In this document: positions 1-64,000 of the stretch, one piece after another
Numbering within the stretch: the first letter of the stretch is position 1
Layout of the letters: each line of letters opens with the position of its first letter
IMG/VR virus record: IMGVR_UViG_3300009093_000035
Span: 184,580-248,579 of that record
DNA length: 64,000 bases
Reading direction: 5' to 3' (one strand)
Made by a program: the position numbers and the translations under genes
Notes under the pieces: model-generated
Seen by the model: the letters and a program-made list of their open reading frames with translations, nothing else
What the model was told of the DNA's origin: nothing
The model's database searches: none

Positions 1-153
1 GACGTTCTTCCCGCGGAAGATGAAGTTGACGTAGCGTGACACCGTCTCCGGCCACGACTCCCTACGTCTCTCTTCCTCCAGCCACCTACTGTAGGTGCGC
101 GTGTAGACGAACTCACTCAGTAGATTCGGGAAAGAGAAACCCGCTTCGAGCAT
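1..153 (-). CDS. nrdJ: Class II (B12-dependent) ribonucleotide reductase, N-terminal fragment running off the window
   Basis: Manual translation MLEAGFSFPNLLSEFVYTRTYSRWLEEERRRESWPETVSRYVNF; RTYSR..RRE.W.ETV.R is the typical NrdJ N-terminus. Confidence 0.8.
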   Translation of the reverse strand, partial: MLEAGFSFPNLLSEFVYTRTYSRWLEEERRRESWPETVSRYVNFIFRGKNV

Positions 154-314
154 GTGTCAACCCCGTGGTTTGAAGAACGAAAAAAAGGGACGAGTCTGGG
201 GATCCCGTCCTTCTTGAGAATCAAGAGGCAGGTCCTCAGTCTACCAACTCCACACTCATCGAATGGAGGCGAAGTAGGTAAAGACCGAGGCACATTTACC
301 AAGAAACCGAGACA

Positions 315-1268
315 TCACCCCGCCAGCAGATTCAGCAACGCGGACTCTAGGTACGAGAAGGGGGAGATGGAACCCTGGAACACGAGTGTCTGAGATTCCG
401 CTACGACACGAATCAACTTCGCACACCCGGATACCTTCCACTGAAGAGCGCACGGGAGAATCTTGTTCTCCCAGTACCAGGGATTCGCCCCCACACTTCT
501 CGCCGCCGACTCGGGAGACATCTTCAGTTCGGAGAGGTGTGCTGCCTGTAGCCATCGAGTCAGCGCCGGGGTTAGAACCCTACCGCACAACTCGATCGTT
601 GAGTCACCACCGCGAGAATTTTTGTACTTGGTCATCTCCAACACGAAACGGCGACGATCTCTTGATCCGAGCGCGTCCGCGATCGCGTTCCCGTCCGTCT
701 CGGCGATTGGTGCCATCGTCTCTCGAAGATGAGCCGCTGTGATCGTCGCGGCGGAGCCCGCGAGTAGACTCGCCTTCTGGACTTCGAAGGAGATCATGCC
801 CAGGTCGATCCCGACTCTCTTCACCAGGGAGAGCGCGAGGTCGAAGTCCAGAGGGTTCCCTCGGGTCCGAGCTTCACTCACGGCGAAGTTCGCCGCGTAC
901 TCGTCCATCTTGTAGAAGGCAGGGAGGGTGAAGATCTTCGTCTTCGCCTTCGGCACGAGATCGAAGACCGGGCCGGAAGGCTTGTCTTCCTCCGAGACGA
1001 GAAGGAAAGTGATCGAGGGGTCTTCGGACGCGATGTGCTGGGTGAGCGTAGGTAGCGGGAGCTTCTCCGGACTCCTCACCACCACTAGGTTCTGAGAGGT
1101 GAACATCACCGACATGGAGAACACGGTCTCCAAGGCATCCTTGTCGCCCCCCTCTATCTCGGTGACCGCCCATCCCTCCGAGGCGCGAGTTGAGCTGATC
1201 TTCGAGATCAGTCTTCGCCTCTGGTACTCGTCGGACCCAGCCACCAGCAATACAGGTTCGGCTTTCAC
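315..1268 (-). CDS. holA: DNA polymerase III delta subunit-like clamp loader
   Basis: 317 aa; LLVAGSDEY N-terminus, SMSVMFTSQNLVVVR, LVKRVGIDLGMISFEVQKA, C-terminal LESALLNL; adjacent to delta'-like gene. Confidence 0.7.
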   Translation of the reverse strand: MKAEPVLLVAGSDEYQRRRLISKISSTRASEGWAVTEIEGGDKDALETVFSMSVMFTSQNLVVVRSPEKLPLPTLTQHIASEDPSITFLLVSEEDKPSGPVFDLVPKAKTKIFTLPAFYKMDEYAANFAVSEARTRGNPLDFDLALSLVKRVGIDLGMISFEVQKASLLAGSAATITAAHLRETMAPIAETDGNAIADALGSRDRRRFVLEMTKYKNSRGGDSTIELCGRVLTPALTRWLQAAHLSELKMSPESAARSVGANPWYWENKILPCALQWKVSGCAKLIRVVAESQTLVFQGSISPFSYLESALLNLLAG

Positions 1269-1897
1269 TAGACCCCCACCAAGAAAGCCGCGAGGACTCG
1301 GGCCGGGGTAAGGGCCGTCCGCCGCGTGTGTAGATCACGTACGGAGCCCCAGAGAGCTAGGAGGTCGTTCCGTAGGTTCGGATCCGAAAGACCCTCCTGG
1401 ATGGCTTCTACGAGCGCGAGGAGCACAAACTCCTCGTCCCCCTTCGACTCCTTCAGCTCGGAGACGATCTCGGACCAGTTCTTCCCCAGGTAGGCCTTCA
1501 GGAGCCGGTCGGCCTGGGTACGGCTAAGCGAGACCCGCTCGTCCACCCCCGGAACGAACGTGTGGAGGGTCCGAGACCGAAGAGTGGGGATCACCCCACC
1601 GAAGTCCCACGCCCAGAGGAAGGGTCGAATCTTCCCCGGTACGAACTCCTCGATCGTCTTGAGAAGGACGTCCCCCACCTCGGGAGTGATCTCGTCCAGA
1701 GGACCGACCACTACACCCCAAGGCTTCTCTCCGATCGGAGTCTGACTCAGAAGAGACACCAACTCTCGGGCGTCCCCCTTCTTCATAGCCTCCCCAGAAG
1801 TACCGAAAGGAAGAACTAGCCCATATTCCTTGGCCTCATTCTTCGCTGCGGCTTCTGACCCCGGGCCGTGATAGAGTGATACGGATCCGATCTCCAT
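1268..1897 (-). CDS. holB: DNA polymerase III delta'-like clamp loader subunit (degenerate)
   Basis: LYHGPG, DARELVSLL, DVLLKTIEE, VIPTLRSRT match the NALLKTLEEP / LPTIRSRC motifs. Confidence 0.65.
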   Translation of the reverse strand: MEIGSVSLYHGPGSEAAAKNEAKEYGLVLPFGTSGEAMKKGDARELVSLLSQTPIGEKPWGVVVGPLDEITPEVGDVLLKTIEEFVPGKIRPFLWAWDFGGVIPTLRSRTLHTFVPGVDERVSLSRTQADRLLKAYLGKNWSEIVSELKESKGDEEFVLLALVEAIQEGLSDPNLRNDLLALWGSVRDLHTRRTALTPARVLAAFLVGV

Positions 1898-1916
1898 GAG
1901 AACGGAACCTTACGCC

Positions 1917-3536
1917 CTAGAGCTTACCTTTCGACTCCAACGCCTGGTACACAGTCGGGTAGTTGGTCTTCATCTCCCCTCGACCAATACCACCAAGGTA
2001 CGAAGCGACCTGCTGAAAGCTTCTACCGTCCTCGACCATTTCCATGGCCTTGTCTTCCTGGTCTCGACGGAAGGAATCGAGCTTCCCCTTAGCACCGGCT
2101 TGCCTCGACGACTCCCAGACCCTCGTCCCCAGGCCGCTGCTGTTCAGGGTGGCGACCTCGATCTTCACCCCGTTCTTCGAAAGCTTGTAGTTGGCGCGAA
2201 ACCCGCCGTGTTCCACGTTGGCGTGGTCCATCTTCCAACCGGCCTTCTCCAAGGCGTCGGTCACGTCGGTGTCGTTCTTCTTCTTCGAGGTCCAGGCCAA
2301 GGCCCCCGCGACCGGAGGAGTGAGACGGATCCCCGCCTTCTTCAGATCCGCTACGAAGGCCGGAACATCGGCCGCCTCCTTCAAGACCGGAAGAAGCGTC
2401 GACCGGAGTTCAGGCTTCGAGTGAGCGAGACGAATCAGTTGGGAGCGGAGGGCCATACGAGGTTGAGTTGATAGGCTTCCTACTTTCGTAGGTTCCCACT
2501 TCACCGTCCCGCGAGTCTTCTCCAAGGCATCCTGATACTCCTGATCGGAGGGTTCCTTCTTGGTCATCCGGGCGGGCTTGAAGGTTTCGAACACGCGGAG
2601 GTTCGAGGCTGGGATACGACCTTCGTAGGCGACCGTCCCCTTCGCTCGAAGGGTCGAGAGCATCTTCTGTTCGAACTTCCGGGCGATCTCGTCCGCGTTC
2701 GGCTTACCCCTCCAGTTCCCCTTGAAGTGAACATCCTGTTGATCGGAGGGCATCTCTGGCATGACGCTACTCAGCCATCCGCCGTTGTCTTCGTCGAGAC
2801 GAAACTTCGTGAAGTCGTTCACCTCGACTTCGAGGACTACGGCGATCGACCTATCGATCGAAGCCGCCCGCGCCGCGTACTTCTCGGCTTCGGAGACCTT
2901 CGTGGTCAGATAGACCATGCGATCCGAATAGCCCTTGATCACGTCGTTGGAGTAGGCGTCCTCATCAATCCCTGTAGGACTCCCGGGACGCAGACCCTTG
3001 ATCTTGATCACCTTCCAACGGACCGCCGACGTTCCGTGATACATCTTCACGGAACCGAAGCTCTTCGAGGAGACCTCGTCGACCGTGTCGACTTCGCTCG
3101 ACCCGAGGATCTCTCCGACTGTCTTGTTCCTCCAGACAGGAGACTTGAAGATCCGGTAATCGCTCTGGACGAACCCGCCCTGTAGGAGCGCCTTCAGAAT
3201 CTTCCGAACCTTCCGAGGATCGTCCTCCAGCTCTGTGTCGGCGTGAGGGTACGCGTACGAGCCGTTCCCCTTGATCGCGGGATACCGAGACTGGGTCTTC
3301 GACTCAAACGGGCTGAGGTCGAGCGTTCCCGTGCTCGGGTCTACTCCGATGATCGGAGAGTAGTAGAACTTGTCGTCCTCTCGATACGAGAGACGGGCGC
3401 TGACGCCAGTTAGAAAGAGAACTCCGGTCGGGTTGTAGCTGTACGTCCCCGTCATTTCCGTCCGCGTCTGTTCCCAGACGAGAAACGGAGCCCCAGGGGA
3501 ATGCTTGTCCTGAATCCGGTAGGCGACTCGAAGCAT
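1917..3536 (-). CDS. Multidomain protein with an ADP-ribosyltransferase-fold (Tpt1/KptA-like) domain and a C-terminal LIRLAH-leader module; putative virion protein
   Basis: MYHGTS..IKIKGLRP..VYLTT..VVLEVEV..YEGRIPA; internal MALRSQLIRLAHSKPELR. Confidence 0.6.
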   Translation of the reverse strand: MLRVAYRIQDKHSPGAPFLVWEQTRTEMTGTYSYNPTGVLFLTGVSARLSYREDDKFYYSPIIGVDPSTGTLDLSPFESKTQSRYPAIKGNGSYAYPHADTELEDDPRKVRKILKALLQGGFVQSDYRIFKSPVWRNKTVGEILGSSEVDTVDEVSSKSFGSVKMYHGTSAVRWKVIKIKGLRPGSPTGIDEDAYSNDVIKGYSDRMVYLTTKVSEAEKYAARAASIDRSIAVVLEVEVNDFTKFRLDEDNGGWLSSVMPEMPSDQQDVHFKGNWRGKPNADEIARKFEQKMLSTLRAKGTVAYEGRIPASNLRVFETFKPARMTKKEPSDQEYQDALEKTRGTVKWEPTKVGSLSTQPRMALRSQLIRLAHSKPELRSTLLPVLKEAADVPAFVADLKKAGIRLTPPVAGALAWTSKKKNDTDVTDALEKAGWKMDHANVEHGGFRANYKLSKNGVKIEVATLNSSGLGTRVWESSRQAGAKGKLDSFRRDQEDKAMEMVEDGRSFQQVASYLGGIGRGEMKTNYPTVYQALESKGKL

Positions 3537-3540
3537 GGAC

Positions 3541-3843
3541 CTACGAGGCGCTTTCAGGGAAGTGCTTCTTGATCCACCCCTCTGGATCCTTCTTGTACTC
3601 TTCCTTCTCGCTCCTCACGTCGGCCCGCGCCCTATCCTTTGCGGCTCCTCCCTCATAGTCCCCGAAGTCAACCCGCTTGTGGTTGTAGAGAGCGAAGGAT
3701 ACCCAGCGCTTCCCGCCCAGGTACGACATGGCCTTGAACGTTGGGGTTTCCTCCGCCGTCAAGATGGGTAGAAGGTGTTCTCGAAGCTCGGGCTTCTCGT
3801 GAGCGAGTCGAATCAGCCTCGTACGCAGAGGAGTCATACCCAC
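3541..3843 (-). CDS. Small protein with LIRLAHxKPELR leader
   Basis: Leader shared with two other ORFs in the window. Confidence 0.6.
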   Translation of the reverse strand: MGMTPLRTRLIRLAHEKPELREHLLPILTAEETPTFKAMSYLGGKRWVSFALYNHKRVDFGDYEGGAAKDRARADVRSEKEEYKKDPEGWIKKHFPESAS

Positions 3844-3862
3844 AGAACGAGCGATAGCGAAA

Positions 3863-3933
3863 TTCTCGGCCGTGGGATCGAACCACGATTCGCGGATTCA
3901 AAGTCCGCTGTCCTGCCGTTGGACGAGCCGAGA
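3863..3933 (-). tRNA. tRNA-Gln(UUG)
   Basis: Cloverleaf; anticodon arm GCGGA-CTTTGAA-TCCGC. Confidence 0.9.
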
Positions 3934-3937
3934 TCAA

Positions 3938-4013
3938 TTCGGGAGGAAGGGGTCGAACCTTCTTCTGCGGATTCAAAGTCCGCGGTCCTAGCCAGCGCGT
4001 AGACGACTCCCGA
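3938..4013 (-). tRNA. tRNA-Gln(UUG)
   Basis: Cloverleaf; GCGGA-CTTTGAA-TCCGC. Confidence 0.85.
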
Positions 4014-4196
4014 TCAACGCTCGAAGGAGCGTCGTTGCAGGAGAGCCGGAAGCTGGCGCTTGAATTCGGGCCGCAAGATGGAGAACCTTCGCGAGAAGAT
4101 ACCCCACTCGGACGCGGACGTCTCCTCGAAAAGCGGGATGTACACATACCCGCCTTCAGTTCGGAGCCCGTCCTTCTTCGTCTCGCTCATCTTACA

Positions 4197-4268
4197 TGAC
4201 CCCACGGGGAATTGAACCCACGTTCCGGAGGGTGAAAATCTCCGATCCTAACCAATAGACGATGGGGC
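4197..4268 (-). tRNA. tRNA-Glu(UUC)
   Basis: Cloverleaf; loop TTTTCAC. Confidence 0.85.
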
Positions 4269-4289
4269 CAAGAGGAAACCAGAAACCAG

Positions 4290-4362
4290 AGCCCTCAGTC
4301 GGGATCGAACCGACGACATCCGCATTACAAGGGCGGTGCTCTTCCAACTGAGCTATGAGGGC
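4290..4362 (-). tRNA. tRNA-Thr(UGU)
   Basis: Cloverleaf; loop CTTGTAA. Confidence 0.9.
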
Positions 4363-4393
4363 GAAGGAAGGGGCGGCGAACCGCCCCTCTCAC

Positions 4394-6028
4394 TCACAGT
4401 GCCGCAGCCGCCTCCTGAGCGGCGACCGGGGCCGGGGCCTTCTCTTCGAGAGAGACGGCCTCGATCTTCTTCACCCAGTGATCCTTGCCCGAGCCCTTGA
4501 CGAACTCGGTCATGAGGGTGAAGACCTCGTCGGAGAAGCCGCCGACGTTGAGGATGTCCTCACGCGTCGGAGCCTGGCGAGAACCGTTCGGCGCGAGGTC
4601 GATGCAGACCATCTTCGCCTTCGGGTTCCGAGCGCGGAGAGCCTCCCACTCGACCATCGCCGCCGTCGGAGACGACGTGTGGCCAGAGGTGTAGGCGTTG
4701 TGGACGACCTTCGTGTCCATCCACGACTCGTTGTCCGAGGCGTAGGTGACGGCGTCCACCTTCTCCTTGTTGTGGTTGAGCGCCCTCATCGGCGCCGAGC
4801 AGTTCGTCCCGCCCGGCGGGCAAGACGCGATCTGGTTCGCGATCGTCATGATCGAGTCCCGCGGGTTGAACCGAAGGTTGATCACGTTCTCCGTGAACGG
4901 GAGAACGATCGCGTCCGGGTTCCGACGCATGAGCGTCGCAGCGATCAGGGCCGCCACGTCACGGCAGGTGACCTTCGTCGCCATCTCGCGCTTCCCCGTG
5001 ACCGGAGACGCCATCGACCCGGAGACGTCCGGGAAGACTGCGATTCGACCCTCGAAGGCCGGAACGTTCTTCGTCGCGATCTCCATCGCGTCCTGGAGAG
5101 CGTTCTGGACCTCCATCGGGACACCCGAGGTGTTCCGGTAGGCGATCAGGAGCTGGTACGGGAAGACCCGAGCCTTCGCGATCGACTCCTCGTCGCGGAG
5201 CTTCGCAGCGATGATCTTCACCATCGCCTTGTCCTCGAAGACGCCGTGGCGGAGGAACGTGTTGAGGTTCATCCGCACCGTCTGCCACGAGGCCGAACGT
5301 GCCAGCTCGATCCACTGGGCCTTCGTCAGCTTCGTGTTCGTGAGCATCAGGAACGGCACGTCCGGGATCGGACGCGACGGATCCTTCTTCCACGCCTCGA
5401 ACTCACGAAGCAGCGGGTCCGCCTTCTCCAGGTCGAACTTCTTCCCCACGAGCCACGCGTAGGTCTCCTTCCGAGCGTCCGTCGCCGGCTTCGGGTGGAC
5501 CATCTTGATCACGTCCGCGATCGACGGCTTGTCGCCCGTCGCCCGGATCAGCTGAGCATCGGTGCGCGCAGCGAACCACGCCTCGACCATCTTCTTCGGA
5601 GCCGTCCCGAGGGACTTCCGGCCGACCTTCCCGGAGCGGATGATCTGGACGAAGTTCCGGACCATCTTCGGGTTGTCGAGGATCCGCGAGAACGACGCCC
5701 GAAGGGCCGCGATACCTGCCGGTCCCCGAGTCGTGAGGTGAGCCGCGAGGAGCGCCGGAGCGTCCTTCATGAAGGCGGACTTCCGCCCGTAGACGGCCGT
5801 CTTCGCGACGAACTCCGGAGAGACCTCGGCCGCAAGCTTCAGGATCGCGTCCAGCTGCTCCTCGTCCGACGTGTAGAACGTCGACCCGAGACAGCCGGTT
5901 GCGGTGTACTGAGCGAGGGCCTCCTTCGGGCCCGCCTTGTAGGCGAGACCGCCGGCCGCGTTGAACATGTCGGCGATCGGCGCGACGCGACCCGCCGGAG
6001 CGGACTTGAAAAGCTTCTTGTTTGCCAC
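4394..6028 (-). CDS. rsr: Ro60/Rsr TROVE-domain RNA-binding protein with C-terminal vWA domain
   Basis: Likely GTG start at 6028 (MANKKLFKS, preceded by AAGGGG); N.AGG.AY, FVAKTAVYGR, MVRNF, VRMNL, ARVFPYQL, MIDAS DVSGSM, GGTNCS, SDNESW, GGFSD. Confidence 0.92.
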   Translation of the reverse strand: MANKKLFKSAPAGRVAPIADMFNAAGGLAYKAGPKEALAQYTATGCLGSTFYTSDEEQLDAILKLAAEVSPEFVAKTAVYGRKSAFMKDAPALLAAHLTTRGPAGIAALRASFSRILDNPKMVRNFVQIIRSGKVGRKSLGTAPKKMVEAWFAARTDAQLIRATGDKPSIADVIKMVHPKPATDARKETYAWLVGKKFDLEKADPLLREFEAWKKDPSRPIPDVPFLMLTNTKLTKAQWIELARSASWQTVRMNLNTFLRHGVFEDKAMVKIIAAKLRDEESIAKARVFPYQLLIAYRNTSGVPMEVQNALQDAMEIATKNVPAFEGRIAVFPDVSGSMASPVTGKREMATKVTCRDVAALIAATLMRRNPDAIVLPFTENVINLRFNPRDSIMTIANQIASCPPGGTNCSAPMRALNHNKEKVDAVTYASDNESWMDTKVVHNAYTSGHTSSPTAAMVEWEALRARNPKAKMVCIDLAPNGSRQAPTREDILNVGGFSDEVFTLMTEFVKGSGKDHWVKKIEAVSLEEKAPAPVAAQEAAAAL

Positions 6029-6055
6029 GGTAACACCCCTTCGAACAAAGGAGGG

Positions 6056-6085
6056 CTCTGGCAACTGGATAGGAGTTCCTTCAGG
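6056..6085. repeat. Arm 1 of a 30-nt long-range inverted repeat (partner 14426-14455)
   Basis: Reverse complement CCTGAAGGAACTCCTATCCAGTTGCCAGAG matches 14426-14455 at 28/30. Confidence 0.9.
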
Positions 6086-6229
6086 AAGATTGAACGTGAG
6101 GTCGTTGACGACGAACGCTTGCGTAGAGCGTTGTCCGCGGAGGTTCAGGAGGCTGATCAATTCCTCCCGTAGGCAAGCCTACTTAGCACCAACGTAGAGC
6201 GTCGCCGACAACTCGGCCTGACCTCACGA

Positions 6230-6301
6230 AGCGGGTGGTGGGAATCGAACCCACGATCTTCGCGTTGGCAACGCGCTGCTCTACCGCTGAGCTACACCCG
6301 C
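6230..6301 (-). tRNA. tRNA-Gly(GCC)
   Basis: Cloverleaf; loop TTGCCAA. Confidence 0.9.
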
Positions 6302-6367
6302 AAAAGAAACTGAGACCCATAGCGACCCGACGTCCCGCGATTACCTCCTCCCCAAGGAGAAACGACC

Positions 6368-6772
6368 ATGGGACTTGATATGCAGCAGCCGTCCGTTGTT
6401 ACCGTCGATGACACCAGCATCGACGCCCTCTACGATGGGATCCCCGAGGATTGCGTCGTGGGGTACGTTCTGAGGGTAATCGCCGCCTCGGACGCTGGAT
6501 ACGCCCACTGGGAGAAACGATTCCTCGCTCGTCGCGTGGGGGAAAGCGAAGTGATCATCGACGGGATCTGCGACGTCTTCCCGCCCATCCTGAACGCCGG
6601 AGCTTCAGCCTGGGCGGTCGAGGTATGCGTCGACAACGGATACGTCTGTGTAGACGTCCAAGGCTCGGCTGATACCCAGGTCTTCTGGTTGGTCGATCTC
6701 CACGGAGACGAGATCCCCACGGTCTCCAACGACCGCATGAACCTGAGGACCTCTCGGCGACTCGCGAGATAG
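6368..6772 (+). CDS. Hypothetical beta-rich protein, paralog of 36891-37298
   Basis: AAGGAG SD; colinear similarity with the 36891-37298 product. Confidence 0.7.
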   Translation: MGLDMQQPSVVTVDDTSIDALYDGIPEDCVVGYVLRVIAASDAGYAHWEKRFLARRVGESEVIIDGICDVFPPILNAGASAWAVEVCVDNGYVCVDVQGSADTQVFWLVDLHGDEIPTVSNDRMNLRTSRRLAR

Positions 6773-6786
6773 ACCCTCGAAGAATC

Positions 6787-6903
6787 TGTCGAGCGAAGCC
6801 GAGGTCTGGAATCGAACCAGAGGGTAGCTCCGCGGAAGCTGGGGACCACCCCACAACGGAATCGAACCGTCTCCCTGCCAATGTCTCCCGATCTCGCTCG
6901 ACA
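6787..6903 (-). ncRNA. Structured RNA with two T-loop arms in a closed stem
   Basis: 10-bp closing stem TGTCGAGCGA/TCGCTCGACA; ACGG-TTCGATT-CCGT and TCTGG-TTCGATT-CCAGA. Confidence 0.6.
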
Positions 6904-6988
6904 CGGAGAGTTGAGGTCCCGCCCCTCATGCCCTTACGGGCACCCATTGTTTAGCAAACAAGGCTGGTCCTCGACCAGGTAACCCTCC
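6904..6988 (-). tRNA. tRNA-Ser(GCU), non-canonical 8/4 fold
   Basis: 8-bp acceptor GGAGGGTT/AACTCTCC, G73, 6-bp D stem, loop TTGCTAA, long V arm, 4-bp T stem GAGG-GGCGGGA-CCTC. Confidence 0.8.
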
Positions 6989-7023
6989 AAACACGTTACT
7001 AACGGACGCTCACGCGAACCGGA

Positions 7024-7110
7024 CGGAGAGTGAGGGACTCGAACCCCCGAGGGCCTCTCGACCCATGCCGGTGTTCAAAGCCGGTGCCTTAGCCGCTAGG
7101 CTAACCCTCC
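7024..7110 (-). tRNA. tRNA-Ser(UGA)
   Basis: Canonical 7/5 cloverleaf, long V arm, loop TTTGAAC. Confidence 0.9.
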
Positions 7111-7191
7111 AGGAGTCTGAGAAACCCGCGCTAATCGAAGACGCCCTTGCCTCTTCGGAGGCATGCTCGCCAGAGCTAGGTTTCCCAGACA

Positions 7192-7276
7192 CGGAAGCTG
7201 GAGGTCCCGACCCTCAGAGCCTTTCGACTCCCAACCGCTTTCGAGACGGTGCCGATCCCTGATCGGTTCAACTTCC
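7192..7276 (-). tRNA. tRNA-Ser(CGA), non-canonical 8/4 fold
   Basis: Acceptor GGAAGTTG/CAGCTTCC, D stem CCGATC/GATCGG, loop CTCGAAA, T arm GAGG-GTCGGGA-CCTC. Confidence 0.8.
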
Positions 7277-7384
7277 AATTCTACGTTCTGGCCCCGCCAC
7301 GGAGCCTAGACGACCAGGCAAACTGGCGGGTCGATTGGATGGAGACCTTTGCGTCTCGGATCCGTCGCAGGCCAGAACCTAGAG

Positions 7385-7469
7385 CGGAAAGGAAGGGTCC
7401 CGACCCCCAGACCCTTTCGAGTCCCAACCGCTTTCCAAGCGGTGCCGGCCCCTGGCCAGTTCCCTTTCC
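7385..7469 (-). tRNA. tRNA-Ser(GGA), non-canonical 8/4 fold
   Basis: Acceptor GGAAAGGG/TCCTTTCC, D stem CTGGCC/GGCCGG, loop TTGGAAA, T arm GGGG-GTCGGGA-CCCT. Confidence 0.8.
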
Positions 7470-7473
7470 AAAC

Positions 7474-7634
7474 AGCTCGCTCGTCTCAGCGTGTATAGCC
7501 ATCACACTTCATCATCGTCGTCGCTACTCGGATTCGAACCGAGTCTCCTGGGCTCTACCATAGCGTGGCGCCAGCCACTCTCGCTCCGATTCTGATGCAC
7601 GGATTCGAACCGTGAACTCTGAGACTCACGAACC
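7474..7634 (-). ncRNA. Double tRNA-elbow RNA (permuted tRNA module enclosing a second T-arm module)
   Basis: Closing GTCTCAG/CTGAGAC; T arm CACGG-TTCGAAT-CCGTG; CATCA/TGATG; D-like GTGT-GATGGCTAT-ACAC; inner GCTA..CTCGG-TTCGAAT-CCGAG-TAGC. Confidence 0.6.
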
Positions 7635-7651
7635 TTCGGGCTGCAGCCCTA

Positions 7652-7772
7652 CCCGGAACGCGGGATTCGAACCCGCCTGAAGGGAAGGGTTGCTAGACCT
7701 CCCCACCGCCGCCTTTCCCTGTCCTCTAGCGAACAGGTACAGACAGCCGCTCACCATCTGGCGTACTTCCGA
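7652..7772 (-). ncRNA. tRNA-like RNA with elongated anticodon and variable arms
   Basis: CGGAA/TTCCG acceptor, AGATGGT D-loop, GCGGG-TTCGAAT-CCCGC T arm; two long hairpins with complementary loops GCTAGA/TCTAGC. Confidence 0.55.
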
Positions 7773-7844
7773 TCGGGGTGACAGGGATCGAACCTGCGAT
7801 TTCTCGACCCCCAGCCGAGCGCGATACCACTTCGCTACACCCCG
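7773..7844 (-). tRNA. tRNA-Pro(GGG)
   Basis: Cloverleaf; CTCGG-CTGGGGG-TCGAG. Confidence 0.9.
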
Positions 7845-7897
7845 AAGAAACTAGAAGACCGAGGTCCTGGAGCCTTTCAACTCCAGGACCGATCAGG

Positions 7898-8446
7898 TCA
7901 GGACCCCTCTTCGATCGGAGCATTCCAGTACACGTAGGAGGCCCACGCGTCCGGGATGTTCGTCAACGAAAACCGCATGGTGACTACCGGGAGATACGCG
8001 GGCTTCACGGGCTGCTTGCGCAGCTTCATCCCCGCGCGCTCCGGAGTCCGGTCGGCCTTCTTCTCGTTGCACGAGTAGCAGGCCATCACGATGTTCTCCC
8101 AGGTCGTCCTACCGCCGTGAGAGCGGGGGGTGACGTGGTCGTACGTGAGCTTCGAGAGCGGGAGCTTCCCGGTACCCGGAGGGCAGTACTGACAGGTGAA
8201 GTTGTCCCGCGTCGCTACGTTCACCCGAGAGAACTTCACGGCCTGCTTCTTGCCGCGGATCCTCCCGAGGAGACGAACGACGGCCGGCATCTTGAAGGAG
8301 AGGGTCACGTGGATTTCCTCGTTGTACTCCTCCACTACCTCGGCGACGTTGTCGAGGACCATACACACGGCCCTCTGCCAGTCCACGATCCTGTGGGGTA
8401 CCCACCCCTGATCCAATACGAGAGTTGTTTGCACGGCCTTACCCAC
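7898..8446 (-). CDS. HNH endonuclease (McrA-like)
   Basis: RDNFTCQYC, LTYDHVTPRSHGGRTTWENIVMACYSCNEKK; type often found in tRNA arrays. Confidence 0.92.
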   Translation of the reverse strand: MGKAVQTTLVLDQGWVPHRIVDWQRAVCMVLDNVAEVVEEYNEEIHVTLSFKMPAVVRLLGRIRGKKQAVKFSRVNVATRDNFTCQYCPPGTGKLPLSKLTYDHVTPRSHGGRTTWENIVMACYSCNEKKADRTPERAGMKLRKQPVKPAYLPVVTMRFSLTNIPDAWASYVYWNAPIEEGS

Positions 8447-8469
8447 CTTTCCTGAGCTGTTGTTTTGGT

Positions 8470-8552
8470 TGCGAGAGGAGGGAGTCGAACCCTCACGCCC
8501 CGAAGGGCACCGATTTTTGAGACCGGCGCGTCTGCCATTCCGCCACTCTCGC
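8470..8552 (-). tRNA. tRNA-Leu(CAA)
   Basis: Cloverleaf, V arm; loop CTCAAAA. Confidence 0.92.
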
Positions 8553-8578
8553 GTCTACTGAAACTTACTCGAAAGGGA

Positions 8579-8664
8579 TGCCCGGGGGGAGAGTCGAACT
8601 CCCACGACCGCTAGGATCGCCGCCTTCTGAGGACGGTGTGTCTACCAAGTTCCACCACCCGGGC
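8579..8664 (-). tRNA. tRNA-Leu(CAG)
   Basis: Loop CTCAGAA, V arm. Confidence 0.92.
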
Positions 8665-8680
8665 TCAAAAACCTACTCAC

Positions 8681-8762
8681 TGCGGAAGAGGGGACTTGAA
8701 CCCCTACGCCACAAGGACACTGGAACCTAAACCCAGCGCGTCTGCCATTCCGCCACTTCCGC
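8681..8762 (-). tRNA. tRNA-Leu(UAG)
   Basis: Loop TTTAGGT, V arm. Confidence 0.92.
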
Positions 8763-8768
8763 TCTACA

Positions 8769-8851
8769 TGGGGACGGGGGGACTTGAACCCCCACGTCAC
8801 GAAGGACACTAGCACCTCAAGCTAGCGCGTCTGCCTTTCCGCCACGTCCCC
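8769..8851 (-). tRNA. tRNA-Leu(GAG)
   Basis: Loop TTGAGGT, V arm. Confidence 0.92.
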
Positions 8852-8868
8852 ATTACGAATCGAACCAG

Positions 8869-8954
8869 TGCTCGGGGGGAGAGTCGAACTCCCATGACCG
8901 CGAAGGATCGTTGGATTCTTAGTCCAGTGTGTCTGCCAGTTCCACCACCCGAGC
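8869..8954 (-). tRNA. tRNA-Leu(AAG)
   Basis: Loop CTAAGAA, Leu-type D and V arms. Confidence 0.85.
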
Positions 8955-9030
8955 GTACGAACCGAAGATTGTCCAAGATCGAGAGGGGCCCTCCGAGGAA
9001 TCCCTCGGGGGCTGATCCTCCCGTCCGGTA

Positions 9031-9102
9031 TGCGCGAAGAGGGGATTGAACCCCCGACCGTCGCCGTGTAAAGGCGCTGCTCTTCCGCTGAGCTATCCGC
9101 GC
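9031..9102 (-). tRNA. tRNA-Val(UAC)
   Basis: Loop TTTACAC. Confidence 0.9.
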
Positions 9103-9107
9103 GTTGA

Positions 9108-9199
9108 TGGACCTACCTGGACTCGAACCAGGTCAATCGCCGCTCGACCACCCCAGGTTTTCCTTGCTGTGAGGCGATTACGTCACTGAGGTTAGGCCC
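9108..9199 (-). ncRNA. Mini-tmRNA-like RNA (tRNA-like domain only)
   Basis: Acceptor GGGCCTA/TAGGTCC with G3.U70 and A73, stemless D region, helix AATCGCC/GGCGATT, GA then CCTGG-TTCGAGT-CCAGG. Confidence 0.6.
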
Positions 9200-9302
9200 A
9201 TCGAATTGGTTCTCCATGCGCGCTATTCGGAGGAGAAGCCCGAAATGTACGGCGACCGGACTACGTGGCCCACACCACCCGTTATGTCGCTGCGCTTTGG
9301 TC

Positions 9303-9375
9303 TGCACGACCGGAGGATCGAACTCCGCTAGAACGGCTTGTGATACCGTCGCCCTCTCCAGATGGCTCGCCGTGC
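9303..9375 (-). tRNA. tRNA-Val(CAC), atypical D arm
   Basis: GACGGT-ATCACAA-GCCGTT; acceptor GCACGGC/GTCGTGC. Confidence 0.75.
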
Positions 9376-9521
9376 GTCAGGCTCGTCTCGACCCGCGGCC
9401 CCCGAGAGGGCGGAACCCCATCAGGACCATCACTACCGCCACCGGGGGCCAGAGGATGGACTCGACTGCGAGACGAACACGTACTTTGAAGGGCATCCCC
9501 TACCCTACTCGAAGAAACCAA

Positions 9522-9593
9522 TCGGGGTGACAGGGATCGAACCTGCGATCTCACCGTCCCGAACGGTGCGCGATACCACTTCGCTACACCCCG
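9522..9593 (-). tRNA. tRNA-Pro(CGG)
   Basis: CACCG-TTCGGGA-CGGTG. Confidence 0.92.
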
Positions 9594-9769
9594 ATAAATC
9601 GTACTTCGGCGGGTCTCTCACCCCGCATCCTTCCAGGTCCGGATTCCCGTCCGTCTACGCGGCCTTGTACCGCTCCCTCGCTGCTTGTCGTCAGCGGCCC
9701 TGTACGATCGTTCACGAGAAGGGTTCGCCCCGACGCTGCAGACGCCGAGACTACTTTTCCGACTCGCTA

Positions 9770-9838
9770 TCCCTCCCGACGGAATCGAACCGCCTCGTAC
9801 GCCCGTATGAAAGGCATCGCCTCGCCAGAAAGAGAGGG
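9770..9838 (-). tRNA. tRNA(CAU) (Met or Ile2) lacking a D stem
   Basis: Acceptor CCCTCTC/GGGAGGG, loop TTCATAC, T arm GGCGG-TTCGATT-CCGTC. Confidence 0.6.
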
Positions 9839-9845
9839 GTGGACA

Positions 9846-9918
9846 CGTCTCCAGTAGGATTCGAACCTACAATGGACCCTTCGGAGGGGTCAGTGATATC
9901 CAGTTTCACCATGGAGAC
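9846..9918 (-). tRNA. tRNA-Arg(CCG)
   Basis: GACCC-CTCCGAA-GGGTC. Confidence 0.88.
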
Positions 9919-9941
9919 ATTGGCCTTCTACCAAACCAGAG

Positions 9942-10013
9942 CGTCTTCGGAAGGATTCGAACCTTCAATAAGCGGTTCGTAGCCGCTCGTGATATCCATT
10001 TCACCACGAAGAC
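9942..10013 (-). tRNA. tRNA-Arg(ACG)
   Basis: AGCGG-CTACGAA-CCGCT. Confidence 0.9.
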
Positions 10014-10031
10014 ATGAGTCAGAAACAGGAG

Positions 10032-10103
10032 CGTCCACGGAGGGAGTTGAACCCACGACCTGTCGCTTCGTAGGCGACCGCTCTTCCTCTGAGCTACGCG
10101 GAC
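10032..10103 (-). tRNA. tRNA-Arg(ACG)
   Basis: GTCGC-CTACGAA-GCGAC. Confidence 0.9.
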
Positions 10104-10115
10104 ATGAACCGAGAG

Positions 10116-10187
10116 CGTCCCCGGAGGGATTCGAACCCCCGACCGACCGCTTAGAAGGCGATCGCTCTTCCTCTGAGCTACGAGGAC
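10116..10187 (-). tRNA. tRNA-Arg(UCU)
   Basis: Loop CTTCTAA. Confidence 0.9.
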
Positions 10188-10214
10188 ATTGGCTTGCACG
10201 GAAACCCCTACGAA

Positions 10215-10286
10215 AGGTGCGGGTGAGAATCGAACTCACCTCAACCAGGGTTGCAATCTGATGCCCTCAGCCAGAGGGACCGCACC
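10215..10286 (-). tRNA. tRNA-Cys(GCA)
   Basis: Loop TTGCAAC, U73. Confidence 0.8.
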
Positions 10287-10299
10287 AAAGAGAACTAGA

Positions 10300-10363
10300 G
10301 GCCGACAAGTAGCGCCGAGAGGGGGTTACCGTGCAAAGGTGTACTCCCGGCAAGTATTCGGCC
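10300..10363 (-). ncRNA. Y RNA-like #1 (minimal)
   Basis: 5' GGCCGAAU..GGAGUACA / 3' CUUGUCGGCC stem shared with five other copies. Confidence 0.7.
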
Positions 10364-10365
10364 AG

Positions 10366-10437
10366 AGCGGGTGGCGGGGATCGAACCCGCGACGTCCTGG
10401 ATGGGAACCAAGCGCTCTACCGCTGAGCCACACCCGC
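10366..10437 (-). tRNA. tRNA-Gly(CCC)
   Basis: Loop TTCCCAT. Confidence 0.9.
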
Positions 10438-10523
10438 TTGTATTAGATCGAAGTTACGGAAGTTACCAGACCTTATCGAACCTCATGGTAACTCTCGGCT
10501 ACATGGACGGAACCAGAAACCAG

Positions 10524-10594
10524 AGCGGGCAGCGAGAATCGAACTCGCGTCTTCGGCTTGGAAGGCCGAGGCCAAGCCACTTGACCATGCCCGC
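10524..10594 (-). tRNA. tRNA-Gly(UCC)
   Basis: TCGGC-CTTCCAA-GCCGA. Confidence 0.88.
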
Positions 10595-10606
10595 ATACGA
10601 ACCGGA

Positions 10607-11012
10607 TGGACTCGTCCGGAATTGAACCGGAGTCCACGAAGTCTACTACGATCGAGTACCACGCGCGTCTTCAACTCTTACGCCTGTCTTTCTAACGAGG
10701 AAGGCGCGAGGCTTGACAACCTCTCTTTCGGAACTCCCCGCGAAGTCTGCTCGGTTCCCCGCCTCGACTTCGATCGTCCCTCAGATCGCCTTTCGGCTCC
10801 CGCTGAGGTACAGCCGGGATTCCCCTAGCTCGATTACGCCAACGAGGAGAGTGCTAGGGACTCTCCTCGCCGACGGATCAGGCCGCCTGAGCGAGCTGAT
10901 CGTAGCTGCTGTCGTTCGCAGTTACTGTTGGTTGGCTTGATAACCCGGCCTGCCTACCACCCGGAGCGCGCACTCTCTCGTTTCGAACCCCATGTCGAAA
11001 CCTGTCGAGCCC
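10607..11012 (-). ncRNA. ssrA: tmRNA; tag ANDSSYDQLAQAA* at 10878-10919
   Basis: 5' GGGCTCGACAGGTTTCGAC, 3' GGACTCCGGTTCAATTCCGGACGAGTCCA, G3.U70, resume context TAACT-GCG AAC GAC. Confidence 0.95.
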
Positions 11013-11028
11013 GAAGACACTAGACCAG

Positions 11029-11101
11029 AGCCATCGGCGGGAGTTGAACCCGCGACCTCTCGCATACCAAGCGAGCGCTCTTCCAACTGAGCTACGAAGG
11101 C
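11029..11101 (-). tRNA. tRNA-Thr(GGU)
   Basis: Loop TTGGTAT. Confidence 0.9.
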
Positions 11102-11106
11102 AAAAG

Positions 11107-11179
11107 AGCCGGCAGGGGCGCTCGAATCCCCCATCTCCCGCTTACGAAACGGGCGCATCGCCATCTATGCTTTACCGGC
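11107..11179 (-). tRNA. tRNA-Thr(CGU)
   Basis: Loop TTCGTAA. Confidence 0.8.
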
Positions 11180-11276
11180 AAGTTCCCAAGGTGTCCCGAG
11201 AGGACCACTCTCGTTCTTCCGAGGGCGCTTGGACGTTTTTCAAGGGTTGCTGGTTAGGCTCCTCTCACCGTCCTAG

Positions 11277-11348
11277 TGGATCCTACAGGGATTGAACCTG
11301 CGGCCTCTCGGGTGCAAACCGAGCGCTCTCCCGCTGAGCTAAGGACCC
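11277..11348 (-). tRNA. tRNA-Ala(UGC)
   Basis: Loop TTTGCAC, G3.U70. Confidence 0.92.
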
Positions 11349-11352
11349 AAAG

Positions 11353-11420
11353 TGGACCGAGCGGATTCGAACCGCTTCCTTCCGTGTTCCACGGACGCTC
11401 TTCCTTTTGAGCTACGATCC
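11353..11420 (-). pseudogene. tRNA-like element with collapsed anticodon loop
   Basis: Normal D and T arms, but anticodon arm TCCGTG-GAA-CACGGA and 6-bp acceptor. Confidence 0.6.
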
Positions 11421-11478
11421 TCTGTCTCGCCCCGGAAGCGAAACAGTTCGTCAATCGTCCGCGCGAACGACCAACTAG

Positions 11479-11551
11479 TGGACAAGAGGGGGATCGAACC
11501 CCTGACCTACGCCATGCCATGGCGTCGCTCTCCCAGCTGAGCTACTCGCCC
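11479..11551 (-). tRNA. tRNA-Ala(GGC)
   Basis: Loop ATGGCAT, G3.U70. Confidence 0.92.
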
Positions 11552-11820
11552 AAAACGACCCTCGGTAATACAGGCCGCCAACGAAGGAACAAGGCTACTC
11601 TCGTCCGACTCCCGAAGGAATCGTTCTCGTACGTGTCTCCGACCCGGGGCTCCTAGAAGCGCGGAACCGGAACCGACGCGAGATGATCCTCACCGACAAG
11701 GATCGACAGGTACTGCACGGTCTGCTTGCGCCTACCGTTTCCCTCCTTGAGTTTGGAGCCGGACCCGCCTAGGGTTTCTCGCCACCACAGCGTCCTAGGT
11801 CGGGTTGGTGTCCGGCGTGA

Positions 11821-11890
11821 TCGCGGCCCCAAGAGTTGAACTTGGCATCCCTGGGTTATGAGCCCTGGGCAGCGTCCCCGCTGCACCGCA
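11821..11890 (-). tRNA. Atypical initiator-like tRNA(CAU) with miniature D arm
   Basis: GGG-CTCATAA-CCC; D arm CAGCG-GGGA-CGCTG. Confidence 0.6.
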
Positions 11891-11897
11891 TCTACAA

Positions 11898-11971
11898 GAG
11901 CGCGAGAAGGATTTGAACCTCCGACCTACGGGTTATGAGCCCGTCGAGCTGCCAGACTGCTCCACCGCGCA
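11898..11971 (-). tRNA. tRNA-fMet(CAU)
   Basis: Three G-C pairs in the anticodon stem, 1-72 mismatch. Confidence 0.85.
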
Positions 11972-12043
11972 TCGTCCAGGTGGGGATCGAACCCACGACC
12001 TTCCGCGTGTCGAGCGGATGCTCTTCCTCTGAGCCACTGGACG
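11972..12043 (-). tRNA. tRNA-Val(GAC)
   Basis: TCCGC-TCGACAC-GCGGA. Confidence 0.88.
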
Positions 12044-12061
12044 GTCTCGATCTAAGAACCA

Positions 12062-12134
12062 TGGAGCAGATGGGATTCGAACCCAACGCACCTCGTGTAT
12101 CAGACGAAGTAGTGCGACCAGCAACTTCCGCTCC
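12062..12134 (-). tRNA. tRNA-Ile(GAU)
   Basis: Loop CTGATAC. Confidence 0.75.
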
Positions 12135-12154
12135 GTTTTCGAGCCAGACACTAG

Positions 12155-12228
12155 GGTGATCGGGGGGAGTTGAACCCACCGTACCTCGGGTCACAGCCGA
12201 GTGCCTTAACCGTTAGGCTACGACCACC
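12155..12228 (-). tRNA. tRNA-His(GUG) with encoded G-1
   Basis: CTCGG-CTGTGAC-CCGAG; G-1:C73. Confidence 0.9.
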
Positions 12229-12239
12229 ATGAAGAGATT

Positions 12240-12371
12240 CGGGTGACAAGAGCGGAGAAGACGTTTTTTGGACTGCCGCTCTACCATCTGAGCTACCACC
12301 CCCTTTCGGAGACGGGCGGGACTCGAACCCGCGACCCGCAGTGTTGTTGTAGTCCTATTCCAATTCACCCG
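12240..12371 (-). ncRNA. Y RNA-like #2 (YrlA-type, permuted tRNA module)
   Basis: CGGGUGAAU..GACUACA / CUUGUCACCCG; T arm GCGGG-TTCGAGT-CCCGC, GAAA-capped acceptor, then D arm TAGCTCAGATGGTAGAGC. Confidence 0.85.
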
Positions 12372-12372
12372 A

Positions 12373-12445
12373 CGTTCCCGGGAGGACTCGAACCTCCGAC
12401 CTGCCGTTTAGGAAACGGCCCCTCTATCCACTGAGGTACGGGAAC
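12373..12445 (-). tRNA. tRNA-Arg(CCU)
   Basis: GCCGT-TTCCTAA-ACGGC. Confidence 0.9.
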
Positions 12446-12449
12446 ACGA

Positions 12450-12588
12450 TTGCGAGAGAGGGACTTGAACCCCCACGAGCGCTTCCGTTACTTCCCTGGG
12501 AAGCGCTTCCCGTACGGGTTTCACGGATGGGCCTAGGACCCTGTCTCTCCGAGTCGCCTCGGCGCGTCTGCCATTTCGCCATCTCGCA
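12450..12588 (-). ncRNA. Anticodon-less oversized tRNA-Leu mimic A
   Basis: Acceptor TGCGAGA/TCTCGCA, Leu D arm GGCGAAATGGCAGACGC, anticodon arm capped by GCGA, three hairpins in the variable region, normal T arm. Confidence 0.7.
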
Positions 12589-12596
12589 TCGAACAC

Positions 12597-12748
12597 TAGG
12601 GAGAAGGGGAATCGAACCCCCACCGGGCTCTACAGGACTCTCCGCGGTTCGCGACCCTCGGATCCTCCCGTTGGCTCGGGGTGCGCACCCCTTACCGTCC
12701 CTGCCGGAACTTTCATCCCGGTGCGTCTACCAGTTCCGCCATCTCCCG
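12597..12748 (-). ncRNA. Anticodon-less oversized tRNA-Leu mimic B
   Basis: Leu D arm GGCGGAACTGGTAGACGC, CCGGGAT-GAAA-GTTCCGG, ~80-nt structured variable region, normal T arm. Confidence 0.7.
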
Positions 12749-12770
12749 TCAACGAACGGAAGGAAAAGTT

Positions 12771-12903
12771 TGGGCGACAAGTGTTGGCGAAGATCTTTTC
12801 GTCGCTCTACCAACTGAGCTACCGCCCCGTGAAAGTGGGGCGGGCTGGACTCGAACCAGCGGCCTCCGGCTTGAAATGCTGTAATCCTCTCCGAATTCAC
12901 CCA
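12771..12903 (-). ncRNA. Y RNA-like #3 (YrlA-type)
   Basis: UGGGUGAAU..GAUUACA / CUUGUCGCCCA; GCTGG-TTCGAGT-CCAGC, closed acceptor CCGCCCC/GGGGCGG, D arm TAGCTCAGTTGGTAGAGC. Confidence 0.85.
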
Positions 12904-12904
12904 A

Positions 12905-12977
12905 CGTTCCCGGAGGGGATCGAACCCCCGACCTGCGGTTTCGAAGACCGCCGCTCTTCCGGCTGAGCTACGAGAAC
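12905..12977 (-). tRNA. tRNA-Arg(UCG)
   Basis: GCGGT-CTTCGAA-ACCGC. Confidence 0.9.
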
Positions 12978-13019
12978 CCTCGATTTATGGCTTCGAGGTA
13001 CCTTTGCGCGCGAAGGAAG

Positions 13020-13094
13020 CGTCCCGTGGGGGATTTGAACCCGCCGTCGCCAGATTGAGAGTCTAGCATCCTAGGCCAACTAGAAGAACGGGAC
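13020..13094 (-). tRNA. tRNA-Glu(CUC)
   Basis: Loop CTCTCAA. Confidence 0.88.
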
Positions 13095-13099
13095 ATAGA

Positions 13100-13175
13100 G
13101 GCGAGACAAGAGAGACCGAGACGAGGGGCTTTCGCCCCACATTACCCAAAATGTAGTCCCGATCGAATTCTCACC
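13100..13175 (-). ncRNA. Y RNA-like #4 (minimal)
   Basis: GGUGAGAAU..GACUACA / CUUGUCUCGCC; GGGGC-GAAA-GCCCC hairpin. Confidence 0.72.
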
Positions 13176-13176
13176 A

Positions 13177-13249
13177 TGGACAGGAGGGGGATTGAACCCC
13201 TGACCTCTGCATTGCGAACGCAGCGCTCTCCCAGCTGAGCTACCCGCCC
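13177..13249 (-). tRNA. tRNA-Ala(CGC)
   Basis: Loop TTCGCAA, G3.U70. Confidence 0.92.
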
Positions 13250-13390
13250 AAACGAAAACCAGGTTCTCGAATCGGACTCGGGTAGGTCGATTCCCTTTCG
13301 GGAGGTGGCCTACCCTATCCCTAGCTCCTCGGGCCTGGCGCTACCGAGAAGATCCGAGCCAGCGAGGACCGAGGTCCCCGCGAAGATAGC

Positions 13391-13514
13391 CGTGCGACAA
13401 GAGTGACAGCGACGTTTTCTAGGCCCGAGCCTCGCTCCCTTTCGGGAACGACCAGGATTCGAACCTGGCTCGATTGTTGTTCATACAATGTAGTCCCCAT
13501 CGAGTATTCGCACG
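13391..13514 (-). ncRNA. Y RNA-like #5 (T arm plus GAAA-closed acceptor, degenerate D arm)
   Basis: CGUGCGAAU..GACUACA / CUUGUCGCACG; CCAGG-TTCGAAT-CCTGG; TCGTTCCC-GAAA-GGGAGCGA. Confidence 0.8.
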
Positions 13515-13516
13515 AG

Positions 13517-13589
13517 TCGGGATGACCGGATTCGAACCGACGTCTCCTGCGCCCAAGGCAGGTGCTAAACCAGGCTCAGCTACATCCCG
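13517..13589 (-). tRNA. tRNA-Pro(UGG)
   Basis: CCTGC-CTTGGGC-GCAGG. Confidence 0.9.
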
Positions 13590-13600
13590 AACAGAAACCA

Positions 13601-13676
13601 TGCAGCGAACTGGAGTTGAACCAGTGCCTCCCGGGTTTCAACCGAGCGCTCTACCTATGGGCTGAGCTATCGCTGC
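13601..13676 (-). tRNA. tRNA-Phe(GAA)
   Basis: Loop TTGAAAC. Confidence 0.85.
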
Positions 13677-13679
13677 GTA

Positions 13680-13752
13680 TGCTACGGGTCGGAATTGAAC
13701 CGACGACACCCCGCTCTTCAGGCGAGTGCTCTACCAACTGAGCTACCGTAGC
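13680..13752 (-). tRNA. tRNA-Phe(GAA)
   Basis: Loop CTGAAGA. Confidence 0.9.
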
Positions 13753-13758
13753 AAGACA

Positions 13759-13832
13759 CGCCCCCGAAGAGAATCGAACTCTCCTCGACCCTGCTTGACA
13801 AGCAGGCGTCTTCACCAGAGGACTACGAGGGC
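13759..13832 (-). tRNA. tRNA-Asp(GUC)
   Basis: CCTGC-TTGTCAA-GCAGG. Confidence 0.88.
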
Positions 13833-13850
13833 AGGAACCAGGAAATTTAA

Positions 13851-13939
13851 GGCGACAAAGATCCCGAAGACACAGAGCGAGCCTTTCGGCCCTCTCTTCT
13901 GGTTTTGGTAGAAGAATGTAGTCTTCAGAGCATTCGCCC
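13851..13939 (-). ncRNA. Y RNA-like #6 (minimal)
   Basis: GGGCGAAU..GACUACA / UUUGUCGCC; GAAA-capped hairpin. Confidence 0.7.
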
Positions 13940-13940
13940 A

Positions 13941-14008
13941 CGGGCTGTTAGGGACTCGAACCCAGCGCGGTCGGTTTTGGAGGCCAACCTGTGCCCTGCA
14001 CCCAGCCC
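13941..14008 (-). tRNA. tRNA-Trp(CCA) with miniature D arm
   Basis: Loop CTCCAAA; D arm GTGC-AGG-GCAC. Confidence 0.7.
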
Positions 14009-14157
14009 AATAGCTGAGACCGTCCGGCCTACGGGCCCGCACGATCTCGTACCTCCTCCTACACATGGCAGGTGAGATCTAAGAATAGCGACCGGCGCTC
14101 GCCCCGAGTGCTCGTCCTCCCTACCGGAGGCTGCGTTCTCGAAGTGCTTTCGGTCTA

Positions 14158-14229
14158 CTCCTGGGGCAGGAGTCGAACCTGCGGTAGGCGAGTTAACAGC
14201 TCGCTGCCTTACCACTTGGCTACCCAGGA
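14158..14229 (-). tRNA. tRNA-Asn(GUU)
   Basis: GCGAG-CTGTTAA-CTCGC. Confidence 0.92.
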
Positions 14230-14269
14230 AGGATCTCAACGGACCCCATCGGAAGAAACGAAGGAGGAA

Positions 14270-14341
14270 CTCCGGCAGTAGGGGTCGAACCTACGACATC
14301 CTGGTTAACAGCCAGGCGCTCTTCCACTGAGCTATACCGGA
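14270..14341 (-). tRNA. tRNA-Asn(GUU)
   Basis: CCTGG-CTGTTAA-CCAGG. Confidence 0.92.
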
Positions 14342-14425
14342 ATGTGAGGGAGGCCCTCCCGTACCCGAGCCCTTGCGAGGCGATTCGAGTACGAGAGTCC
14401 CCTCTCCGCGCCCTTGGGGAGGGCG

Positions 14426-14455
14426 CCTGAAGGAACTCCTATTCAGTTGTCAGAG
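14426..14455. repeat. Arm 2 of the long-range inverted repeat; boxA-like on the minus strand
   Basis: Minus strand CTCTGACAACTGAATAGGAGTTCCTTCAGG. Confidence 0.85.
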
Positions 14456-14516
14456 ACCTCGGAACACAGAGAGCCGTAGTTCACTACGTACTCCAGCCAC
14501 AGGGTGGCTTTTTCAA

Positions 14517-14587
14517 TTCCCAGTCGAGGATTCGAACCTCAGTTGTCCGAGTCAGATTCGGAAGTCCTGCCGCTAGACGAACCGGGA
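14517..14587 (-). tRNA. tRNA-Gln(CUG)
   Basis: TCCGA-ATCTGAC-TCGGA. Confidence 0.88.
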
Positions 14588-14659
14588 TGGGACACCGGGG
14601 ACTCAAACCCCGTTCTTCCGATTAAGAGTCGGATGCTTCATCACTAAAGCTTGTGTCCC
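14588..14659 (-). tRNA. tRNA-Lys(CUU)
   Basis: TCCGA-CTCTTAA-TCGGA. Confidence 0.85.
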
Positions 14660-14677
14660 GAACTGGAACCGAGGAAC

Positions 14678-14749
14678 TGGGACCGGTGGGGATCGAACCC
14701 ACGACCGTCGGGTTAAAAGCCCGCTGTTCTACCGCTGAACTACGGTCCC
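14678..14749 (-). tRNA. tRNA-Lys(UUU)
   Basis: Loop CTTTTAA. Confidence 0.9.
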
Positions 14750-14796
14750 GAGAGGGGAACCGCAGGGTTTGAGGTTGACGTACATCTTTCGAACCA

Positions 14797-14879
14797 TGGA
14801 GACGCCAGGAATCGAACCTGATTTCCTCCGAAGAGGGGCGGGGTTACAGTCCGCCTACGAGGCCACTCGTATCATCTCC
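14797..14879 (-). tRNA. tRNA-Tyr(GUA)
   Basis: Loop CTGTAAC, V arm. Confidence 0.8.
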
Positions 14880-14890
14880 AAAAGGAACCA

Positions 14891-14974
14891 TGGAGTGTGA
14901 GGGATTCGAACCCTCAATGTCCGAAGACTCCTGATTTACAGTCAGGTGGGGCTACCAATGCCCACGTACACTCC
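14891..14974 (-). tRNA. tRNA-Tyr(GUA)
   Basis: CCTGA-CTGTAAA-TCAGG, V arm. Confidence 0.82.
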
Positions 14975-15041
14975 GCGAGAGAAACCGAGCCGAACCGAAG
15001 TCGAGGAACCGAACGAGAGGACCGAGGGAAACCAGGACCCT

Positions 15042-15082
15042 AAAACGACTTCAGGCCGCCCGGGTTTCCCTGGGCGGCCTGA
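15042..15082 (-). terminator. Intrinsic terminator / attenuator hairpin upstream of the RNA operon
   Basis: TCAGGCCGCCCAGGG-AAA-CCCGGGCGGCCTGA followed by AGTCGTTTT. Confidence 0.65.
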
Positions 15083-15112
15083 CATCATCCCTTTGGGGGG
15101 TAGAGAGTCAGG

Positions 15113-15253
15113 TCACCCGGGGGTACCCTGGAGGTGGCGCGCGATCAGATCCGAGGCTACCGCGACCGTTCCTTCCAAGGCGCACCACGCCGTATTCGGC
15201 TCGGAGGCCGGATACATGCTTGAAGGCTTGGAGGTAAAGGTTTTGGAAGACAT
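15113..15253 (-). CDS. Putative 46-aa leader peptide (uORF) of an attenuator
   Basis: MSSKTFTSKPSSMYPASEPNTAWCALEGTVAVASDLIARHLQGTPG*; stop overlaps an antiterminator strand. Confidence 0.5.
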   Translation of the reverse strand: MSSKTFTSKPSSMYPASEPNTAWCALEGTVAVASDLIARHLQGTPG

Positions 15254-16608
15254 GATCGCCGGTTACAGGTTGACTTTTCGAAGCTAGTACAGGCCGAAGA
15301 GGGAGTCTAGGGAAATCGACTCGGGTGAGTCACTTTCTTTTTCGTCGCCTTCTCGCCGGACTGTTACGCCGTCCCGATCCAGTTCGGTGAATCTTTTTCC
15401 GCTAACTGGAAAAGTCCACTTTATTCGCCCAGGTAGACGAAGCGATCTTCGCTCTCAAGGAGGCGTCGATCGTAGCAACAGAGGTCGGATTGGCCCACCC
15501 TCCCTCACACTGAGGCGTCATCGGAGCCAACTCGATCAGAACTGGAGCGACTACGTCCTCCCAGAAGGACCACCAGTATCCAGCGTTCTCTTCGAAGTTC
15601 GGGAAGACGTACACCACCGGAGAAGGAGCCGCTCTACTTCCCCGAGGGAAGACCGGCTTCCTCTTCTCCGAAAGGATCCCCCAGCAGTCGTTCAGAAGAC
15701 GCTTGTAGGAGACGTTCGAACGGTAGGGAGACGTCACAGAGGAACCTCTTCTTCCCGACTCCCCATAGAGAAGATACACGTCCGCCCGAGGATCTCGCGA
15801 TCCCCAAGTAGAGGAGACGGATCTCTCCGCTCCTGTCACCCCTTCGAGCTTCTCGGGACTCTTCGCTCTCTCGCTACCCTAACAAGGACTACAACGACAA
15901 CGTCTACAATCACCTACAGCAGAAGGACTAGAACCAGAACTACACATTGGGTTTGTATCAGTTGGAGTAGAAGCTCAACTACACAGTTGATTGAAGATCA
16001 CACAATCAATCTATCCCTCTAATCCCCTAACTACTTCTCTGGATCTCCCTTACGGGAAGTTCCTTGTTCCACCTAGCTCGGGATCCTTCTCCGAGGAGAA
16101 GGCGAGACTACCAACTGGAACGGGGGAGGTGATGATCGAGGAGGTCTGTTCTTACCGTAACTACCTCTGAGAGCCTCGTACGTAGGCTAACTTGCGGTGG
16201 GAGTCTTTCCATCGGGAAGGAGGTCTGGGGAACTCTCTCCGTAGGGGTTCGTCCGATAGCGCCCACATAGCTCTATGACCCTTTCGAGTCTGAGACCCCG
16301 TAAGTAACTCCTGTTGGAGGAGGAACTCTCTGTCCCCAAGGTCGGACCGAGTATCCCTTGTGGGGAGGAACTCGGAAGACAGTGGGAGGGAATCTCACGG
16401 TCGAGATCTCCGAAGAGATCCCGAGGACGAACCAGGGTGGGGTTATACGGGAGCTTTTTTCTTGAGTCTACCCACGACCGTAGACACACTGCGGAGACGC
16501 CAGGAAGACCTGTAGGAACCCTTGGGGTGTCGGGGAGGAAGATCCGGGTGTCCGAGGAGATCGACAGCTCCTCGGGGCTCCTAGGGGTAAGTGTTGGCCG
16601 ACCGGAGA

Positions 16609-16637
16609 GGTGTAGAACCTCTTGGCTCGTCCGTTAC
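16609..16637 (+). promoter_or_regulatory. Bipartite phage promoter motif upstream of the CCA enzyme
   Basis: GGTGTA-N13-CGTCCGTTAC. Confidence 0.7.
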
Positions 16638-16646
16638 AGGTAGAAC

Positions 16647-17855
16647 ATGACCCAGATCACCAGCTCGAAGTCGGTCGCCCTCATGAAGTTCCTCTCGGCC
16701 CTCGCCCGAAAGCTCGGGGTAGGGGCTCACGTCTACGTCGTGGGTGGGGCCGTCCGGAACTTCCTCATGGGACAGCCGGTGAAGGACCTCGACGTCGTGA
16801 TCGACTCGATCGCCCTCGGAGAAGGTCGAGACAGCGCCTGGTTCGCGTCCAACGTTCTGGAGGCGATCCCCGAGTGGTCCAACCTCACGACGAACCAGTA
16901 CGGGGTCGCGATCCTCACGGTGAAGGGACCCTGGGTCCTCGACGGCTTCTCCATGGAGGGGGAAGTGATCGAGATCGCCAACGCTCGGAAGGAGTCCTAC
17001 GGGTCCTCGGGCGGGAAAGGGAAGGGCTACAAGCCCACCGACGTCCAGCCCTCCACGATCGAGGAGGACATCTACCGGCGCGAGTTCACGTTCAACACCT
17101 TGCTGTGGCGCCTCGAAGACGTTGCGGAAGGACCGGAAGGGGCTCCGGTGATCGACATCACGGGGCTCGGCCTCACCCACCTCAAAGAGAAGCTGATCCA
17201 AACGCCTCTCGATCCGGACCGGACGTTCTCCGACGACCCGACGAGGATGCTCCGGGCGATCAAGTTCCTCATGCGCTACGACCTCCGCCTCTCCGAAGAG
17301 GTCGAGCGGTCGATCATGAAGAACGCCTCGAAGATGACCCAGATGCCTTGGGAGGCGGTCGCTACGATCCTCGTCCGTGACATCCTCTCGCTCCCCAGCG
17401 CGAAGGAAGCTCTCTTCCGGATGATGGGGCTCGGGCTCGTTCGAGTTCTGAAGGGGATGGTCCAGGACCAGCCTCCCTTCGCCTCGTACATGGCGGGTCA
17501 GTTCGGCTCGGGCGAGGCGGACCTGAAGCTTCTCGTCCTCATGGATGACCTCGGGCTCGGAGGACGCGCGTTCAGCTTCCTCTCCCCGGCCCAGAAGGTT
17601 CGCTTCAAGGCTCTGGTCGTCGGGGCCGAGGACGAGTGGGTCCGGAAGCTCTACACGCTTCTCCAGAAGCCCCCGATCCGATCTCTGGCTCTGTTCGCGG
17701 ACTTCGGCCTCGAAGGGAAGGCGCGGTCAGCCCCCGCGATCTTCGCCCGAGAGGCGATCCTCGAAGACCTCTCGTTGGTCGAAGAGCCGGAACGGATCGA
17801 AGCGGTCGTACGGGAGATGCTCGGGGGGATTCCGCCGGCCCCTCCCGCCCCCTAG
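16647..17855 (+). CDS. cca: Class II CCA-adding tRNA nucleotidyltransferase / poly(A) polymerase family
   Basis: YVVGGAVRN..DLDVV, IEIANARKESY, EDIYRREFTFN, FSDDPTRMLRAIKF; tRNAs here lack encoded CCA. Confidence 0.85.
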   Translation: MTQITSSKSVALMKFLSALARKLGVGAHVYVVGGAVRNFLMGQPVKDLDVVIDSIALGEGRDSAWFASNVLEAIPEWSNLTTNQYGVAILTVKGPWVLDGFSMEGEVIEIANARKESYGSSGGKGKGYKPTDVQPSTIEEDIYRREFTFNTLLWRLEDVAEGPEGAPVIDITGLGLTHLKEKLIQTPLDPDRTFSDDPTRMLRAIKFLMRYDLRLSEEVERSIMKNASKMTQMPWEAVATILVRDILSLPSAKEALFRMMGLGLVRVLKGMVQDQPPFASYMAGQFGSGEADLKLLVLMDDLGLGGRAFSFLSPAQKVRFKALVVGAEDEWVRKLYTLLQKPPIRSLALFADFGLEGKARSAPAIFAREAILEDLSLVEEPERIEAVVREMLGGIPPAPPAP

Positions 17856-18040
17856 GACGCCCGCTCGGGCGGGAGCCCCATCGCTGTGCGGAACGCTCGG
17901 CGACGGCTCCTAGCCTCGTCTACGGTCCCCGGCGGTGGTCGAGGAGGCTCCAGCGGGTCGAGCCTCGGGATGTACCACCCGACGCCGAGCCGGTAGACCC
18001 ATCCCTGAGGCGGGGTGGGGATTCGAGTCGCCATGACGCG

Positions 18041-19597
18041 TCAGACGGCCGGGAGCTGCTTCTTCATCCATTCAGCGAAGACATCGAGTGCGTCGTTCGC
18101 GGAACCGACCTCGTGAGACCCGGGGAGCTTCTTCCCATCCGGTCCGCAGACCGTGAATCGCTTCACGTTCGTATGGCCGTACGAATAGTTCTTGTTCGGC
18201 ACCATCAGAGGGATCTGCTTGTTCAGTTGGCGAACCCAACCCACGACCCCTTCCGAGGAAACGATCGCCGAGATCTTCGAATCGGCGCTCTGGAACAAGT
18301 CGATCGTCTTCGGCATCCCCGCCAGATCCTTCGGGCTCGTCGAAAGACGAAGTCCGCGTTCGGCCTTCTGGATCCGCTGACGGAGACGTTCGACGCGACC
18401 TCCCATGTCCTTCCGGTACTGCTTGATGACGTCTGTCTTCTTGTTCGACTTGTACATCTCGTCCAAGGTCTGGTCGAACTGAGCCTTCAGCTCTTCGTAG
18501 CCCAAGCCGGACTCAGGGTCGACGATCTGGACGGGAGCCTTCCCCGCGAGCCGAGACATGTAGATCGAGGCGACCTGTTCAGCAAGGTCGATCCGCGCTT
18601 CGCGAGCCTTCGCTTCCCGAAGCCGAGCGAGGTAGCGGCCCGCGACACGATTGCGAAGATTCGCCATCCGACCCGAGAGAAGACTCTGGACCTGGGTCGG
18701 GTTCTTCTGGAACAGGTTGAGGATCTTCGCCTGCTCGTCGGGGTGAGAGGAGATGTACTGCTCCAGGACGTTCATGAACTCGATCTTCGCCCCGGAGAAC
18801 TGAGAGAGGGTCGCTCCGATCGCCGCCGCGGACTCGCTGTCGCTCAGACCGCGCTGACCGGAGCGGAGGAGATCGAGGTACTGCTTGATGCGTTCCCCGC
18901 GCTTCGCTCGGATCGTGATCTTCGGGAGCTTCTCGTAGAGCCAGTCGAAGAACTGCTTCGCGAGAGGATGGTCCGGGTGGGTGAAGAGGGCGTCGATCAC
19001 GGCCGACCACGAGTCGGGCTCGTCCGAGTCCGGCTTCGTGACCATCTCCTCCTCGTTGGTCCACGTCTCGTTGTAGCGAGCGCGAGTCTTCTCGGACTTG
19101 ATCACGTCGAGTGCGCGCCGGAAGACAAAGGTGATGGCCTGGCGCGAGGCTTCGTCGGGCGTGTACCCCTCGGCCATGACCTTGCTGTTCTTCTGAGCAG
19201 CGTACCGACCGGCTGCCCAGAACGGGGACTTCCCGCCCATGGCGAGGTTGTTCCCCTCTTCGTCGGTTCCCCAGCCCTGGAGCCCCATCAGGGACTGCAT
19301 CAGGTCGGCCGCCTCGGTCGTCCGCTCGACGTTCTGGGAGCGGATGATCTTGTTGACGTTCATGAAGGCCTTCCGGTAGAGACCGGTGTCCCCCTTCGAG
19401 AGCCACTCCGGAGAGACGCCGCCGATCTCCTTCGCCATGTCCCCGATCTTCCCGAGAAGTTGGGTCTTCCCGGTGAGGCCGCGGATCCGAGTGAAGGGGG
19501 CCGCGCCGAGGAAGCCTTCCAGGAACTGGGCTCGCGCGAGCACGTCCATCTCGTCGAAGATGCCGGCCGTCTTGAGGAAATTGGATAGCAGCAACAT
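18041..19597 (-). CDS. Sigma-factor-like domain (regions 2 and 4) within a larger protein carrying KTA/RVA motifs
   Basis: EAADLMQSL, ITFVFRRALDVIKSEKTRARY, HTH-like GLSDSESAAAIGATLSQFSGAK. Confidence 0.4.
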   Translation of the reverse strand: MLLLSNFLKTAGIFDEMDVLARAQFLEGFLGAAPFTRIRGLTGKTQLLGKIGDMAKEIGGVSPEWLSKGDTGLYRKAFMNVNKIIRSQNVERTTEAADLMQSLMGLQGWGTDEEGNNLAMGGKSPFWAAGRYAAQKNSKVMAEGYTPDEASRQAITFVFRRALDVIKSEKTRARYNETWTNEEEMVTKPDSDEPDSWSAVIDALFTHPDHPLAKQFFDWLYEKLPKITIRAKRGERIKQYLDLLRSGQRGLSDSESAAAIGATLSQFSGAKIEFMNVLEQYISSHPDEQAKILNLFQKNPTQVQSLLSGRMANLRNRVAGRYLARLREAKAREARIDLAEQVASIYMSRLAGKAPVQIVDPESGLGYEELKAQFDQTLDEMYKSNKKTDVIKQYRKDMGGRVERLRQRIQKAERGLRLSTSPKDLAGMPKTIDLFQSADSKISAIVSSEGVVGWVRQLNKQIPLMVPNKNYSYGHTNVKRFTVCGPDGKKLPGSHEVGSANDALDVFAEWMKKQLPAV

Positions 19598-19661
19598 GCG
19601 TGAGTCTCTCCGGCGCCAACGTTGGGGCCTTCCCCCAGAAGCTCATCGTTTCGTTACCGGG

Positions 19662-19690
19662 AGTGGAAAGAAGCCGGCCTCGTTCGTTAC
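19662..19690 (+). promoter_or_regulatory. Bipartite promoter upstream of the ECF-like sigma gene
   Basis: AGTGGA-N13-CGTTCGTTAC. Confidence 0.65.
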
Positions 19691-19904
19691 CTCTTCGAGG
19701 GGATCTCGTACCCCTCCGAAGGCGGTGTATACACTACCGATAGTGCCATCGAAAATTCGACCCTGACACCTGGGTTTTTTCTTTACGAGGCCCCACCCGT
19801 TCGGTATATGTACCTCGACCTAGCGTGACCTCGCGTCCGTTCAGGTTCCATTAAACGCCCGAAAGTCACTGACTTCAGGGCCGATTCGGAGAGTCCCCCT
19901 ACCA

Positions 19905-20702
19905 ATGTCTATCCTCCTCGGGTTCGACCCGACGCTCCCCTGTCCAGTTTCGGAAGAAGACCGCTACAAGTTCCTCACGAACTACAGCGACCACCTTTCG
20001 GCCCAGACTCGCCCTTCCCTGTCCGGTCGAGACACCCTCACCGGCAAGTGGATGGAGAAGTACGGAGCCGAGACGCGGGCGATGCTCGTGGAGCACCTCA
20101 GCCACAAGCTTCCGACGTCGCGTCGGGTGAAGGTGGTCGAGGACCACGTTCAGACGTTCCTCGTCCGTCTCGTCGAGCGAGACACGCTCGCTCCGAAGAT
20201 CCTCGAAGCGAAGGGCTCCCGCGGGAACCCGATCAACCCCAGCGTCCTCCGCGTGTGGTGCTTCCAGAGCGCCTGTACCGAGATGCGTGGGTGGGGTGTG
20301 GACGCTTCGCTCCGGAAGTCTCTCGGCGCGAAGACGAATCGCGACCGGATGGCCGATCAGGGGAAGCTCCCGACGGTGGTCGTTCAGTCGACCGAGGCCG
20401 TGATCGAGCGTCGCTACGAGGTCGAGAACGGGGAGGTGGTATCCGACATCCACAACCCGAACGAGGTCTCGATCGAGAGGTCGATGATCTCGTCCGAGAC
20501 CTGCGCTCGGATCCGTTCGCTCGTTCAGCGGAAGGTCGGCTCTTCGGATCCGAGCCTCGTGGGTCTCGTCTCTCTCCTCATGGAGAGCGGAGACCATCGT
20601 GAAGCGGCGGCCGAGATGGGCATCTCCCGTACGAAGATGAAGTCGGCGATGTCTCTGATCCGAGAGGCGCTCGAAGGCGAAGATCTTCTCGCGGTCGACT
20701 AG
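19905..20702 (+). CDS. ECF-like RNA polymerase sigma factor
   Basis: Region 2-like VEDHVQTFLVRL..LRVWCFQSACTEMR; region 4 HTH DHREAAAEMGISRTKMKSAMSLIREAL. Confidence 0.6.
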   Translation: MSILLGFDPTLPCPVSEEDRYKFLTNYSDHLSAQTRPSLSGRDTLTGKWMEKYGAETRAMLVEHLSHKLPTSRRVKVVEDHVQTFLVRLVERDTLAPKILEAKGSRGNPINPSVLRVWCFQSACTEMRGWGVDASLRKSLGAKTNRDRMADQGKLPTVVVQSTEAVIERRYEVENGEVVSDIHNPNEVSIERSMISSETCARIRSLVQRKVGSSDPSLVGLVSLLMESGDHREAAAEMGISRTKMKSAMSLIREALEGEDLLAVD

Positions 20703-21295
20703 AGGTCGCCCGGACCCTGTCCGATCTCCTTCAGCGCGTTCTCGATCATCATCTCGATCCCGGTCTTCGTCCGCCCCAGAAGGTCCGAAAGGTCCTTCAT
20801 CTCTCGGAGCGGACGAAGCATCAGGGACGGAGCTTCGGTTCGTCCGACGCCCATCGACTTGTGCTTCGCGAGAACGCGCGCGGCGTCCTTGAACTCGCCC
20901 TCGACCTTCGCCGCCATGGCGTTGAGGTCGGCGACCCTCCGGTTCAGCACCTTCGTGACTTCACCAGCCGCTCCGCCAAGGATCAGCTTCTCGGCCTTCT
21001 CCCACTGCTCGGGGGTATTCGCCCTCTTCGAGAGCGCGCGACCCGCTACGCGAGCCGGAGAGGCCTTCTTGCTGGCCTTCTCGTAGTCATCGGCGACGTT
21101 CTGGGCGAGGTCCCAAACCCAGTGGGTCTCGTCGTCGAGCCAGCCACCGAGGTCCTTCTTGTCGAACTCGCTGGCCGCCGCCTCGGCCAGCTCGGTCATG
21201 TTGACCTCGCCGGTCTTCGGGTCGACGTAGTCCTCGACCATCTTCTTCATCCACGTCTTCACAGACGCCTTTGAAGGATCTGCTGCGGTTCTCAT
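20699..21295 (-). CDS. Hypothetical, putative virion protein
   Basis: Strong GC3 bias; RTA/RVA/KRA motifs. Confidence 0.65.
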   Translation of the reverse strand: MRTAADPSKASVKTWMKKMVEDYVDPKTGEVNMTELAEAAASEFDKKDLGGWLDDETHWVWDLAQNVADDYEKASKKASPARVAGRALSKRANTPEQWEKAEKLILGGAAGEVTKVLNRRVADLNAMAAKVEGEFKDAARVLAKHKSMGVGRTEAPSLMLRPLREMKDLSDLLGRTKTGIEMMIENALKEIGQGPGDL

Positions 21296-21296
21296 C

Positions 21297-21968
21297 TCAG
21301 TGTCCTCCGAAGCCTGAGGTCTGATACAGCGGCTTCCCGTCCCACTTGTAGGCGGTCTGGGAGTCGGTGACCTTCACGTACATCCGATTTCCGCCGGACG
21401 TCTGAGGGATCTTCTTGATCTCGGGTCCGGAGAAGTGGTTGGGCTGGGCCACGACGTAGTCCGCCCCGCGCTCCTCGCGAACGACCTTCCCATCGACTGG
21501 TCGGATACCGACCTGCTTCCCCTTCAGAGAAGTGACCTGGTAGAAATTGATGTTCGTCTGGTCATAGCCCCAAGACGAGTACAGCAGATCTCCGACCTGG
21601 AGTCCATGCTGGAAGTTCTTCTTCTCTTCGAGGCGCTTTCGCTTCTCGGCGACCTGGGCCTCGTAGCTGATGACCTGGTCCACGATCGATCGGGAACGAG
21701 CGGCGTCGTCTCGGAAGCGTCGGTACCAGAGGGGCTTGTCGGCCTTCCCCGCCCAAGCCGCTGCCATGATCGCGCCTTCCATCTCCCAGGACCAGATCTC
21801 CAGCCCTTCCGGAGTATCCTCCCGCTTCAGCGTCGGGTTGTCCTTCGGGATGAAGCTCGCGCGTGGGAACGTGAAGCTTGCGGCTTCCTTCAAGAGCGGA
21901 AGGAGCGCCGACCGAAGCTCGGGCTTCGAGTGGGCGAGGCGGATGAGAGATCGGCGGAGAGTGTTCAT
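21297..21968 (-). CDS. Hypothetical with LIRLAHSKPELR leader
   Basis: Shared leader; LQVGDLLYSSWGYDQTNINFYQV resembles a common small phage domain. Confidence 0.7.
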   Translation of the reverse strand: MNTLRRSLIRLAHSKPELRSALLPLLKEAASFTFPRASFIPKDNPTLKREDTPEGLEIWSWEMEGAIMAAAWAGKADKPLWYRRFRDDAARSRSIVDQVISYEAQVAEKRKRLEEKKNFQHGLQVGDLLYSSWGYDQTNINFYQVTSLKGKQVGIRPVDGKVVREERGADYVVAQPNHFSGPEIKKIPQTSGGNRMYVKVTDSQTAYKWDGKPLYQTSGFGGH

Positions 21969-22022
21969 GTCGCTCTTCGTGGGTAGCTCTCATTGCGGGC
22001 GTATAGGTCCCGAAACGACGAG

Positions 22023-22051
22023 AGTGTAAGAGTCAGGCCTTCGCCCGTTAC
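22023..22051 (+). promoter_or_regulatory. Bipartite promoter
   Basis: AGTGTA-N13-CGCCCGTTAC, ending 6 nt before ATG 22058. Confidence 0.7.
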
Positions 22052-22057
22052 TAGGTC

Positions 22058-22480
22058 ATGGACACGGCCCTCGCTCCACGTCGACCCCTTCGCCGTTCTT
22101 TCCTCTCGCGGGAGAAAGTGAAGGAGATCCAAGATCTTACGTTGAAGATCGCGGGAGAGGTCCTTCCGAGCGGGGTCGTTCCGCTCGTTCGCTGGAACTA
22201 CTCGCGGGAGTCGTTGGGCCTCGCCTTCACGAGCTTCCTGTGCTTCCGAGATCCTCGGATCACCTACTCGCGCCGTCTCATGAAGTACGCCTCGGAGGCG
22301 GAACAGATCGAAACCGTCTACCACGAGATCTCCCACCTCATCGTCTTCTACGATCTCTCGGCGAACCATGACACAAGCGGGGTCTGGGAGGCGATGCGAG
22401 CGGAAGGAGACCACGGACCCCTCTTCCGCGCTGCGATGGCAAAGTTCGGATACCCGAACCCGACGGGTTGCGGCCGCTAG
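22058..22480 (+). CDS. SprT-like zinc metalloprotease
   Basis: TVYHEISH..DHGPLF. Confidence 0.75.
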   Translation: MDTALAPRRPLRRSFLSREKVKEIQDLTLKIAGEVLPSGVVPLVRWNYSRESLGLAFTSFLCFRDPRITYSRRLMKYASEAEQIETVYHEISHLIVFYDLSANHDTSGVWEAMRAEGDHGPLFRAAMAKFGYPNPTGCGR

Positions 22481-22968
22481 AGCGTAAGTCAGGGATGAGC
22501 CGATTCGCTTCAGAAGGAGAAGCGCGTTACCCTCGCCAGGGAATGAGTCAACGCGTCCACTCTTCGAGATTCAACCCCGATCAGACCGAGAGGGTCATCC
22601 TCAACATCCGAGACGAGAAAGACCCGAAGAAGAAGCTCATGGAGCTGGATCTTCCTTCTCGTCTCTCGGTTCCGTTTGGCTGGTGGCTGAAGACTCGGGG
22701 AATCCTGAAGACGTGATGGAGACGTACTCCAACGGGGACGTCACCACCGAACACGGAGTGGATCCGTCGACCGGGAAGTACCGTCTCCGCCAGAGCGTTC
22801 GTGGAACCCTCGTCCTCGACGTCTCGGCCCCCACGAAAGAGGAAGTCCTCTCGGCGGGTCGGATCTTCGTACTACACGAACTCGTTCGGCGCGACGACCT
22901 GAGGGCCACCGGGGTCCACGAACCGTGCGAAGGGTGCGAGTTCGAAGATTCGTTCCCGAAGCCCTAGG

Positions 22969-25059
22969 TCAGGCCTTCTTCGAAGCGGTCTCGACGACTT
23001 CCTCGTCCTCGTCGTCCTCATCGGCCGCCAAGAACGTACTCGCGACGCGAGAAGCGCTCTTCCCGCCGTCCCAAGCGAGGATCTCCGAGACCGACGGGCT
23101 CGCCGAGGCGATGATGGGAGCCGGCAGAGGCGGGTAGGCCTCCTGGATCATCTCGCTCCACCCGCACTTCGCTTTCTTCGCGTGCTTCGAGAGGAAGCCC
23201 GTGATCACGTCGTGCTTCGAGCCCATGCGGGCGTTGAGGTCGCAGGCGATCACGCCCGCCTCGTGGTCGACGTCCGAGCAAGCCTGGAGGGCGAGCTTCG
23301 AGGTCTTCCCCGAGAAGCCGTAGCGGCCCCCCTCGCGCTTCCCGGCCGTCTTCTCAGGCTTCCCCGGTCCGATGTCCGCCATGCAGGCCCGGAGCATCCT
23401 CGCGCTGCGGGAGCCCGTCCGCTTCTGGTGCTCTTCGAGGAAGCCCGGGGTCTCCGAGTCCTTCTCGTAGATCGCCTTCGCGAGCTTCTGGGTGAACTTC
23501 TGGAGGCGGTTCGTCGCCGATCCGCAGACGCGCTCCGCTTCCTTCGTGTACCCATAGAGGCCCGAGGCCGCGGTCTTGTCGGAAGCCGTCTTGTCCTCGT
23601 CTTCGGAGACGGGAGCGAGGTCCATGAGGAGAGCGCTGTCCTCTCCGCAGGCGTCCTTTTCGGAGGCGCCCTTCTCCAGCTTGTTCTTCAGCTTCTCGAC
23701 GGCCGGAGGCGGGTTCTCGACGTTCTCCTTGAACTCGGGGCCGACGACCTTCGAGACCTGCTCGGGGGTCATCGACTTCCCCTTCTCGAACTTCGACTCC
23801 TTCAGGCCCTCTTCGTAGTCGTCCGCCGAGAGTTCCCCCGCCTGCTTCTTCAGGTAGTCGGAAGTCGGCTTCTGACACGAGGGGGAACCGGGGTTCTTGT
23901 TCTTGCAGTAGATCGACCAGGCCGTAGCCCATGCCTGATCGTCGGAGTAGTCCGGGTTTCCCTCGGAGACCTCCTTGAAGTAGCGGTCCACGTCCTTCGG
24001 GACGTCGACTGCGTAGTGTTCGACGCTGGCGCGCTTCGACTCGAAGCGGACCTCGATGATGTCCCCCCACTTTTCGACCATCTTGTCGTACCACGTGTCG
24101 AAGGCCTTTTGGCTCTTGAAGGACTTCTCCTTCCAGCTTTCGCCTCGGACTTGGTACATGATGCTGTTGGGCCAGTCCCCGTCCCCTTCAGCAGCGGACT
24201 TGAACTCATCCTTGTGTTCGTCCTTCTGCTCGTTCCATTCCTTCTTGTCCGCCGGGTCCATGTTCTTCGTCGGGTCAGCGGGCTTCCCCTTCTCGAACTT
24301 GGCATCCTTCAGCTCTGCTTCGTAGTCGGCGACCCGAAGAGAGACGACCTCGAACGAACCTTCCTTCGAGGTGGACTTCAGCTTCTTCTGAGCCTTCTGG
24401 GCTTCCATCTGAGCCGTTCCGCTGGAGGTGTACTCACCGAGGAGCTTCGGCTGCTTCGCCTTTTGGGAAAAGGACCCCTTCTGGACTTGCCAGATCACGA
24501 TCTCTCCCTTGTCCTGGCGAACTTGCCAGACGCTCCCCTCGTCGAACTTGTCTCCCGGATATGAGTCGGCAGCGGACTTGAACTCGTCCTCGTGCTCGTC
24601 TTTCTGCTTCTTCCATTCCTTCGCATCCGCGTCGGACATGTTCTTCGTCGGGTCGGCCGGCTTCCCCTTCTCGAACTTCGAATCCTTCAGGGCTTCAGCG
24701 AACGCGTCCGTGGAAAGCTTCATGTCCTCGTCTCCTGAAGGAACCTGTTCGATGTCCGTTACCGTCGTGTCCGCATCCGGACCCGACAGATAGATAGTGA
24801 GCTTCTTGTCCCGAGCCGGGTCGAGGACGTAGAGAGTGTCCTTACTGACGCGGACGATCTCGTACTCCCGAGAGGGCTTCCCCTTGTAGGAGACTTCGAC
24901 GACGTCCCCCTTCTTCAGACCTGAGGGGATCTTCACCGTCATCGGGGCGGCCTTCTTCGGGAGGTAGGATCCACCAGCAGTGACCGGAACGGAGCTATCC
25001 GCAGCCGCGCCGCCGTAGTCCCGACGTGTTCGTAGAGGTTGGGTCACGATCACATCCAC
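22969..25059 (-). CDS. Large acidic/Lys-rich protein with internal repeats, putative virion protein
   Basis: KFEKGKPADPTKNM..EW..QKDEH.DEFKSAA twice plus a third KFEKGK; duplicated C-terminal YG(Y/F) helical unit. Confidence 0.7.
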   Translation of the reverse strand: MDVIVTQPLRTRRDYGGAAADSSVPVTAGGSYLPKKAAPMTVKIPSGLKKGDVVEVSYKGKPSREYEIVRVSKDTLYVLDPARDKKLTIYLSGPDADTTVTDIEQVPSGDEDMKLSTDAFAEALKDSKFEKGKPADPTKNMSDADAKEWKKQKDEHEDEFKSAADSYPGDKFDEGSVWQVRQDKGEIVIWQVQKGSFSQKAKQPKLLGEYTSSGTAQMEAQKAQKKLKSTSKEGSFEVVSLRVADYEAELKDAKFEKGKPADPTKNMDPADKKEWNEQKDEHKDEFKSAAEGDGDWPNSIMYQVRGESWKEKSFKSQKAFDTWYDKMVEKWGDIIEVRFESKRASVEHYAVDVPKDVDRYFKEVSEGNPDYSDDQAWATAWSIYCKNKNPGSPSCQKPTSDYLKKQAGELSADDYEEGLKESKFEKGKSMTPEQVSKVVGPEFKENVENPPPAVEKLKNKLEKGASEKDACGEDSALLMDLAPVSEDEDKTASDKTAASGLYGYTKEAERVCGSATNRLQKFTQKLAKAIYEKDSETPGFLEEHQKRTGSRSARMLRACMADIGPGKPEKTAGKREGGRYGFSGKTSKLALQACSDVDHEAGVIACDLNARMGSKHDVITGFLSKHAKKAKCGWSEMIQEAYPPLPAPIIASASPSVSEILAWDGGKSASRVASTFLAADEDDEDEEVVETASKKA

Positions 25060-25949
25060 TTGAACATCGGGGTGAGGGTACCCCGGTTCTTGAAATTGTA
25101 GGCGACGTACTTCAGCCGCTTGTATCCGTCGCGCTGGTAGCGAAGAGTCTGGGTGTCTTGGGCGATCGCCTCGTCACCCTGAAGATTCGTGAAGTACGCC
25201 TTGACCCCTTCCGGGAAGGAGATGAAGGAGACGTGGGTGAAGACCTTGCCATCCTTTCGGAACCCGTCAGGGAACCGGTCCGTGATCTCGAAGTCCACGA
25301 TCAACGGAGGGCCGTCCTCGAAGTCCTCGGCACCCGCGAAAGTAGACCAATCCCCGCTGTCGAACGGACGGATCTTGCCTTCCATCGCCTTCTTCAGGAA
25401 GCGAGCGGCAACCCGTGTTGCCATAACGACTCGACCCGCTTGAACCTGGCGACCGTCCATGGTGATCTCTCTTTCGACAGCTAGGGCGGGTCGACGGACG
25501 AGGTAGTCCGGCCACGCCTCGAACCACTTCTTCAAGAACTCTTCCCTCGGGAGAGTTCGAACAGTTTGCTCCGGATCGGGGATGTTCGGATCCGCGACGG
25601 ACACCTCGGTGTCGGTTACGTCGAACACGACCGAGGCGTGAGACCAATCCCGACCTTCCGGGTTCCAGGCGATCATCACGGCGACTCCGCGATCCGTCCA
25701 CTCCCTCAGCTGCTTCATGGAGCAGGGAGTGATCAGGGTCGCGCGCATCCCGAAGTGCTGACAAGCCGCGAGGGCCTGTTCCCAGGAAGCTCCCTTCATG
25801 GGCTTCGCGCCCATGACCTTGTTGACGGTGTCCTCGTCGTGGAAGGACCCCTGGGCCCCGAGCGCCATGCTGAGCGACGCCGCCATACAGCTGTACTGAG
25901 TACGCTGACGAATCGGAACGATGTCCGCTTTGGCTGACTTCGACGTCAT
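25050..25949 (-). CDS. Peptidase C39-like cysteine protease
   Basis: QRTQYSCMAASL, WSHASVV, VADPN catalytic C/H/D. Confidence 0.8.
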   Translation of the reverse strand: MTSKSAKADIVPIRQRTQYSCMAASLSMALGAQGSFHDEDTVNKVMGAKPMKGASWEQALAACQHFGMRATLITPCSMKQLREWTDRGVAVMIAWNPEGRDWSHASVVFDVTDTEVSVADPNIPDPEQTVRTLPREEFLKKWFEAWPDYLVRRPALAVEREITMDGRQVQAGRVVMATRVAARFLKKAMEGKIRPFDSGDWSTFAGAEDFEDGPPLIVDFEITDRFPDGFRKDGKVFTHVSFISFPEGVKAYFTNLQGDEAIAQDTQTLRYQRDGYKRLKYVAYNFKNRGTLTPMFKWM

Positions 25950-25989
25950 GAGGGTCGTCCAAGAGAACGGAATAGGCTTTCCAAAAGGC

Positions 25990-27663
25990 TCACGGCTTTC
26001 CTAGCGAGGACGCTACGAACTTCGCGGCCAGGCGGTCGAGCGCTTCGAACACCGTTGTAGGAGCGGGAGACGTCCAGTCCGAGGCGTTCCCGGGGATGTA
26101 GACGGGATTCTCCAACTGGCGGATCAGCGTCCCGAAGACGTAGAACTGATCCAGGTACACGCTGCTGGAGTCCTGGACTAGAGTGAGGGTCGTTCCGATC
26201 GCCGACGAGAAGCTGTTGAGCGCGACCGTCGTCCCGTCGTAGAGACGGACCGTACAGGCCGGAGCGGACGGCTGCATGTCGAACATGAGCTGGGTCGTCG
26301 GGAAGACGGCCATGTGGCGGAACGTGACGCCCATCGCCGAGGTGACTGTGCGGATGAACGGCTGGGCGCCTCCGCTCATGATCACTGCGCAGTCGTTGAA
26401 CTCGATCGTCTCGGGGAAGTTCCCGAATGGAACGGTAGTGACGTTCAACTCGATGAAGTTGATCCTCGACCATCTCCAGACGTTCCGGAAGCGCGACTCG
26501 TTCAAGGTGACGTCGGTGAGAGGTCCTACGGGAGATCCGATGAACTCGACCGGAGGAGTGAACGTCCAGAGACCCGGGTCGACCGAGAGCGCCCCGTAGC
26601 TCGAATCGAGGAAGACGTGCTTCGAACCGGGAGCCGCTTGGATCCAGGCGAAGAGGGACGCCCACGTGTTGAAGATCCCCGGGGCCGTAGGCGCTCCTAC
26701 GCCACGCCAGATCGCTGCCGACCCACCCCCAGAGACCACGAGTCCCTTCAAGGCATCGAGGGCCGCCTGCACGTCCGTAGCGTTCAGGGGAGGGGTTACC
26801 GCGCTGTCGTTGTAGGCGAGGTAGGCGGCCTGTCCTACGAGCGTCTTCGTAACCGTCCCGGCGAACCCGGGATTCGAAAGGGAGATCGCCTGTACGTTCG
26901 GAGAGGCGATCGCGTAACCCGCGACCGAGCCCGGGTCCGAGCCCTTCAAGATCTGAGCGCTGATCCCGCCGAATCCTTCGACAGTGATCGAGAGAACCGA
27001 TCCCGCCCCTAGGCCGAACACGGGATGGGAGTTCCCGCCAAGGTGACCACTCATGAACAGTGCGAGAGTGGAGCCGTTCGCGATCTGGAAGAGGGGGAAG
27101 GTACCGCCAGAGGTGAGCTGGCACGATTGATCGATGATCACTTCATCGATCGTCGCCGAGACCGAAAGCGGGGAAGGACCAACCAAACCCTGGGCCGCCA
27201 GGTTGAGGCTCGAACCGATGTAGGAGATCCCTACCTGACCGGAAGGCCCGACGAGAAAGAACCCGTCGTCCAAGACAACAGTCGTAGAGGTTCCGAGGTG
27301 CTTACCCTCCCACCTCATCGCATAGGAGACGGTCCAGGGGAGAGTGAGGTGAATGGGAGAGACGAACGAGTCGTCGAACAGAATCGTGAGAGGACCCGCG
27401 AAAGCGGCTACTGCAGCCTGGAGATCCGCCTCAGTCGTTACGACCCCAAACGTCGGGGTCCCTCCCGGTCGATAGATCAGGCCCCCGTTTTCCCCGAGCC
27501 CGAGACCGGGCATCGGCACCCAGGCCGATCCGTCCCACGTCAGTACATCGCCTAGGGTAGGCGGCGGACCACCCAGGAGATCGGGGCCGATCGCAAGGAT
27601 CTGCTCCCGAGCGCTTTCCTGGGTAGCGCCGATCGCGGCGAAGAGGGGTCTAGGTCCGGACAT
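25990..27663 (-). CDS. Tail fibre / receptor-binding-like protein
   Basis: GDVLTWDGSAWVP, ATDVQAALDAL, TVFEALDRLA; Gly/Ser/Thr-rich beta repeats. Confidence 0.6.
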   Translation of the reverse strand: MSGPRPLFAAIGATQESAREQILAIGPDLLGGPPPTLGDVLTWDGSAWVPMPGLGLGENGGLIYRPGGTPTFGVVTTEADLQAAVAAFAGPLTILFDDSFVSPIHLTLPWTVSYAMRWEGKHLGTSTTVVLDDGFFLVGPSGQVGISYIGSSLNLAAQGLVGPSPLSVSATIDEVIIDQSCQLTSGGTFPLFQIANGSTLALFMSGHLGGNSHPVFGLGAGSVLSITVEGFGGISAQILKGSDPGSVAGYAIASPNVQAISLSNPGFAGTVTKTLVGQAAYLAYNDSAVTPPLNATDVQAALDALKGLVVSGGGSAAIWRGVGAPTAPGIFNTWASLFAWIQAAPGSKHVFLDSSYGALSVDPGLWTFTPPVEFIGSPVGPLTDVTLNESRFRNVWRWSRINFIELNVTTVPFGNFPETIEFNDCAVIMSGGAQPFIRTVTSAMGVTFRHMAVFPTTQLMFDMQPSAPACTVRLYDGTTVALNSFSSAIGTTLTLVQDSSSVYLDQFYVFGTLIRQLENPVYIPGNASDWTSPAPTTVFEALDRLAAKFVASSLGKP

Positions 27664-27711
27664 GGTTCTCCCCTATGGGAGCCCATTGTCTCCTCAACGG
27701 GGGACCTCCGA

Positions 27712-28347
27712 TCAGCGCCTTCGGACGGCGCGCTTCGGCTTCTCGGGGACGGGGGCCACCTCCGGCTCGGAGGCCGCCGCCTTCAGCGCCGCGTGGACCT
27801 CTTCGGTCACACGAGCGAGCATCTGGTCGTAGGGTTCGCTCGTGAGAGCCTCGTACTCGGCGACCTGAACTTCGGCGCGCTGGCGATTCTCGTGGACGCT
27901 GATCTTCACGGTCTCGACGTGACGATCCACGTACGCGATCTGATCTTCGAGCGCGGCCTTCTCAGACTTCGAACCCTTGAAGCCTTTCAGCTTCTTTTTC
28001 AGCTCCTCCTTCGCTTCCTCGTGAGAGGCCCCGAAGAGACGAAGAGCTTCGTCCGAGAGGACCTGACTCTCGTGATCCTTCGTAGGAACCGAGAGGATCT
28101 GCTGAGCCTTCTCCAGTTGGAGGGCTCGATCCTGAAGAGTCAACTGGATGTTCTGATCGATCCAGAACTTCACCCAGCTCGTCATCTTGTACCCGGGGCC
28201 CGGGGGGTTCCCCGGAGAAGTCTCCGGGTCGACCATCTGATGAGCACGACCTTCCTTCAAGGCGAGGAGGTCGAGTTCGTAGCGCTGTCGGATAGCCGAG
28301 GCCCACGTCTCGTGGTTGAGGATCTGAGAAGCTGTTCGTACCTTCAT
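27712..28347 (-). CDS. Hypothetical coiled-coil protein
   Basis: Codon bias; helical composition. Confidence 0.6.
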   Translation of the reverse strand: MKVRTASQILNHETWASAIRQRYELDLLALKEGRAHQMVDPETSPGNPPGPGYKMTSWVKFWIDQNIQLTLQDRALQLEKAQQILSVPTKDHESQVLSDEALRLFGASHEEAKEELKKKLKGFKGSKSEKAALEDQIAYVDRHVETVKISVHENRQRAEVQVAEYEALTSEPYDQMLARVTEEVHAALKAAASEPEVAPVPEKPKRAVRRR

Positions 28348-28356
28348 GATGTAACC

Positions 28357-29652
28357 CTATCCCTCCAACCACTCTACAATTACGTTCAATTCCGTTACTG
28401 TGATGGCTGTCGTTGCTGAACCGTTTGTGATCCACACCTCAACGAAATCGGTACCCGAATCGGTAAGCTGGACTATCGCCTGGACTTTCATGTTCTCGCT
28501 TCTACCCGCGCTACTGGTGGTAGTTTGAGATTCGCTGGAGGCTAGGGTGACGCCGTTCACCGCCACGCGAGCCAGAACGAGCTGGTTGTTTCCGCTGTTT
28601 AGCGAGAGGGTGACCGAGACCTTGAAGAAACCAGTCCTCGCGCCGATGTAGGTTGCTCTGTTGTTAGAGAGCGAGAAGCGCTCTACGAAAGGTCCGCTCG
28701 TCGTAGTTCCCAAGACTTTTACGAAGGTGCTTTGTACCGACACCGGCGTAGAAGTAACGTTGTTGGTCGTGTAGTACTGAGCGATTACCGTCGAGTTTGG
28801 AATCCCTCTACAATCCGTAAATTGGGACTTGTTGTCCGTAGAAAGAACTCCGGTCAGGTAAGTCCCGCCGCCCAAGAAGGCCACGCTCTGTAGGACGTAC
28901 CCCTCCTCGGGGATTGTAGCGCCTACATTTACGTTGATTCCGGTTTGTCCAGGGAGAACCACCAAAGCCGCCTCGGTGATTCGAAACCTCCCTGAGAAAG
29001 ACGAAGGAAGAACCAACAACGTACCTCCTGCCTGGGCGGTAAATTGACACTGGTTCAACCCCACGGATTGGATGGTTCCGTCGAAGGTCAGAGCGTTCGA
29101 GTTCCGTAGCTCCGAGTTGGTTAGAAGAACCGTCTCATAGTCAGCTATTCTGCCCACTGTTTGGCAGTTGATGAAGCGAACATCGATCCAATTTAGGTCC
29201 TGAGTTCCGTCCCCGTCCAAGCTCAAAGCCACGTTCGCTTCAAGAGAAACGAAGTTGAGGTTGAGAGTTAGGGCGGAGGTGATGAGAGCGGTCCCTACCA
29301 GACCCGTGCTTTTGATTCGGCTGATGTCACTCCCGTAACCAAAGATAGAGGAGTTGACTCCGCCTACGATTCGATTCCCTACCAGATCCACTGTCGTCGG
29401 GAAAATGTATGTCGTGGAATCGGCGAGCGTGTGAACTCCGCCTACTGGGGTTGGGAGATCCGAAGCGCTGTTAACCACTACTACGTGAGGGGAGGACGAG
29501 GGAGCGGATCCTGGCACCCAAGCAGCCCCATCCCAAACAAGAGTTTGTCCGATGGACGGCGCTAGAGAAGAGCTGGGCCCTACTGCGTCGATTTGAGCCC
29601 GCGCGTTTTCCTTGGTGGACGAAATAGCCGCCACCAAGTTTCGAGTCTTCAT
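28357..29652 (-). CDS. Tail fibre / beta-helix-like protein
   Basis: GQTLVWDGAAWVP, VVVNSASDLP; lower GC than flanks. Confidence 0.6.
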   Translation of the reverse strand: MKTRNLVAAISSTKENARAQIDAVGPSSSLAPSIGQTLVWDGAAWVPGSAPSSSPHVVVVNSASDLPTPVGGVHTLADSTTYIFPTTVDLVGNRIVGGVNSSIFGYGSDISRIKSTGLVGTALITSALTLNLNFVSLEANVALSLDGDGTQDLNWIDVRFINCQTVGRIADYETVLLTNSELRNSNALTFDGTIQSVGLNQCQFTAQAGGTLLVLPSSFSGRFRITEAALVVLPGQTGINVNVGATIPEEGYVLQSVAFLGGGTYLTGVLSTDNKSQFTDCRGIPNSTVIAQYYTTNNVTSTPVSVQSTFVKVLGTTTSGPFVERFSLSNNRATYIGARTGFFKVSVTLSLNSGNNQLVLARVAVNGVTLASSESQTTTSSAGRSENMKVQAIVQLTDSGTDFVEVWITNGSATTAITVTELNVIVEWLEG

Positions 29653-29884
29653 CGCTCGTCTACCAGAGCTTCACAACCCTCTGGAACCGTCACGACCGGT
29701 AGCCCAGAGCATCCGCGACCCATGGAAGGATCTCTCGGAGCGCACCGCTCGCACCACACGCAAGCCCGAGTCGACGTACACACGCCGCACTCGTTGTGGA
29801 CGTCGTCGAGGCAGGCTCGCCCCGTCTCTACCTAAGGCGGTGGGCATCCAGGAAGGAGAAAGAACGCGAGTAGCAGAAGACGCT

Positions 29885-30859
29885 TCATGGCTTCGCTCCG
29901 GGCTTCGTGATCCACGGGTACATCTCTCTCCCGAGGTGGGCGAAGAGGGGCGTCAGAGGACCCAGGTCGGGGAAGGGGACTCCGGACGCTTCGGCGATCG
30001 CCGCTACTCGACACGCCGCCTGAAGGGTCAGGGTAGCCGGGAAGACGTTCACGGCGAAGGCCTCAGGGACGAGGGAGTAGGCGATGTCGACCCTCATGTG
30101 GGGTTCGGACTTCGGGTCGTTCAGTACTTCGACGGTCAGGGTCGAAGGGTCTGCGCCCTGGAGCTTCACGAGGCCGCGGTAGTAGAAGCTCGCCTCGGAG
30201 AATGGAGTGGGGTGGTAGTGACTTCGACGAAGGATCGGATTCACGAAGTCCGGTCCGAAGTAGAGGACCCGACTCTCCCCCGTCGCCATTCCCGCTTCGA
30301 GAACGTAGGCGAAGGGGATTCGCTCGTGGTGAGCGAAGAAGAGGTAGACGCCGATCGCTCCGAAGCGAGAGCCTCCGGATCGAACGGGCGAGATGACATG
30401 GACCCGGTCGAGGGCCGGGAACTTCATGTTCAGCGTCGTCGCCATGTCTGCGAGGTACTCGCGAGCGAGCGTCATCGAGTAGAGCTTGTGGTCTCCCGCG
30501 TACATCGTTCCGATCGGAGTCTCGATCGGGGAAGTCTCCCACCCGTCGAGAACCGAGACGCGAGCGAAGTAGAGCTGAACCGGGAAGCGAGACTCGATCG
30601 GGGAAGTTCGGTGGTGGGTTCCCGTTCCGACCCAGTAGTCCACGATCCGCGGATCCGCGCGCGGATCGCGCGGCGGAGGAGCCGGATCGGTCGCGTGGAA
30701 CGAATCGATCCCGTGGCCCTGGAAGAGCTGGGGGTGCTTCGCCGCCGCGTCCTGGAGACAACGGAGACTCGCCTCGACGGCCTCGGGGGTGATGATCACT
30801 TCAGGGTCCGGGAACGCGGTCCGAAGAAGCGAGGACACGGTCTGGTTGAGGTCAGTCAT
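29885..30859 (-). CDS. Hypothetical, possibly DUF1365-like
   Basis: Start MTDLNQ; VYLFF..YVLEAGMATGESRVLY and HPTPF resemble DUF1365 motifs. Confidence 0.4.
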   Translation of the reverse strand: MTDLNQTVSSLLRTAFPDPEVIITPEAVEASLRCLQDAAAKHPQLFQGHGIDSFHATDPAPPPRDPRADPRIVDYWVGTGTHHRTSPIESRFPVQLYFARVSVLDGWETSPIETPIGTMYAGDHKLYSMTLAREYLADMATTLNMKFPALDRVHVISPVRSGGSRFGAIGVYLFFAHHERIPFAYVLEAGMATGESRVLYFGPDFVNPILRRSHYHPTPFSEASFYYRGLVKLQGADPSTLTVEVLNDPKSEPHMRVDIAYSLVPEAFAVNVFPATLTLQAACRVAAIAEASGVPFPDLGPLTPLFAHLGREMYPWITKPGAKP

Positions 30860-32424
30860 CGTCTCACCTTGGCGATAAGGACTCCACCGCAAAGTGCGAT
30901 CTGGCAAGCGACCGAAACCGCATTCCGAACTGACGATCGGACCACTTCTGTAGGGTCGACGATCTTCGGAGCTTTTCGGAGGTCCCTCCAGTTCTTCTTC
31001 ACGAGGTCGTACCCGAGCCAACCGGTGGTATCTTTCGAGAGACGAGCTTCAGCCTGACCTATCAGGACCGGGGCTTCTTCCCCCGCTCTCTTCGCGAGAG
31101 ACCCGAAAATCGAGCGAAGTCCGGACCTCAAGATCGAAGCTCCGACCGTCTCCGGGAGGTCGAAGGAAGCCGCGAAGTACGTCCGACCCGCCCCGGGGAC
31201 GATTCCACCTCGTAGGGCCGTCTCCGCAGCCCGTAGGGCATCCTCCACCCGAGACCGACGGTCCTGTGCCTCTTGCTTCGTAAGGCCGCCTACGCGAAGC
31301 GTAGCCAGGCCCCCGTCCAAGGTGCTCGCTCGTTCGGTGAGCTGGTCGCGTTCGAACGGGTACTCGGAGGATTCCGCCCGGGCTCGAAGGGAGGAGACTC
31401 GGCGATCGATCGCGGACAAGATCTCCTCGTCCATGTACGAGACGAGGAGGGTTCGGTCTTTCGAGATCGTAGCTCGTCGGGCGTACCCCAACCAGGAACC
31501 TTTGAACTGATCTGCGGGACGACCGGCGTCAGGATCTACAAGCGTCGAGTTCGTGACGGTCGTGAGATCCTCCAACCAGTCGAGAAGATCTCCAGGAGAC
31601 CCGCTGTAGTCCACCGCGACGCAAGAGAGGACCCCCTTCTTGTCGTTCACGAGGATCGTAGCGAGGGCCTCCCCGGAAACGCTCGGGGCGAAGATCAGAA
31701 GACCGCGTCCGGGCCATTGGGTGGCCGCCTCCATCGCAGCGGCTACGTCCTCGGACTTCCGAAGCGGCCGGCGGAAGACCGCGACGAGAGGCCCGTCCAT
31801 CTCTCGTTCGTTCGCTCCTTCCGGAGCCATCGCGTACGAGACCCAACCCGAACGAAGAAGGAGCCCCTCCTTCTGTTCGAGGACGATGCCGGTCCCCTCG
31901 TGGGCGGCGATCACAACGGAGCCTTGTTCCCCAACTCCTAGGACGGCTTCCACGACCTTCTCCGCTACGAGCGGGTCCTCGTGGGACGCCATGTGGGCGA
32001 TCCGCGAAAGACTTTCCTCGTCCGGGGGCGCCGAGAGCTTCGAGATCGAGGCGTCCGCGATTTCCGCGGCTGATCGGATCTCTTGAACCACTCGAACGGG
32101 ATCCCAATCTGGAGCTACGGCGAGCTTTCCGATCTCTCGAAGTAGAGCGCTCGTCAGAAGAACCGTCGTCGAAGTCCCGTCCCCTACTTCAGCCTCGGTC
32201 TTCAGGGCCGCCGTTCGAACCAACGTCGCCCCCAGACGTCGCTTCCCTCCGAGTTGGCTTTCTCGGGTGAGGGCGGCCCCGTCGGTCGTGACGAGAACGG
32301 ATCCGTTCTTCGCGACCATGACCTTCCCGCCCGCGGGCCCGTAGGTCTTCTCCACCACACGTGCGACTTCGTGGACCCCCTCGGAGAGCAGGACCCACAC
32401 CTTCCGTTGATCCAAGACCGGCAC
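30856..32424 (-). CDS. groEL: GroEL-like group I chaperonin (divergent)
   Basis: TYGPAG, VTTDGA, GDGTSTT, RVEDALRA, GGIVPGAG, IVDPTEV; probable GTG start 32424. Confidence 0.85.
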   Translation of the reverse strand: MPVLDQRKVWVLLSEGVHEVARVVEKTYGPAGGKVMVAKNGSVLVTTDGAALTRESQLGGKRRLGATLVRTAALKTEAEVGDGTSTTVLLTSALLREIGKLAVAPDWDPVRVVQEIRSAAEIADASISKLSAPPDEESLSRIAHMASHEDPLVAEKVVEAVLGVGEQGSVVIAAHEGTGIVLEQKEGLLLRSGWVSYAMAPEGANEREMDGPLVAVFRRPLRKSEDVAAAMEAATQWPGRGLLIFAPSVSGEALATILVNDKKGVLSCVAVDYSGSPGDLLDWLEDLTTVTNSTLVDPDAGRPADQFKGSWLGYARRATISKDRTLLVSYMDEEILSAIDRRVSSLRARAESSEYPFERDQLTERASTLDGGLATLRVGGLTKQEAQDRRSRVEDALRAAETALRGGIVPGAGRTYFAASFDLPETVGASILRSGLRSIFGSLAKRAGEEAPVLIGQAEARLSKDTTGWLGYDLVKKNWRDLRKAPKIVDPTEVVRSSVRNAVSVACQIALCGGVLIAKVRR

Positions 32425-32451
32425 TGACGACTCTACGCGTAACGTCTGAAG

Positions 32452-33084
32452 ATGACGAAGAAGAACCAGTCCAAGAAGGCGGGGATCCGCGCGAAGAAAG
32501 CCGGAGAGAAAGCCAAGGCTCGCCAGACCGAGAAGATCCGAAAGGCGACCCTCTTCAAGAAGAAGCTCGCCACCTCTCTGGAGAACTTCTCCTCGAACCT
32601 CGGTCCGGGAGGATACGAGTACTGGCTCCTTCACGGAATGAACTTCATCCTGTCCTCCTACGAGGAAGGGATCTGGCAGCCGATCTTCCCCGAGGTCTAC
32701 GAAGGGAAGGCGATCACTCGAACTGATCTGTTCGCGCGGATCATGGACAAGCAGTTCGACGGGAAGGACCTCACCCCAGCCGGTTCGAAGGCCGTGATCT
32801 GGGCGTCGCTGAAGCCGAAGGAGATGTTCGCTCTCGTGACCCGAGCGCGTCAGTTCTCCTGGGCTGTGCAGAAGGATCCGCTCTCGCCTGGAGCCCCGGA
32901 GGTTTGGGGCTTCATCCACGAAGTGATGAACAAGTTCGTCGAGAAGCTCGACGACGACCAGAAGACCTCGGACGGGAAGATCAACCTACCGGCCGATCAG
33001 TACGGGAAGATCTTGCCCTCGGCCGTCGCCCAGACCGTCGCGATGCTCTCGGGAGTCGAGGACCCTTCGGTCCAGACCTCCTAA
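32452..33084 (+). CDS. Hypothetical protein
   Basis: Codon bias, 210 aa. Confidence 0.65.
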   Translation: MTKKNQSKKAGIRAKKAGEKAKARQTEKIRKATLFKKKLATSLENFSSNLGPGGYEYWLLHGMNFILSSYEEGIWQPIFPEVYEGKAITRTDLFARIMDKQFDGKDLTPAGSKAVIWASLKPKEMFALVTRARQFSWAVQKDPLSPGAPEVWGFIHEVMNKFVEKLDDDQKTSDGKINLPADQYGKILPSAVAQTVAMLSGVEDPSVQTS

Positions 33085-33887
33085 GCGCTGAGGTGGTCGA
33101 CCGCGTCCGCGAGTAGCTTCTTCGAGACCGACTCGTAGTCCTTCCCGCGGAAGGTCGAGATCATGCCGTAGGGGGCGTCTCCCTGTACGTATCCGGAGGC
33201 CTCGGCGCCTTCCTTCACGCTGATTGATACGGCGATTCGAACGGGGTTCGTTCCCATCGCGACCTCGACGAGCGTGTAGAGGGAGTAGTCCCACCCGGGG
33301 ACAGATCCCGGAACCGACTTCACGAGCGTCACTGACGCCGGCTTCGGCTTGATCTTCTTCAGCCCGGACACCCAAGCGGTTCCGGCTTTCTTCGCCGCCT
33401 TCTTCAGATCGTCGTAGGTGAGCGAAGCGACACGACCCGGACGAAGCCTCTGGCGAAGGAGGTACTGGTGGGTCTCGTGGGTGTTGGCGATCGACATGAT
33501 GTAGTCGTCGAGCCCGAGGGTCATCTCGTCCATGCCCTTCAGCGTCTCGTAGACCTTCTTCGCCGCGTTCTGGAAGTGGGTCTCCATGAGGAGGGCGCGC
33601 TTGTAGACGTCGGTCGTTTCGTCATAGAGCGCGAGGAAGTCCTCGGAGAACTCCATGCTCGGGAGAGCGGAGACGGCTTCCGCTCCGTAGTACGAGACGA
33701 TCTTCTCCGCGAGCGCGTCGATCTCATCCGTGATCGCGGTGTAGAGACGCTCGAAGAGGAGGTGGTCCCCGTAAGAGGTATCGCCTCGAACCTGCCAGTG
33801 AGAGGTCCAGTGGCTCCAGTGAAGAGCGCGGAGGATCCCCAACAGCTGTTTAAGGAGGACCTTGTTGTCGGGGTTGGCGGGTTCCAT
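33081..33887 (-). CDS. Dps/ferritin-like protein with C-terminal extension
   Basis: HWTSHWQVRG..YGDHLLFERLY..DEIDALAEK. Confidence 0.8.
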   Translation of the reverse strand: MEPANPDNKVLLKQLLGILRALHWSHWTSHWQVRGDTSYGDHLLFERLYTAITDEIDALAEKIVSYYGAEAVSALPSMEFSEDFLALYDETTDVYKRALLMETHFQNAAKKVYETLKGMDEMTLGLDDYIMSIANTHETHQYLLRQRLRPGRVASLTYDDLKKAAKKAGTAWVSGLKKIKPKPASVTLVKSVPGSVPGWDYSLYTLVEVAMGTNPVRIAVSISVKEGAEASGYVQGDAPYGMISTFRGKDYESVSKKLLADAVDHLSA

Positions 33888-33911
33888 CGTCTCCCCGTCT
33901 CTATAGCCGCG

Positions 33912-34295
33912 CTACCCGGGCTTTCGATACGAAGTCCGAGACTCGTCCTCGACACCGCGCCAGGGCTCGGCTTCTAGGAGGTTCCCCTCCAGATCGAAGA
34001 CGCCCCATTGGTTGTAGCGCCTTCCGTGAAGGAAGAGCGTCCAGACGGGTCCGAAGGGAAGGCTCACTCGATGGGGGACGTCCCCTTTCAGAAGGTTCAG
34101 CCCTACCTTCCATCGCGGGGCCTTTCCGACTTTCGTCTCCTGGTAAGCCCCGAAGATCAGACTCACCCCGTCCCACGGGTGGGAGTGTAGTGTGTCTTCA
34201 GGATCGGCCTTCTTGATACGGTGAAGAAAGAGACCGAACCCTCTGAAGGAGAGGAGGTAGTACCGGTCCAGAGACTCTCTACGCGAGACCCTCAT
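33912..34295 (-). CDS. Cupin-like protein
   Basis: LHSHPW..GAYQE..HRV..WTLF. Confidence 0.65.
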   Translation of the reverse strand: MRVSRRESLDRYYLLSFRGFGLFLHRIKKADPEDTLHSHPWDGVSLIFGAYQETKVGKAPRWKVGLNLLKGDVPHRVSLPFGPVWTLFLHGRRYNQWGVFDLEGNLLEAEPWRGVEDESRTSYRKPG

Positions 34296-34783
34296 ACCTT
34301 CCGGATGACAGCCTTCTTGTAGTTCCAGGTCAGCTCTTCGTTCGCGCGGATATCCCGAAGCGCTCGGAACTCGATCGCGGAGATCCCCCTTCGAAGGACA
34401 CACTCAGTGTTCGGCGCGCGCTTCGTAGACTCCAACGAGTCCATGTTGTAGAGGAGCCCGTCCCCCGAGATGATTGCCCTCATTCCGTTGACCCACGGGA
34501 AGAGGTAGCGATTGATCGTGGGGATCGTGAGGGTCGCCTTCGACTCGTCGGGAGGGATCGGCATCACCCAGCACCGCTCGACGGTCTCCCCCTTGAGAAT
34601 GTCTCGGATGGCGAAGACCCCCCGCCCTCGGTTGTCGCTCACCCACCTAGGTTCCGTGGGCCACCCTTCCGGAGGACGCGGCGGAGTCTTCTTGAGACAT
34701 GACTTGCACACGAAGGGAGCGTTCTGCTCCGAGACGTTCTTCGGATCCTTGTAGATCAGACCGCAGTCGGGGCAGGCTCTCAC
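34292..34783 (-). CDS. SET-domain protein with N-terminal Zn finger
   Basis: GRGVFAIRDILKGE, LLYN, FRALRDIRANEELTWNY. Confidence 0.8.
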   Translation of the reverse strand: MRACPDCGLIYKDPKNVSEQNAPFVCKSCLKKTPPRPPEGWPTEPRWVSDNRGRGVFAIRDILKGETVERCWVMPIPPDESKATLTIPTINRYLFPWVNGMRAIISGDGLLYNMDSLESTKRAPNTECVLRRGISAIEFRALRDIRANEELTWNYKKAVIRKV

Positions 34784-34935
34784 TGGTCGCCTTCTTCCAT
34801 CGGAGGTGCCGTCACCTCATGAAGCCAATCCCCGGCTCGTTCCGCTCCCAAAGCCCAAAGCACTCCGCACACAGGATGTACGAAGACATTGTGGAGGAAG
34901 AACACGAAGCGCGAACGGCGGGTCACGGCTCTTGA

Positions 34936-35376
34936 CTATACCGGGAGGCCCTTCCGAGCGACGAAGGCTCTCCATGGCGTGTAGGTTCGGGTCTTCGGGT
35001 CCAGAAAGAACCAACTGTTCGTCTCAGGACCCGCAATGAACAACGTCCACGCCTCTCCTTCGAGGAGGTCAACTCGGTGATAGTCGATGTCGCGGATGAA
35101 GTTGAACGACCCCGGGCGCAGGGTCCGCGTCACGAGAGTCGAAGTGGAGTCGGTCTCAGGCTTCTCGCGGAACTCGATGTAGCCGCCCTTCAGCACGATC
35201 GAGAGCGCCCACTTCCAGGGATGGGAGTGGAGTTCCTCGTCCTCGTCGGAGCGGTGGAACTGGTGGATGTAGATCCGAACGAACTTCTTCCCCAGATTGA
35301 GGAGTCGGTACTTCGTGAGGTAGGGGCCGTCGAGACCGGAGATCGTTCGGTGGAAGAGGAAGTCGAGAAGTCTCAC
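34936..35376 (-). CDS. Cupin-like protein
   Basis: LHSHPW..GGYIE..YHRV..WTLF. Confidence 0.7.
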   Translation of the reverse strand: MRLLDFLFHRTISGLDGPYLTKYRLLNLGKKFVRIYIHQFHRSDEDEELHSHPWKWALSIVLKGGYIEFREKPETDSTSTLVTRTLRPGSFNFIRDIDYHRVDLLEGEAWTLFIAGPETNSWFFLDPKTRTYTPWRAFVARKGLPV

Positions 35377-35892
35377 GGGCCCTCCGGAGGATACTCGGCG
35401 AGGCCTGCCCTCACAGCCACCTCGGCTACAGCCTCATCCATGAACGTCTCGATCGTGTGAGTCGCGTCCCCGTCCGAAACCCGGACGAGAAGACCGCAAG
35501 TATCACAGACCCCGGAGAAGTTCGGGGGGATGGTCACGGAGGCCGCGGTTCCCGATACAGAACCCGTACAACGAAGACGGACGGCTACCATATCGATTCC
35601 ACTTGTCCCTTCAGGACGGTTCGATACTGGTTGAGCTTCCACTCGAAGTCGGCTCGGAATTCGGCGATCTCCTCGCTGACCGTCTTCCCCTCTCGGATCT
35701 CCCCGAAGTCTCGAAGGGCGTGCCACCACGTATGGCGGTACCCGCCCCAGGGGTACTTCTGGGCTTCCTCCATACAAAGGAAGTACCAGTTGCCGTTCTC
35801 GTCGGTTCCGCGGGGAACGAAGAGGAACATGAAGAAGAGAGCCAGCTCACAACCGATACGAACACGCTCCTCGGTCAGAGGTTCGGTTCCGT

Positions 35893-36249
35893 TCAGGTAG
35901 AGGCGGCGTCGGCGGGCTTCACCCATTCGTACAATCCTTCGGTCTCTGTTACGGCGAACCCGTTCTTGACGTAGAACCGGGCTTGGGATTCTGGGTCTTC
36001 GTCGTATCCCCCCGGAGTCACTAGGACGCGTCGGGCTCCCTGATCCGCCGCTACCTTCAGCGCTGCCTGAAGAAGTCGGGAGCCCAGCCCCTGGCTCCTC
36101 GTATTGGGTCCCTGGACCAGAGCGCGATTCACCCACCACACTCCCGGCTCGTGGGTTGAAAGGTCGACGGTTCCTCGGCGAAGAAGATTGCTGGGATCTC
36201 TCCAAGAGACCGTGATGCACCCGAAGGAGGCTTGAATCGAGAGGTCCAA
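35893..36249 (-). CDS. GNAT acetyltransferase
   Basis: RSQGLGSRLL, ARFYVKNGF. Confidence 0.75.
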   Translation of the reverse strand: MDLSIQASFGCITVSWRDPSNLLRRGTVDLSTHEPGVWWVNRALVQGPNTRSQGLGSRLLQAALKVAADQGARRVLVTPGGYDEDPESQARFYVKNGFAVTETEGLYEWVKPADAAST

Positions 36250-36533
36250 AGATCAGCGCTTCCCGAGTTCTTCGGTGAGCCGCTCGACCTCGGAGATCAG
36301 CCAGGCGAGATCTTGGGGGGCGTTCGCGATCAGGTCCGCGTTCGCCCTCACCGGCAAGCAACACGTCCACACCGTGGCGATCTCCTCGGAGTTCGACGGA
36401 CTTCGGATCGTGAGTGGAGGAGTCCCGTCTGGATGATTCTTCTGCCCCATGCGGAGATAGAAAGGAGTAGGTCCTGCCCACCAAGGCTGAGGGGTAGCGG
36501 CCTTCAATCGAGACTTGATCTCGTCGATTCTAC

Positions 36534-36872
36534 TCATTGAGAGCTTACGCCTTGGCGGAGCTTCGCTTGAAGCTCGCGGTACCGGAGAAGCCCCACCACA
36601 TCGACCGGGCCAATACGACCCTCCAAGCACGAGGCGGAGAACTCGGGGATCGTGTAGGGGAGGTAGAGCTGGTCCCACTTCGGATCACGGGTTTCCACAT
36701 TCACCGCGATCAAGGCGTAGCCTTCCCCGTCCTGGGTCTCTACCTCGACCGCCGAAGCTCCCTTCCGAAGAGCCGCGTCGCAAGCGTCTCGAAGAGCTAC
36801 CAGCCCCTCGGCGTCGGCCACGATGTAGGCGTCATCGTGATGGGCCCCTTGGGCGTAGAGGTGGATCTTCAT
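36534..36872 (-). CDS. Hypothetical protein
   Basis: Codon bias, operonic. Confidence 0.6.
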   Translation of the reverse strand: MKIHLYAQGAHHDDAYIVADAEGLVALRDACDAALRKGASAVEVETQDGEGYALIAVNVETRDPKWDQLYLPYTIPEFSASCLEGRIGPVDVVGLLRYRELQAKLRQGVSSQ

Positions 36873-36890
36873 CCGAAACCGTACCGGGGT

Positions 36891-37298
36891 TCACTCCCCG
36901 AGGTCGATCACGGTGGTTTGGGTCTGGACCCCGAAGACGTTGACGAGCCAGTTCACGGTGACCCCGTCCGCTCCCGTCACGATCACGAGAAGGTTCCCCT
37001 CCCCATCGAAGTCGAAGGAGACGTCCCAGAGGGAGGCCGCCGTGTTCTTCATCGGGGCGTAGACGTCGATCGACGAGATCAGGTCAGGCAGCCCATCCGA
37101 CTCGCGACGAAGAAACACGCGCTTCTGAACGTGGTAGGCACCGTTGTTCGAGGAAGACCCCGCGACCACTTCCACGTCGAACGCGGTGACCGTGGAGTGA
37201 TCCACGGTATCCCGGGTCGCCATCGTAGGCACGCTGTCCGTAGTGACCACCGTCGGAGATCGAGCGTCTACACCCATGATGAGAACCCTCCTGATCAC
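36891..37298 (-). CDS. Hypothetical, paralog of 6368-6772
   Basis: Colinear similarity. Confidence 0.7.
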   Translation of the reverse strand: MIRRVLIMGVDARSPTVVTTDSVPTMATRDTVDHSTVTAFDVEVVAGSSSNNGAYHVQKRVFLRRESDGLPDLISSIDVYAPMKNTAASLWDVSFDFDGEGNLLVIVTGADGVTVNWLVNVFGVQTQTTVIDLGE

Positions 37299-38287
37299 CC
37301 ATTACTCCTTCGCCAGAAGGACTCTTGGACTTGGACGCAGAGATCGTTGATCTTGGCGTAGTTCGGATCCTTCGGGAGCGGAGCCGTAACCTTCTTGGCT
37401 TCGGCCTGAAGCTTCGTCGCCTGTTCCATGAGGTGATCGTAGGACCACTCGCCCCGGCGGATCGCGAGAAGCTCCTCCGCGTCGTCGCGATAGACGAGCA
37501 CCCCCTTCCCGGAGCAGATCTCCAGGCACATTCTCATGAGACGAACGAGGTGCATCGCGTGCTTCGTGTCGTAGCCGTACTTCGCTTCGAGCGCGGCACG
37601 CTTCTCGTTCCGATTCTTCTGCCAGTCCAGGAACTGGTTCCAGTGCTTCAGATCGGTGCGGTAGCGCTTCTCCGCCGCGAGAAGCTCCATGACGTTCGGG
37701 TCGACCTCGATCTCCCCTCCGCTCTCTCGGGTCTTCTCGATCGTGGCCTCGTAGGCTCCGATCATCTCGGGGGAGATCTTCACCTTCTCCAGTCCGTAGT
37801 CCTTCCGGTCGGGCTGAACCTTCGGCGGGTTGAGGAGCCACTTGCGGTGGGTCTCGATCCGTCCGAGCTGGGAGTAGGCGTACCCCGAGAACGTCGCGCG
37901 GATCGCCTGGGAGAGGAAGATCTCCCGAGCCTCCCGGAGCATCCCTCCCTCCTCCGACATGAAGAGGACGTCCGCGTCCCGGACGAAGAGGACCTCGATG
38001 ATGTTGGGGTTGCAAGCCGCCGCGAGGAGGCAGAACTTCCGGACGTCGAAGAGGACGCGATCGATCACATCCTCAGGCTTCGTTCCTGGAGGTGCGTCCT
38101 CGGGCTTGATCTCGAACTGTTCGAACTCGTAGGCGAATCCGAGGACGATCTCCTTCGGAGCCACCACGATCCCCTTCGTGTCGACGTCCGAGTCCGGAAG
38201 GTTCGTCCCGTAGGCGTGACTTCCGTGGTTCGCGAGGAAGATCGTGTGGGCCGCGTAGTTGAAGGGAGGATGGAGGTTCTTGGACAT
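37295..38287 (-). CDS. Pol-beta-superfamily nucleotidyltransferase (RlaP/YcgL-like, RNA repair associated)
   Basis: GSHAYGTNLPDSDVDTKG, CNPNIIEVLF, GYDTKHAMHLVRL, LLAIRRG. Confidence 0.8.
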   Translation of the reverse strand: MSKNLHPPFNYAAHTIFLANHGSHAYGTNLPDSDVDTKGIVVAPKEIVLGFAYEFEQFEIKPEDAPPGTKPEDVIDRVLFDVRKFCLLAAACNPNIIEVLFVRDADVLFMSEEGGMLREAREIFLSQAIRATFSGYAYSQLGRIETHRKWLLNPPKVQPDRKDYGLEKVKISPEMIGAYEATIEKTRESGGEIEVDPNVMELLAAEKRYRTDLKHWNQFLDWQKNRNEKRAALEAKYGYDTKHAMHLVRLMRMCLEICSGKGVLVYRDDAEELLAIRRGEWSYDHLMEQATKLQAEAKKVTAPLPKDPNYAKINDLCVQVQESFWRRSNG

Positions 38288-38296
38288 AGCCGACCT

Positions 38297-38325
38297 GTAA
38301 CGAAGGAGAGACGGGTACTTACACC
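38297..38325 (-). promoter_or_regulatory. Bipartite promoter
   Basis: GGTGTA-N13-CCTTCGTTAC. Confidence 0.65.
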
Positions 38326-38395
38326 TCGGAAAGGCGAACGCCTTCGCCGGTGGTTGGCCGGGAAGGCGTTCGGGGAACTTCGAGGTCTGGAGGAA

Positions 38396-39199
38396 TCAGG
38401 CCGCCTGGGCCACCGGAGCCGTCGGGGGCACGAGTCGGAGATTCGGACGGGTCCGAGGCTGGGAGGCGTTCGCGAGCCTCAGGAGCGACTCCTCGTCGAA
38501 GCGAAGCATCAGCGCCTGGGCCAGCATCGTGTCAGCATCCGGAACGTCATCGCGAGGATGGACGCAAAGACTCTTGAGAGCCTTCCCGGTCTCGTCGATG
38601 AGGTCGATGTTCCCGGCGCGACCGCGGAAGATCCGGTACTTCTTCCCCGACTTCGAGACGATGAGAAACCAGTCCTCGCGAGCGAGCTGTTCCTGTTGGT
38701 CGGGGGTGAGGTGGGCTCGAAGAAGGGCTTCGGCCTTCGCGTCGGCTTCCTTCCGAGTAGCGAGACGAGCGAGGCGCTCTTCTTCTTGGACTCGGCGTTG
38801 CTCGGCGTACCGGGCCTCTCGCGCGATCCTCTGGTCGGGCGTCTCCACCGGAGCAACGACGCAGTTCCGATTGTAAATCGTCGCGGTTCCCGCGTTCCAG
38901 TTCGCCCACGTGTTGTCGATCGTGTAGACCGAACCAGACGCAGTGACAGCCAGGGTGCTGTTGTTCCAGGCGGACCACGTAGCCGAGTTCGTCGTGTAGG
39001 ACGTAATCGAGCTTGCGGTCGCGTTCAACCACGTCTGATCCGTGTTCCAACGGACCCAGATGTTGTTCATGGCCGCCATGTTGGCCTGAGTCGCGGGGAG
39101 CCCCACGAACCTCTGGAGATCTCTTTCGAGGCTCGGAGCCTCGGTAGCCGTTGAGGTGACGACCTCCGAAGCCACCGAAAGCGCAGACCCAACGGGCAT
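38396..39199 (-). CDS. Hypothetical protein
   Basis: Codon bias. Confidence 0.65.
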   Translation of the reverse strand: MPVGSALSVASEVVTSTATEAPSLERDLQRFVGLPATQANMAAMNNIWVRWNTDQTWLNATASSITSYTTNSATWSAWNNSTLAVTASGSVYTIDNTWANWNAGTATIYNRNCVVAPVETPDQRIAREARYAEQRRVQEEERLARLATRKEADAKAEALLRAHLTPDQQEQLAREDWFLIVSKSGKKYRIFRGRAGNIDLIDETGKALKSLCVHPRDDVPDADTMLAQALMLRFDEESLLRLANASQPRTRPNLRLVPPTAPVAQAA

Positions 39200-39203
39200 C
39201 GAC

Positions 39204-39524
39204 TCAGCCCCCGACCATCGGGGAGATGAAGATCACTCGACCCGCCTTCGGATCGAACTCCTTCATCTGGTCCCCCTGATCGCCCTTCTCGTTCGAGCAG
39301 TGGAAGGCCTTGTAGCCCTTCTTCGTGAGGTCCTCGAACGAACGGCGAGCATCGTCGACCTCGACGGCCTTCGCCGGGTCCCAGATCTTCTTCACGTCGC
39401 CGCTTCGGTCCATGATCTCGAAGAGGAGCTTCCCTCCGCGGACCTGAGTCCGAAGATCGGCCTCCGTGAGCTTCTCGACCGAACCATCGTGGCGCTTCAC
39501 GTCGAACTGGGAGGCGATTTCCAT
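39204..39524 (-). CDS. Hypothetical, C-terminal GG
   Basis: Ends SPMVGG. Confidence 0.6.
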   Translation of the reverse strand: MEIASQFDVKRHDGSVEKLTEADLRTQVRGGKLLFEIMDRSGDVKKIWDPAKAVEVDDARRSFEDLTKKGYKAFHCSNEKGDQGDQMKEFDPKAGRVIFISPMVGG

Positions 39525-39757
39525 GAGTCTGTATCTCCGACCGGGACTTGGGCGTAGGCGTCCGGAAGCCTGCGGACCTTACGCCTTCGCCCGGTCAGGG
39601 CTTCTTCAGATTCTTCATGGCCCGCTCGCTGAACTGAATCCCCTTCGCTTCGGAGTCGTTCGTACGACGCCACCGACCGAGGAAGAAACCGCAGGCGAAG
39701 ACCGCCCAGAACAAGAAGAAGTTTCCGATCACGAGCCGGTTACGCCGGGAGATCGAT

Positions 39758-39833
39758 TGGGTCCGACCGGATTCGAACCGGTACATGTCCGTTTATGAGA
39801 CGGGGGTTCTGGAACCTGTTGAACTACGGACCC
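39758..39833 (-). tRNA. Solitary tRNA(CAU), Ile2 or elongator Met
   Basis: Acceptor GGGTCCG/CGGACCC, loop CTCATAA, T arm ACCGG-TTCGAAT-CCGGT. Confidence 0.85.
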
Positions 39834-39982
39834 GGTAGGACTTACGATCCGGGGACGAGGAAATAGAACCTCCTCTCGATTGCCGCTTTGCGCCAGGGGT
39901 TTTGGCGGGACACATCGGGAGGAGGCAATCCTCTGCGTTTATAGGTCGCGAAATAGCCTTTACGGAACCGGGGGTCCCGAGG

Positions 39983-40306
39983 CTACTGAGAGTCCCCGCA
40001 CGTGTCGAACTTCCCGCCCCGTATGAAGCCGTGCCACTGACAGCTATCCTCCCCTCCGAGGATGTGGATAGAGGGGCTGACGGTGATGTTGGGAAGGTCT
40101 CCAAAGTGGTCCCAGGCTTGCTTCCCGTTCAACCAACTCGCCGGAGGTCCTCCATCGAGAGGTCTCAGGAAGGGAACGGCCAAGCGACAGTTGTCGTGGA
40201 TCGGACAGTCGAAAGAGAATCCGATTCCCTGACGACCGTCCATGCTCACCAGCTCAGGATCGGCCTCTGAGAGGAAGACGAGGTCCTTCAGTCGACGGGG
40301 CTTCAT
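39983..40306 (-). CDS. Hypothetical Zn-binding protein
   Basis: CP.H..C, TVSPSI, C.WHGFI. Confidence 0.55.
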   Translation of the reverse strand: MKPRRLKDLVFLSEADPELVSMDGRQGIGFSFDCPIHDNCRLAVPFLRPLDGGPPASWLNGKQAWDHFGDLPNITVSPSIHILGGEDSCQWHGFIRGGKFDTCGDSQ

Positions 40307-40983
40307 TCGACCACCCGACTGGCTGCGTAGGCTCGGACGAGCCTCAAGTAGTCGGAGTTGGGGGCTCCTGCGGGAGTAGCGCTCGCTACGATCTTCAAGG
40401 CCTCCTCGACGTCGACTCCGGATCGAATCAGTAGGCCGGCATGGAGCGCTCCGGTTCGATCCGCGCCCAGCATACAGTGGACGTAGTAGACCGTGGCGGG
40501 TTCCTTCAGATTGAGGTAGAGCCCGTGGATGTACTCCACGACTCCCGCGAAGTCCCAGCCGGGGGAGTGGAGGAAGACCTTCGGGTCGTCATTCGGCGCC
40601 ATCCCTTCAAAGGGCCACCAGATCATGTGGGACTTCGGACGAACGAGACTTCCGTAGACGAGATGGCCGTTCCCCAAGAGCTTCTTCGGGTCCCAGCCAG
40701 GCTGGCGAACGTATGGGGGCCAGCTGTCGGCGGGGAAGTTTCCCGGATCTTCTCCGAACGCCTTCAGTTCATCCGACCAGGACGAGCGTTCACCGGTGTT
40801 GTCGATGAAGGAGATACTGACGAAGCGATCAGCCGAGAAGTCGAGGGAGAGAGCCGACTCGATCTCGGGATAGGCGAAGTCCTTTCCGACGAGAGGCATG
40901 TTCCCTCGAACGAGAAGGTGGTGAGACCTCGTTCGAGGAAGATCGATCACGGCTACCCGCTTGGGATCGAAGGTCGTGCTCAC
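40303..40983 (-). CDS. Protein tyrosine / dual-specificity phosphatase family
   Basis: HCMLGADRTG (CX5R). Confidence 0.8.
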   Translation of the reverse strand: MSTTFDPKRVAVIDLPRTRSHHLLVRGNMPLVGKDFAYPEIESALSLDFSADRFVSISFIDNTGERSSWSDELKAFGEDPGNFPADSWPPYVRQPGWDPKKLLGNGHLVYGSLVRPKSHMIWWPFEGMAPNDDPKVFLHSPGWDFAGVVEYIHGLYLNLKEPATVYYVHCMLGADRTGALHAGLLIRSGVDVEEALKIVASATPAGAPNSDYLRLVRAYAASRVVE

Positions 40984-41937
40984 GTCTTCACTCCTCGGAC
41001 TCGTTCTCTCGGTCGTTGTATCGAATCACCTCTCGGGTCGAGAGAAGCTCGAAGCTGAGAGGGATACAGAGACTCTCGAACTGAGAGACTTTCGTGGTCT
41101 TCAACCAAACAATCGCTTTCCACTTCTTCACCGAGAAGCGGTCCACATGAGAGACGCGAGCGTCGGCTCGGAAAACAGCGTTCCCGAACCGTCCCAACGG
41201 TACCGCGTTAGGCGATACCGTAACTTGGTACGCGACGCGTCCTTCAGTAGAGAAAGCGAGACCCATGTTACTCCCGTCGGGGGAGATAGCCGAGTCACCC
41301 ATCTACAAAGGTGTCAAATGAAAACGACCGCGTTTCTCACGCGGTCGTTTGGTCGGCAGAGACTCGGATCTCTATCGGCGGAGGGGGAGTCTCTGGTCCA
41401 GGGCGATCAGGTACGCGACGCGAATCGCGCGGATCGTACGGTTCAGGTCCTTCGAGTTTTCGCGGCAACGCTTCTCGGCGCCGACCGCGAACTCGACTCC
41501 GCTCGTGTAGTCGGGGCCTTCGGATCCCCAACGCGCGATCAGGGTCGGCCCTCCGATCACCTTGTCGCAGAAGTAGAGGTCGTGACGCTCGAAGGTGCCG
41601 AGGAACAGGCAGCTTCCACAGTCGTGCTTGTGGATGGGGCTCTCGACGCCCGCGATCTTCGCGTTCTGGTTCATGCTTCGCTCTCTTCCTTGTACTGACG
41701 GGCCGGGGGGTCGATCGGGGGGGCCAGGATGGCCATCCCCTGGAAGCGTTCCGCAATCTCGACCGCCTTCTCTTCGGTGTACGGGATCGCGAGGTACTGC
41801 TGCTTCGTCCAGCCTCCGCCGCGCTTCGTCGTGTCGTTGAGGAACTCGCAACGCCCCGTCGCGTCCCCTCGGACGACGATGTGGGTGTGGGTCTTCAATC
41901 GCTCCCGAAGGGTCTCTCGTCGGTTGGTCACGCTCTA

Positions 41938-41966
41938 GTAACGAACGAGACCGCGACGTCTACACT
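41938..41966 (-). promoter_or_regulatory. Bipartite promoter
   Basis: AGTGTA-N13-CGTTCGTTAC. Confidence 0.75.
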
Positions 41967-41971
41967 CCGAT

Positions 41972-42154
41972 CTAGTAGCCGTCCTTCGCCCAGCCGCCGC
42001 CCTTCAGAACGAAGGCCGAACCCCCAGAAATCAGGCGCTTTACCTTCCCCTTGCACTTCTTCTTCGTGCAGTTCTCCAGAGGAGGGTCGGACATCTTCTG
42101 CTCCGCCTCGAAGGTCTTCCCGCACTTCTCGCACTTGTACTCGTACGTCGCCAC
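41972..42154 (-). CDS. FmdB-family zinc ribbon protein
   Basis: TYEYKCEKCG..RLIS..FVLKGGGWAKDGY. Confidence 0.85.
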   Translation of the reverse strand: MATYEYKCEKCGKTFEAEQKMSDPPLENCTKKKCKGKVKRLISGGSAFVLKGGGWAKDGY

Positions 42155-42450
42155 GAGGGAACTCTACTTTCCGAGAAGCTCCTTCGCTTCCCTTTCGACC
42201 CATTCCTCGACGGTCATGCGAGCCTCGGCGTCCGAAACACCATTCGCGGCCCAGGGGAGGCTCTCCCTCTCCTCCGTCGAGAGCGTGGAGGTAACTTTGA
42301 GGGGGAAGGCGAAGACTTCCGCCACCGGTTCCCCTGACCACGTTGAGACATGGTCTTCCACCCAACGCTCGGCCTCCTGATCGTCGAAGGCGGAGACCAG
42401 GAGCTTGTGGGTAACCAAGACCTCGAAGACCCGACGCCTTTTCTCCTTCA

Positions 42451-43917
42451 TCAGGCCTTCTCCTCGATCGTCTGAGTCCCTCGGCGCAACGTCCAGGAGT
42501 CCTCGTCCATGTCGACGTGGAGAGTGATGTCGGGGAAGTTCGCCTTGAAGGTTCGGATCTCCTCGTGGGTGACGGCGCGGAGAGTCGGGTGAACGGTCTT
42601 CGAGGATCGAAGTTCCAAGCGGTAGACGAACGCCGGAAGGGACTGAGTGATTCGGCAGGGGACTCGGAATCCCATGGAGACGTAGTTCTGAGCGACGACG
42701 GGATCCGCGTTCAGGTTCGCGATGGCCCATCTCTGTACGTTGATCAGCCCCACCGCCTCAATCACGAGTTCGGGCGGGATCGCCTCCAGGTACCACGGAT
42801 GGAACCCTAGCCCTGTGGTGAGCAAGGGCATCCTCATCGTACCAGCCCGATGACGCTGGAGATCGCGGAAGCTCCCGAAGTCGAGGTGGAACTGGGTCTG
42901 GATCGTTCCGATCTCCGAGAGCCAGTAGGGAAGCTCGACGCCTCTCGGCCGGTCTCGCAAGATCCCCTCGCACCGAGAAAGGGCCGCCTTGTCGAGAAGA
43001 GAACGGAAATCCGAGGGGCCGACGAAGTCCTCCGATTCCAGGAAGTAGTCGTGGAGCATGGAGGCGCTCCGATAGGTGATGTACTCGTCCTTGTCTTCCT
43101 TGAAGGAACTCTTGTACTTCGCGCTCAATGCGGAACGGATGTCAGAGCCCATGGCCGAGATACTCGGATCAGGATGACACGCGAGCCAGTTCAACTTGTC
43201 CCCTGCCTGACGGAGGTTCGTCGTCCACGAGAGGTTCGTGTGAGCGCCCGCGGGAAGAAACGCACGAAGAATGTCGAAAGCTCGGGCCGAGATCGCCCTC
43301 TGGTGAGTCTTCGCGTCGTCCCCTTCCTTTCGAGGGTACTTTTTCGCGAGGAAGTCCTTCACCACAGGCATCGACTTCATGTAGAAGCTCCGCCACCTCT
43401 CTTGGATCGCCTCTCCTTCGGGGGTGCCGAGGGGGTTCTCGAAGATGGACGTGGAGAAGTCCATGTACCTCGTACTCGCCTCTTGGCCAGAGTAGAGGGG
43501 CCAATCCTGGATCGCCTTCGCCGCGAGCATCGAGACCCCCTCGACGAAGACCGTGGTTGTCCCGCAGTCTCCGATCGAGGCGTGTCCGTATCCTCGGAAG
43601 TACTGATCGATGAACTTCCCGGAGCCTACCTGGCGAACCTTCTCCAAGTGGGAAGCGACGAGCGCGGGGCTCCGACTGTAGAGCGCCTGGATCATCGCCA
43701 GGTCTTCCGGAGACATCGAGTTCCGCGAGACGGCCTCGTTGATGATCTGCCTCCAGGCTTCGATGACCGAAGCTTGGATGTCCGGCTCGATACCCTCCCA
43801 GGACCCTTTGAGGCCTCGACGATCCGATAGATCTTCGACGATCTTCTGAGCCGCTTCCGCCCCGACGTTGGTGAGAGACTCCAAACCGTCGAGGATCGTA
43901 ATGCTGGCTCTGGTCAT
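42451..43917 (-). CDS. thyX: FAD-dependent thymidylate synthase (tandem ThyX type)
   Basis: GYGHASI, QEASTRY, FDILRAFLP, FRDLQRHR. Confidence 0.8.
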   Translation of the reverse strand: MTRASITILDGLESLTNVGAEAAQKIVEDLSDRRGLKGSWEGIEPDIQASVIEAWRQIINEAVSRNSMSPEDLAMIQALYSRSPALVASHLEKVRQVGSGKFIDQYFRGYGHASIGDCGTTTVFVEGVSMLAAKAIQDWPLYSGQEASTRYMDFSTSIFENPLGTPEGEAIQERWRSFYMKSMPVVKDFLAKKYPRKEGDDAKTHQRAISARAFDILRAFLPAGAHTNLSWTTNLRQAGDKLNWLACHPDPSISAMGSDIRSALSAKYKSSFKEDKDEYITYRSASMLHDYFLESEDFVGPSDFRSLLDKAALSRCEGILRDRPRGVELPYWLSEIGTIQTQFHLDFGSFRDLQRHRAGTMRMPLLTTGLGFHPWYLEAIPPELVIEAVGLINVQRWAIANLNADPVVAQNYVSMGFRVPCRITQSLPAFVYRLELRSSKTVHPTLRAVTHEEIRTFKANFPDITLHVDMDEDSWTLRRGTQTIEEKA

Positions 43918-45355
43918 GGCGAGACGTTACCCCCTTAGGGTGTCTCGTAGACGGGGCTAGCTTTCGATCTCCGGGAGCGGGAGGTTCCCGTACCGGGAGT
44001 AGTGATCGAGGAGGGGAATCAGCTCTTGGGTGAACTCCGGGGCGAGAACGATGGACTTCTCGTCTCCTCGTCGGAAGGACAACGACCCCTCGGCTTCTTC
44101 GAGGGAGAGCTTCTCGCCTTCGTCGTTCTCCAGGTCGTAAGCGCGGAGACCGCGCTCAGTACGAAACGTCCGACGGATCGTCATGGTGGATACACTTCGC
44201 CTTCCGGTCAGCGTCTCTCCCCAACGATAGCGCGACAACGACTTTGATACGAGCCCTCGCGGCTTCCGCGTAGACGGGAGGCCAATTCATGATCATGTCG
44301 ACCAGAGTGGCCTCGTTCGCTTCCTCCGCGATCTCGAAGGCGTGGATCCGGTACGCTTCGAAGGAAACGGCCGGGGTTCGGTACGGGGACACCTCGATTA
44401 CTCTTGGGTGGCTCCGCGAACGAGAGCGAGAACGGACTCTCGGAGGTACATGAACTCGCCGTGGGTTCGGACGACGTCTCCCTTCGATCCGTAGATCACG
44501 ACGGGGTTCCGGTTCGAAACTCGGATCGCCTCCACGCCTCCGGATTGACCGTGGAGGCGGATCTCCAGATCTTCGTCCGCGTAGACCTGTCCGTAGACGG
44601 AGCTGGGCTTCCCGTAGACTTCGAGGACGAACTCGAAAAGGCGCCGCCACGCGCTCATGTTCGTCTTCTTCCACTCCGGTACGCCCTCGACCGACTCGAA
44701 GTGTCGATCGACGATCTGATCGAGGTCGACTCGACCGACGACGTCCTCCGGACGCTCCTCATGGAGGGGGGCGACGACCACCGCGACCCTGCAGGACTCC
44801 CGGACGTCTTCGGCCAGACTGTGCAACGAGGCGCGACTCGACATTCTCAACTCCTCACGGGTGGAAGAACCCGTATGCGATCAAGAGCATTACGCCCCAG
44901 ATCAAAATCGAGGGGATCCCGTCCCCCGAAGCCCGATGGAAGGAAGGGCCCCTTCGAGGTCCCTTCCTTCGCGAGCGTCGCTCAGAAATCGAAGTCGCTG
45001 GCCCCACCGTAGTCCTCGTCCGTTCCGAAGCCCGCCGAGGCGAGCGCCGACTCCGCGTCCCCGTCCATCGAATCGTCGATGTCGTCGGACTCGAACTCGT
45101 CCGGGCCGTCGCTGAAGTCCGGGTCCTGGCCGTCGTCCTCGATCTCGAAGAGGTCGGAATCCGGGACGATCTCTTCCCCGCGACAGACCTCACACTCCTC
45201 CAAGATCTCTTCGGAGGGGCGACCGCCGTCGTGGTTCGTGTACGACGGGGCGGTACAGCCAACCGTGACACTACCGAAGCCCTTACAGCCGGGGCAGAGC
45301 TGGAAACCATTGGGGATTTTCCGGGTCGAGTTCGTCATCGTCGTTCTCCGCCTGT

Positions 45356-45425
45356 GTAACGAACGAGGTCCGGATCTTTACACTCCGATCTTCGGAAGTG
45401 TAAACGAGACCCCGTCGCTCGTTAC
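45356..45425. promoter_or_regulatory. Divergent pair of bipartite promoters (45356-45384 minus; 45397-45425 plus)
   Basis: Back-to-back AGTGTA-N13-CG(T/C)TCGTTAC between divergent ORFs. Confidence 0.8.
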
Positions 45426-45441
45426 ATAGGCGGAGAGAACG

Positions 45442-46119
45442 ATGGCTACTTCGAAAGGTACCTGTGGGGCGTGTTTCCGGCCGGTCAGCCTCAACAAGGA
45501 GGGGCTACTCGTTCGCCACGGATGGTCTGAGGCCGGCGGGCAGCGCCAGGTCGGAACCTACGGGAACGTCTACCACGACGGCGCGTGCTTCGGGGTCGGA
45601 TGGAAGCCTTACGAGGTTTCCTCGGATTGCACGAAGGCCTTCTTGGCGGAGGTCTTGTTTCCGATGGGTCTGTCGACCCAGGGCGACCTCGAACGCCTCG
45701 CGACCTTCCCGGACCACATCTTCTCCGGGAAGACCCGGTTGACCCGACAGACCACCAACGAGTGGGACGGGTACGCCTATTGGCAGGCGCTCCTTCGCCA
45801 CGGAGATATGTACTCGATGGACGTCCCGAGCTACGAGACCTACCACTCGATGATCGTGTCCAAGACTCAGACGAGGTGGACCGAGATTCTTACGGACGCC
45901 CTCTATTGCTGCAAGATGATCCAGGAGTGGGCCCCGTCGGAGGTGAAGACCGTCGCGAAGAAGGCCCCTCTGGTTCACTTCCGGAGTCCGCACATCACGT
46001 ACTCCCCGTGGTGCCGCATGTCTCGGTGGGGGAACAACGGCGGATACCACCTCACCGATCAGAAGGGTGAAGTGACCTGCGCGAAGTGCCAGAAGCTCCT
46101 CGCGCGAGCGGAGCCCTAG
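45442..46119 (+). CDS. Hypothetical Cys/His-rich protein
   Basis: GTCGACFR..HG; VTCAKC; downstream of promoter. Confidence 0.65.
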   Translation: MATSKGTCGACFRPVSLNKEGLLVRHGWSEAGGQRQVGTYGNVYHDGACFGVGWKPYEVSSDCTKAFLAEVLFPMGLSTQGDLERLATFPDHIFSGKTRLTRQTTNEWDGYAYWQALLRHGDMYSMDVPSYETYHSMIVSKTQTRWTEILTDALYCCKMIQEWAPSEVKTVAKKAPLVHFRSPHITYSPWCRMSRWGNNGGYHLTDQKGEVTCAKCQKLLARAEP

Positions 46120-46762
46120 TCTATCCCGAAGTGAATGAAAATCACTTGGCCGGCGATCAGGGCGAGCGCCGCGATCAAAGCGACTCCCGAGACTTCGAGG
46201 GCGAGGTACGCGAACTCGGGGACGAGAGCGCCGACGACCATGACCCCGGAGAAGAGAAACGCCACGCTCGAAGCGACCGTCAGGGCGCAGCCCATGCCGG
46301 TGGAGCGGATCTCCCTCACCTTCATACGACCGCTTCAGCTTCGAGGCGTGCGCAGATGTGGCAGAGGTATTCTCCGGGTCGGCCGATGTAGACCGACCCG
46401 TCGGGTCGCTTGCCATCCGCCGGGATACGCTGACCTCGGTAATGGCAGTCGCTCAACTCCGCGTTGAGTCGCTCACGTTCCGGAGTCATGAGTCGCTCGT
46501 TCACTTCTTCGGATCCTTCTCTTCCTTCGACATGTCGAGGAAGGCCGCCCCGAGATTCTCCAGTCCGTCGAGGACTCCGTTGATGTCTCTCCGAGCGACA
46601 CCGGTCTCCTCGTGAAGGAGGACGACCAGCGCCTTCCGGTTCAAGCCGGACTCGACGAGGGTCTTCACCGCCTTGTCGATCTTCCGGATCGCTTCGGCGA
46701 GGGACTTCGCGTCGTTGGGTGTGATCTCGGGGAGTTGGGCTTCCGTCTTTGCCATGGTGACC

Positions 46763-47245
46763 TCAGGCGAAACGTTCGGGCCGACGTCCCATGAGGTTCA
46801 TCGGTCGGGGGAAGGTACGTTGAAGCTTCTGGAGGAGGAGGTTGTCCACGACGACGATGTCGGGATCGTCCATGAGAGAGTCCGCGACGTCAGCGACCTC
46901 CCTCTCGGAGAGGGCCGCGTCGGGATCCGCCGCCTGAATGATCCGAGCCCGTTCTTGGGCCCAGTCCATCGCGCGACCTCGCGTCATGTCGACGAAGATT
47001 CGATCTCCGACCTTCAGTCCGACGTGAGGCCAGTAGGGCTCGTATCGGTCCGAACCGAAGTCGATGTGAGACAGTTCCGTTCGAGCCCACCGATCTCCCA
47101 GCGTGGGGTTCGCGAGGATCCCGAACGGTGTCACGCCGTCGCGGCTGTTCCAGACGTACTCGATCAGAGGGTCCGGACCGGTCCCTGCCCTCGAAGCGTA
47201 CTTCATGAGGGCGAAGGCCTCGGCGTGAACGTACTGAGGCTTCAA
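46763..47245 (-). CDS. Hypothetical protein
   Basis: WNSRDGVTPF motif; operonic with dcd. Confidence 0.6.
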   Translation of the reverse strand: MKPQYVHAEAFALMKYASRAGTGPDPLIEYVWNSRDGVTPFGILANPTLGDRWARTELSHIDFGSDRYEPYWPHVGLKVGDRIFVDMTRGRAMDWAQERARIIQAADPDAALSEREVADVADSLMDDPDIVVVDNLLLQKLQRTFPRPMNLMGRRPERFA

Positions 47246-47811
47246 GGGGCCTCCTCCCCGGACCGAGAAGCCGTCACCCCGGTCTGGTTCTGGTACTTCG
47301 AGCCCTTCGACCCGTAGGGGTACTTCGCGGGCCCGAGGAGCTTCTGGAAGCTGACCTGACAGATCGAGTCTCCCTCGCGAAGCTCGACCGGCGGGCCGGC
47401 GACGTCCAGCTCCAAGGTGATGTACCCGGAAAAGCCCGGGTCGAGGAAGCCGGCCGTCGCATGACAGCGAAGCCCGACCCGAGCCCAGGACGACCGGCCG
47501 TCGAGGCGAGCCAGGAGGTCGTCAGGGACGGCGATCTTCTCCCTCGTGCTGAGGAGGTAGAGAATCCCCGGACGGAGAACCCATCTCACGCCCGAGGCGT
47601 CCCCGGAGATCGGCGCGACCTCTCTCATCTCGGAGGTCCCCGGTCGAATCGGCTCGGCTCCGAAGCCCGGAGCCGAGACCTGCATCAACGGCCCCTGGAC
47701 GTGAAGATCCACGGAGGCGGGCTGGACCTTCCCCTTCTCGCGAAGCTCCTGCCAGTGGTCGGGGAAGAGCTTCTTCAACTCGTGGTTGATCAAGACGTCG
47801 TTGAGCATCAT
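47242..47811 (-). CDS. dcd: dCTP deaminase
   Basis: QPASVDL, GRSSWARVGL, AGFLDPGFSGYITLEL, KYQNQTG. Confidence 0.92.
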   Translation of the reverse strand: MMLNDVLINHELKKLFPDHWQELREKGKVQPASVDLHVQGPLMQVSAPGFGAEPIRPGTSEMREVAPISGDASGVRWVLRPGILYLLSTREKIAVPDDLLARLDGRSSWARVGLRCHATAGFLDPGFSGYITLELDVAGPPVELREGDSICQVSFQKLLGPAKYPYGSKGSKYQNQTGVTASRSGEEAP

Positions 47812-48330
47812 TCGAACGGTACCTCCGAAGAGGGACCCTTACGCCGCCGAGGATTCCTTGTCGGTGAGCTTCAGAGGAATTCCTCGGCGGAATAGCTCGT
47901 TGAGAGCCGCTTGAGGGATGGCGAGCGCGATGTCCCGCTTCTTCGGATCGGAGAAGAACCCATGGAGGCGACCCTTCGCAAACTCCTGGAGGTCATCCGA
48001 GTGGCGTTGCCTACACCACATGAGGGCCCAGATCTCGTGGACGTCGTTATCGTCGTCCTCGTTCTTCGCCGACGTCCGGTAAGGGCCGTCTTGGATCGTC
48101 TCCGGGTCCTCTTGAACCGTCGGCGGAGCTTCCTCTTGGGTCGTCTCCGGGTCCTCGCAGCAGGTCGAGTGGTCGTGGGTCGGAACGGTCTTCCCGAAGT
48201 ACGCGAAAACGGCTCGCTTCGCGGCTTGGTATCGACTTCGAGCCCAGATCAACCCGACCCCCAAGAAGGGGACCACGCTCATGATCGCAATCAACTCGTC
48301 CTGACAGAAGTGCATATCGTCTCCCCTCCT

Positions 48331-48359
48331 GTAACGAACGGGGTCCCGGTCTTTACACT
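48331..48359 (-). promoter_or_regulatory. Bipartite promoter
   Basis: AGTGTA-N13-CGTTCGTTAC. Confidence 0.75.
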
Positions 48360-48376
48360 CTCGGCACCCCTTAGGT

Positions 48377-48886
48377 ATGACCTCGATTTTCCTCGCCGGA
48401 GACAGCCAGTCCGTGAACCCGGGCGGAGCCGCCGAGCGGGCTCTGAGGGGGTTCGGGTACGCGACGAGCCGAGTCTCGAACATCGGCATGGGACCCTACG
48501 ACTACGTTCGGATCTCCGACCTCTGGAGACAGTACACGAACGGAGTCGCGAAGGCGAAGCCGGCTCTGATCGTTCTGATCTTCGGGACGAACGACGCTCC
48601 GAACCAGCACCTCGAAGACGCACTCGCGAAGCTGAAGAACTCCGTGAAGCCGAAAGTGATCCTCTCCGGACCCCCTCAGTACCCGAACGCTGAGCATCAG
48701 GTCCTGGGGGCTTCAATCAAAGCCGTCTACGCGAAGGTCTTCGGCGTCGACTACTTCGACAGCTACCCCTTCACCGATCCCTCGCTCCCCCGAGCCGCCG
48801 ACGGGCTCCACCTCACCGTGAGCGGAGCGACTCCATGGGGGAATGCTATCGCGGCGGAAGTGGTTCGGCGGGTCCCTCCACGTTGA
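48377..48886 (+). CDS. SGNH/GDSL hydrolase
   Basis: GDS, GTND, DGLH. Confidence 0.8.
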   Translation: MTSIFLAGDSQSVNPGGAAERALRGFGYATSRVSNIGMGPYDYVRISDLWRQYTNGVAKAKPALIVLIFGTNDAPNQHLEDALAKLKNSVKPKVILSGPPQYPNAEHQVLGASIKAVYAKVFGVDYFDSYPFTDPSLPRAADGLHLTVSGATPWGNAIAAEVVRRVPPR

Positions 48887-48901
48887 GGAACATCCCTTCT
48901 C

Positions 48902-49537
48902 TTACCCTCCGAGGAGATCGAGGATGTCGATCTCCTCGGCCTCTTCGATCCCCTTCTTCTCGAAGGTTTGGATCGGACGGTGATGGGGGGTCAACCCGTA
49001 CTTCTTGATCGCCTCGCGGTGGACCTTGGATCCGCCGTACCCCGCGTTCACTTCCCACTCGTAGTGAGGGAAGTCTTTTGCGAGCGCGATCATGTCGTTG
49101 TTCCGATACGTCTTCGCAACGATCGAGGCAGCCATGACCGACGGGTACTTGTCGTCCGCCTTCTTCTCCCAAGTCACCGAGAGGTTCGAGGGGACGACCA
49201 CTTTCCGGTCACACGGGCCGTCGATGAAGACGTCGGGTAGCTCCTTCCAGAAATGACGGAGGGTTGCGGAGATCCCTTCTCTCCACGTCTCCCTCATCCC
49301 GATCGTTCGGATCGCGTCCACAGTTCCGACGAACCGGAAGACCCCTAGGGCGTGTTTCTCGATCAGGACCAGGGCCGCCCGTCGCTTCCCGTCTGAAAGC
49401 TTCTTCGAGTCGCGTAGGAGCCCCTCGCACTTTTTCGCGAAGTCCTCCTCGTCTTCGACCAGGACGCCTGCGACGTAGAAGGGACCGGCCCAAGCTCCGG
49501 TCCCGCTCTCGTCGATCCCTAGGATTCGATCTGCCAT
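48902..49537 (-). CDS. rnhB: Ribonuclease HII
   Basis: GIDESGTGAWAGP, RDSKKL, IDG, AASIVAK. Confidence 0.9.
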   Translation of the reverse strand: MADRILGIDESGTGAWAGPFYVAGVLVEDEEDFAKKCEGLLRDSKKLSDGKRRAALVLIEKHALGVFRFVGTVDAIRTIGMRETWREGISATLRHFWKELPDVFIDGPCDRKVVVPSNLSVTWEKKADDKYPSVMAASIVAKTYRNNDMIALAKDFPHYEWEVNAGYGGSKVHREAIKKYGLTPHHRPIQTFEKKGIEEAEEIDILDLLGG

Positions 49538-50262
49538 CTCAGGCTCTACGACGCTTCACGAACCTTCGGCCGCTTTTCGCGCGATCGCCCGACGCGTTAC
49601 CTCGGAGAGCATGACGCGTCGTCTCTCGTCTCGCTCCTCTTTCGTACCGGTGTTGTCGGTAGCCGACAACAGGGCCTGGTCGTCCCACTCGGTGTTGTCG
49701 CGTACGTCGACCTGGAGCGAGTCGTGACCTGCGTTCAAGTCGAAGCCGTACTTCCTCTGAAGCTCGGCGACTTCCTGTAGAAAGGCCGCGACTCGCTCTG
49801 TGTGGACTTCTCCCGTTTTCTCGTTGATCAGATACTTCATGGCTTCCTCCTAGATTCGGACTCCGCCTCATGCCGGGGAGGTCGACCATGCTCTTCTTCG
49901 AACTTCTTCGCCGCGTACTCCGAGCGGGTAGCGCGGCGTTCTTTCCATCCTTCGATCCGTTCCTTGCGGCGGATCTTTCGCTTCACCCGACTCATCCTCA
50001 AGAAGCAGTTACGCCCCGAGGAGGAAATCGAGCGCCCGATCGTACTGATCGAAAGTCTCGACGGTCTTGCTCTTGTTGGAGCTGTCGTACCGCGTCGCGC
50101 GGAACTTGACCTTCGGCGTCTCGGTGAGATTCGAGATCAGAGCGTCGACTCCGCCGACGTTCGTCTGGTAGAAGAGGGTCGTCTCGGAGACGTAGTCCTT
50201 CGTACCTTCGAGCACTTCTTCCTTCGTGGGCTTCCTCATTGTTCGAGATCCTTTCGATCCTG

Positions 50263-50291
50263 GTAACGGGCGAGGAGAGCTTCTCTACACT
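50263..50291 (-). promoter_or_regulatory. Bipartite promoter
   Basis: AGTGTA-N13-CGCCCGTTAC. Confidence 0.7.
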
Positions 50292-50627
50292 CGCTTCTTG
50301 CGCTGAGGCTTCTTCTTGGGGAAGAGGCCGCGAGGAACCAACGGCGGAGGCGGGATCGAGGACGGGAGAGGAGCGAGGGCGACCGGGCTCAGGCAGGCGT
50401 TCTCGTGGACCCACTCCTTCCCCGAACCCCACCCCATCGACCGGAAGACGAAACCCTTCGGAGGGTTGACGATCCGAAGAGTATGACCTGTCGTGGAGAA
50501 GGTTTGCTCCCCGTCGTCCCAACTCGGACGTTCGTGCTCGACCTCGACCCGTGACCAGAACTCCACCGTCTGGTCGCACAGACCACAAGTCACTCGAAGA
50601 TGGAAGTCGACATTCTCATACATGACG

Positions 50628-51443
50628 TCAGGTCACGTTCTCGGGGACGATCCCGAAGAGAGCCTCCACACGCTCCGGAGTCGACATGTCGTGAAGCGGC
50701 TTCGGATGGAAGGGCCGAAGCTCGTTGCGGACGTACCGGAGGGTCCCCCCGTTTCGACCGTGATGCTTCGGGGGAAGTTGTTCGGCTTCCTCGGGCGTGT
50801 ACTTCCGTTCGACCTCGACCTCGACCCGAGTGACGAAGGCTCCGCGCCGGAAGTGTTCCGGGTAGGCGTCGAAGTCGACCCCGACGCTCCGGAGCATCTC
50901 TCGCTTCTCCTCGCTCGTTTTGTTGAGAAGTTCCTTGTGATGGAAGCACGTCGAGGCCGCCATCGTGTAGGAGTTCTTCCGCGCATCCAGCTCGCGCCAG
51001 AGCAGCGTAGCTGCCGCGTCCGCGATCGTCGGGACCGACCACGCCCGCGAATCGAAGAGAGGAGACTGGCCCGCCTTCTCCGGGATCCGAGCGTCGAGAT
51101 TCCGAGCGAACCACGACGAGGCGAAGGCCGCCGTCATGGACGCGATCTTCTGAGCCCGAAGTCCGAAGTAGCCGTCCGAGTCTTCGTTCGGCTGAAGCAG
51201 CACGAGGGAGATCTCGTCCGACTGAGTGTAGCCGACGCGAGCCCCGGTCTCGGCGACGAGCGCGCAGGTCAGATCGTACATCATCGACGACAATCGGACG
51301 TCGTACGGACGTTCGAGGTCGCGGGTGAACGCGGAGAACGCGCGCCCGTCGAGACGGATGCAGATCGGGTACGTCAGGCGCCGAGCGCTCTCGACGCCTT
51401 CAAGCTGCTTCATGTGATCGCCCAGAGTGTCCATCATTCCCAT
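50628..51443 (-). CDS. Thg1-like 3'-5' polymerase (tRNAHis guanylyltransferase family)
   Basis: RLDGRAFSAFT, YTQSDEISL, FDSR, WRELDARKNS. Confidence 0.9.
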   Translation of the reverse strand: MGMMDTLGDHMKQLEGVESARRLTYPICIRLDGRAFSAFTRDLERPYDVRLSSMMYDLTCALVAETGARVGYTQSDEISLVLLQPNEDSDGYFGLRAQKIASMTAAFASSWFARNLDARIPEKAGQSPLFDSRAWSVPTIADAAATLLWRELDARKNSYTMAASTCFHHKELLNKTSEEKREMLRSVGVDFDAYPEHFRRGAFVTRVEVEVERKYTPEEAEQLPPKHHGRNGGTLRYVRNELRPFHPKPLHDMSTPERVEALFGIVPENVT

Positions 51444-51698
51444 CTTACTCTCCGCTCTTGAAGTTCAGAGGATCCGGGTAGACCAGGAGCGTCACCGGGA
51501 AGACGAAGAGATCCTCAGGACGACGACCCGACGCCAGAAGACGATCGCGGTGCCAGTTGACGTCCCCCATGTCCTCCATGAAGGTCGCCCCCTCGATCAT
51601 GGGTACCTCGCCCGGGGTCGCCTCCGCGTCGGAGAAGCGGTACCAAGACGAATCCGGCTCGGAGCCGAGTCGGATCGCGTAGACCGTCGGCATGCTCA

Positions 51699-53168
51699 TC
51701 AGCACTCCAGCTTGAAGAACCCGGGCTCTTCGAGGGCGACGCGCGCGAGCCGAGCGCCGAGCCTGCAGATCGCCTCGTGGAACTCGCTACTGAGATGGTC
51801 CGCCGCGTAGTGGTGGGCGAACTCATGGAGGAGGAGGCGGTTGATCGCTTCGAGGTTCGGCTTCTCGAACCAGTCACGCCCGAGACGCCCCATGTTGAGG
51901 GTCAGCTCGTAGCCTCCGAAGGTCGCCGCGAAAGGCCAGGTCGCTTCGCTCGCGATCGTGATGTGGAGACGTCCGGCGCCGAGGAGTGCTCCCGCGAGGC
52001 GTTCGGCGTAGCTCACGACGGCCCGCATCCCTTTCGTGTAGTCCTCGGGCTTCACGATCTTCAGGTCTCGACCGTCCTCCGAGTAGGGCTTCGGGCTCGG
52101 GGTGACCTTCCCGCTCGGGAGCGCGGCCCCCGAAGAGCGGATGTTGTCCCAGACCGCGCGCGAGAACGTCCCGGCCTCGATCACGGCGTAGCCCTGAGAA
52201 ACGGCGATCTTCGTGCTCTCCGGATCGCTCGGGTCGCGGATCACGCGCTTGTCGCCGTACCGATGGGTGAGGATCGTGTTCACGACCTCGGGGGCGACCT
52301 TGTCGTCCGAGAGGACGTCGTTCGTCCAGGACGCTCGCGCTTCCTCGGGAGTGATCTGGTCGACGCAGGCGTTCAGGACCTCGGTCCGGATCTTCCGGAG
52401 GTAGCTCGGGGTGACGTTGTCGCGGTCCGTGTTGAGGGGGACCTTCTGGAGGACGTTGATGTGCCAGGCGTCATCGGTCTCGACGACGGGGATCCCCATC
52501 TCGTAGAGCGTCGCCTTCTCACCCTCCCGCGGCTTGTAGACTTCGATCGTCGTCTTCCGCGCCGTCGGACGGAGGTAGCCCTCTTCGTCAGCGATCTCGG
52601 TCGGGAGCGTCGCTTCGAAGCTCTTCATCATCTCCCTCGCCCCGATCAGCGCGAAGGGCTCTTCTCCGACCTGGAGAGTGAGGCGGATCGACGGAGGGAC
52701 GATCAGTGAGTGGATCGCCGCGATCATTCGCTCCACATCGGCGCGACTCATCTTCAGCAGTGTCTCGACCCGAGTCCCTTCGACGCGCTGGTACCCCGCG
52801 TTGCGTCGACCGTTCTTGTTGAAGACGATCGTGCCGGTGGTCGTGGAGATCGTCGTCTCCTTCGAGAGAGCGATCACGAGCTTCTCGCCGAGGTTGAAGC
52901 GACCGCGTTTCTCGGCGTTTCCCTTCTTCTTCGACTCGGCGAAGAGGGTGTACGCGTGGGAGAGATCCGCGAAGCCCTCGGGGTTGTCGTCCTCGACGAG
53001 GAGCGTCCAGTAGCCCCCCGAACTCGGTTCGAGATGGACGCTGACGGTTCGGACGTTCTCGTCGAGAGCGTTCTGGATCAGCTCCAGCGCCGCGAACTCG
53101 ATCCCGCGTCGGGCGAGGAGCTTCGCGAGCCCCTCCTTGTCCACGTCGAACATCTGGGTCTTGGTCAT
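51699..53168 (-). CDS. GHKL-type ATPase with C-terminal HExxH domain
   Basis: ELIQNALDE, VEDDNPEG, RGRFNLGEK, GT; LLHEFAH. Confidence 0.7.
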   Translation of the reverse strand: MTKTQMFDVDKEGLAKLLARRGIEFAALELIQNALDENVRTVSVHLEPSSGGYWTLLVEDDNPEGFADLSHAYTLFAESKKKGNAEKRGRFNLGEKLVIALSKETTISTTTGTIVFNKNGRRNAGYQRVEGTRVETLLKMSRADVERMIAAIHSLIVPPSIRLTLQVGEEPFALIGAREMMKSFEATLPTEIADEEGYLRPTARKTTIEVYKPREGEKATLYEMGIPVVETDDAWHINVLQKVPLNTDRDNVTPSYLRKIRTEVLNACVDQITPEEARASWTNDVLSDDKVAPEVVNTILTHRYGDKRVIRDPSDPESTKIAVSQGYAVIEAGTFSRAVWDNIRSSGAALPSGKVTPSPKPYSEDGRDLKIVKPEDYTKGMRAVVSYAERLAGALLGAGRLHITIASEATWPFAATFGGYELTLNMGRLGRDWFEKPNLEAINRLLLHEFAHHYAADHLSSEFHEAICRLGARLARVALEEPGFFKLEC

Positions 53169-53640
53169 CAGAAAACTCCGAGGTAGTGGAGGGTGAGAGC
53201 GACAACGGTTGCCGCGAAGATCCAAGGCAGGGCCCAGATCAGAATGAAGCAGCCGATCCCGAAGGCGCCCGCCCCGAGGAGAGATCCCGTCGCGAAGACG
53301 GTGAAGAGGGCATCAGCGATGCCCGCAAGCCATCGCTGGACTCGACCCTTCTTCCCCAAGGCTCGGAGGTTCCGGCGGATCTTCTCGTCGCGCTCGCGCT
53401 CTGCCGTTGACTTGATCACAGACCCGCCGTCTTTCTGAGAGCGCGTAGCGCCTCGACTTGCATACGAATCGTCTGACGTTCGAACTTCCGGAGGTCGATC
53501 GCGTCCCGCTTCCGCTGAGAGCGAGTCCCTCGACAGTCGCGGAATTCCTTCCGGAAGCGGAAGCCGTGGTTCACTTCGAGTTCGAAGTGCTCGATCGCGT
53601 TTCGGCGTTTGTCAGAGATAGCCATCTCGTCCTCCCCTGT

Positions 53641-53669
53641 GTAACGAACGAGGCGCGCTCCGCTACACT
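53641..53669 (-). promoter_or_regulatory. Bipartite promoter
   Basis: AGTGTA-N13-CGTTCGTTAC. Confidence 0.75.
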
Positions 53670-54533
53670 CTATTTTTCACAGGGACGGGATCAGGATGAC
53701 CTGCTACCACCAGCGTCGAAGGGGACGCCCGTTGATGTCGTAGCCGAGCGAAGCGAGCTGGGCTTCGTGGCGCCAGTTGCTCAACTCCATCTCCCGACGG
53801 TACTCGTTGATCTCGTCGGGGTCCATCTGGATCTTCTCGCCGAGCGCGCGGAGGAAGTCGTTCCTCATGATGCGCGTCTCGCGAAGATCGGCCTGAGGAT
53901 CCGAGCGTTGGGAGGTCATGAGACCCGCCATGAGAACGAACCCGTCTGCGATCTGACCGCGTTCCGGATTCCGATCCACGTGGATGTTCGAGGGAGTCGG
54001 GCTGGCGTTGTAGACGTACCCCCTCGCGTCGAGTTCGTAGAGGGCGAGGAGGAACGTCGTCGCGGCGAGGCTCCGAAGTCCCTTCACCATCTTCACGAAG
54101 GACTTCGCGGCGTCTTCGCCGAAGGACTCCTGGATCCCCTTGTGGATGGCGAGAAGGCGCTCGGACCCCACGTCATTCCGATTCGCTCCGTAGCCGCTGT
54201 AGTATTCAGCGGTGGAGGCCATGCCGGTGGAAGAGATGATTTCGCGGAGAGTACGGGGTCGGGTCACTTTCGGTTGATTCCTTTCTCGATGAGCTTGTGG
54301 ACCATGACAGCGAGCTTCTCCCAGTCCCGAGGGTCGAGATCTCCCGCGCACTCCTCGATCGCTTCGACGAGAGGAGTCGTAAGCTCCCCCACCGCGTGAT
54401 CGTAGGCCTCGCGGGCTTGCTCCTTCTCGAAGCCGCGATTCTGAGCGATACAAGACCGCGCCTGCTCCGCGAGGTCGATCGCCTCGCGGAGCTTACCCAG
54501 GGTCACTCTGATCATTCGAGTCCTTCCAAGTCC

Positions 54534-54562
54534 GTAACGAACGCCGCGCCTGACTTTACACT
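54534..54562 (-). promoter_or_regulatory. Bipartite promoter
   Basis: AGTGTA-N13-CGTTCGTTAC. Confidence 0.75.
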
Positions 54563-56646
54563 CATTCGTTCGAGACTGTCTTTCCGCGGCGAGTCGTTCC
54601 GAATTGGGAGACCATCCACTCCAATTTCTTCACGAGGAGCTTCGGCATGTCCTTCAGTTCCGAGGCGTAGACATGATCCTCGAAGAGCGTCTGAACGGAC
54701 TTGGATCCCTCCCCCAAGCCGACGCCCACGAGATGAATCCCGGCTTCCTTCGCTCGACGGATCTGACCCTTGATGACCTCTTCGTGTTCCGGGTCTGGTT
54801 CCCCGTCAGTGACGATGAAAAGGGTTCGGTGTCCCTCCTTCCGGGTCGAAAGAGCTTTCAACCCGAACTCGATCCCGTCCGCCATCGGCGTCCCACCCTG
54901 GGCGACCAGGTTCCCCAGCCTCCAGGCCACGTCCTGGTATCTCTCCTCGAAACCCTTGAAGACGTCGTAGGTGATGGGATAAACGCGGTGGTACTTCGCT
55001 GCCTCGGACCAAGATATGGTTTTCACCAAATCCTTCCAAGATTCCATGTCAACTCGGAACCCCGCGATCGCGAACTTCGCGCCGATCGAAGAGAGACCGT
55101 CGCTCAAGATGTAGAGGGCCCGTTTGGTGTTGATCGGCTTCGTCCCCTCTTTCATTGAACTGGACTCGTCCAGTACGATGATGGCGGAGAGGGAGGTGTC
55201 GATCACTTCGGTCTCTTCGATGAACGCGCGGCTCGGCTCTCGCCCCCCGAGGACCGTGACATACGAGTCCACCAGGTAGCGCTCGCTGAGGCGAGTTCCT
55301 TTTCGAACACCGTGGATGTGGTCGCCGTTCTCTAGGGCTCGGAACATGTTGCGGAGCTTCGAACGAAGGTACGACGTCTCGGACTTCGTAGAGGCGACGA
55401 TCTCCTTCAGGACTCGACGGGCTTCCTTCTCGTTCCCTCCGACCATGACAACCCGGTCGTCGGTCGTGGAGTAGGGTCGGTAGGGCTTCTCCCCCTCTTC
55501 CATCTTCGAGTCTTCGTCCTCGAAGGTCTGACTGAGGACGCTCTCCAAGGCGCTCGCGTAGTCCTTCAACCCGCTCGGGTCGGAGGTGATGATCTCGGCC
55601 GCCGCCTTCTTCTCGTCCTGAGGCTTCGAAGGTTCGGGCTTCGCCGGTTCCGGAGCCCAAGCCAGTTCATGTAGAACGCTCAGGAGTCGAAACGCTAGTT
55701 CGGTGCTGATTCCGAACTGGAGCTTCGCTATTCGGATCTCTCGTTCGGAGCCTACGTTGGGGATGGCGTCCTTCAGAAGAGGGGCGAGTGCTCCAGTTCG
55801 GATCATCTCCACGACCTCGGGACAAACGCTCTTGTAGTGGGCGAGGGCCTCTCGCGTCTTCTCCGTGGAGTATCCGAGCCCAACTTCGCGGAAGACCGCG
55901 AGAGCGATTCGAGCTGGAGAGGGAGGGATCTTCCGGTCTCGTTCGCGGGTCGGTTCTTCCTGGTCCAAGATGAAGTCGGCCAGGTCGGCCATCTTCGTGT
56001 ACACCCCAGGAAACTCGGCGCACCCTATCCGCTCGATGCGAATGTCTTCGAAGATGTTCTGGCTCTCCATCAGAAGCGAGAGCGTCTCCGGGTCGGAGTA
56101 CGGGATCCGCGAGTTGTAGTAGGGGGCGATCGCCTTTTCGAGGTCGTTCCCTCGGATCGGACACTGGCCCGAGTAGAGGCGGTGGAACCCTTCGTGGTTC
56201 GCTCCGCCGATCAGGGCCATGAACGTTCGGACGTTGATGTTGTCGTCGGTCGCCGCGATCTGAATCGTAGGCTTCACCCGACCCTGGTTGAACTCGTCCG
56301 CCCACTCTCGATAGTTCTCTCGGGTTGGGGCACGATCCGCCCCGTCGGCGATCTTCGAGAAGTGAGCGACCTTCTCGATCGCAGAGCGATACGGGAAGCT
56401 GCCGATCATGAAGAAGCGCCTCCCGGCGCTCCGGATCGGAACCATGTAGCGTTCCCCGAGAATCCCGAAGAGCGTCGCACGATGTCCGGCGCGGACGCGT
56501 CCTCCATGGAGGGATCCCTCCATGGACTTCTTCGCCTTCACCTCGTGGTGAGTCGGCTTCGGCTTCGAAGGAGGCTCGGAGGTCTCGGACACTACGAGAG
56601 ACTTACTCCCAAATCCCTCGCCGGTAGCCGATCCGTTCCGCCCCAT
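54562..56646 (-). CDS. vWA (CobT/NorD-like) protein with N-terminal HExxH
   Basis: HEGFH, NIFEDIRIE, DESSSM, GGTP, VTDGEP; true start probably downstream of 56646. Confidence 0.75.
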   Translation of the reverse strand: MGRNGSATGEGFGSKSLVVSETSEPPSKPKPTHHEVKAKKSMEGSLHGGRVRAGHRATLFGILGERYMVPIRSAGRRFFMIGSFPYRSAIEKVAHFSKIADGADRAPTRENYREWADEFNQGRVKPTIQIAATDDNINVRTFMALIGGANHEGFHRLYSGQCPIRGNDLEKAIAPYYNSRIPYSDPETLSLLMESQNIFEDIRIERIGCAEFPGVYTKMADLADFILDQEEPTRERDRKIPPSPARIALAVFREVGLGYSTEKTREALAHYKSVCPEVVEMIRTGALAPLLKDAIPNVGSEREIRIAKLQFGISTELAFRLLSVLHELAWAPEPAKPEPSKPQDEKKAAAEIITSDPSGLKDYASALESVLSQTFEDEDSKMEEGEKPYRPYSTTDDRVVMVGGNEKEARRVLKEIVASTKSETSYLRSKLRNMFRALENGDHIHGVRKGTRLSERYLVDSYVTVLGGREPSRAFIEETEVIDTSLSAIIVLDESSSMKEGTKPINTKRALYILSDGLSSIGAKFAIAGFRVDMESWKDLVKTISWSEAAKYHRVYPITYDVFKGFEERYQDVAWRLGNLVAQGGTPMADGIEFGLKALSTRKEGHRTLFIVTDGEPDPEHEEVIKGQIRRAKEAGIHLVGVGLGEGSKSVQTLFEDHVYASELKDMPKLLVKKLEWMVSQFGTTRRGKTVSNE

Positions 56647-57093
56647 CGTGGCACTCGATGTGGAGCGTCGAGAGATCCGAGACCGCCCCGATCTTCAGCT
56701 CATCGAGACCGCTGAGCGGGAGGTAGTCGCGCCCGGGGAACTTCTCCTTCCAGTCGCTCAGGAACTTCGGGACCGCGAGCACCAGCTCGTACTGGAGACG
56801 ACGGAAGAAGTCCGCGTCGTACATGTCCGCGAAATCGGGGGCGAAGTCCCGCATCGCCGCCTCGGCGGCCAGACTCGCCTCGACCATCTCGATCGGATCC
56901 TTCCGCTCGTAGTCGGCCGGGGTCCGAGGGCGACGGTAGGCGAACTGATCTTCGGCCTCGTTGTGGAGGCGTTGACGATCGAGGGCCTCGATGAACCCAG
57001 GGTAGGTGAGGAGGAACAAGCGCTCTTCGTCGGAGCCGCTGTGTTCGGACGACCAACCGCCCCCGTAGCAGGGGCTGTAGAGGATTGCGACGC

Positions 57094-57477
57094 TCATGCT
57101 GCCTTCTTCGAGCCCTCGTACCGGGCCCTCTCGTTATCACGGGCGGTCGCCCACTCCGCGCAGTCGTCTTCGTAGGAGCGGAGTTTCTCCGGACTCTCCC
57201 ACCAAACCTTCAACTCGACGCCGCCCTGACGAGGGCACGTCCAGAGGACCGGGATCTCTCGAAGGAGACCCTCCGCCCGACAACGGGCGACGTGGGCCTT
57301 CACCTTCGCTCGGTTCGGCTTCGCGACGGGGAACGCGATCGAGCCGGCCCACACGCGAGGGTCGTCCTGCTGGAGGACGACGCCCTGGAGCGGCTTCTGC
57401 CAGCAGTCGGGATGGGCCGCCTGGTACGGCCATCGCTTCGAACCCACCACATCGCCCGGCTGGAACGTCTTCGTCAT
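57094..57477 (-). CDS. Hypothetical protein
   Basis: Immediately downstream of promoter 57484-57512. Confidence 0.6.
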   Translation of the reverse strand: MTKTFQPGDVVGSKRWPYQAAHPDCWQKPLQGVVLQQDDPRVWAGSIAFPVAKPNRAKVKAHVARCRAEGLLREIPVLWTCPRQGGVELKVWWESPEKLRSYEDDCAEWATARDNERARYEGSKKAA

Positions 57478-57483
57478 GACCTA

Positions 57484-57512
57484 GTAACGAACGAGACCTC
57501 GAAGGCTACACC
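57484..57512 (-). promoter_or_regulatory. Bipartite promoter
   Basis: GGTGTA-N13-CGTTCGTTAC. Confidence 0.75.
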
Positions 57513-58000
57513 TTCGATTTCCGTTTCCGTTCCTGAAGGAATCTCATGAGGGCGACCTGGCAGTGCGGAGCGTTCGAGAGGATCTCCATCGTCATCCGGT
57601 TCGTCGCCCACCGAGAGTCGTCGAGCGCGACCCTGTCCCAGGTCTTCCCTCGAACCTTCCATCTTTTCTCGGACATTCCTTCAGGTAGGTCCGTGTTGTT
57701 CCAGTAGGCGTAGTCCTGGATCCATCGAGGGAGACGACCGATCTTCTCGATCAGACGCGGAAGTCCGTAGGGGATCACGTAGACATACTTCGTGTATCCG
57801 CGGTCCGGATCGACGAAGACATGGAGCCCCGCGTCTCCGTAGGCCCTCACGAAGTTCTCGCTCCCGGTCACTGAGTCCACGAAGTCGTACTCGGAAGCGA
57901 GCTTCATGACGCCGTTCCAGATCCGAGAACGGAGGAACTCGACGCCGCGAGAGAAGTCCTGGAACCGGAATCGGAACCCGTAGTAGATCTTCGTACTCAT
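57506..58000 (-). CDS. Hypothetical protein
   Basis: MSTKIYYG..YWNNTD.PE phage-like motif. Confidence 0.6.
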   Translation of the reverse strand: MSTKIYYGFRFRFQDFSRGVEFLRSRIWNGVMKLASEYDFVDSVTGSENFVRAYGDAGLHVFVDPDRGYTKYVYVIPYGLPRLIEKIGRLPRWIQDYAYWNNTDLPEGMSEKRWKVRGKTWDRVALDDSRWATNRMTMEILSNAPHCQVALMRFLQERKRKSKV

Positions 58001-58480
58001 GGATCACTTACCCTCCGAGAAGGTTCCGATGAAGCCGAGGCGCTCTCGACCTTTCCCGGGACAGTCATGACACGGCGTCTCGACGTAGGGGTGGAGCGGG
58101 CCCGGCTCTGGGAGAGAGGGAAGGCGGGCCTTCACGCACCGCTTCCAGAAGCACCCCGTCGCGTCCGGATAGGCGTCCTGGAACTCGCAGTAGCGTCGAG
58201 CGGCCTCGACCTGGTCTGGGGTGGCGGAAGGGCTCCCGGGGCCTCCTAGGCAGCCGGAAAGACCCTCCTCAGGAGTCTTCCTCACCGACCAGCTCCAGGA
58301 TCCCTCGGGCCAGCTCCCGAGCCGTCTCGCGGTCGATCTTGAGGAACGAGGTTACTCGTCCCGGGGTTCCGCTGGGACGGGTGAGGAGAACGTCTCCCGT
58401 CCCCGTGATCATCACACCCACCGTCCGCGAAGAGTCGTCTTCGACGAAGAGGTAGCCCTTGGTCTTGTTGATCTCGATCA

Positions 58481-58948
58481 TCATCGCTGGAAGTTCCTCG
58501 TCTGTCCATACTCCTTCGTCACCGTCACGGACGAGGGGGAGACATCGATGGTCAGCCCACCGCAGCCGCCTTCGAGGACGAAGTCGAGCGCCTGCTGATA
58601 GGTCGGGAGGGGCTCCCGACGAAGCCAATCGGTCTTCTGATGCCAGAGGTCCCCGACCGTCGAGAGGTACTTCGCGAGGGCTTCCGCCGTCGGGAAGACG
58701 GGAGTGACCGGAGAGCCCTCGCTCACTTTCTCCCAGACCTGCCATCCTTCCCCGGAGGGCGGATCGACGTCGACTAGGCCGTACCCGAAGCACTCCTGGC
58801 AGTCCTCTCTCCGAACGAAGTTGGAACCGGCCTTCGGTCGGGCGCGGCACTTCGCGCACTTCGCCATTCCCGAATCGAGGAACCCGGGCCAGGTCTCTTC
58901 GAGCGGATGGTTGAAGTCGAGGGGGACGCGGTAGATCTGTCGGCTCAT
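58481..58948 (-). CDS. Hypothetical protein
   Basis: RVPLDF..GWQVWEKVSEGSPVTPVF phage-like motif. Confidence 0.6.
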   Translation of the reverse strand: MSRQIYRVPLDFNHPLEETWPGFLDSGMAKCAKCRARPKAGSNFVRREDCQECFGYGLVDVDPPSGEGWQVWEKVSEGSPVTPVFPTAEALAKYLSTVGDLWHQKTDWLRREPLPTYQQALDFVLEGGCGGLTIDVSPSSVTVTKEYGQTRNFQR

Positions 58949-60208
58949 GTTGCGGGCTCCACGTTCTGGACGCAGGCGGCGACCAGATGGTCACACATCT
59001 GTTCGTAGCCGAAGGTCTCGTTCAGATCTTCGCGCGAGATCTCGTTCCAGCCACAGTGACCGACGAGGGGTTGCTCGGCCGCGACCGATCCGCACTTCTC
59101 GCACTTCACCCTCGGCATGATCGCCGGTCGGGTCTGCATAACGAAGACCCTCATGGCGTCGACCTCGTTCCGAAGTCGACGACGAGTTCCGTCTCGGTGA
59201 AGACGCGCCAGACCTTGAACTCGTGAGAGACCTTCCGCGCTTCCACCAGCGCGAGTTCCGAGGTCCCGAACAAGAAGGCTTCCTCGCGCTTCGAGGTCGT
59301 CCCCGAATAGGGAGCCTCGGGATTCTTCCCAGAGTAGGTGAGGTAGAGGGGTCCGGGACTTCCGACCGCGTCCACGGCGACGTTGTTGAGGGACACGACG
59401 TAGTAGATGGCTGAAGCCTTCATGTTCAACCTCCCACCACGAAGGCCGGAGCTGGCTTTTCGCCGGGGCTCGCGTTCTCCGGGCCCGCCCATTCGGCGAA
59501 GCTCTCGCGACCGCGATTCTGTGAGACCGCGACGGTGGTGACACCGGAGCCGGTCATCGTTCGGTACGAGTGATCCGGGCCTCCCGCCACGAGGACGGGG
59601 AGATCGTCGGACGCGCCTTCGAGCGCCTTCCGGAGCGCCCCCACGGTGAGGTACCGACGGATCACCGGGGTACCGCTCCGATCCCGAGGTCGACCGCATC
59701 GCGCTCGACCTTCACGGGCGGATCCTGGATCCGAATCCCGAGTCGAGGGCCGTGGGTGCGGACGAGACGGCCGATCGCCTCGTCCGAGGTCTTCCCACAG
59801 TCCCACATCTCTCGCTTCCCCTCGATGTAGGCCATCGTGTCGGTCGCCCGCTTCTCCAGAATGATCGTCGTCATGAGTTCCTCGCTCTAGCCACTCTCTC
59901 GGCGTGAGCGGCGCGAGCCGCTTCCCGAACCCGACCGTAGAGCGACCGTCGCTCTTCGACCGGAAGATCCCGAGCCTTCACGCATCGGACTCGCTCGCAC
60001 AGGAAGAACCCGGGGCCGTCCGTCGCGCCGCAGACTTCATCGTCCGTGTAGTAGGCCGTTCCGATCGGCTTCCCGCACGCGTCGCACGGAGTGCTTTCCC
60101 GAAAGCGTCCCGAGCCGGTGTGTCGATCGGTGTAGGCGAAACGGCGGAGCACGTTGCTCACGACGAGACCCTCACGAACCGGCGCTGACGAATCGTTCCC
60201 ATACACGC

Positions 60209-60237
60209 CTAACGAACGAGGAAGCTCCCGTTACACT
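60209..60237 (-). promoter_or_regulatory. Bipartite promoter
   Basis: AGTGTA-N13-CGTTCGTTAG. Confidence 0.7.
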
Positions 60238-61153
60238 GTTCGGAAAGCGAACGTGGGGATCGGATTCTCCGAGACTCGGCCTCCGTCGTCCGCCCACCGA
60301 TCGAGCGCCAGAGCCTCTTCGGAATACCCACGCGATTTCAGGATCTTCAGAACGAAGTTCTGCGGGTCCCGACTCTGGGGAATCTTGAGGAAGATCCGAA
60401 CGACAGGATCGTACTTCATGGAGGCCCCTCCCGCCGGACTCTCCGGCCGGAGATTCTCCCGGGTGCGGCGAAGAATGAGATCCGGGTCGAGGTTCGTCCT
60501 CCGAACGAGGTCCTTCACTTCTTGGATGAGATCCTTCATCGCTTCTCTCCTACCTTCGGGAAGACCCGTAGAAGCACTGGGTGCAGTTGTAGTTCACCGG
60601 AGCCGAGAGGAAGATCGCCTTGTAGGTCTTCCCGCACTTCGGGCACACGTAGGACTCCTCGGGGAGCGAGGGACCTACGAAGAGAGGGGTGGCCTCCTCG
60701 GGGGGCGTAGCGGGCTCGGATGGAGCCGGGGAGGGCTCCTTCGGGGGCTCAGGCTCCGCAGCCCCGAGAAGCGCGAGGATGTCGTTCATGACTTCTTCAT
60801 TCGCTCGCGAAACAGGACGAAGGCCTTCTCGACGGCTCTGAGAACGCGAATGAGGTTTCGGTCCTTCCGCTTCGAGAGGGCGTCGTAGAGAACCTGGTCC
60901 ATCCCGTAGAGCCGACCGTAACAACTAGCCGTTCGGAGAAGGATGTCAGAGGCGAATTTCCGAACCTCCTCAGCGAGGTAGATCTCATTCTCCCACGCGA
61001 TGCGAGTGCGGTTGAACTCGCCCAGCTTCCGAAGTTCGACGTCTCGTGGCTCCCACTTCAGGATGACCCGACGTTCGTACTCGACCGCGAGCCGATAAGC
61101 GCGAAACGCTGCTTCCAGGGTTTCCGAATCGGGCTCGGGGATCTTGTAGAGGC

Positions 61154-61891
61154 TCATCCCTCTTCCTCGTCCGGAGCGACGATCCCCGGAAGGGCCGGAA
61201 CGGAGGGTCCGCTCCCGAGACGGTTCTGGAGCGACTCGACGCCGAGCTTGTGGAGGGAGAGGGCCATGAAGGCTTCAATCTCCGCCTTCACGGTCGCCGA
61301 GACCTTCTCCGAAGCCTCCTGGAACGACTCCAGAACGAAGGGGGCGTTCGACTGGATCTCCTGGAGAGCCTTCTCCACGGCCCAGATGATCTCCTTCTTG
61401 TCGTCCTTCGAGAGCGTCTTCTTGTCGAGGAGCGTCCGCGTCGTCTCGACCTTCTCCTTCAGGAACCCCACGAGGGTCTTCATCTTCAGACGGAAGGTCT
61501 TCTGGATCTTCTCCGCCTCGGTACGCTCACCGGGAGGCGGGTCCTCCATCCTCTCGTGAAGGATGGAGTTGATCGTGCAGGGGACTCCTCCGCCCATGTT
61601 GAGGCTCGTGATCATCTCTGCGAACTGGGCCGGCGAGAGATCGATCTCGATCAGCGTCTTCAGGTTCCCGTGGTACCAGTCCCGGCTGAGGCTGTGCTTC
61701 ACGGAGGCCTGGGTGATCGAGAGCCGGAAGAACGTCCCGTGTTGCTCGATGCTCGAACCGAAGAGGTGGCGACCTCCCTGGATTCGTCCGATCGAGACCA
61801 TCCCGAAGGACTCGTGCTCCTCCTCGAACTCGGTGTCGAGGGACGAGTTCACGGTCTCGGTGCGCTTGTAGGGGCGGCGGAAGTCGAACAT
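61154..61891 (-). CDS. Conserved phage hypothetical protein
   Basis: H.SFGMV..R, LFGS, LSPAQFAEMITSLN.G.GVPCT. Confidence 0.7.
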   Translation of the reverse strand: MFDFRRPYKRTETVNSSLDTEFEEEHESFGMVSIGRIQGGRHLFGSSIEQHGTFFRLSITQASVKHSLSRDWYHGNLKTLIEIDLSPAQFAEMITSLNMGGGVPCTINSILHERMEDPPPGERTEAEKIQKTFRLKMKTLVGFLKEKVETTRTLLDKKTLSKDDKKEIIWAVEKALQEIQSNAPFVLESFQEASEKVSATVKAEIEAFMALSLHKLGVESLQNRLGSGPSVPALPGIVAPDEEEG

Positions 61892-61929
61892 GGGGGACGC
61901 CTTTCTTGACGCGAAGGTCTCGCATTCAA

Positions 61930-61958
61930 GTAACGAACGGGGCGCCTCCCTTTACACT
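61930..61958 (-). promoter_or_regulatory. Bipartite promoter
   Basis: AGTGTA-N13-CGTTCGTTAC. Confidence 0.75.
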
Positions 61959-62552
61959 CCAGGCTCGCACTTACAATCTTCCGGATGCTTCCCACATCCG
62001 CGGCAGACGATCCGGTTCACGCACGAGCTACAGATGTAGTGACCGTCCGACTCGCATTCGCCCGCCGGTTTCCCCCTCTTGAAGTCTGGGCAGGGGAACT
62101 TCGGGTCTCGGACCCCGTCCATCCACATCCCCTCGCCCGTCAATTGGGCGAGGCGGATCTTCTTCTTGGACAGTTCCTTCTCAGTGGATTCGATCTCGTC
62201 TCGAAGAGACCGGACCTCTTCCAAGAACTCGGCGCTCATGCCCTACTTCGTTCGGGCGCGGAGGAGCTTCTCGATCCGGGCCTCCTCGGCGAACGCTTCC
62301 CGAAGGTAGTTCATGAGGTGGGGCTCGGGGCCGTCCCCCGGCGGGGGAAGGTCGATACGTCCCAGGGTCCGACTCTCCCAGACCCGAGGGCCTAGAATTT
62401 TCCGGACTTGGGTGATTTCCACGGGCGCTTCTCTCGGCTCGTGCATTTGCTTTGTCCCTACCCTAGGCCGGCGAATAGTCGGATCCTTCACCCTCCCTTT
62501 ACGCTCTTTCGTTCTTGATACTAGCCCAAAAATCCCTGGGGATCTTGGACGG

Positions 62553-62723
62553 TCAAGCGAGGGGCTCGGGGAGGATTTTCTTGCGGTGTCTCTCGATCAC
62601 CAAGTCCATTCCCTCGCGAACGTAAATCGCTACCGGGACCCGAGTCTTCTCGGAGAGGAGCTTCAGGGCGTCGTACTGATCTTGGTGGAGGTAGACCGTG
62701 GTGCTGATCTTTTTTCGGGACAC
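62553..62723 (-). CDS. Ribbon-helix-helix DNA-binding protein (56 aa, not in ORF track)
   Basis: Manual translation MSRKKISTTVYLHQDQYDALKLLSEKTRVPVAIYVREGMDLVIERHRKKILPEPLA. Confidence 0.75.
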   Translation of the reverse strand: MSRKKISTTVYLHQDQYDALKLLSEKTRVPVAIYVREGMDLVIERHRKKILPEPLA

Positions 62724-62732
62724 GAGCGACTC

Positions 62733-63314
62733 CTAAGTCCGACGAGAATTGGATAGACCTTCGGCGACCTTCAGGCTGAGGCCGAGACACTCTACGTAGA
62801 GATGGGCTTCTTCTATCTCGCTCATGCCCTCCGCCGTCTCGATCACTCTCGCGTTCGGAGGGATCGTTCGACCCCACGCGCTTCGAAGGCGGATACAGTC
62901 GAGGAGGAGCCTGGCCCTCTCGTTCCGAATGAACCCGACGGATAGGGTTCGAGGCGCCAGGAGCCTTCTCACTGCGGAGAGAGTCCGACGTCGTAGGGCT
63001 TTCGTCGCGAGAGGGATGTCGAGGGTCTCCTTCCGAGGAACGGACGTAGTGATTCCGATCCCATGAGAAGCGGCATGAACCCCTAGCTCGGTCTCGTGGA
63101 TGTAGTAGGGGTGGACGAGGATCACCTGTACGGGACTCTTCGTTGAGTCGTGGAGGATCTTCTGGACGTCGGTCGTGACGCAGAGGAAGTCCCAGTCGCT
63201 GTCCGGACGAGCGCAACCCGAGGCGCGACTTCCGATCAGGATGATCCGATCGTTCAGAGAGCGCCCCTTCGACTCCAAGGCGTCCCTCAGACACGAGTAG
63301 GGGTTCTCAACCAT
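62733..63314 (-). CDS. Minimal nucleotidyltransferase-like protein
   Basis: LIGSRASG.ARPDSDWDFL. Confidence 0.6.
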   Translation of the reverse strand: MVENPYSCLRDALESKGRSLNDRIILIGSRASGCARPDSDWDFLCVTTDVQKILHDSTKSPVQVILVHPYYIHETELGVHAASHGIGITTSVPRKETLDIPLATKALRRRTLSAVRRLLAPRTLSVGFIRNERARLLLDCIRLRSAWGRTIPPNARVIETAEGMSEIEEAHLYVECLGLSLKVAEGLSNSRRT

Positions 63315-63879
63315 CCAGCCTCTTGTCCGGGGAGGAGACGATGTTCAGATTCGAGTAGATCACCATCCCTCGAACGTTGTGGACAACCTCTCCGTAGATC
63401 CAGTACTCGGCGACCTGAGGGAATCCCTTAAATCCCTTCGGGTTTCGAAGATAGGTCCAGCTGTCGCGAGGTCCGTGAAGGTACCCGCCGGAGGCGAGGA
63501 CTCCCTTTCGGATCGTCTCAGACCGAACCTTCGCCGGGATCTTCAACCATTCTTCAAGAGCCCGAGGATTCGAGAGTTTCGGGTCCGGGGCTCCTCGAAC
63601 CAGGTTGCGGATCTCGGCCTCCATGAGGTCGAACATGCGGATCTTCCTTCCGCACTTCCCACACTCCGCGTCGTAGCCGAAGTGATCCACTCCGGTGACG
63701 TACATCTCGAACCCAAAGACCCATCGCTTCGACACGTACCACGAGTGACCTTTCGTCACGCATTCGCGCTCGCGGTACCTCGTGTAGGCTTCTTCAGCGA
63801 GGGTTCGGACCCGTCGGAAGCGATCTCTCAGGGTGTACTTCCTCGGGGCTCCGCGAGCGTTCTTCCGATACGGGCTCAC
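63307..63879 (-). CDS. Hypothetical protein
   Basis: Operonic, 190 aa. Confidence 0.5.
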   Translation of the reverse strand: MSPYRKNARGAPRKYTLRDRFRRVRTLAEEAYTRYRERECVTKGHSWYVSKRWVFGFEMYVTGVDHFGYDAECGKCGRKIRMFDLMEAEIRNLVRGAPDPKLSNPRALEEWLKIPAKVRSETIRKGVLASGGYLHGPRDSWTYLRNPKGFKGFPQVAEYWIYGEVVHNVRGMVIYSNLNIVSSPDKRLDG

Positions 63880-64000
63880 TGAGGCCTCCGGTTCGAGAGA
63901 TGGGTCTCGATCGTCCGGAAGATCTTCTGCGCGAGGTCCTTGTCGTCGACCGAGATGCGCCCGATCGACTCCTTGACCACTACACGCTTCGAGGCCTCGA

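What the first reader, a model, noticed from the sequence alone, without database searches (positions are those of the whole stretch)
4394..13939. Phage Ro60 with a family of six modular Y-RNA-like partners hidden in a tRNA array
Seen: six spacers (10300-10363, 12240-12371, 12771-12903, 13100-13175, 13391-13514, 13851-13939; all minus strand, co-oriented with the TROVE gene) share one terminal stem, 5' stem-GAAU..GA(C/U/G)UACA and 3' (C/U)UUGUC-stem. The outer pairs covary (GGCCGA/UCGGCC, GGGUGA/UCACCC, GUGCGA/UCGCAC, GGUGAGA/UCUCGCC). The interiors differ: two carry a full permuted tRNA module (T arm, loop-closed acceptor, D arm), one has only T arm plus acceptor, and three have small hairpins. 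Established: bacterial Y RNAs bind Ro60 through a terminal stem, YrlA has this permuted tRNA-like module, and Deinococcus Y RNA tethers Rsr to PNPase. Inference: one Ro60 uses a cassette of interchangeable RNA adaptors to recruit different effectors or act as decoys during infection.
Basis: partly seen in the sequence, partly recalled or inferred. Interest (0 to 1): 0.92.

Follow-up and report, generated by a model that had tools for sequence, protein, structure and literature searches.

The report
Six phage Y RNAs beside Ro60
A giant phage that carries its own Ro60 RNA-binding protein also encodes six different small Y-RNA-type partner RNAs between its tRNA genes. This kind of RNA is already known, including in phages, but the number, the graded variety and the tRNA-linked layout are new detail.

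Summary
Exactly six minus-strand spacers in the tRNA array share one module: terminal stem P1, GAAU, internal loop, stem P2, GA(C/U/G)UACA, then (C/U)UUGUC-P1'. A 5'-motif scan finds these six and nothing else (0.27 expected by chance).

Rfam's YrlA model matches Y3 (51 bits) and Y2 (40 bits). Both are significant but below its curated 69-bit cut-off. Its consensus carries the same GAAUGC/CUAC/CUUGUC signature.

In 160 other Ro60 loci I found 209 complete modules on the Ro60 strand and 1 on the opposite strand. P1 and P2 covary strongly. Related jumbo phages, including Myxococcus phage Mx1, hold class-specific orthologues at the same tRNA slots, up to eight per phage. Each starts 0-3 nt after a tRNA 3' end.

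These are therefore real Y RNA genes: two YrlA-type, one with a reduced tRNA-like domain, and three short hairpin types.

Little of this is new in kind. YrlA was reported in 22 phages in 2014. Thermus phage phiLo Ro60 was shown in 2025 to bind two phage-encoded Y-like RNAs plus host PNPase. The new points are the 6-8-member conserved cassette, its fusion to tRNA 3' ends, and a widespread short class with no Rfam family. The idea of interchangeable adaptors or decoys remains inference.

The parts
4394..6160 (-). Ro60/TROVE gene. This is the ORF as listed; the true start is probably the GTG at 6028, giving 544 aa.
   Evidence: Pfam vWA_Ro60 and TROVE. PDB matches to Rsr 2nvo, phage phiLo 9kop and human RO60. 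The alignment with relatives begins at residue 45-46.
10300..10363 (-). Y1, a short hairpin Y RNA (64 nt). P1 is GGCCGA/UCGGCC and P2 carries GGGAG-UACA...CUCUC. It starts 1 nt after tRNA-Gly(ccc), with a 13-nt spacer before tRNA-Cys.
   Evidence: R1 scores 44.5 bits, but Y1 is a seed member. Orthologues in the same Gly(ccc)-Cys slot are L004:2901-2987 and L005:6362-6429; the P1 pair C-G changes to U-A in L004.
12240..12371 (-). Y2, a YrlA-type Y RNA (132 nt). It has a V region, a T arm, a 7-8-bp acceptor hairpin closed by GAAA, and a D arm. It abuts tRNA-Arg(cct), with a 12-nt spacer before tRNA-His.
   Evidence: Rfam YrlA 39.9 bits, E 4.9e-6. Orthologues in the Arg(cct)-His slot occur in L004, L005, L006 and L008. 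The L004 orthologue has three compensatory P1 changes.
12771..12903 (-). Y3, a YrlA-type Y RNA (133 nt) with a 7-bp acceptor hairpin. It starts 1 nt after tRNA-Arg(tcg).
   Evidence: Rfam YrlA 51.3 bits, E 2.5e-9, over the full model 1-114. The minimum-free-energy fold shows T, acceptor and D hairpins inside P1/P2.
13100..13175 (-). Y4, a short Y RNA (76 nt) with two inner hairpins, the second capped by GAAA. It starts directly after tRNA-Ala(cgc), with a 5-nt spacer before tRNA-Glu(ctc).
   Evidence: R1 40.9 bits, seed member. Fold z-score -4.28. Orthologues are L005:5083-5163 and L006:2633-2721. The L006 copy keeps a T-arm-like hairpin, and the inner hairpin has 3 compensatory pairs.
13391..13514 (-). 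Y5, an intermediate Y RNA (124 nt). It has a V hairpin, a T arm, an acceptor hairpin (GAAA loop) and a mini hairpin with GG at the D-arm position. It starts 1 nt after tRNA-Pro(tgg).
   Evidence: Fold z-score -3.48. The four-sequence alignment A4 predicts 33 pairs, 13 of them with compensatory changes.
13851..13939 (-). Y6, a short Y RNA (89 nt) with two inner hairpins. It has the full GGCGAAUG motif. It starts 1 nt after a degenerate tRNA-Trp-like gene, with a 17-nt spacer before tRNA-Asp.
   Evidence: R1 40.6 bits, E 9e-10, and Y6 is not in the seed. Orthologues follow tRNA-Trp in L005 and L006.
3863..14974 (-). Co-oriented array of 45 tRNA genes plus a tmRNA (10607-11012). It holds the Y RNAs and surrounds Ro60.
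   Evidence: ARAGORN and Rfam. Promoter- and terminator-like sites inside the array are no more frequent than in shuffles.
13941..14008 (-). Degenerate tRNA-Trp(CCA)-like gene immediately 5' of Y6.
   Evidence: Read from the sequence. ARAGORN and Rfam do not call it. L005 and L006 have a normal tRNA-Trp in the same slot, and BLAST finds matches in L101, L007 and L048.

Best explanation
The six elements are phage-encoded Y RNAs, small noncoding RNAs that bind the phage's own Ro60.

All six share a constant module. It consists of terminal stem P1, whose last two pairs are G-C and A-U, followed by AU(G/A/U)C, then an asymmetric internal loop, stem P2, a single-stranded UACA(U), an A-rich stretch before P2', and (C/U)U(U/C)GUC-P1'. 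This corresponds to the Ro60-binding end of bacterial YrlA and YrlB.

The variable inner part runs from a complete tRNA-like domain without an anticodon arm (Y2, Y3), through a reduced version (Y5), to one or two small hairpins (Y4, Y6, Y1).

The following steps are inferred, not shown. The RNAs are transcribed as part of the polycistronic tRNA array. Each 5' end is made by the cut that matures the 3' end of the tRNA lying 0-2 nt upstream. These tRNA genes do not encode CCA, so an RNase Z-type cut is plausible. Each 3' end is made by RNase P at the next tRNA, followed by trimming back to P1. Ro60 binding then stabilises the RNA.

By analogy with D. radiodurans Yrn1, Salmonella YrlA and Thermus phage phiLo Yrl1/2, the RNAs would gate Ro60's cavity and tether it to host PNPase or other partners. 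This would direct degradation or quality control of structured RNAs (tRNA, rRNA) during infection, with each conserved class giving a different partner or specificity.
For: Shown:
- The six copies and their shared module are real.
- Rfam YrlA matches Y3 and Y2 with E 2.5e-9 and 4.9e-6, and the family consensus carries cgaAUGC...CUAc...AcUuGucG.
- The 5' motif occurs 313 times on the Ro60 strand and 17 times on the opposite strand in Ro60 loci. Complete modules are 209 to 1.
- Of 211 motif hits with a downstream TTGTC, 159 have at least 4 further flanking pairs.
- On 59 short elements, 94.1% of cells pair against 70.2% in shuffles, and the covariation score is 0.661 against 0.188 (0 of 500 shuffles reach it). 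P2 played no part in selecting these elements.
- A model built from those elements finds Y6 de novo at 40.6 bits.
- Orthologues occupy the same tRNA slots in L004, L005 (8 copies), L006 (7), L008 and Mx1 (2), with class-specific interiors and compensatory changes.
- In the reverse search, at least 18 of 58 IMG/VR stretches with the motif lie on Ro60 contigs.
- Every copy starts 0-2 nt after a tRNA 3' end.

From the literature:
- YrlA and YrlB bind Rsr, and bacteria have at least two Y RNAs each (PMC4201824).
- D. radiodurans Yrn2, tRNA-Asp and Yrn1 are made as one precursor (PMC4201824).
- Phage phiLo Ro60 binds two phage Yrl RNAs and host PNPase (PMC12135203).

Context: an RlaP RNA-repair nucleotidyltransferase lies in the window, and Ro60 sits in co-oriented tRNA arrays in many phage contigs (649 same-strand tRNAs, 0 opposite).
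Against: - There is no expression, end-mapping or binding data for any of these RNAs.
- Y2 and Y3 score below Rfam's YrlA gathering cut-off (69 bits), and the YrlB model gives only about 20 bits.
- The published GNCGAAN0-1G motif is fully met only by Y6. Y2 and Y3 have UGAA, Y4 has AGAA, and one orthologue (L004:238-369) has CAGAU in place of GAAU.
- P1 positions 3-6 in alignment A3 were part of the selection rule, so only P1 positions 1-2 and P2 are unbiased there.
- Partners and targets are inferred by analogy only.
- The processing route assumes host enzymes that were not examined.
Confidence: 0.82

Rival explanations
1. Only the YrlA-type copies (Y2, Y3) are functional Y RNAs. The shorter ones (Y1, Y4, Y5, Y6) are decaying duplicates that have lost the tRNA-like domain and do nothing.
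For: The classes form a reduction series. The L006 orthologue of Y4 still has a T-arm-like hairpin. Some slots are empty in some relatives; for example, the Phe-Pro slot is occupied in L005 and L006 but not in the window.
Against: The short classes are kept at orthologous slots across phages whose Ro60 is only 70-77% identical, with compensatory changes in P1, P2 and the inner hairpins. Short hairpin forms are the majority class in Ro60 loci generally (105 of 159). Experimentally Rsr-bound short Y RNAs exist: YrlB and Yrn2 (PMC4201824).
Confidence: 0.06
2. The elements are tRNA-trailer processing or stability structures of the polycistronic array and act independently of Ro60.
For: All six start 0-2 nt after a tRNA 3' end. 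There is no excess of promoter- or terminator-like sites in the array.
Against: The same module occurs in multiple copies next to Ro60 in loci with no tRNA genes at all, for example L138 and L144 with 5 copies and 0 tRNAs. Only 36 of 209 modules abut a tRNA. The module is the conserved end of the YrlA family. Most spacers in this 45-tRNA array lack it.
Confidence: 0.04
3. The tRNA-like copies (Y2, Y3, perhaps Y5) act mainly as free tRNA mimics. They would be decoys or competitive substrates for host tRNA-directed enzymes or defence nucleases, and Ro60 would serve only as a stabiliser.
For: They have intact T and D loops with the G18-G19 and T-loop elements, and a 7-bp acceptor hairpin. M. smegmatis YrlA, which also has a 7-bp stem, is cut by RNase P and receives CCA (PMC4201824). 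The phage invests heavily in tRNA supply.
Against: They have no anticodon stem-loop, which is the target of the classical anticodon nucleases. Three of the six have no tRNA-like part. The Ro60-binding module is the most conserved part of every copy.
Confidence: 0.08
4. The six matches are a chance recurrence of short motifs in GC-rich spacers.
For: None beyond the shortness of the individual motifs.
Against: Six hits were observed where 0.27 were expected, and no shuffle reached six. The strand bias is 209 to 1, and the covariation score exceeded all 500 shuffles.
Confidence: 0.005

Closest known systems
YrlA (Rfam RF02553; Chen et al. 2014, PMC4201824)
   Same: Y2 and Y3 have the same order of parts: P1 with GAAU, P2, CUAC/UUAC, V region, T arm, loop-closed acceptor stem, D arm, then CUUGUC-P1'. 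They are co-oriented with Ro60, and YrlA was already reported in 22 phages.
   Different: Their scores of 51 and 40 bits fall below the 69-bit gathering cut-off. They lie 6-7 kb from Ro60, beyond the 4-kb rule used in 2014, and inside a tRNA array. In mycobacteriophage Cali a single YrlA lies directly upstream of Ro.
Short hairpin Y RNAs: Salmonella and M. smegmatis YrlB, D. radiodurans Yrn2
   Same: Y1, Y4 and Y6 are short RNAs that have the Ro60-binding end and a small apical region. They coexist with a tRNA-like Y RNA in the same genome, as in all three bacteria studied (PMC4201824).
   Different: There is no significant match to Rfam YrlB, a Salmonella-specific model (20 bits against a cut-off of 97). 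The window holds three distinct short classes, each conserved across related phages.
Thermus phage phiLo Ro60 with Yrl1 and Yrl2 (PMC12135203)
   Same: A phage-encoded Ro60 with more than one phage-encoded Y-like RNA upstream of the gene, and a stem-bulge-stem structure with a CGAA motif.
   Different: phiLo has two RNAs, shown to bind in vitro together with host PNPase. Here there are six (up to eight in a relative), with graded tRNA mimicry, fused to tRNA 3' ends, and with no experimental data.
D. radiodurans Yrn2-tRNA-Asp-Yrn1 polycistronic precursor (PMC4201824)
   Same: Y RNAs are co-transcribed with a tRNA and released by processing.
   Different: That case is one tRNA in a bacterial rsr locus. 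Here the layout is systematic, with every Y RNA abutting a tRNA 3' end in a 45-tRNA phage array.
Metazoan Y RNA paralogue sets (four human Y RNAs; nematode stem-bulge RNAs)
   Same: One Ro60 is served by several Y RNAs that share the Ro-binding stem and differ in the loop that binds other proteins.
   Different: Those are Pol III genes with a La-binding U-tail and a bulged-C helix, and they have no tRNA-like domain. This comparison rests on my own knowledge and was not tested here.

Membership tests
Y RNA (Ro60-associated ncRNA) | Encoded near a Ro60/TROVE gene and on the same strand | tested here: met
   All six are on the minus strand, 4.1-7.8 kb upstream of Ro60. Across 160 Ro60 loci there are 209 modules on the Ro60 strand and 1 on the opposite strand.
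Y RNA (Ro60-associated ncRNA) | The 5' and 3' ends pair into a stem that carries the conserved Ro60-binding motif (bacterial GNCGAAN0-1G on the 5' strand) | tested here: inconclusive
   The stem is present in all six and covaries. The full motif is met only by Y6. Y1 and Y5 have CGAA, Y2 and Y3 have UGAA, and Y4 has AGAA. In the 59-sequence alignment the variable base is the last variable P1 pair, which switches between C-G and U-A.
Y RNA (Ro60-associated ncRNA) | Physically bound and stabilised by Ro60 | not testable with these tools
   This needs RIP-seq, EMSA or Northern blots in a Ro60 deletion.
YrlA (RF02553) | tRNA-like domain with a T arm, a closed acceptor stem and a D arm, and no anticodon arm | tested here: met
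   Y2 and Y3 align over model positions 1-114 with T, acceptor and D helices. Y5 has T and acceptor helices and a mini D hairpin. Y1, Y4 and Y6 lack the domain.
YrlA (RF02553) | Score at or above Rfam's gathering cut-off (69 bits) | tested here: not met
   Y3 scores 51.3 bits and Y2 39.9 bits. The clade orthologues score 48-52 bits. The E-values are still significant (2.5e-9 and 4.9e-6). Weaker YrlA hits that span tandem tRNAs (10049-10168, 13700-13812) are the known dimeric-tRNA artefact (PMC4201824).
YrlB (RF02565) | Match to the Rfam model | tested here: not met
   Y1 scores 20.3 bits and Y4 20.1 bits against a cut-off of 97, with E about 5. The resemblance is in architecture only.
RYPER-type Ro60-Y RNA-PNPase machine | The Y RNA tethers Ro60 to PNPase | not testable with these tools
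   This is an analogy with D. radiodurans, Salmonella and phage phiLo (PMC4201824, PMC12135203). No PNPase gene was looked for beyond the ORFs scanned.

The most novel reading that the evidence does not exclude
A clade of jumbo phages, which includes the culturable Myxococcus phage Mx1, builds its Ro60 particles from a conserved set of 6-8 non-redundant Y RNAs. These would be produced stoichiometrically as the 3' trailers of specific tRNAs. In this reading each class, from a full tRNA mimic with a 7-bp, RNase P- and CCA-competent acceptor stem down to a minimal hairpin, directs Ro60 and host nucleases to a different RNA target or partner. The phage tRNA supply and the remodelling of host RNA decay or repair would then be controlled as a single unit.
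Probability: 0.15. Interest if true: 0.75.

Novelty: new variant of a known kind. Interest (0 to 1): 0.5.

Why it matters
What Y RNAs do, and why cells keep several of them, remains largely unresolved outside D. radiodurans. This phage clade offers a natural series: one Ro60, and six to eight Y RNAs that keep the Ro-binding end while progressively losing the tRNA-like domain. Each class is conserved across relatives, and one relative, Mx1, grows on a laboratory Myxococcus strain.

That makes the adaptor hypothesis testable by deletion and RIP-seq. The data also show that a short Y RNA class with no Rfam family is the commonest Ro60 neighbour in metagenomes. Annotation pipelines that use Rfam cut-offs would miss all six genes here. 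In the Mx1 GenBank record one of the two orthologues lies under a CDS annotated as a hypothetical protein.

Tried and rejected
- **Megablast against phage records.** Searching the array and 24 kb of the window against 50,697 phage records gave no match. The phage is known only as IMG/VR contig IMGVR_UViG_3300009093_000035.
- **Neighbouring ORFs.** Pfam and PHROGs on the ORFs next to the array were uninformative.
- **MAFFT on 12 elements of unequal length.** The 3' ends misaligned, so alignment A2 was not used. I used length-matched short elements instead (A3).
- **Model R1 and the long elements.** R1 cannot span the long interiors of Y2 and Y3, and it aligns Y5 only partially at 12.4 bits. Those three rest on Rfam YrlA and the class alignments.
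- **Reverse co-occurrence.** For about 39 of 58 IMG/VR stretches the DNA returned was too short to tell whether Ro60 is on the contig.
- **A possible second Ro60.** The 694-aa VWA protein at 54562-56646 shows no similarity to Ro60 or to any PDB chain, so I rejected that idea.
- **Weak YrlA hits across tandem tRNAs.** I dismissed these as the artefact described in PMC4201824.
- **Papers.** Two Wolin-lab reviews (PMC10870794, PMC6047535) and the supplementary tables of the 2014 paper are not held. I therefore could not check how many YrlA copies per phage were listed there.
- **Small class alignments.** MAFFT misaligned the interiors of A6 and A8, so they add little beyond P1.

Full report
**1. 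What is in the window.**
The window is part of a 248.6-kb IMG/VR contig. No GenBank phage is similar to it at the DNA level.

Positions 3863-14974 hold 45 tRNA genes and a tmRNA, all on the minus strand. Inside this array, the ORF at 4394-6160 (minus strand) is a Ro60 orthologue. It matches Pfam vWA_Ro60 (2.9e-21) and TROVE. It also matches D. radiodurans Rsr, Thermus phage phiLo Ro60 and human RO60 over its full length. The true start is probably the GTG at 6028.

The closest named relative is the Ro60 of Myxococcus phage Mx1, at 43% identity.

**2. Checking the observation.**
The six elements exist exactly as described.

- The 5' signature GAAT-N5-12-GRBTACA occurs six times in 64 kb, only at the six sites. 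Shuffles give 0.27 on average, and none of 100 reaches six.
- Requiring a 4-bp stem outside GAAT...TTGTC recovers the same six on the minus strand.
- All six fold into P1, an asymmetric internal loop and P2, with z-scores from -1.1 to -4.3.
- Y2 and Y3 carry a T arm, a 7-bp loop-closed acceptor stem and a D arm.
- Y5 has a T arm, an acceptor hairpin and a mini-hairpin with a conserved GG at the D-arm position.
- Y1, Y4 and Y6 have only small hairpins.
- A covariance model built mainly from other genomes (R1) finds Y6 de novo at 40.6 bits and finds no seventh copy.

**3. Identity.**
With E-value reporting, Rfam's YrlA model matches Y3 (51.3 bits, E 2.5e-9) and Y2 (39.9 bits, E 4.9e-6). Both scores are below the curated 69-bit cut-off, so routine annotation would miss them. 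The YrlB model gives only chance-level scores. Weak YrlA hits that span tandem tRNAs are the dimeric-tRNA artefact described in PMC4201824.

**4. Comparative evidence.**
I fetched 160 other Ro60 loci from IMG/VR and metagenomes.

- The 5' motif occurs 313 times on the Ro60 strand and 17 times on the other strand.
- Complete modules, allowing CU(U/C)GUC at the 3' end, are 209 to 1.
- Without selecting for pairing, 159 of 211 motif pairs have at least 4 extra flanking base pairs.
- On 59 short elements (alignment A3), a structure with P1 (8 bp) and P2 (5 bp) is 94.1% paired against 70.2% in shuffles. The covariation score is 0.661 against 0.188, and 0 of 500 shuffles reach it. Sliding the 3' partners drops pairing to 34-57%.
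- P2 was not part of the selection rule, so it counts as independent evidence.
- Searching IMG/VR for the RNA motif alone returned 58 stretches. At least 18 lie on contigs that encode Ro60. The others were too short to judge.

**5. The clade.**
Five contigs with Ro60 at 70-77% identity, plus Mx1, share the order of the tRNA array. They carry Y RNAs at the same slots:

- Gly(ccc)-Y1-Cys
- Arg(cct)-Y2-His
- Ala(cgc)-Y4-Glu(ctc)
- Pro(tgg)-Y5
- Trp-Y6-Asp

A further slot, Phe-Y-Pro, is empty in the window. L005 has eight copies, L006 seven and Mx1 two. One Mx1 orthologue lies under a CDS annotated as a hypothetical protein.

The orthologues keep class-specific interiors and show compensatory changes:
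- three in P1 of the L004 orthologue of Y2;
- 13 of 33 pairs in the Y5 class;
- three in the inner hairpin of the Y4 class.

In the window, every Y RNA begins 0-2 nt after a tRNA 3' end (0-3 nt in the relatives). The 3' side is followed by a 5-17-nt pyrimidine-rich spacer or by another RNA.

Mycobacteriophage Cali, by contrast, has a single YrlA directly upstream of Ro, and R1 finds nothing there.

**6. How it most likely works.**
What is shown: these are conserved, structured RNA genes, linked to Ro60 in position and strand, with the YrlA-type Ro-binding end.

What is inferred:
- They are cut out of the polycistronic tRNA transcript. Promoter- and terminator-like sites are not enriched inside the array.
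- The 5' end of each comes from 3' maturation of the upstream tRNA. These tRNA genes do not encode CCA.
- The 3' end comes from RNase P cleavage at the next tRNA, followed by trimming.
- They bind Ro60 and gate or tether it.

Published work supports the analogy. [quoted passage not shown] Phage phiLo Ro60 binds two phage Yrl RNAs and host PNPase (PMC12135203).

The genomic context points to a role in tRNA and RNA quality control or repair during infection. An RlaP RNA-repair nucleotidyltransferase is in the window. Ro60 is also embedded in co-oriented tRNA arrays in 47 of 65 long viral loci.

Conservation of each class argues for non-redundant roles, but partners and targets are unknown. A decoy role against anticodon nucleases is unlikely, because the mimics have no anticodon arm.

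**7. Novelty.**
The kind of RNA is known, and phage examples are published. The new points are:
- a cassette of six to eight paralogues conserved across a jumbo-phage clade;
- a graded loss of the tRNA-like domain;
- systematic fusion to tRNA 3' ends;
- the finding that a short class with no Rfam family is the commonest Ro60-linked RNA in metagenomes (105 of 159);
- multi-copy sets of three or more in 22 of 161 sequences scanned (the 160 loci plus the window).

I rate this a new variant of a known kind, of moderate interest.

Noticed in passing
L006:2798-2935 and L008:2996-3133: This looks like a circularly permuted Y module. The 3' motif CU(C/U)GUCGC is joined to the 5' motif GCGAAUGC...GGGACUACA through a GCAA tetraloop that closes P1, and the RNA ends lie on the distal side (outer stem GGAGGCU/AGCCUCC). 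The minimum-free-energy folds agree with this reading. It occupies the Glu(ctc)-Arg(cct) slot.
   Followed up: partly
window 12598-12747 (-) and 12451-12587 (-): Two tandem tRNA-like RNAs lie just 3' of Y3. Each has a 7-bp acceptor stem, a class-II-type D arm and a T arm. The anticodon arm is replaced by a stem with a GCGA tetraloop in one and a 6-nt loop in the other, and each has an extra arm of about 70 nt. ARAGORN does not call them, Rfam gives only a chance-level tRNA-Sec hit, and no relatives were found in the fetched loci.
   Followed up: partly
window 13251-13390 (-); L004:2010-2145: A conserved three-hairpin RNA of unknown type lies between Y5 and tRNA-Ala(cgc). It is 73% identical to L004, with compensatory stem differences and a conserved GCGCCAGGCC loop. 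There is no Rfam match.
   Followed up: partly
window 13941-14008 (-): A degenerate tRNA-Trp(CCA)-like gene with a C31-A39 mismatch and a tiny D loop, missed by ARAGORN and Rfam. ARAGORN calls no other tRNA-Trp in window positions 1-20000, the range scanned, which contains the whole array. Relatives have a normal tRNA-Trp in this slot.
   Followed up: partly
65 viral Ro60 loci of at least 15 kb (within L003-L081): Phage Ro60 genes usually sit inside co-oriented tRNA arrays. Of 65 loci of at least 15 kb, 47 have at least 1 same-strand tRNA and 23 have at least 10. In total there are 649 same-strand tRNAs and none on the opposite strand.
   Followed up: partly
window 37295-38287 (-): An RlaP-family nucleotidyltransferase (RNA repair pathway, Pfam 1.5e-17). 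Also in the window are a GroEL-like chaperonin (30856-32919), a ThyX-domain protein (42451-43917), a C39 peptidase (25050-25949) and an HNH endonuclease inside the tRNA array (7898-8446).
   Followed up: no
L001:3631-3753 (Mx1, OR576727.2 45524-45646): A CDS annotated as a hypothetical protein in the Mx1 record overlaps the Y RNA orthologue at L001:3628-3731 and is probably not a real gene.
   Followed up: no
window 11552-11820 (-) and 11180-11275 (-): Two long spacers in the tRNA array have no tRNA, no Y module and no relatives in the fetched loci. Rfam calls a weak tRNA (41.5 bits) at 11107-11179 that ARAGORN misses.
   Followed up: no
L010:14667-15118: Four tandem, near-identical short Y modules spaced 142 nt apart lie downstream of Ro60 on a 354-kb AT-rich viral contig. 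This is an independent expansion of Y RNA copy number.
   Followed up: no

What the first reader, a model, noticed from the sequence alone, without database searches (positions are those of the whole stretch)
6056..14455. rRNA-operon-like long-range stalk enclosing ~8.3 kb of RNA genes and ending just upstream of the Ro60 start
Seen: 6056-6085 and 14426-14455 are 28/30 inverted repeats; on the minus transcript they would form a 30-bp helix with two A.C mismatches. The 5' arm reads CTCTGACAACTGAATAG, resembling the boxA-adjacent CTTTGA(A/C)AACTGAATA of rrn leaders and spacers. The 3' arm ends ~27 nt before the TROVE GTG. Established: rrn operons use boxA antitermination and RNase III stalks. 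Inference: the phage treats its tRNA/Y-RNA block like an rRNA operon, with cleavage releasing the block and the Ro60 mRNA.
Basis: partly seen in the sequence, partly recalled or inferred. Interest (0 to 1): 0.75.

Follow-up and report, generated by a model that had tools for sequence, protein, structure and literature searches.

The report
Phage tRNA operon mimics rRNA stalk
A giant soil phage carries, inside its long tRNA gene array, a copy of the bacterial ribosomal-RNA "boxA" signal that is kept complementary to a stretch 4-11 kb downstream, right in front of its Ro60 gene. The phage therefore appears to borrow the rRNA-operon antitermination and long-range-helix design to run a non-coding RNA operon and to express a protein gene embedded in it.

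Summary
Window 6051-6085 and 14426-14460 form a unique 28/30 (32/35 extended) inverted repeat. Both arms lie on the gene strand of a tRNA/tmRNA array.

**The pair is conserved.** Seven related phages carry it 4.1-10.9 kb apart, with compensatory substitutions and a paired 1-bp indel. Cognate arms pair better than swapped arms (4 of 5040 permutations do as well).

**The two arms evolve differently.**
- The 5' arm core (CTCTGACAACTGAATAGGA) is invariant and matches the boxA consensus 10/12.
- The same core occurs verbatim in a bacterial 16S-23S spacer at the canonical boxA position.
- The 3' arm drifts, and it resembles that operon's 16S trailer.

**The 3' arm travels with Ro60.** A complete relative lacking Ro60 keeps boxA but lacks exactly the "3' arm + Ro60" cassette.

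- The helix does not enclose the whole array: 4-5 tRNAs lie upstream of the 5' arm, and more lie after Ro60.
- The helix tracks Ro60, not tRNA processing.

**Not shown.** RNase III cleavage, NusB/S10 binding and co-transcription of the arms are inferred. No DNA inversion was seen.

**Verdict.** This is an rrn-like boxA plus leader-trailer-type helix, a new variant of a known kind.

The parts
14426..14460 (-). 5' (upstream) arm of the long-range helix. It contains the invariant 19-mer CTCTGACAACTGAATAGGA (14455 down to 14437) and the boxA-like core GGUCUCUGACAAC (14458 down to 14446).
   Evidence: The 19-mer is identical in 6 related phages and in a bacterial rrn spacer.
6051..6085 (-). 3' (downstream) arm, an 'anti-boxA'. 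It ends 22-27 nt before the Ro60 start codon.
   Evidence: Homologous arms lie directly upstream of Ro60 in G001, G002, G004, L038, L039, L052 and L053.
4394..6028 (-). Ro60/TROVE gene. GTG start at 6028, RBS GAAGGGG at 6042-6036, stop at 4394-4396.
   Evidence: Pfam vWA_Ro60 and TROVE. It is 70-78% identical to the relatives' Ro60.
6086..14425 (-). The enclosed 8340-nt block. It holds about 37 tRNA genes, a tmRNA (10607-11012), two sub-threshold YrlA-like hits (12768-12903, 12252-12371) and an HNH endonuclease ORF (7901-8446). All are on the minus strand.
14343..14425 (-). Conserved structured part of the tRNA-Gln to tRNA-Asn spacer, downstream of the 5' arm. It consists of a small GC hairpin followed by a long hairpin (GGGACUC...GAGGGCC).
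   Evidence: The whole 174-nt spacer 14343-14516, which also contains the 5' arm, folds at -79 kcal/mol with z -3.35. RNAalifold finds 14 of 30 pairs with both-sided changes.
14495..14509 (-). Small hairpin (GCCACC..GUGGC) just upstream of boxA, at the position boxB occupies in rrn leaders. It is present in some relatives only (L028, L053, G002).
14517..14974 (-). tRNA-Tyr, a tRNA-like element, tRNA-Lys, tRNA-Lys and tRNA-Gln. These lie upstream of the 5' arm and therefore outside the helix.
   Evidence: The same order is seen in relatives.
6230..6301 (-). tRNA-Gly(gcc), the last tRNA before the 3' arm in all relatives.
6086..6229 (-). 144-nt structured element between tRNA-Gly and the 3' arm, closed by a 9-bp stem. 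It has no Rfam family. A similar sequence lies upstream of tRNA-Gly in G004.

Best explanation
**What it is.** The tRNA/tmRNA array of this jumbo soil phage is built like an rRNA operon.

- After the first four or five tRNAs the transcript carries an rrn-type boxA. BoxA is the RNA site that loads NusB-S10 and the other Nus factors onto RNA polymerase. The likely purpose is to let the polymerase cross 4-11 kb of untranslated RNA genes without Rho-dependent termination.
- BoxA and the 15-25 nt around it also form the 5' strand of a 25-45-bp long-range RNA helix. The 3' strand lies immediately upstream of the ribosome-binding site of Ro60, a protein gene embedded in the array.
- The helix is the counterpart of the rrn leader-trailer helix.

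**How it most likely works (inferred).**
1. The boxA-bearing strand stays tethered to the elongating polymerase through NusB-S10, as proposed for rrn.
2. It pairs with the anti-boxA strand when that strand emerges.
3. The resulting duplex is cut by host RNase III. This separates the Ro60 mRNA from the tRNA precursor and leaves a short leader.
4. Because the helix engulfs boxA itself, pairing probably also strips NusB-S10. That would end the antiterminated mode at the point where translation begins.

**Shown here:** the repeat, its conservation, the co-evolution of the arms, the identity to an rrn boxA site, and the linkage of the 3' arm to Ro60.

**Inferred:** a single transcript, Nus binding, RNase III cleavage, and the effect on Ro60 expression.
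For: **The repeat is real and unique.** It occurs once per arm in the 248.6-kb record and in none of 100 shuffles.

**All genes between and around the arms are on the same strand**. Terminator-like sites are no more frequent than in shuffles.

**The same arm pair is found in relatives.** It always lies after tRNA-Gln(ctg) and just before Ro60:
- G001, 10.9 kb apart.
- G002, 7.9 kb, and G004, 5.9 kb.
- L038, 4.3 kb, and L039, 4.1 kb.
- L053, about 6.8 kb, with a shorter helix.

**Duplex strength.** Duplex energies for six of these pairs (L053, the shortest helix, gives -36.6) are -48 to -72 kcal/mol, against -28 to -39 for the next-best sites.

**Compensatory changes.**
- UUCAGG/CCUGAA versus UUCGAG/CUCGAA.
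- GGAGUUCC/GGAACUCC versus GGACUUC/GGAGUCC versus GGAAGCCAUUC/GAAUGGCUUCC.
- A paired 1-bp deletion in G001.
- Non-homologous flanks that still pair.

**Cognate arms pair better than swapped arms.** The means are -51.5 versus -42.3 kcal/mol. Only 4 of 5040 permutations do as well.

**Conservation is asymmetric.** The 5' 19-mer is invariant in 6 of 7 phages. The 3' arm carries 2-4 substitutions or an indel. This fits a 5' arm with an additional sequence-specific role.

**BoxA identity.**
- The 19-mer lies at L049 607-625, between tRNA-Ala (480-552) and 23S (from 772) of a bacterial rrn fragment.
- GCUCUCUGACAA matches E. coli UGCUCUUUAACA at 10/12 positions (consensus from PMC13753749).
- L049's 16S trailer (TCCGGTTCAGTTTTCAGGGAC) resembles the phage 3' arms. 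It pairs with the phage 5' arm at -43.4 kcal/mol.
- The same boxA stands alone in other tRNA arrays, L036 and L047.

**Ro60 linkage.** In the complete genome G003, tRNA-Gly(gcc) is followed after 13 nt by tRNA-Thr(cgt). In the Ro60-bearing phages the 3' arm and Ro60 sit between these two tRNAs. G003 has no partner for its boxA anywhere in its 198 kb.

**The tethering model for rrn leader-trailer pairing is published** (PMC10250234).
Against: - No transcript evidence exists. No RNA run holding Ro60 was listed. The only RNA contig is a 183-nt piece from a ~94% relative covering 14269-14449, and it could be DNA carry-over.
- In the window itself the two internal mismatches are A.C on the sense strand, and the antisense duplex is more stable (-65.0 versus -55.2 kcal/mol).
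- Across all phages the sense strand has about 8-9 G.U events against 4-5 A.C events. This is only a weak strand bias.
- tRNA processing by RNase P and other enzymes should sever the chain between the arms long before the 3' arm is made. Cis pairing therefore depends on the unproven tethering step.
- In E. coli, boxA lies outside the leader-trailer helix, whereas here it lies inside. Pairing and Nus binding would therefore compete.
- The rrn link rests on one metagenomic rrn fragment from an unidentified bacterium. The exact 19-mer was not found in any rrn operon of 185,579 species genomes.
- The host is unknown.
Confidence: 0.55

Rival explanations
1. Trans-acting spacer RNA. The 112-174-nt tRNA-Gln to tRNA-Asn spacer is released by ordinary tRNA processing as a stable, structured small RNA. 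It then base-pairs in trans with the Ro60 5' UTR and controls its translation or stability, with or without RNase III. BoxA-like sequence and antitermination would be incidental or a separate function.
For: - The spacer is flanked by tRNAs, so it would be excised by RNase P and 3' processing.
- It folds strongly (-79 kcal/mol, z -3.35) and has conserved hairpins with covariation.
- Arm co-evolution and the Ro60 linkage are explained equally well by trans pairing.
- The distance between arms varies 4-11 kb, which has no obvious cost for a trans mechanism.
Against: - It does not explain why the paired core is invariant and identical to an rrn boxA-site sequence.
- It does not explain why the same motif is kept in G003, L036 and L047 without any target.
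- In the local fold half of the arm is sequestered.
Confidence: 0.2
2. BoxA only. The 5' arm functions solely as an antitermination site for the untranslated array. The complementary sequence before Ro60 is a leftover of how the Ro60 cassette was acquired, for example by recombination with rrn-like leader/trailer DNA, and has no present function.
For: - BoxA stands alone in G003 and in other arrays.
- The 3' arm resembles a bacterial 16S trailer.
- The 3' arm accumulates substitutions.
Against: - An unselected 30-nt relic should have decayed in phages whose intergenic flanks are unalignable.
- Instead the variable parts and the flanks of the arms change together.
- Cognate pairs are the best pairs (4 of 5040 permutations).
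Confidence: 0.1
3. DNA-level element. The inverted repeats are sites for a recombinase or DNA-binding protein, such as invertible-segment sites, transposon ends or a shared operator.
For: - Inverted orientation around a discrete segment.
- Concerted change of both copies could come from gene conversion.
- In the window the mismatches favour the antisense strand.
- An HNH endonuclease ORF lies inside the segment.
Against: - Seven of seven phages have the segment in the same orientation relative to Ro60.
- The source sample's 80-kb contig is collinear across the arm, and no strand-changing joints were reported. Contigs can miss rare isomers.
- No recombinase family was found in the ORFs tested in or next to the segment.
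- The two copies are not conserved alike: the 5' copy is invariant and the 3' copy is variable.
- One copy exists alone in G003 and in an rrn spacer.
Confidence: 0.05

Closest known systems
Bacterial rrn operon leader-trailer helix with boxA/boxC and the rrn antitermination complex (E. coli; PMC10250234)
   Same: - A boxA-type sequence lies early in a long untranslated multi-gene RNA operon.
- A 25-45-bp helix forms between sequences kilobases apart on the same strand, and it is supported by covariation.
- The 5' strand carries a nearly invariant motif, while the 3' strand varies and compensates.
- Spacer tRNAs are adjacent.
- The phage arms resemble the boxA site and the 16S trailer of a real rrn fragment.
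   Different: - The helix encloses tRNAs, a tmRNA and Y-like RNAs (4-11 kb) rather than one rRNA.
- BoxA itself lies inside the helix. In E. coli boxC, 18-19 nt downstream of boxA, is the paired motif.
- The 3' strand abuts a protein-gene RBS and is gained or lost together with that gene.
- The element is carried by a phage.
BoxA-dependent Nus antitermination outside rrn (suhB leader, CRISPR arrays; cited in PMC13753749)
   Same: BoxA is placed at the head of a long untranslated array, presumably to block Rho.
   Different: Those cases have no long-range complementary partner. This one is in a phage tRNA array, and no report of that was found in the library searched.
Phage lambda nutL / N-leader RNase III site (from general knowledge, not checked here)
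   Same: A phage boxA-containing antitermination site lies close to an RNase III-cleaved structure that affects translation of the adjacent gene.
   Different: - Lambda uses boxA+boxB with the phage N protein and a local structure.
- Here there is no N-like system in evidence.
- The helix spans kilobases, and the motif is the host rrn type.
Bacterial rsr (Ro60)-Y RNA loci (PMC4201824)
   Same: Ro60 is encoded next to non-coding RNAs with tRNA-like modules. YrlA-like hits lie inside the enclosed block.
   Different: Known loci are not described as embedded in a tRNA operon or as preceded by an anti-boxA strand.

Membership tests
rrn-type boxA (NusB-S10 loading site) | Sequence matches the boxA consensus | tested here: met
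   GCUCUCUGACAA in relatives (GGUCUCUGACAA in the window) matches E. coli UGCUCUUUAACA at 10/12. The B. subtilis consensus AUGAUCUUUGAAA is also similar (consensi from PMC13753749; sequences).
rrn-type boxA (NusB-S10 loading site) | The same sequence occupies a boxA position in a real rrn operon | tested here: met
   L049 contains 16S 3' end, tRNA-Ile, tRNA-Ala, the exact 19-mer at 607-625, and 23S from 772. This is a single fragment from an unidentified organism.
rrn-type boxA (NusB-S10 loading site) | Lies on the sense strand of a long untranslated transcription unit and is accessible | tested here: met
   It lies between co-directional tRNA genes. In the local MFE fold of the spacer, GACAACUGAAUA is unpaired.
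rrn-type boxA (NusB-S10 loading site) | Binds NusB-S10 and confers read-through of Rho-dependent terminators | not testable with these tools
   The complex-prediction job was not folded for protein-RNA complexes. The host is unknown.
rrn leader-trailer helix / RNase III processing stalk | At least 20-25 bp of complementarity between distant sequences on the gene strand | tested here: met
   The helix has 32 pairs in the window and 35-43 in relatives, at -48 to -72 kcal/mol.
rrn leader-trailer helix / RNase III processing stalk | Pairing maintained by covariation | tested here: met
   At least 6 helix columns show both-sided changes among 4 arm types, and there is a paired indel. Cognate arms beat swapped arms, with 4 of 5040 permutations as good. 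Caveat: some of the phages are close kin.
rrn leader-trailer helix / RNase III processing stalk | Both strands lie on one primary transcript | tested here: inconclusive
   The arms are on the same strand and there is no excess of terminator-like sites. No RNA data were available.
rrn leader-trailer helix / RNase III processing stalk | Cleaved by RNase III | not testable with these tools
   No end-mapping data exist. No phage RNase III was found in the held record.
rrn leader-trailer helix / RNase III processing stalk | Encloses an rRNA | tested here: not met
   It encloses tRNAs, a tmRNA, YrlA-like RNAs and an HNH ORF. It therefore works like an rrn stalk but is not one.
Invertible DNA segment / recombination sites | Both orientations occur, a recombinase is nearby, and the two sites are conserved alike | tested here: not met
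   One orientation is seen in 7/7 phages and in the source contig. No recombinase domain was found in the ORFs tested. The 5' site is invariant and the 3' site variable. Rare isomers cannot be excluded from contigs.

The most novel reading that the evidence does not exclude
The pair is a programmed mode switch for RNA polymerase.

1. The boxA RNA is loaded with NusB-S10 and rides on the polymerase through kilobases of RNA genes.
2. It is then captured by an anti-boxA strand placed exactly in front of the one protein gene in the operon.
3. In one step this dissolves the antitermination complex, frees NusG for ribosome coupling, and creates the RNase III-cut 5' end of the Ro60 mRNA.

This would be a cis-encoded 'off' signal for Nus-factor antitermination, something not described for rrn or for lambda.
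Probability: 0.2. Interest if true: 0.85.

Novelty: new variant of a known kind. Interest (0 to 1): 0.68.

Why it matters
**Generality.** If confirmed, the rrn antitermination and leader-trailer design would not be confined to ribosomal RNA. It would be a portable module that viruses copy to express long non-coding RNA operons.

**A natural test system.** Helices are kept complementary over 4-11 kb of RNA that is being chopped up as it is made. That makes this a natural test of the idea that boxA-NusB tethering brings distant RNA strands together.

**Expression of an embedded protein gene.** The tight linkage of the anti-boxA strand to Ro60 suggests how a protein gene can be expressed from inside an antiterminated, untranslated operon.

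**A handle on phage Ro60.** It links phage Ro60, whose role is obscure, to an rRNA-style processing context.

**Host prediction.** BoxA sequences in phage arrays may help predict hosts, because they should match the host rrn boxA.

Tried and rejected
- **Known phages.** Megablast of the Ro60 region against 50,697 phage records found nothing. The distal region hit only a tRNA-Asn. The closest known Ro60 is in Myxococcus phage Mx1, at 43%.
- **Species genomes.** An exact 19-mer scan of 185,579 species genomes gave one hit, inside a coding region, consistent with chance. A search with up to 3 mismatches in 401 Pseudomonadota genomes was at the level of the reversed-pattern control. None of the 12 fetched loci was next to rRNA. 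The host group remains unknown.
- **Relatives search.** 'Relatives' cannot be drawn for a virus record, and metagenome records cannot be searched by handle.
- **RNA evidence.** No RNA run was listed for Ro60. Only assembler contigs could be laid, which give no ends and no direction.
- **Protein-RNA modelling.** Complex prediction with NusB, S10 and the 5' arm RNA was not folded. It is not evidence either way.
- **Phage-encoded factors.** No RNase III or NusB was found in the held record, which is about 56% complete.
- **RBS occlusion.** A local hairpin occludes the RBS in the window. It is not conserved in relatives, so it was given no weight.
- **Plus-strand terminator.** The terminator-like hairpin at 14495-14509 was first considered as the end of an antisense small RNA driven by the motif acting as a promoter. 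This was rejected: no promoter consensus is present, the hairpin is absent in most relatives, and the motif is an rrn boxA.
- **Cyanophage hit.** The motif also matches cyanophage S-CBS2. This suggested a cyanobacterial host, but the source is rhizosphere or soil.
- **More distant Ro60 phages.** L055-L058 (41-47% Ro60 identity) have neither boxA nor the helix.

Full report
**1.

The plus strand at 6056-6085 and the reverse complement of 14426-14455 differ at two positions out of 30. Gap-free extension gives 35-nt arms, 6051-6085 and 14426-14460, at 91% complementarity with 8340 nt between them. No shuffle of the window produced a match. These are the only copies in the 248,579-bp IMG/VR viral record in which the window lies.

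All annotated RNA genes here are on the minus strand:
- 45 of the window's 46 tRNA genes; the one other tRNA, near 39.8 kb, is also on the minus strand.
- A tmRNA at 10607-11012.
- Two sub-threshold YrlA-like hits.

The Ro60 gene (Pfam vWA_Ro60 and TROVE) is also on the minus strand and starts at the GTG at 6028. The 30-nt arm ends 27 nt before the start codon.

One correction applies. The upstream arm is not at the edge of the array. It lies between tRNA-Gln(ctg) and tRNA-Asn, with Tyr, a tRNA-like element, Lys, Lys and Gln upstream of it. More tRNAs follow Ro60.

**2. The pair is conserved in related phages**

Ro60-based and motif-based searches of IMG/VR and JGI metagenomes recovered a family of large phages with the same array order: Tyr-Lys-Lys-Gln-[spacer]-Asn ... 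Gly(gcc)-Ro60-Thr-Thr-Glu.

In every member that encodes Ro60, the sequence just after tRNA-Gln(ctg) is complementary to the sequence just before the Ro60 ribosome-binding site.

| Phage | Distance between arms |
|---|---|
| G001 | 10.9 kb |
| Window | 8.3 kb |
| G002 | 7.9 kb |
| L053 | about 6.8 kb (shorter, ~18-bp helix) |
| G004 | 5.9 kb |
| L038 | 4.3 kb |
| L039 | 4.1 kb |

L052 holds a matching 3' arm, but the contig ends before the 5' arm. Duplex energies for six of these pairs (all but L053) are -48 to -72 kcal/mol with 32-43 pairs; L053, the shortest helix, gives -36.6. The next-best site for the same 5' arm in each locus scores -28 to -39.

**3. The arms co-evolve, and they do so asymmetrically**

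Outside an invariant core, the arms differ between phages but change together:
- UUCAGG/CCUGAA in the window, UUCGAG/CUCGAA in G004.
- GGAGUUCC/GGAACUCC in the window, GGACUUC/GGAGUCC in G004, GGAAGCCAUUC/GAAUGGCUUCC in G002.
- A G-C pair deleted from both arms in G001, L038 and L039.
- Upstream flanks that are not alignable between phages but still pair with their own partners.

In a swap test, cognate 5'/3' arm pairs average -51.5 kcal/mol and non-cognate pairs -42.3. Only 4 of 5040 permutations of partners do as well. Several of the phages are close kin, so this overstates independence. With five distinct arm types the figure is 2 of 120.

The conservation is lopsided. The 19-mer CTCTGACAACTGAATAGGA is identical in six of seven 5' arms. 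The corresponding part of the 3' arms carries 2-4 substitutions or an indel. That is what one expects if the 5' arm has a sequence-specific job and the 3' arm only has to pair. It is not what one expects of two equivalent DNA sites.

Strand evidence is weak:
- Summed over the phages, the sense strand has about 17 G.U cells (8-9 events) against 5 A.C cells (4-5 events).
- The sense duplex is the more stable one in four of the six phages compared, about equal in one, and less stable in the window itself.

**4. The 5' arm is an rrn-type boxA**

One of the exact 19-mer hits in metagenomes, L049, is a bacterial rrn fragment. It contains the 16S 3' end (1-148), tRNA-Ile (329-402), tRNA-Ala (480-552), the motif at 607-625 and 23S from 772. 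That is the canonical position of the spacer boxA.

The core GCUCUCUGACAA matches the E. coli boxA consensus UGCUCUUUAACA at 10 of 12 positions. It is also close to the Bacillus consensus AUGAUCUUUGAAA (both quoted in PMC13753749).

About 75-95 nt after the 16S 3' end, the same fragment carries TCCGGTTCAGTTTTCAGGGAC. This sequence resembles the phage 3' arms and pairs with the phage 5' arm at -43.4 kcal/mol. In other words, it looks like the trailer strand of a 16S leader-trailer helix whose leader strand contains boxA.

The same motif also stands alone in other settings:
- In other tRNA arrays (L036, L047).
- In front of terminator hairpins in unrelated contigs, including cyanophage S-CBS2.

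**5. The 3' arm belongs to Ro60, not to the array**

G003 is a complete 198-kb relative with terminal repeats. It has the array and the boxA spacer but no Ro60.

In G003, tRNA-Gly(gcc) is followed after 13 nt by tRNA-Thr(cgt). In the Ro60-bearing phages the 3' arm and Ro60 sit exactly between these two tRNAs. A duplex scan of the whole G003 genome found no continuous partner for its boxA arm.

The anti-boxA strand is therefore gained and lost together with Ro60, and the tRNA array works without it. More distant Ro60 phages (41-47% identity) have neither element.

**6. DNA-level readings are unlikely**

- All seven phages have the enclosed segment in the same orientation.
- The source sample's 80-kb contig runs collinearly through the upstream arm, and no strand-changing joints were reported. 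Contigs can hide rare isomers.
- The ORFs tested in and beside the segment have no recombinase domain. The only match is an HNH endonuclease.
- The unequal conservation of the two copies, and the existence of single copies, argue against paired protein-binding or recombination sites.

**7. Local structure**

The 174-nt Gln-to-Asn spacer folds strongly (-79 kcal/mol, z -3.35). The fold leaves GACAACUGAAUA unpaired, and the distal half of the arm sits in a local helix. Downstream hairpins are conserved with covariation. Some relatives have a small hairpin just upstream of boxA, as in rrn leaders.

**8. Mechanism**

*Shown:*
- The repeat itself.
- Its conservation.
- The co-evolution of the arms.
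- The rrn boxA identity.
- The Ro60 linkage.

*Inferred, from the established rrn model in PMC10250234 and the references it summarises:*
1. BoxA loads NusB-S10 and the Nus factors. The polymerase can then cross the untranslated array.
2. The boxA-bearing strand stays at the RNA exit channel and pairs with the anti-boxA strand when that strand emerges.
3. The long duplex is an RNase III substrate. Cutting it separates a short-leadered Ro60 mRNA from the tRNA precursor.
4. Because boxA lies inside the helix, pairing may also end antitermination.

A trans-acting version is the main rival and cannot be separated by sequence alone. In that version the excised spacer RNA acts as a small RNA on the Ro60 leader.

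**9. Comparison with known systems and novelty**

The element works like an rrn leader-trailer helix with boxA, but it is not one:
- It encloses tRNAs rather than an rRNA.
- It includes boxA in the helix.
- It abuts a protein gene.
- It is viral.

BoxA outside rrn is known for suhB and CRISPR arrays (PMC13753749). No report of boxA or a leader-trailer-type helix in a phage tRNA array was found in the library searched. It is therefore rated a new variant of a known kind.

**10. Limits**

- There are no RNA ends, no host, and only one rrn fragment.
- The phages are partly related to each other.
- Several tools gave nothing.

Noticed in passing
window 6086-6229 (-); L018 1200-1370: A 144-nt structured element lies between tRNA-Gly(gcc) and the 3' arm. 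It is closed by a 9-bp stem (-53.6 kcal/mol, z -2.2) and has no Rfam family. A similar sequence lies upstream of tRNA-Gly in G004. It is a candidate Y-RNA-like partner of the adjacent Ro60.
   Followed up: partly
window 12768-12903 and 12252-12371 (-): YrlA (Y RNA-like) matches at 51.3 and 39.9 bits, below the gathering score of 69. Both lie inside the enclosed block.
   Followed up: no
window 6915-6990, 7203-7278, 7396-7471: Three copies of a 76-nt direct repeat (61-82% identity) containing GGTCCCGACCC. They may be further small structured RNAs between tRNA-Ser and tRNA-Pro.
   Followed up: no
window 7901-8446 (-): An HNH endonuclease ORF (Pfam HNH, HNH_5) is embedded in the tRNA array.
   Followed up: no
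window ~14975-15330 (-); alignment A3: The region upstream of tRNA-Tyr is conserved among relatives. It contains a possible short ORF (ATGTCTTCCAAAACC...) and a strong GC hairpin (GGCCRCCC...GGGYGGCC), followed by a run of T only in G001. It ends about 100-130 nt before tRNA-Tyr. Three GTTCGGTTC-like repeats lie at 14987-15014. The array promoter should lie here.
   Followed up: partly
L011/L051 (Synechococcus phage S-CBS2, record 32926-32944); L010, L029, L032; L031, L033: The identical 19-mer occurs in unrelated phage or metagenome contigs directly in front of an intrinsic-terminator-like hairpin. In S-CBS2 it lies between gp041 and an endonuclease VII gene. This may be a boxA placed before a terminator.
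   Followed up: partly
L036 643-661; L047 7724-7742 (-): Other tRNA arrays of unknown origin carry TGTTCTCTGACAACTGAATAGGAA after their first tRNAs and have no complementary partner. BoxA in tRNA arrays may be widespread.
   Followed up: partly
L053 8033-8109: A lower-GC relative encodes a putative suppressor tRNA (anticodon tta, reading a stop codon) within the Leu tRNA cluster.
   Followed up: no
L020 (G002:38952-40544): The Ro60 homolog of G002 contains one in-frame TGA.
   Followed up: no
window 14540-14552 (-) and tRNA D-arms in relatives: The boxA core and its complement resemble tRNA segments. Examples are ACTCGGACAACTG in tRNA-Gln, and TCAGTTGGGAGAGC D-arms that give spurious duplexes of about -37 kcal/mol. 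This is probably coincidental, but it inflates background duplex scores.
   Followed up: no

What the first reader, a model, noticed from the sequence alone, without database searches (positions are those of the whole stretch)
6904..7469. Three tRNA-Ser with non-canonical 8/4 fold and GxCGGGA T-loops
Seen: Ser(GCU), Ser(CGA) and Ser(GGA) each have an 8-bp acceptor, 4-bp T stem, 6-bp D stem with 3-nt loop, G73, a long V arm and T-loop G(G/T)CGGGA instead of TTCRANY. The neighbouring Ser(UGA) is canonical. Established: 8/4 allo-tRNA/tRNA-Ser folds have been described in bacteria. Inference: an altered elbow may evade host toxins or nucleases targeting tRNA-Ser; standard annotators likely miss these.
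Basis: partly seen in the sequence, partly recalled or inferred. Interest (0 to 1): 0.7.

Follow-up and report, generated by a model that had tools for sequence, protein, structure and literature searches.

The report
Phage serine tRNAs with 8/4 fold
Three unannotated genes in a giant soil phage's tRNA cluster are real serine tRNAs of an unusual, already published shape (8/4) with a re-wired elbow; they match about 96% of the phage's serine codons, and standard tRNA finders miss them.

Summary
On the minus strand, 7385-7469 (anticodon GGA), 7192-7276 (CGA) and 6904-6988 (GCU) are 85-nt genes. Each folds into an 8-bp acceptor stem, 6-bp D stem with 3-nt loop, long variable arm, 4-bp T stem, T loop GKCGGGA and discriminator G. 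ARAGORN and the Rfam tRNA and tRNA-Sec models miss all three.

They are not chance. I collected 156 distinct relatives from phage tRNA arrays and from accessory tRNA arrays in bacterial genomes. Base-pair covariation strongly supports 8/4 over 7/5, and 154 of 156 carry one of the four standard serine anticodons. The three genes supply exactly the serine isoacceptors the phage's near-complete tRNA set otherwise lacks. They are cognate to about 96% of its serine codons.

The odd T loop belongs to a co-varying elbow. T-loop positions 54:58 are G:G, A:A or U:A. The middle D-loop base pairs with position 55 as G/U or A/G.

The class, (8/4) tRNA-Ser in bacteriophages, was published by Mukai et al. 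2017, so this is a new member of a known kind. Expression and charging could not be tested.

The parts
7385..7469 (-). (8/4) tRNA-Ser, anticodon GGA (7434-7436). T loop GTCGGGA at 7398-7404, D loop AGG, discriminator G at 7385, no encoded CCA.
   Evidence: Fold alone. Model R1 97 bits. Independent model R2 87 bits, E 3.5e-23. Missed by ARAGORN and Rfam.
7192..7276 (-). (8/4) tRNA-Ser, anticodon CGA (7241-7243). T loop GTCGGGA at 7205-7211, D loop AGG, discriminator G at 7192.
   Evidence: MFE equals centroid equals the 8/4 cloverleaf. R1 96 bits, R2 86 bits. About 80% identical to unannotated genes in Caulobacter phage BL57 and Stenotrophomonas phage DLP_6. Identical in contigs of two further rhizosphere runs.
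6904..6988 (-). (8/4) tRNA-Ser, anticodon GCU (6953-6955). T loop GGCGGGA at 6917-6923, D loop GAG, discriminator G at 6904. There is a C27/U43 mismatch at the top of the anticodon stem.
   Evidence: Fold. R1 87 bits, R2 81 bits. 75% identical over its full length to an unannotated gene in Microbacterium phage Cece. Variant contigs from other metagenomes carry compensatory D-stem changes.
7021..7111 (-). Canonical 7/5 tRNA-Ser(UGA), the fourth member of the serine module.
   Evidence: ARAGORN. Rfam tRNA 50 bits. Only 34 and 38 bits with the 8/4 models.
3863..14974 (-). The tRNA array that holds the serine module. ARAGORN finds 44 tRNAs and a tmRNA (10607-11012) in this span, plus one more tRNA-Met at 39758-39833. 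At least four further tRNAs are seen only by Rfam.
16647..17855 (+). Nucleotidyltransferase with a PolyA_pol head domain (CCA-adding enzyme family). It is the likely source of the 3' CCA that the array's tRNA genes do not encode.
   Evidence: PF01743, 55 bits against a cut-off of 23.

Best explanation
The three elements are working serine tRNA genes of the published (8/4) tRNA-Ser class. With the canonical Ser(UGA) between them they form a four-gene serine module (GGA, CGA, UGA, GCU) inside the phage's near-complete tRNA array. Inferred pathway: they are transcribed with the array and trimmed by host RNase P and 3' nucleases. CCA is then added, probably by the phage's own CCA-adding-type enzyme. 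The host seryl-tRNA synthetase charges them through the long variable arm, G73 and the invariant G1-C72/G2-C71. EF-Tu carries them because the acceptor/T branch is still 12 bp (8+4 = 7+5). They then read UCG, UCC/UCU and AGC/AGU, which make up about 96% of the phage's serine codons. The odd T loop is an alternative, co-evolved elbow rather than damage: a purine-purine 54:58 pair (G:G) replaces U54:A58. In tRNA A an A/G combination replaces G18/U55. One consequence follows from established enzyme specificity: without U54 and A58 (and without U55 in A) these tRNAs cannot receive m5U54 or m1A58 (nor pseudouridine 55 in A). The elbow therefore does not depend on those host enzymes.
For: Shown here:
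- Fold of each sequence alone.
- Homologues in tRNA arrays of phages of Caulobacter, Stenotrophomonas and Microbacterium, and in two relatives of this phage with the same synteny next to tRNA-Gly(GCC) and Ro60.
- Of the 80 fetched IMG/VR stretches (110 carry the same T-arm motif), nearly all are full-length members.
- Covariation on 82 distinct sequences: 94% of cells paired against 65% when shuffled. The 8th acceptor pair is GC 27, UA 23, AU 20, CG 4, GU 1. The 4-bp T stem is 99.7% paired.
- Over 156 distinct members the 8th pair forms in 147, while the alternative 5th T-stem pair is possible in only 49.
- Anticodons are GCU 55, UGA 46, CGA 27, GGA 26 and others 2. Discriminator is G in 100 of 104.
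- The three genes supply exactly the Ser isoacceptors missing from ARAGORN's list.
- Ser codon usage is TCG 39%, TCC 24%, AGC 16%, TCT 12%, AGT 5%, TCA 4%.
- Elbow covariation: 54:58 is G:G 50, U:A 38, A:A 11, others 5. Middle D-loop base against position 55 is G/U 62, A/G 16, exceptions 2.
- Variant contigs of tRNA A show compensatory D-stem changes (U-A to C-G, G-C to A-U) and repair of the 27:43 mismatch.
- The phage encodes a CCA-adding-type enzyme, and no class II SerRS core was found on the contig.

From the literature: 8/4 and 9/3 allo-tRNAs with Ser identity are serylated and used in translation in E. coli, and SerRS accepts 8/4 and 9/3 branches (PMC5389517).
Against: No RNA evidence: no RNA run holding the stretch could be listed, so expression, processing, CCA addition and charging are all inferred. 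The host is unknown, so host SerRS compatibility is untested. tRNA A has a mismatch at 27:43 and could be drawn 7/5. A peat-metagenome variant of A pairs an AGG D loop with an unchanged GGCGGGA T loop, so the 18:55 rule has exceptions. Counts for G:G at 54:58 are inflated, because most loci were fetched with a pattern that required that T loop. Among sequences not selected that way, G:G is 8 of 62. The sequences are related, so the covariation counts are not independent events.
Confidence: 0.8

Rival explanations
1. The 8/4 fold and re-wired elbow exist because they protect. They would make the mobile array's serine tRNAs poor substrates for host (or phage) tRNA-directed nucleases or toxins that recognise the canonical elbow, T loop or acceptor geometry of tRNA-Ser, so translation continues when host tRNA-Ser is attacked. 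This adds to the decoding function rather than replacing it.
For: The fold is found in phage arrays and in sporadic accessory arrays, not in core tRNA sets. One Opitutaceae chromosome has four canonical dispersed Ser tRNAs plus an array with four 8/4 Ser tRNAs. Only about 6 of 61 sampled genomes of that family have strong tandem hits. The phage carries RNA-care genes: Ro60, a CCA-adding-type enzyme and an RNA ligase family protein. T-loop and anticodon-loop tRNases, and phage tRNAs that escape them, are known from the literature (my own knowledge, not checked here).
Against: No nuclease, toxin or defence gene was linked to these tRNAs here. Close relatives of this phage carry 8/4 Ser tRNAs with fully canonical TTCGART T loops, so the odd T loop is not required. 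One isoacceptor of the module (UGA) is canonical in this phage, in Cece and in an Acidimicrobiia array. Shared ancestry of a mobile module explains the distribution equally well.
Confidence: 0.15
2. They are tRNA-like RNAs that do not act in translation, for example decoys, Ro60/Y-RNA-type partners or regulatory RNAs.
For: A Ro60 gene lies about 750 bp away. YrlA-like matches and other odd T-arm-bearing RNAs lie in the same array. Mukai et al. found some allo-tRNAs inactive in translation.
Against: 154 of 156 relatives carry one of the four standard serine anticodons in a 7-nt loop, with G73 and invariant G1-C72/G2-C71. The three fill the exact gaps in the tRNA set and match the phage's most used Ser codons. 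No YrlA match falls on them.
Confidence: 0.04
3. They are decaying pseudogenes of canonical tRNA-Ser.
For: Standard finders reject them. The T loop lacks the TTC motif. A has one stem mismatch.
Against: All five helices are kept by compensatory change across 156 relatives in several phyla of hosts. Elbow positions co-vary. Length is fixed at 85 nt with no indels against an independent model.
Confidence: 0.01

Closest known systems
(8/4) tRNA-Ser of bacteriophages and some bacteria (Mukai et al. 2017, Nucleic Acids Res 45:2776, PMC5389517)
   Same: 8-bp acceptor plus 4-bp T stem (12-bp branch), long V arm, G73, serine anticodons, and location in phage tRNA gene clusters. Caulobacter phage BL57, whose unannotated gene is about 80% identical to tRNA B, also carries an 8/4-looking tRNA-His next to its three 8/4 Ser genes (read by eye). 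That matches the paper's description for alpha-proteobacterial phages.
   Different: Here the D loop has 3 nt (no Y20), and the T loop is GKCGGGA with G54 and G58. The paper's main text does not mention T-loop or D-loop composition; its figures and supplement are not held. The carrier is a soil jumbo-phage contig of unknown host.
allo-tRNA (8/4 and 9/3) of Acidobacteria, Clostridia and Proteobacteria (same paper; review PMC7609411)
   Same: 12-bp branch re-partitioned, long D stem with very small loop, long V arm, SerRS identity elements. Shown to be active in E. coli translation.
   Different: Allo-tRNAs mostly carry non-serine or stop anticodons (35 codons) and are often near toxin-antitoxin genes. 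This family is almost purely serine-decoding and sits in full tRNA arrays. [quoted passage not shown]
Bacterial tRNA-Sec (Rfam RF01852)
   Same: 8-bp acceptor, 6-bp D stem with tiny loop, long V arm, charged by SerRS.
   Different: tRNA-Sec has a 13-bp branch (8/5), a UCA anticodon, and uses SelB instead of EF-Tu. These have 12 bp and Ser anticodons, and RF01852 gives no match.
Accessory tRNA arrays of bacteria and the large tRNA sets of jumbo and huge phages
   Same: Dense one-strand arrays of 20-45 tRNAs with a tmRNA and tRNA-care enzymes. The same serine module order (GGA, CGA, canonical UGA, GCU) occurs in Microbacterium phage Cece.
   Different: The point here is the fold of the serine members. 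Those members are absent from the annotation of the three isolate records I inspected (BL57, DLP_6, Cece).

Membership tests
(8/4) tRNA-Ser (Mukai et al. 2017) | 8-bp acceptor stem and 4-bp T stem (12-bp acceptor/T branch) | tested here: met
   Single-sequence folds. The 8th pair covaries (GC 27, UA 23, AU 20, CG 4, GU 1) and the T stem is 99.7% paired. 8/4 is possible in 147 of 156 members, against 49 of 156 for the 7/5 alternative. For tRNA A alone, both drawings are possible.
(8/4) tRNA-Ser (Mukai et al. 2017) | Long variable arm and discriminator G73 (or U73), the SerRS identity set | tested here: met
   6-bp V stem plus tetraloop in all three, and G at the discriminator position. Family-wide G in 100 of 104.
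(8/4) tRNA-Ser (Mukai et al. 2017) | Serine anticodon | tested here: met
   GGA, CGA and GCU in 7-nt loops. In the family, 154 of 156 carry one of the four standard Ser anticodons.
(8/4) tRNA-Ser (Mukai et al. 2017) | Serylation by SerRS and use in translation | not testable with these tools
   No RNA run was listed. This rests only on the paper's E. coli data for related allo-tRNAs.
allo-tRNA in the strict sense | D tetraloop with Y20 | tested here: not met
   D loops are 3 nt (AGG, AGG, GAG). Some relatives do have AGGY tetraloops.
tRNA-Sec (RF01852) | 13-bp branch (8/5 in bacteria) and UCA anticodon | tested here: not met
   The branch is 12 bp with Ser anticodons. No RF01852 match at E<=10.
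Canonical bacterial type-II tRNA-Ser (RF00005) | 7/5 branch, U8, D loop with G18-G19 in a 3-4-bp D arm, T loop TTCRANY | tested here: not met
   No RF00005 match at E<=10 and no ARAGORN call. The linker is AA or AC, and the T loop is GKCGGGA.
YrlA / bacterial Y RNA (RF02553) | Match to the Y RNA-like model: long closing stem plus tRNA-like module | tested here: not met
   YrlA-like matches lie elsewhere in the array (12768-12903, 12252-12371). None falls on the three genes.

The most novel reading that the evidence does not exclude
The 8/4 serine tRNAs may be a self-contained, horizontally travelling serine-decoding module of mobile tRNA arrays, present in phages and in accessory arrays of at least Verrucomicrobiota, Myxococcota and Actinomycetota. 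Their re-wired elbow (purine-purine 54:58, A/G in place of G18/U55, no U8) would then be adaptive. It would make them independent of host T-loop modification enzymes and/or resistant to elbow- or T-loop-directed tRNases that disable canonical host tRNA-Ser.
Probability: 0.15. Interest if true: 0.75.

Novelty: new member of a known kind. Interest (0 to 1): 0.42.

Why it matters
There are three practical and scientific reasons to care.

- **Annotation gap.** ARAGORN and Rfam miss these genes. In the three isolate phages I checked, most or all serine tRNAs are missing from the GenBank annotation. Here the finders see only 1 of 4 Ser isoacceptors, and the missed ones are cognate to about 96% of Ser codons. 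Comparisons of phage tRNA content with codon usage, or with host range, would be biased for serine. A dedicated covariance model fixes this.
- **A natural structural experiment.** The family shows the tRNA elbow re-wired: three interchangeable 54:58 states, and a two-state middle-D-loop/55 pair. It offers ready-made scaffolds for orthogonal tRNA design.
- **Link to mobile arrays.** The fold tracks mobile tRNA arrays, not core genomes. That makes a long-standing question, why phages carry their own tRNAs, testable for one amino acid in cultured systems (Cece, DLP_6, BL57).

Tried and rejected
- **Rfam.** tRNA, tRNA-Sec and all other families gave no match on the three genes, both on the 13-kb array (E<=1) and on the 1-kb stretch (E<=10).
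- **First IMG/VR pattern.** It combined the V-arm GAAA loop with the T arm. It was too specific and gave only one contig. A T-arm pattern then gave 110.
- **RNA evidence.** No RNA run could be listed. DNA runs gave only contigs.
- **Promoter and terminator scan** of the array: not above shuffled expectation, so it says nothing about transcription units.
- **Nearest record in the phage collection.** By one protein's tblastn, the only hit in the GenBank phage collection was the 485-kb uncultured phage LR745208.1. It has no 8/4 member, only a 37-bit hit.
- **SerRS core, RtcB and T4 Rnl1** were not found on the contig. The contig is only about 56% complete, and the Rnl1 control found nothing anywhere, so that last result is uninformative.
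- **Literature on the odd T loop.** Two searches found no paper on it in phage 8/4 tRNA-Ser. The supplement of Mukai et al. is not held, so I cannot say whether their figures already show it.
- **7/5 reading.** Considered and rejected for the family. It remains possible for tRNA A taken alone.
- **Host.** Not established. There are only leads: the Ro60 gene and the HNH gene of the array have 65-69% DNA matches in tRNA-array loci of Polyangia genomes. The acceptor, D loop and T arm of tRNA A are nearly identical to the Ser(GCU) of Opitutaceae arrays.

Full report
**Setting.** The window is the last 64 kb of a single 248,579-bp contig with 61% G+C. It is held as an IMG/VR virus record with about 56% estimated completeness. 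The DNA occurs almost word for word in a rhizosphere metagenome run. Diverged copies occur in two other rhizosphere runs and one peat run. Between about 3.8 and 15 kb, the minus strand carries a dense tRNA array. ARAGORN finds 45 tRNAs and a tmRNA in the window. Rfam adds at least four more tRNAs. The only serine tRNA either program reports is Ser(UGA) at 7021-7111.

**Observation check.**
- A: 6904-6988, anticodon GCU.
- B: 7192-7276, anticodon CGA.
- C: 7385-7469, anticodon GGA.

Each ends in a discriminator G and encodes no CCA. Folded alone, each gives:
- an 8-bp acceptor stem and a two-base linker (AA, AA, AC);
- a 6-bp D stem closed by a 3-nt loop (AGG, AGG, GAG);
- a 5-bp anticodon stem with a 7-nt loop;
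- a 6-bp variable stem with a tetraloop;
- a 4-bp T stem with T loop GTCGGGA (B, C) or GGCGGGA (A).

For A and B this is both the minimum-energy and the centroid structure. The Rfam tRNA and tRNA-Sec models give no match, even at E<=10 on a 1-kb stretch. The neighbouring Ser(UGA) is a normal 7/5 tRNA at 50 bits. One caveat is that tRNA A taken alone can also be drawn 7/5.

**Not chance.**
- BLAST finds unannotated homologues inside the tRNA arrays of Caulobacter phage BL57, Stenotrophomonas phage DLP_6 and Microbacterium phage Cece.
- A covariance model from eight sequences finds three or four such genes in each of those phages.
- The same model finds four in each of two IMG/VR relatives of this phage, at the same place upstream of tRNA-Gly(GCC) and a Ro60 gene.
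- A scan of IMG/VR for the T-arm motif gave 110 stretches. Of the 80 fetched, nearly all are full-length members, often with further members beside them: 147 hits, 82 distinct.
- A second model built only from those sequences scores C, B and A at 87, 86 and 81 bits without indels. The canonical Ser(UGA) scores 38.

**The fold.**
- On the 82 distinct IMG/VR sequences, 94% of pair cells are standard pairs, against 65% after shuffling and 41-50% when partners are slid.
- 26 of 29 pairs show changes on both sides.
- The diagnostic 8th acceptor pair is GC 27, UA 23, AU 20, CG 4, GU 1, and the 4-bp T stem is 99.7% paired.
- Over all 156 distinct members, the 8th acceptor pair forms in 147. The pair a 7/5 drawing would need is possible in only 49.
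- The inner two D-stem pairs are formed in about 80-84% of members, with many pair types. The 6-bp D stem is therefore typical but not universal. BL57 has a 4-bp stem with a 9-nt loop.

**Identity and role.**
- Anticodons across the 156 members are GCU 55, UGA 46, CGA 27, GGA 26 and two others.
- The discriminator is G in 100 of 104. G1-C72 and G2-C71 are invariant.
- In this phage the three genes supply exactly the serine isoacceptors missing from an otherwise near-complete set.
- In a crude set of 251 ORFs, serine codons are TCG 39%, TCC 24%, AGC 16%, TCT 12%, AGT 5% and TCA 4%. The three non-canonical tRNAs are thus cognate to about 96% of serine codons, and the canonical Ser(UGA) to about 4% by Watson-Crick reading.
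- The contig encodes a CCA-adding-type nucleotidyltransferase 1.7 kb from the array, which fits genes that encode no CCA.
- No class II SerRS core was found, so the host enzyme is the presumed charger.
- Variant contigs of tRNA A from other metagenomes show two compensatory D-stem changes and a change that repairs the 27:43 mismatch.

**The elbow.** The T loop is not degenerate. It varies in a structured way.
- Positions 54:58 are G:G 50, U:A 38, A:A 11 and others 5. G54 never occurs without G58.
- Most G:G cases were selected by my search pattern. Among unselected neighbours the split is U:A 38, A:A 11, G:G 8, others 5.
- Among the 80 members with a 6-bp D stem and 3-nt D loop, the middle D-loop base and T-loop position 55 are G/U in 62, A/G in 16, and otherwise in 2. 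The search pattern put no constraint on the D loop.
- tRNA A (GAG with GGCGGGA) is of the A/G type. B and C are of the G/U type.
- One natural variant of A breaks the rule, pairing AGG with an unchanged T loop.
- C56 and the last D-loop G (the G19:C56 pair) are kept.

I read this as an L-shaped tRNA whose elbow contacts are preserved through alternative base combinations. Close relatives of this phage carry orthologous 8/4 genes with ordinary TTCGART loops, so the state changes easily.

**Where the family lives.** A scan of one genome per prokaryote species with the same motif, filtered by the model, found 55 members. All sit inside large one-strand tRNA arrays, in these groups:
- Opitutaceae and other Verrucomicrobiota;
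- Polyangia (Minicystis rosea, Sandaracinus, Byssovorax);
- Micrococcales;
- Acidimicrobiia.

One complete Opitutaceae chromosome has such an array (23 ARAGORN tRNAs plus four 8/4 Ser). It also has four dispersed canonical serine tRNAs. Only about 6 of 61 sampled genomes of that family have strong tandem hits. The fold therefore belongs to accessory, apparently mobile tRNA arrays and not to core tRNA sets. The module order GGA, CGA, canonical UGA, GCU is the same in this phage and in Microbacterium phage Cece.

**Mechanism.** Most likely (about 0.8) these are ordinary decoders in an unusual body. The chain of steps, all inferred, is transcription with the array, end-processing, CCA addition, serylation via V arm, G73 and the first acceptor pairs, and delivery by EF-Tu. 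EF-Tu delivery is expected because the branch is still 12 bp. The only experimental support is the literature on related allo-tRNAs in E. coli. The association with mobile arrays and with RNA-care genes (Ro60, CCA enzyme, RNA ligase) is compatible with it. Canonical T loops in close relatives, and a canonical UGA member inside the module, argue that the odd elbow is not essential.

**Comparison and novelty.** Mukai et al. 2017 (PMC5389517) already reported (8/4) tRNA-Ser in bacteriophages, together with (8/4) tRNA-His in alpha-proteobacterial phages. BL57 shows just that arrangement. This is a new member of that kind.

What may be new, and I could not verify against their figures or supplement:
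- the co-varying elbow;
- the breadth of the G54:G58 subtype (over 100 viral contigs);
- the link to accessory arrays in Verrucomicrobiota, Myxococcota and Actinomycetota.

The three genes are not tRNA-Sec, not canonical tRNA-Ser and, lacking Y20, not allo-tRNA in the strict sense.

**Limits.** There is no transcript or charging evidence. The host is unknown. The sequences are related, so counts are not independent events. Part of the sample was ascertained through the T-loop motif itself.

Noticed in passing
window 4394-6160 (-); 12768-12903 (-) and 12252-12371 (-): A Ro60 orthologue (TROVE plus Ro60 vWA domains) lies inside the tRNA array. Two sub-threshold YrlA (Y RNA-like) matches of 51 and 40 bits lie further along. 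The Ro60 gene has a 65% DNA match next to 8/4 Ser tRNAs in a Sandaracinus MAG (L177), a possible host or donor lead.
   Followed up: partly
window 6790-6903 (-) and 7515-7735 (-): Unassigned structured RNAs flank the serine module. One is closed by a long terminal stem of about 8 bp and holds two hairpins with TTCGATT loops. The other stretch holds three GGTTCGAATCC T-arm-like hairpins. No tRNA finder or Rfam family claims them; the best match is a weak mascRNA-like hit at 7520-7578. They could be Y-RNA-like partners of Ro60 or tRNA remnants.
   Followed up: partly
window 11107-11179, 4197-4269, 3942-4010, 14798-14879 (all -): Four more tRNAs are missed by ARAGORN but seen by Rfam: Thr(CGU) with an odd T loop, Glu(UUC), a second Gln(UUG), and a second Tyr(GUA). 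The Tyr has a 6-bp D stem with a 4-nt loop (tRNA-Sec-like D arm, 37.5 bits to RF01852) but a 7/5 branch.
   Followed up: partly
L001 (Caulobacter phage BL57) about 1590-1720 (-): By eye, just upstream of BL57's three unannotated 8/4 Ser genes lie an unannotated tRNA-His(GUG) that looks 8/4 and an odd tRNA-Cys(GCA) with a 4-bp D stem and AGG loop. Both have encoded CCA. This matches the Ser/His co-occurrence described by Mukai et al.
   Followed up: no
G001:C1:1668969-1672166 (L224), also L200, L143, L176, L140: Bacterial chromosomes and MAGs of Opitutaceae, Polyangia, Micrococcales and Acidimicrobiia carry accessory arrays of 17-27 tRNAs that include 8/4 Ser genes. In the Opitutaceae arrays all four Ser members have G at T-loop position 55 (NGCRNGA).
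   Followed up: partly
window 7898-8446 (-): An HNH endonuclease gene sits inside the tRNA array. 69% DNA matches to it lie in the tRNA-array loci of Minicystis rosea, Byssovorax and Sandaracinus. It may be a mobility factor of the array.
   Followed up: no
window 10607-11012 (-): A phage-encoded tmRNA (96 bits to RF00023) with tag peptide ANDSSYDQLAQAA lies in the middle of the array.
   Followed up: no
G000:C1:105567-106172 (-), outside the window: An RNA ligase family (PF09414) protein of about 453 aa is encoded elsewhere on the contig. With Ro60 and the CCA-adding-type enzyme, it suggests an RNA-repair tool kit.
   Followed up: no
window 6914 joined to 7396 in run X3: A 301-nt contig from another rhizosphere run joins the 3' end of tRNA A to the T loop of tRNA C, skipping 481 bases. 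It is either a relative with a single chimeric Ser gene or a diverged orthologue aligning in two pieces.
   Followed up: no
window 30856-32919 (-) and 25050-25949 (-): A Cpn60/TCP-1 family chaperonin-like protein (687 aa) and a peptidase C39-like protein are encoded downstream of the array.
   Followed up: no
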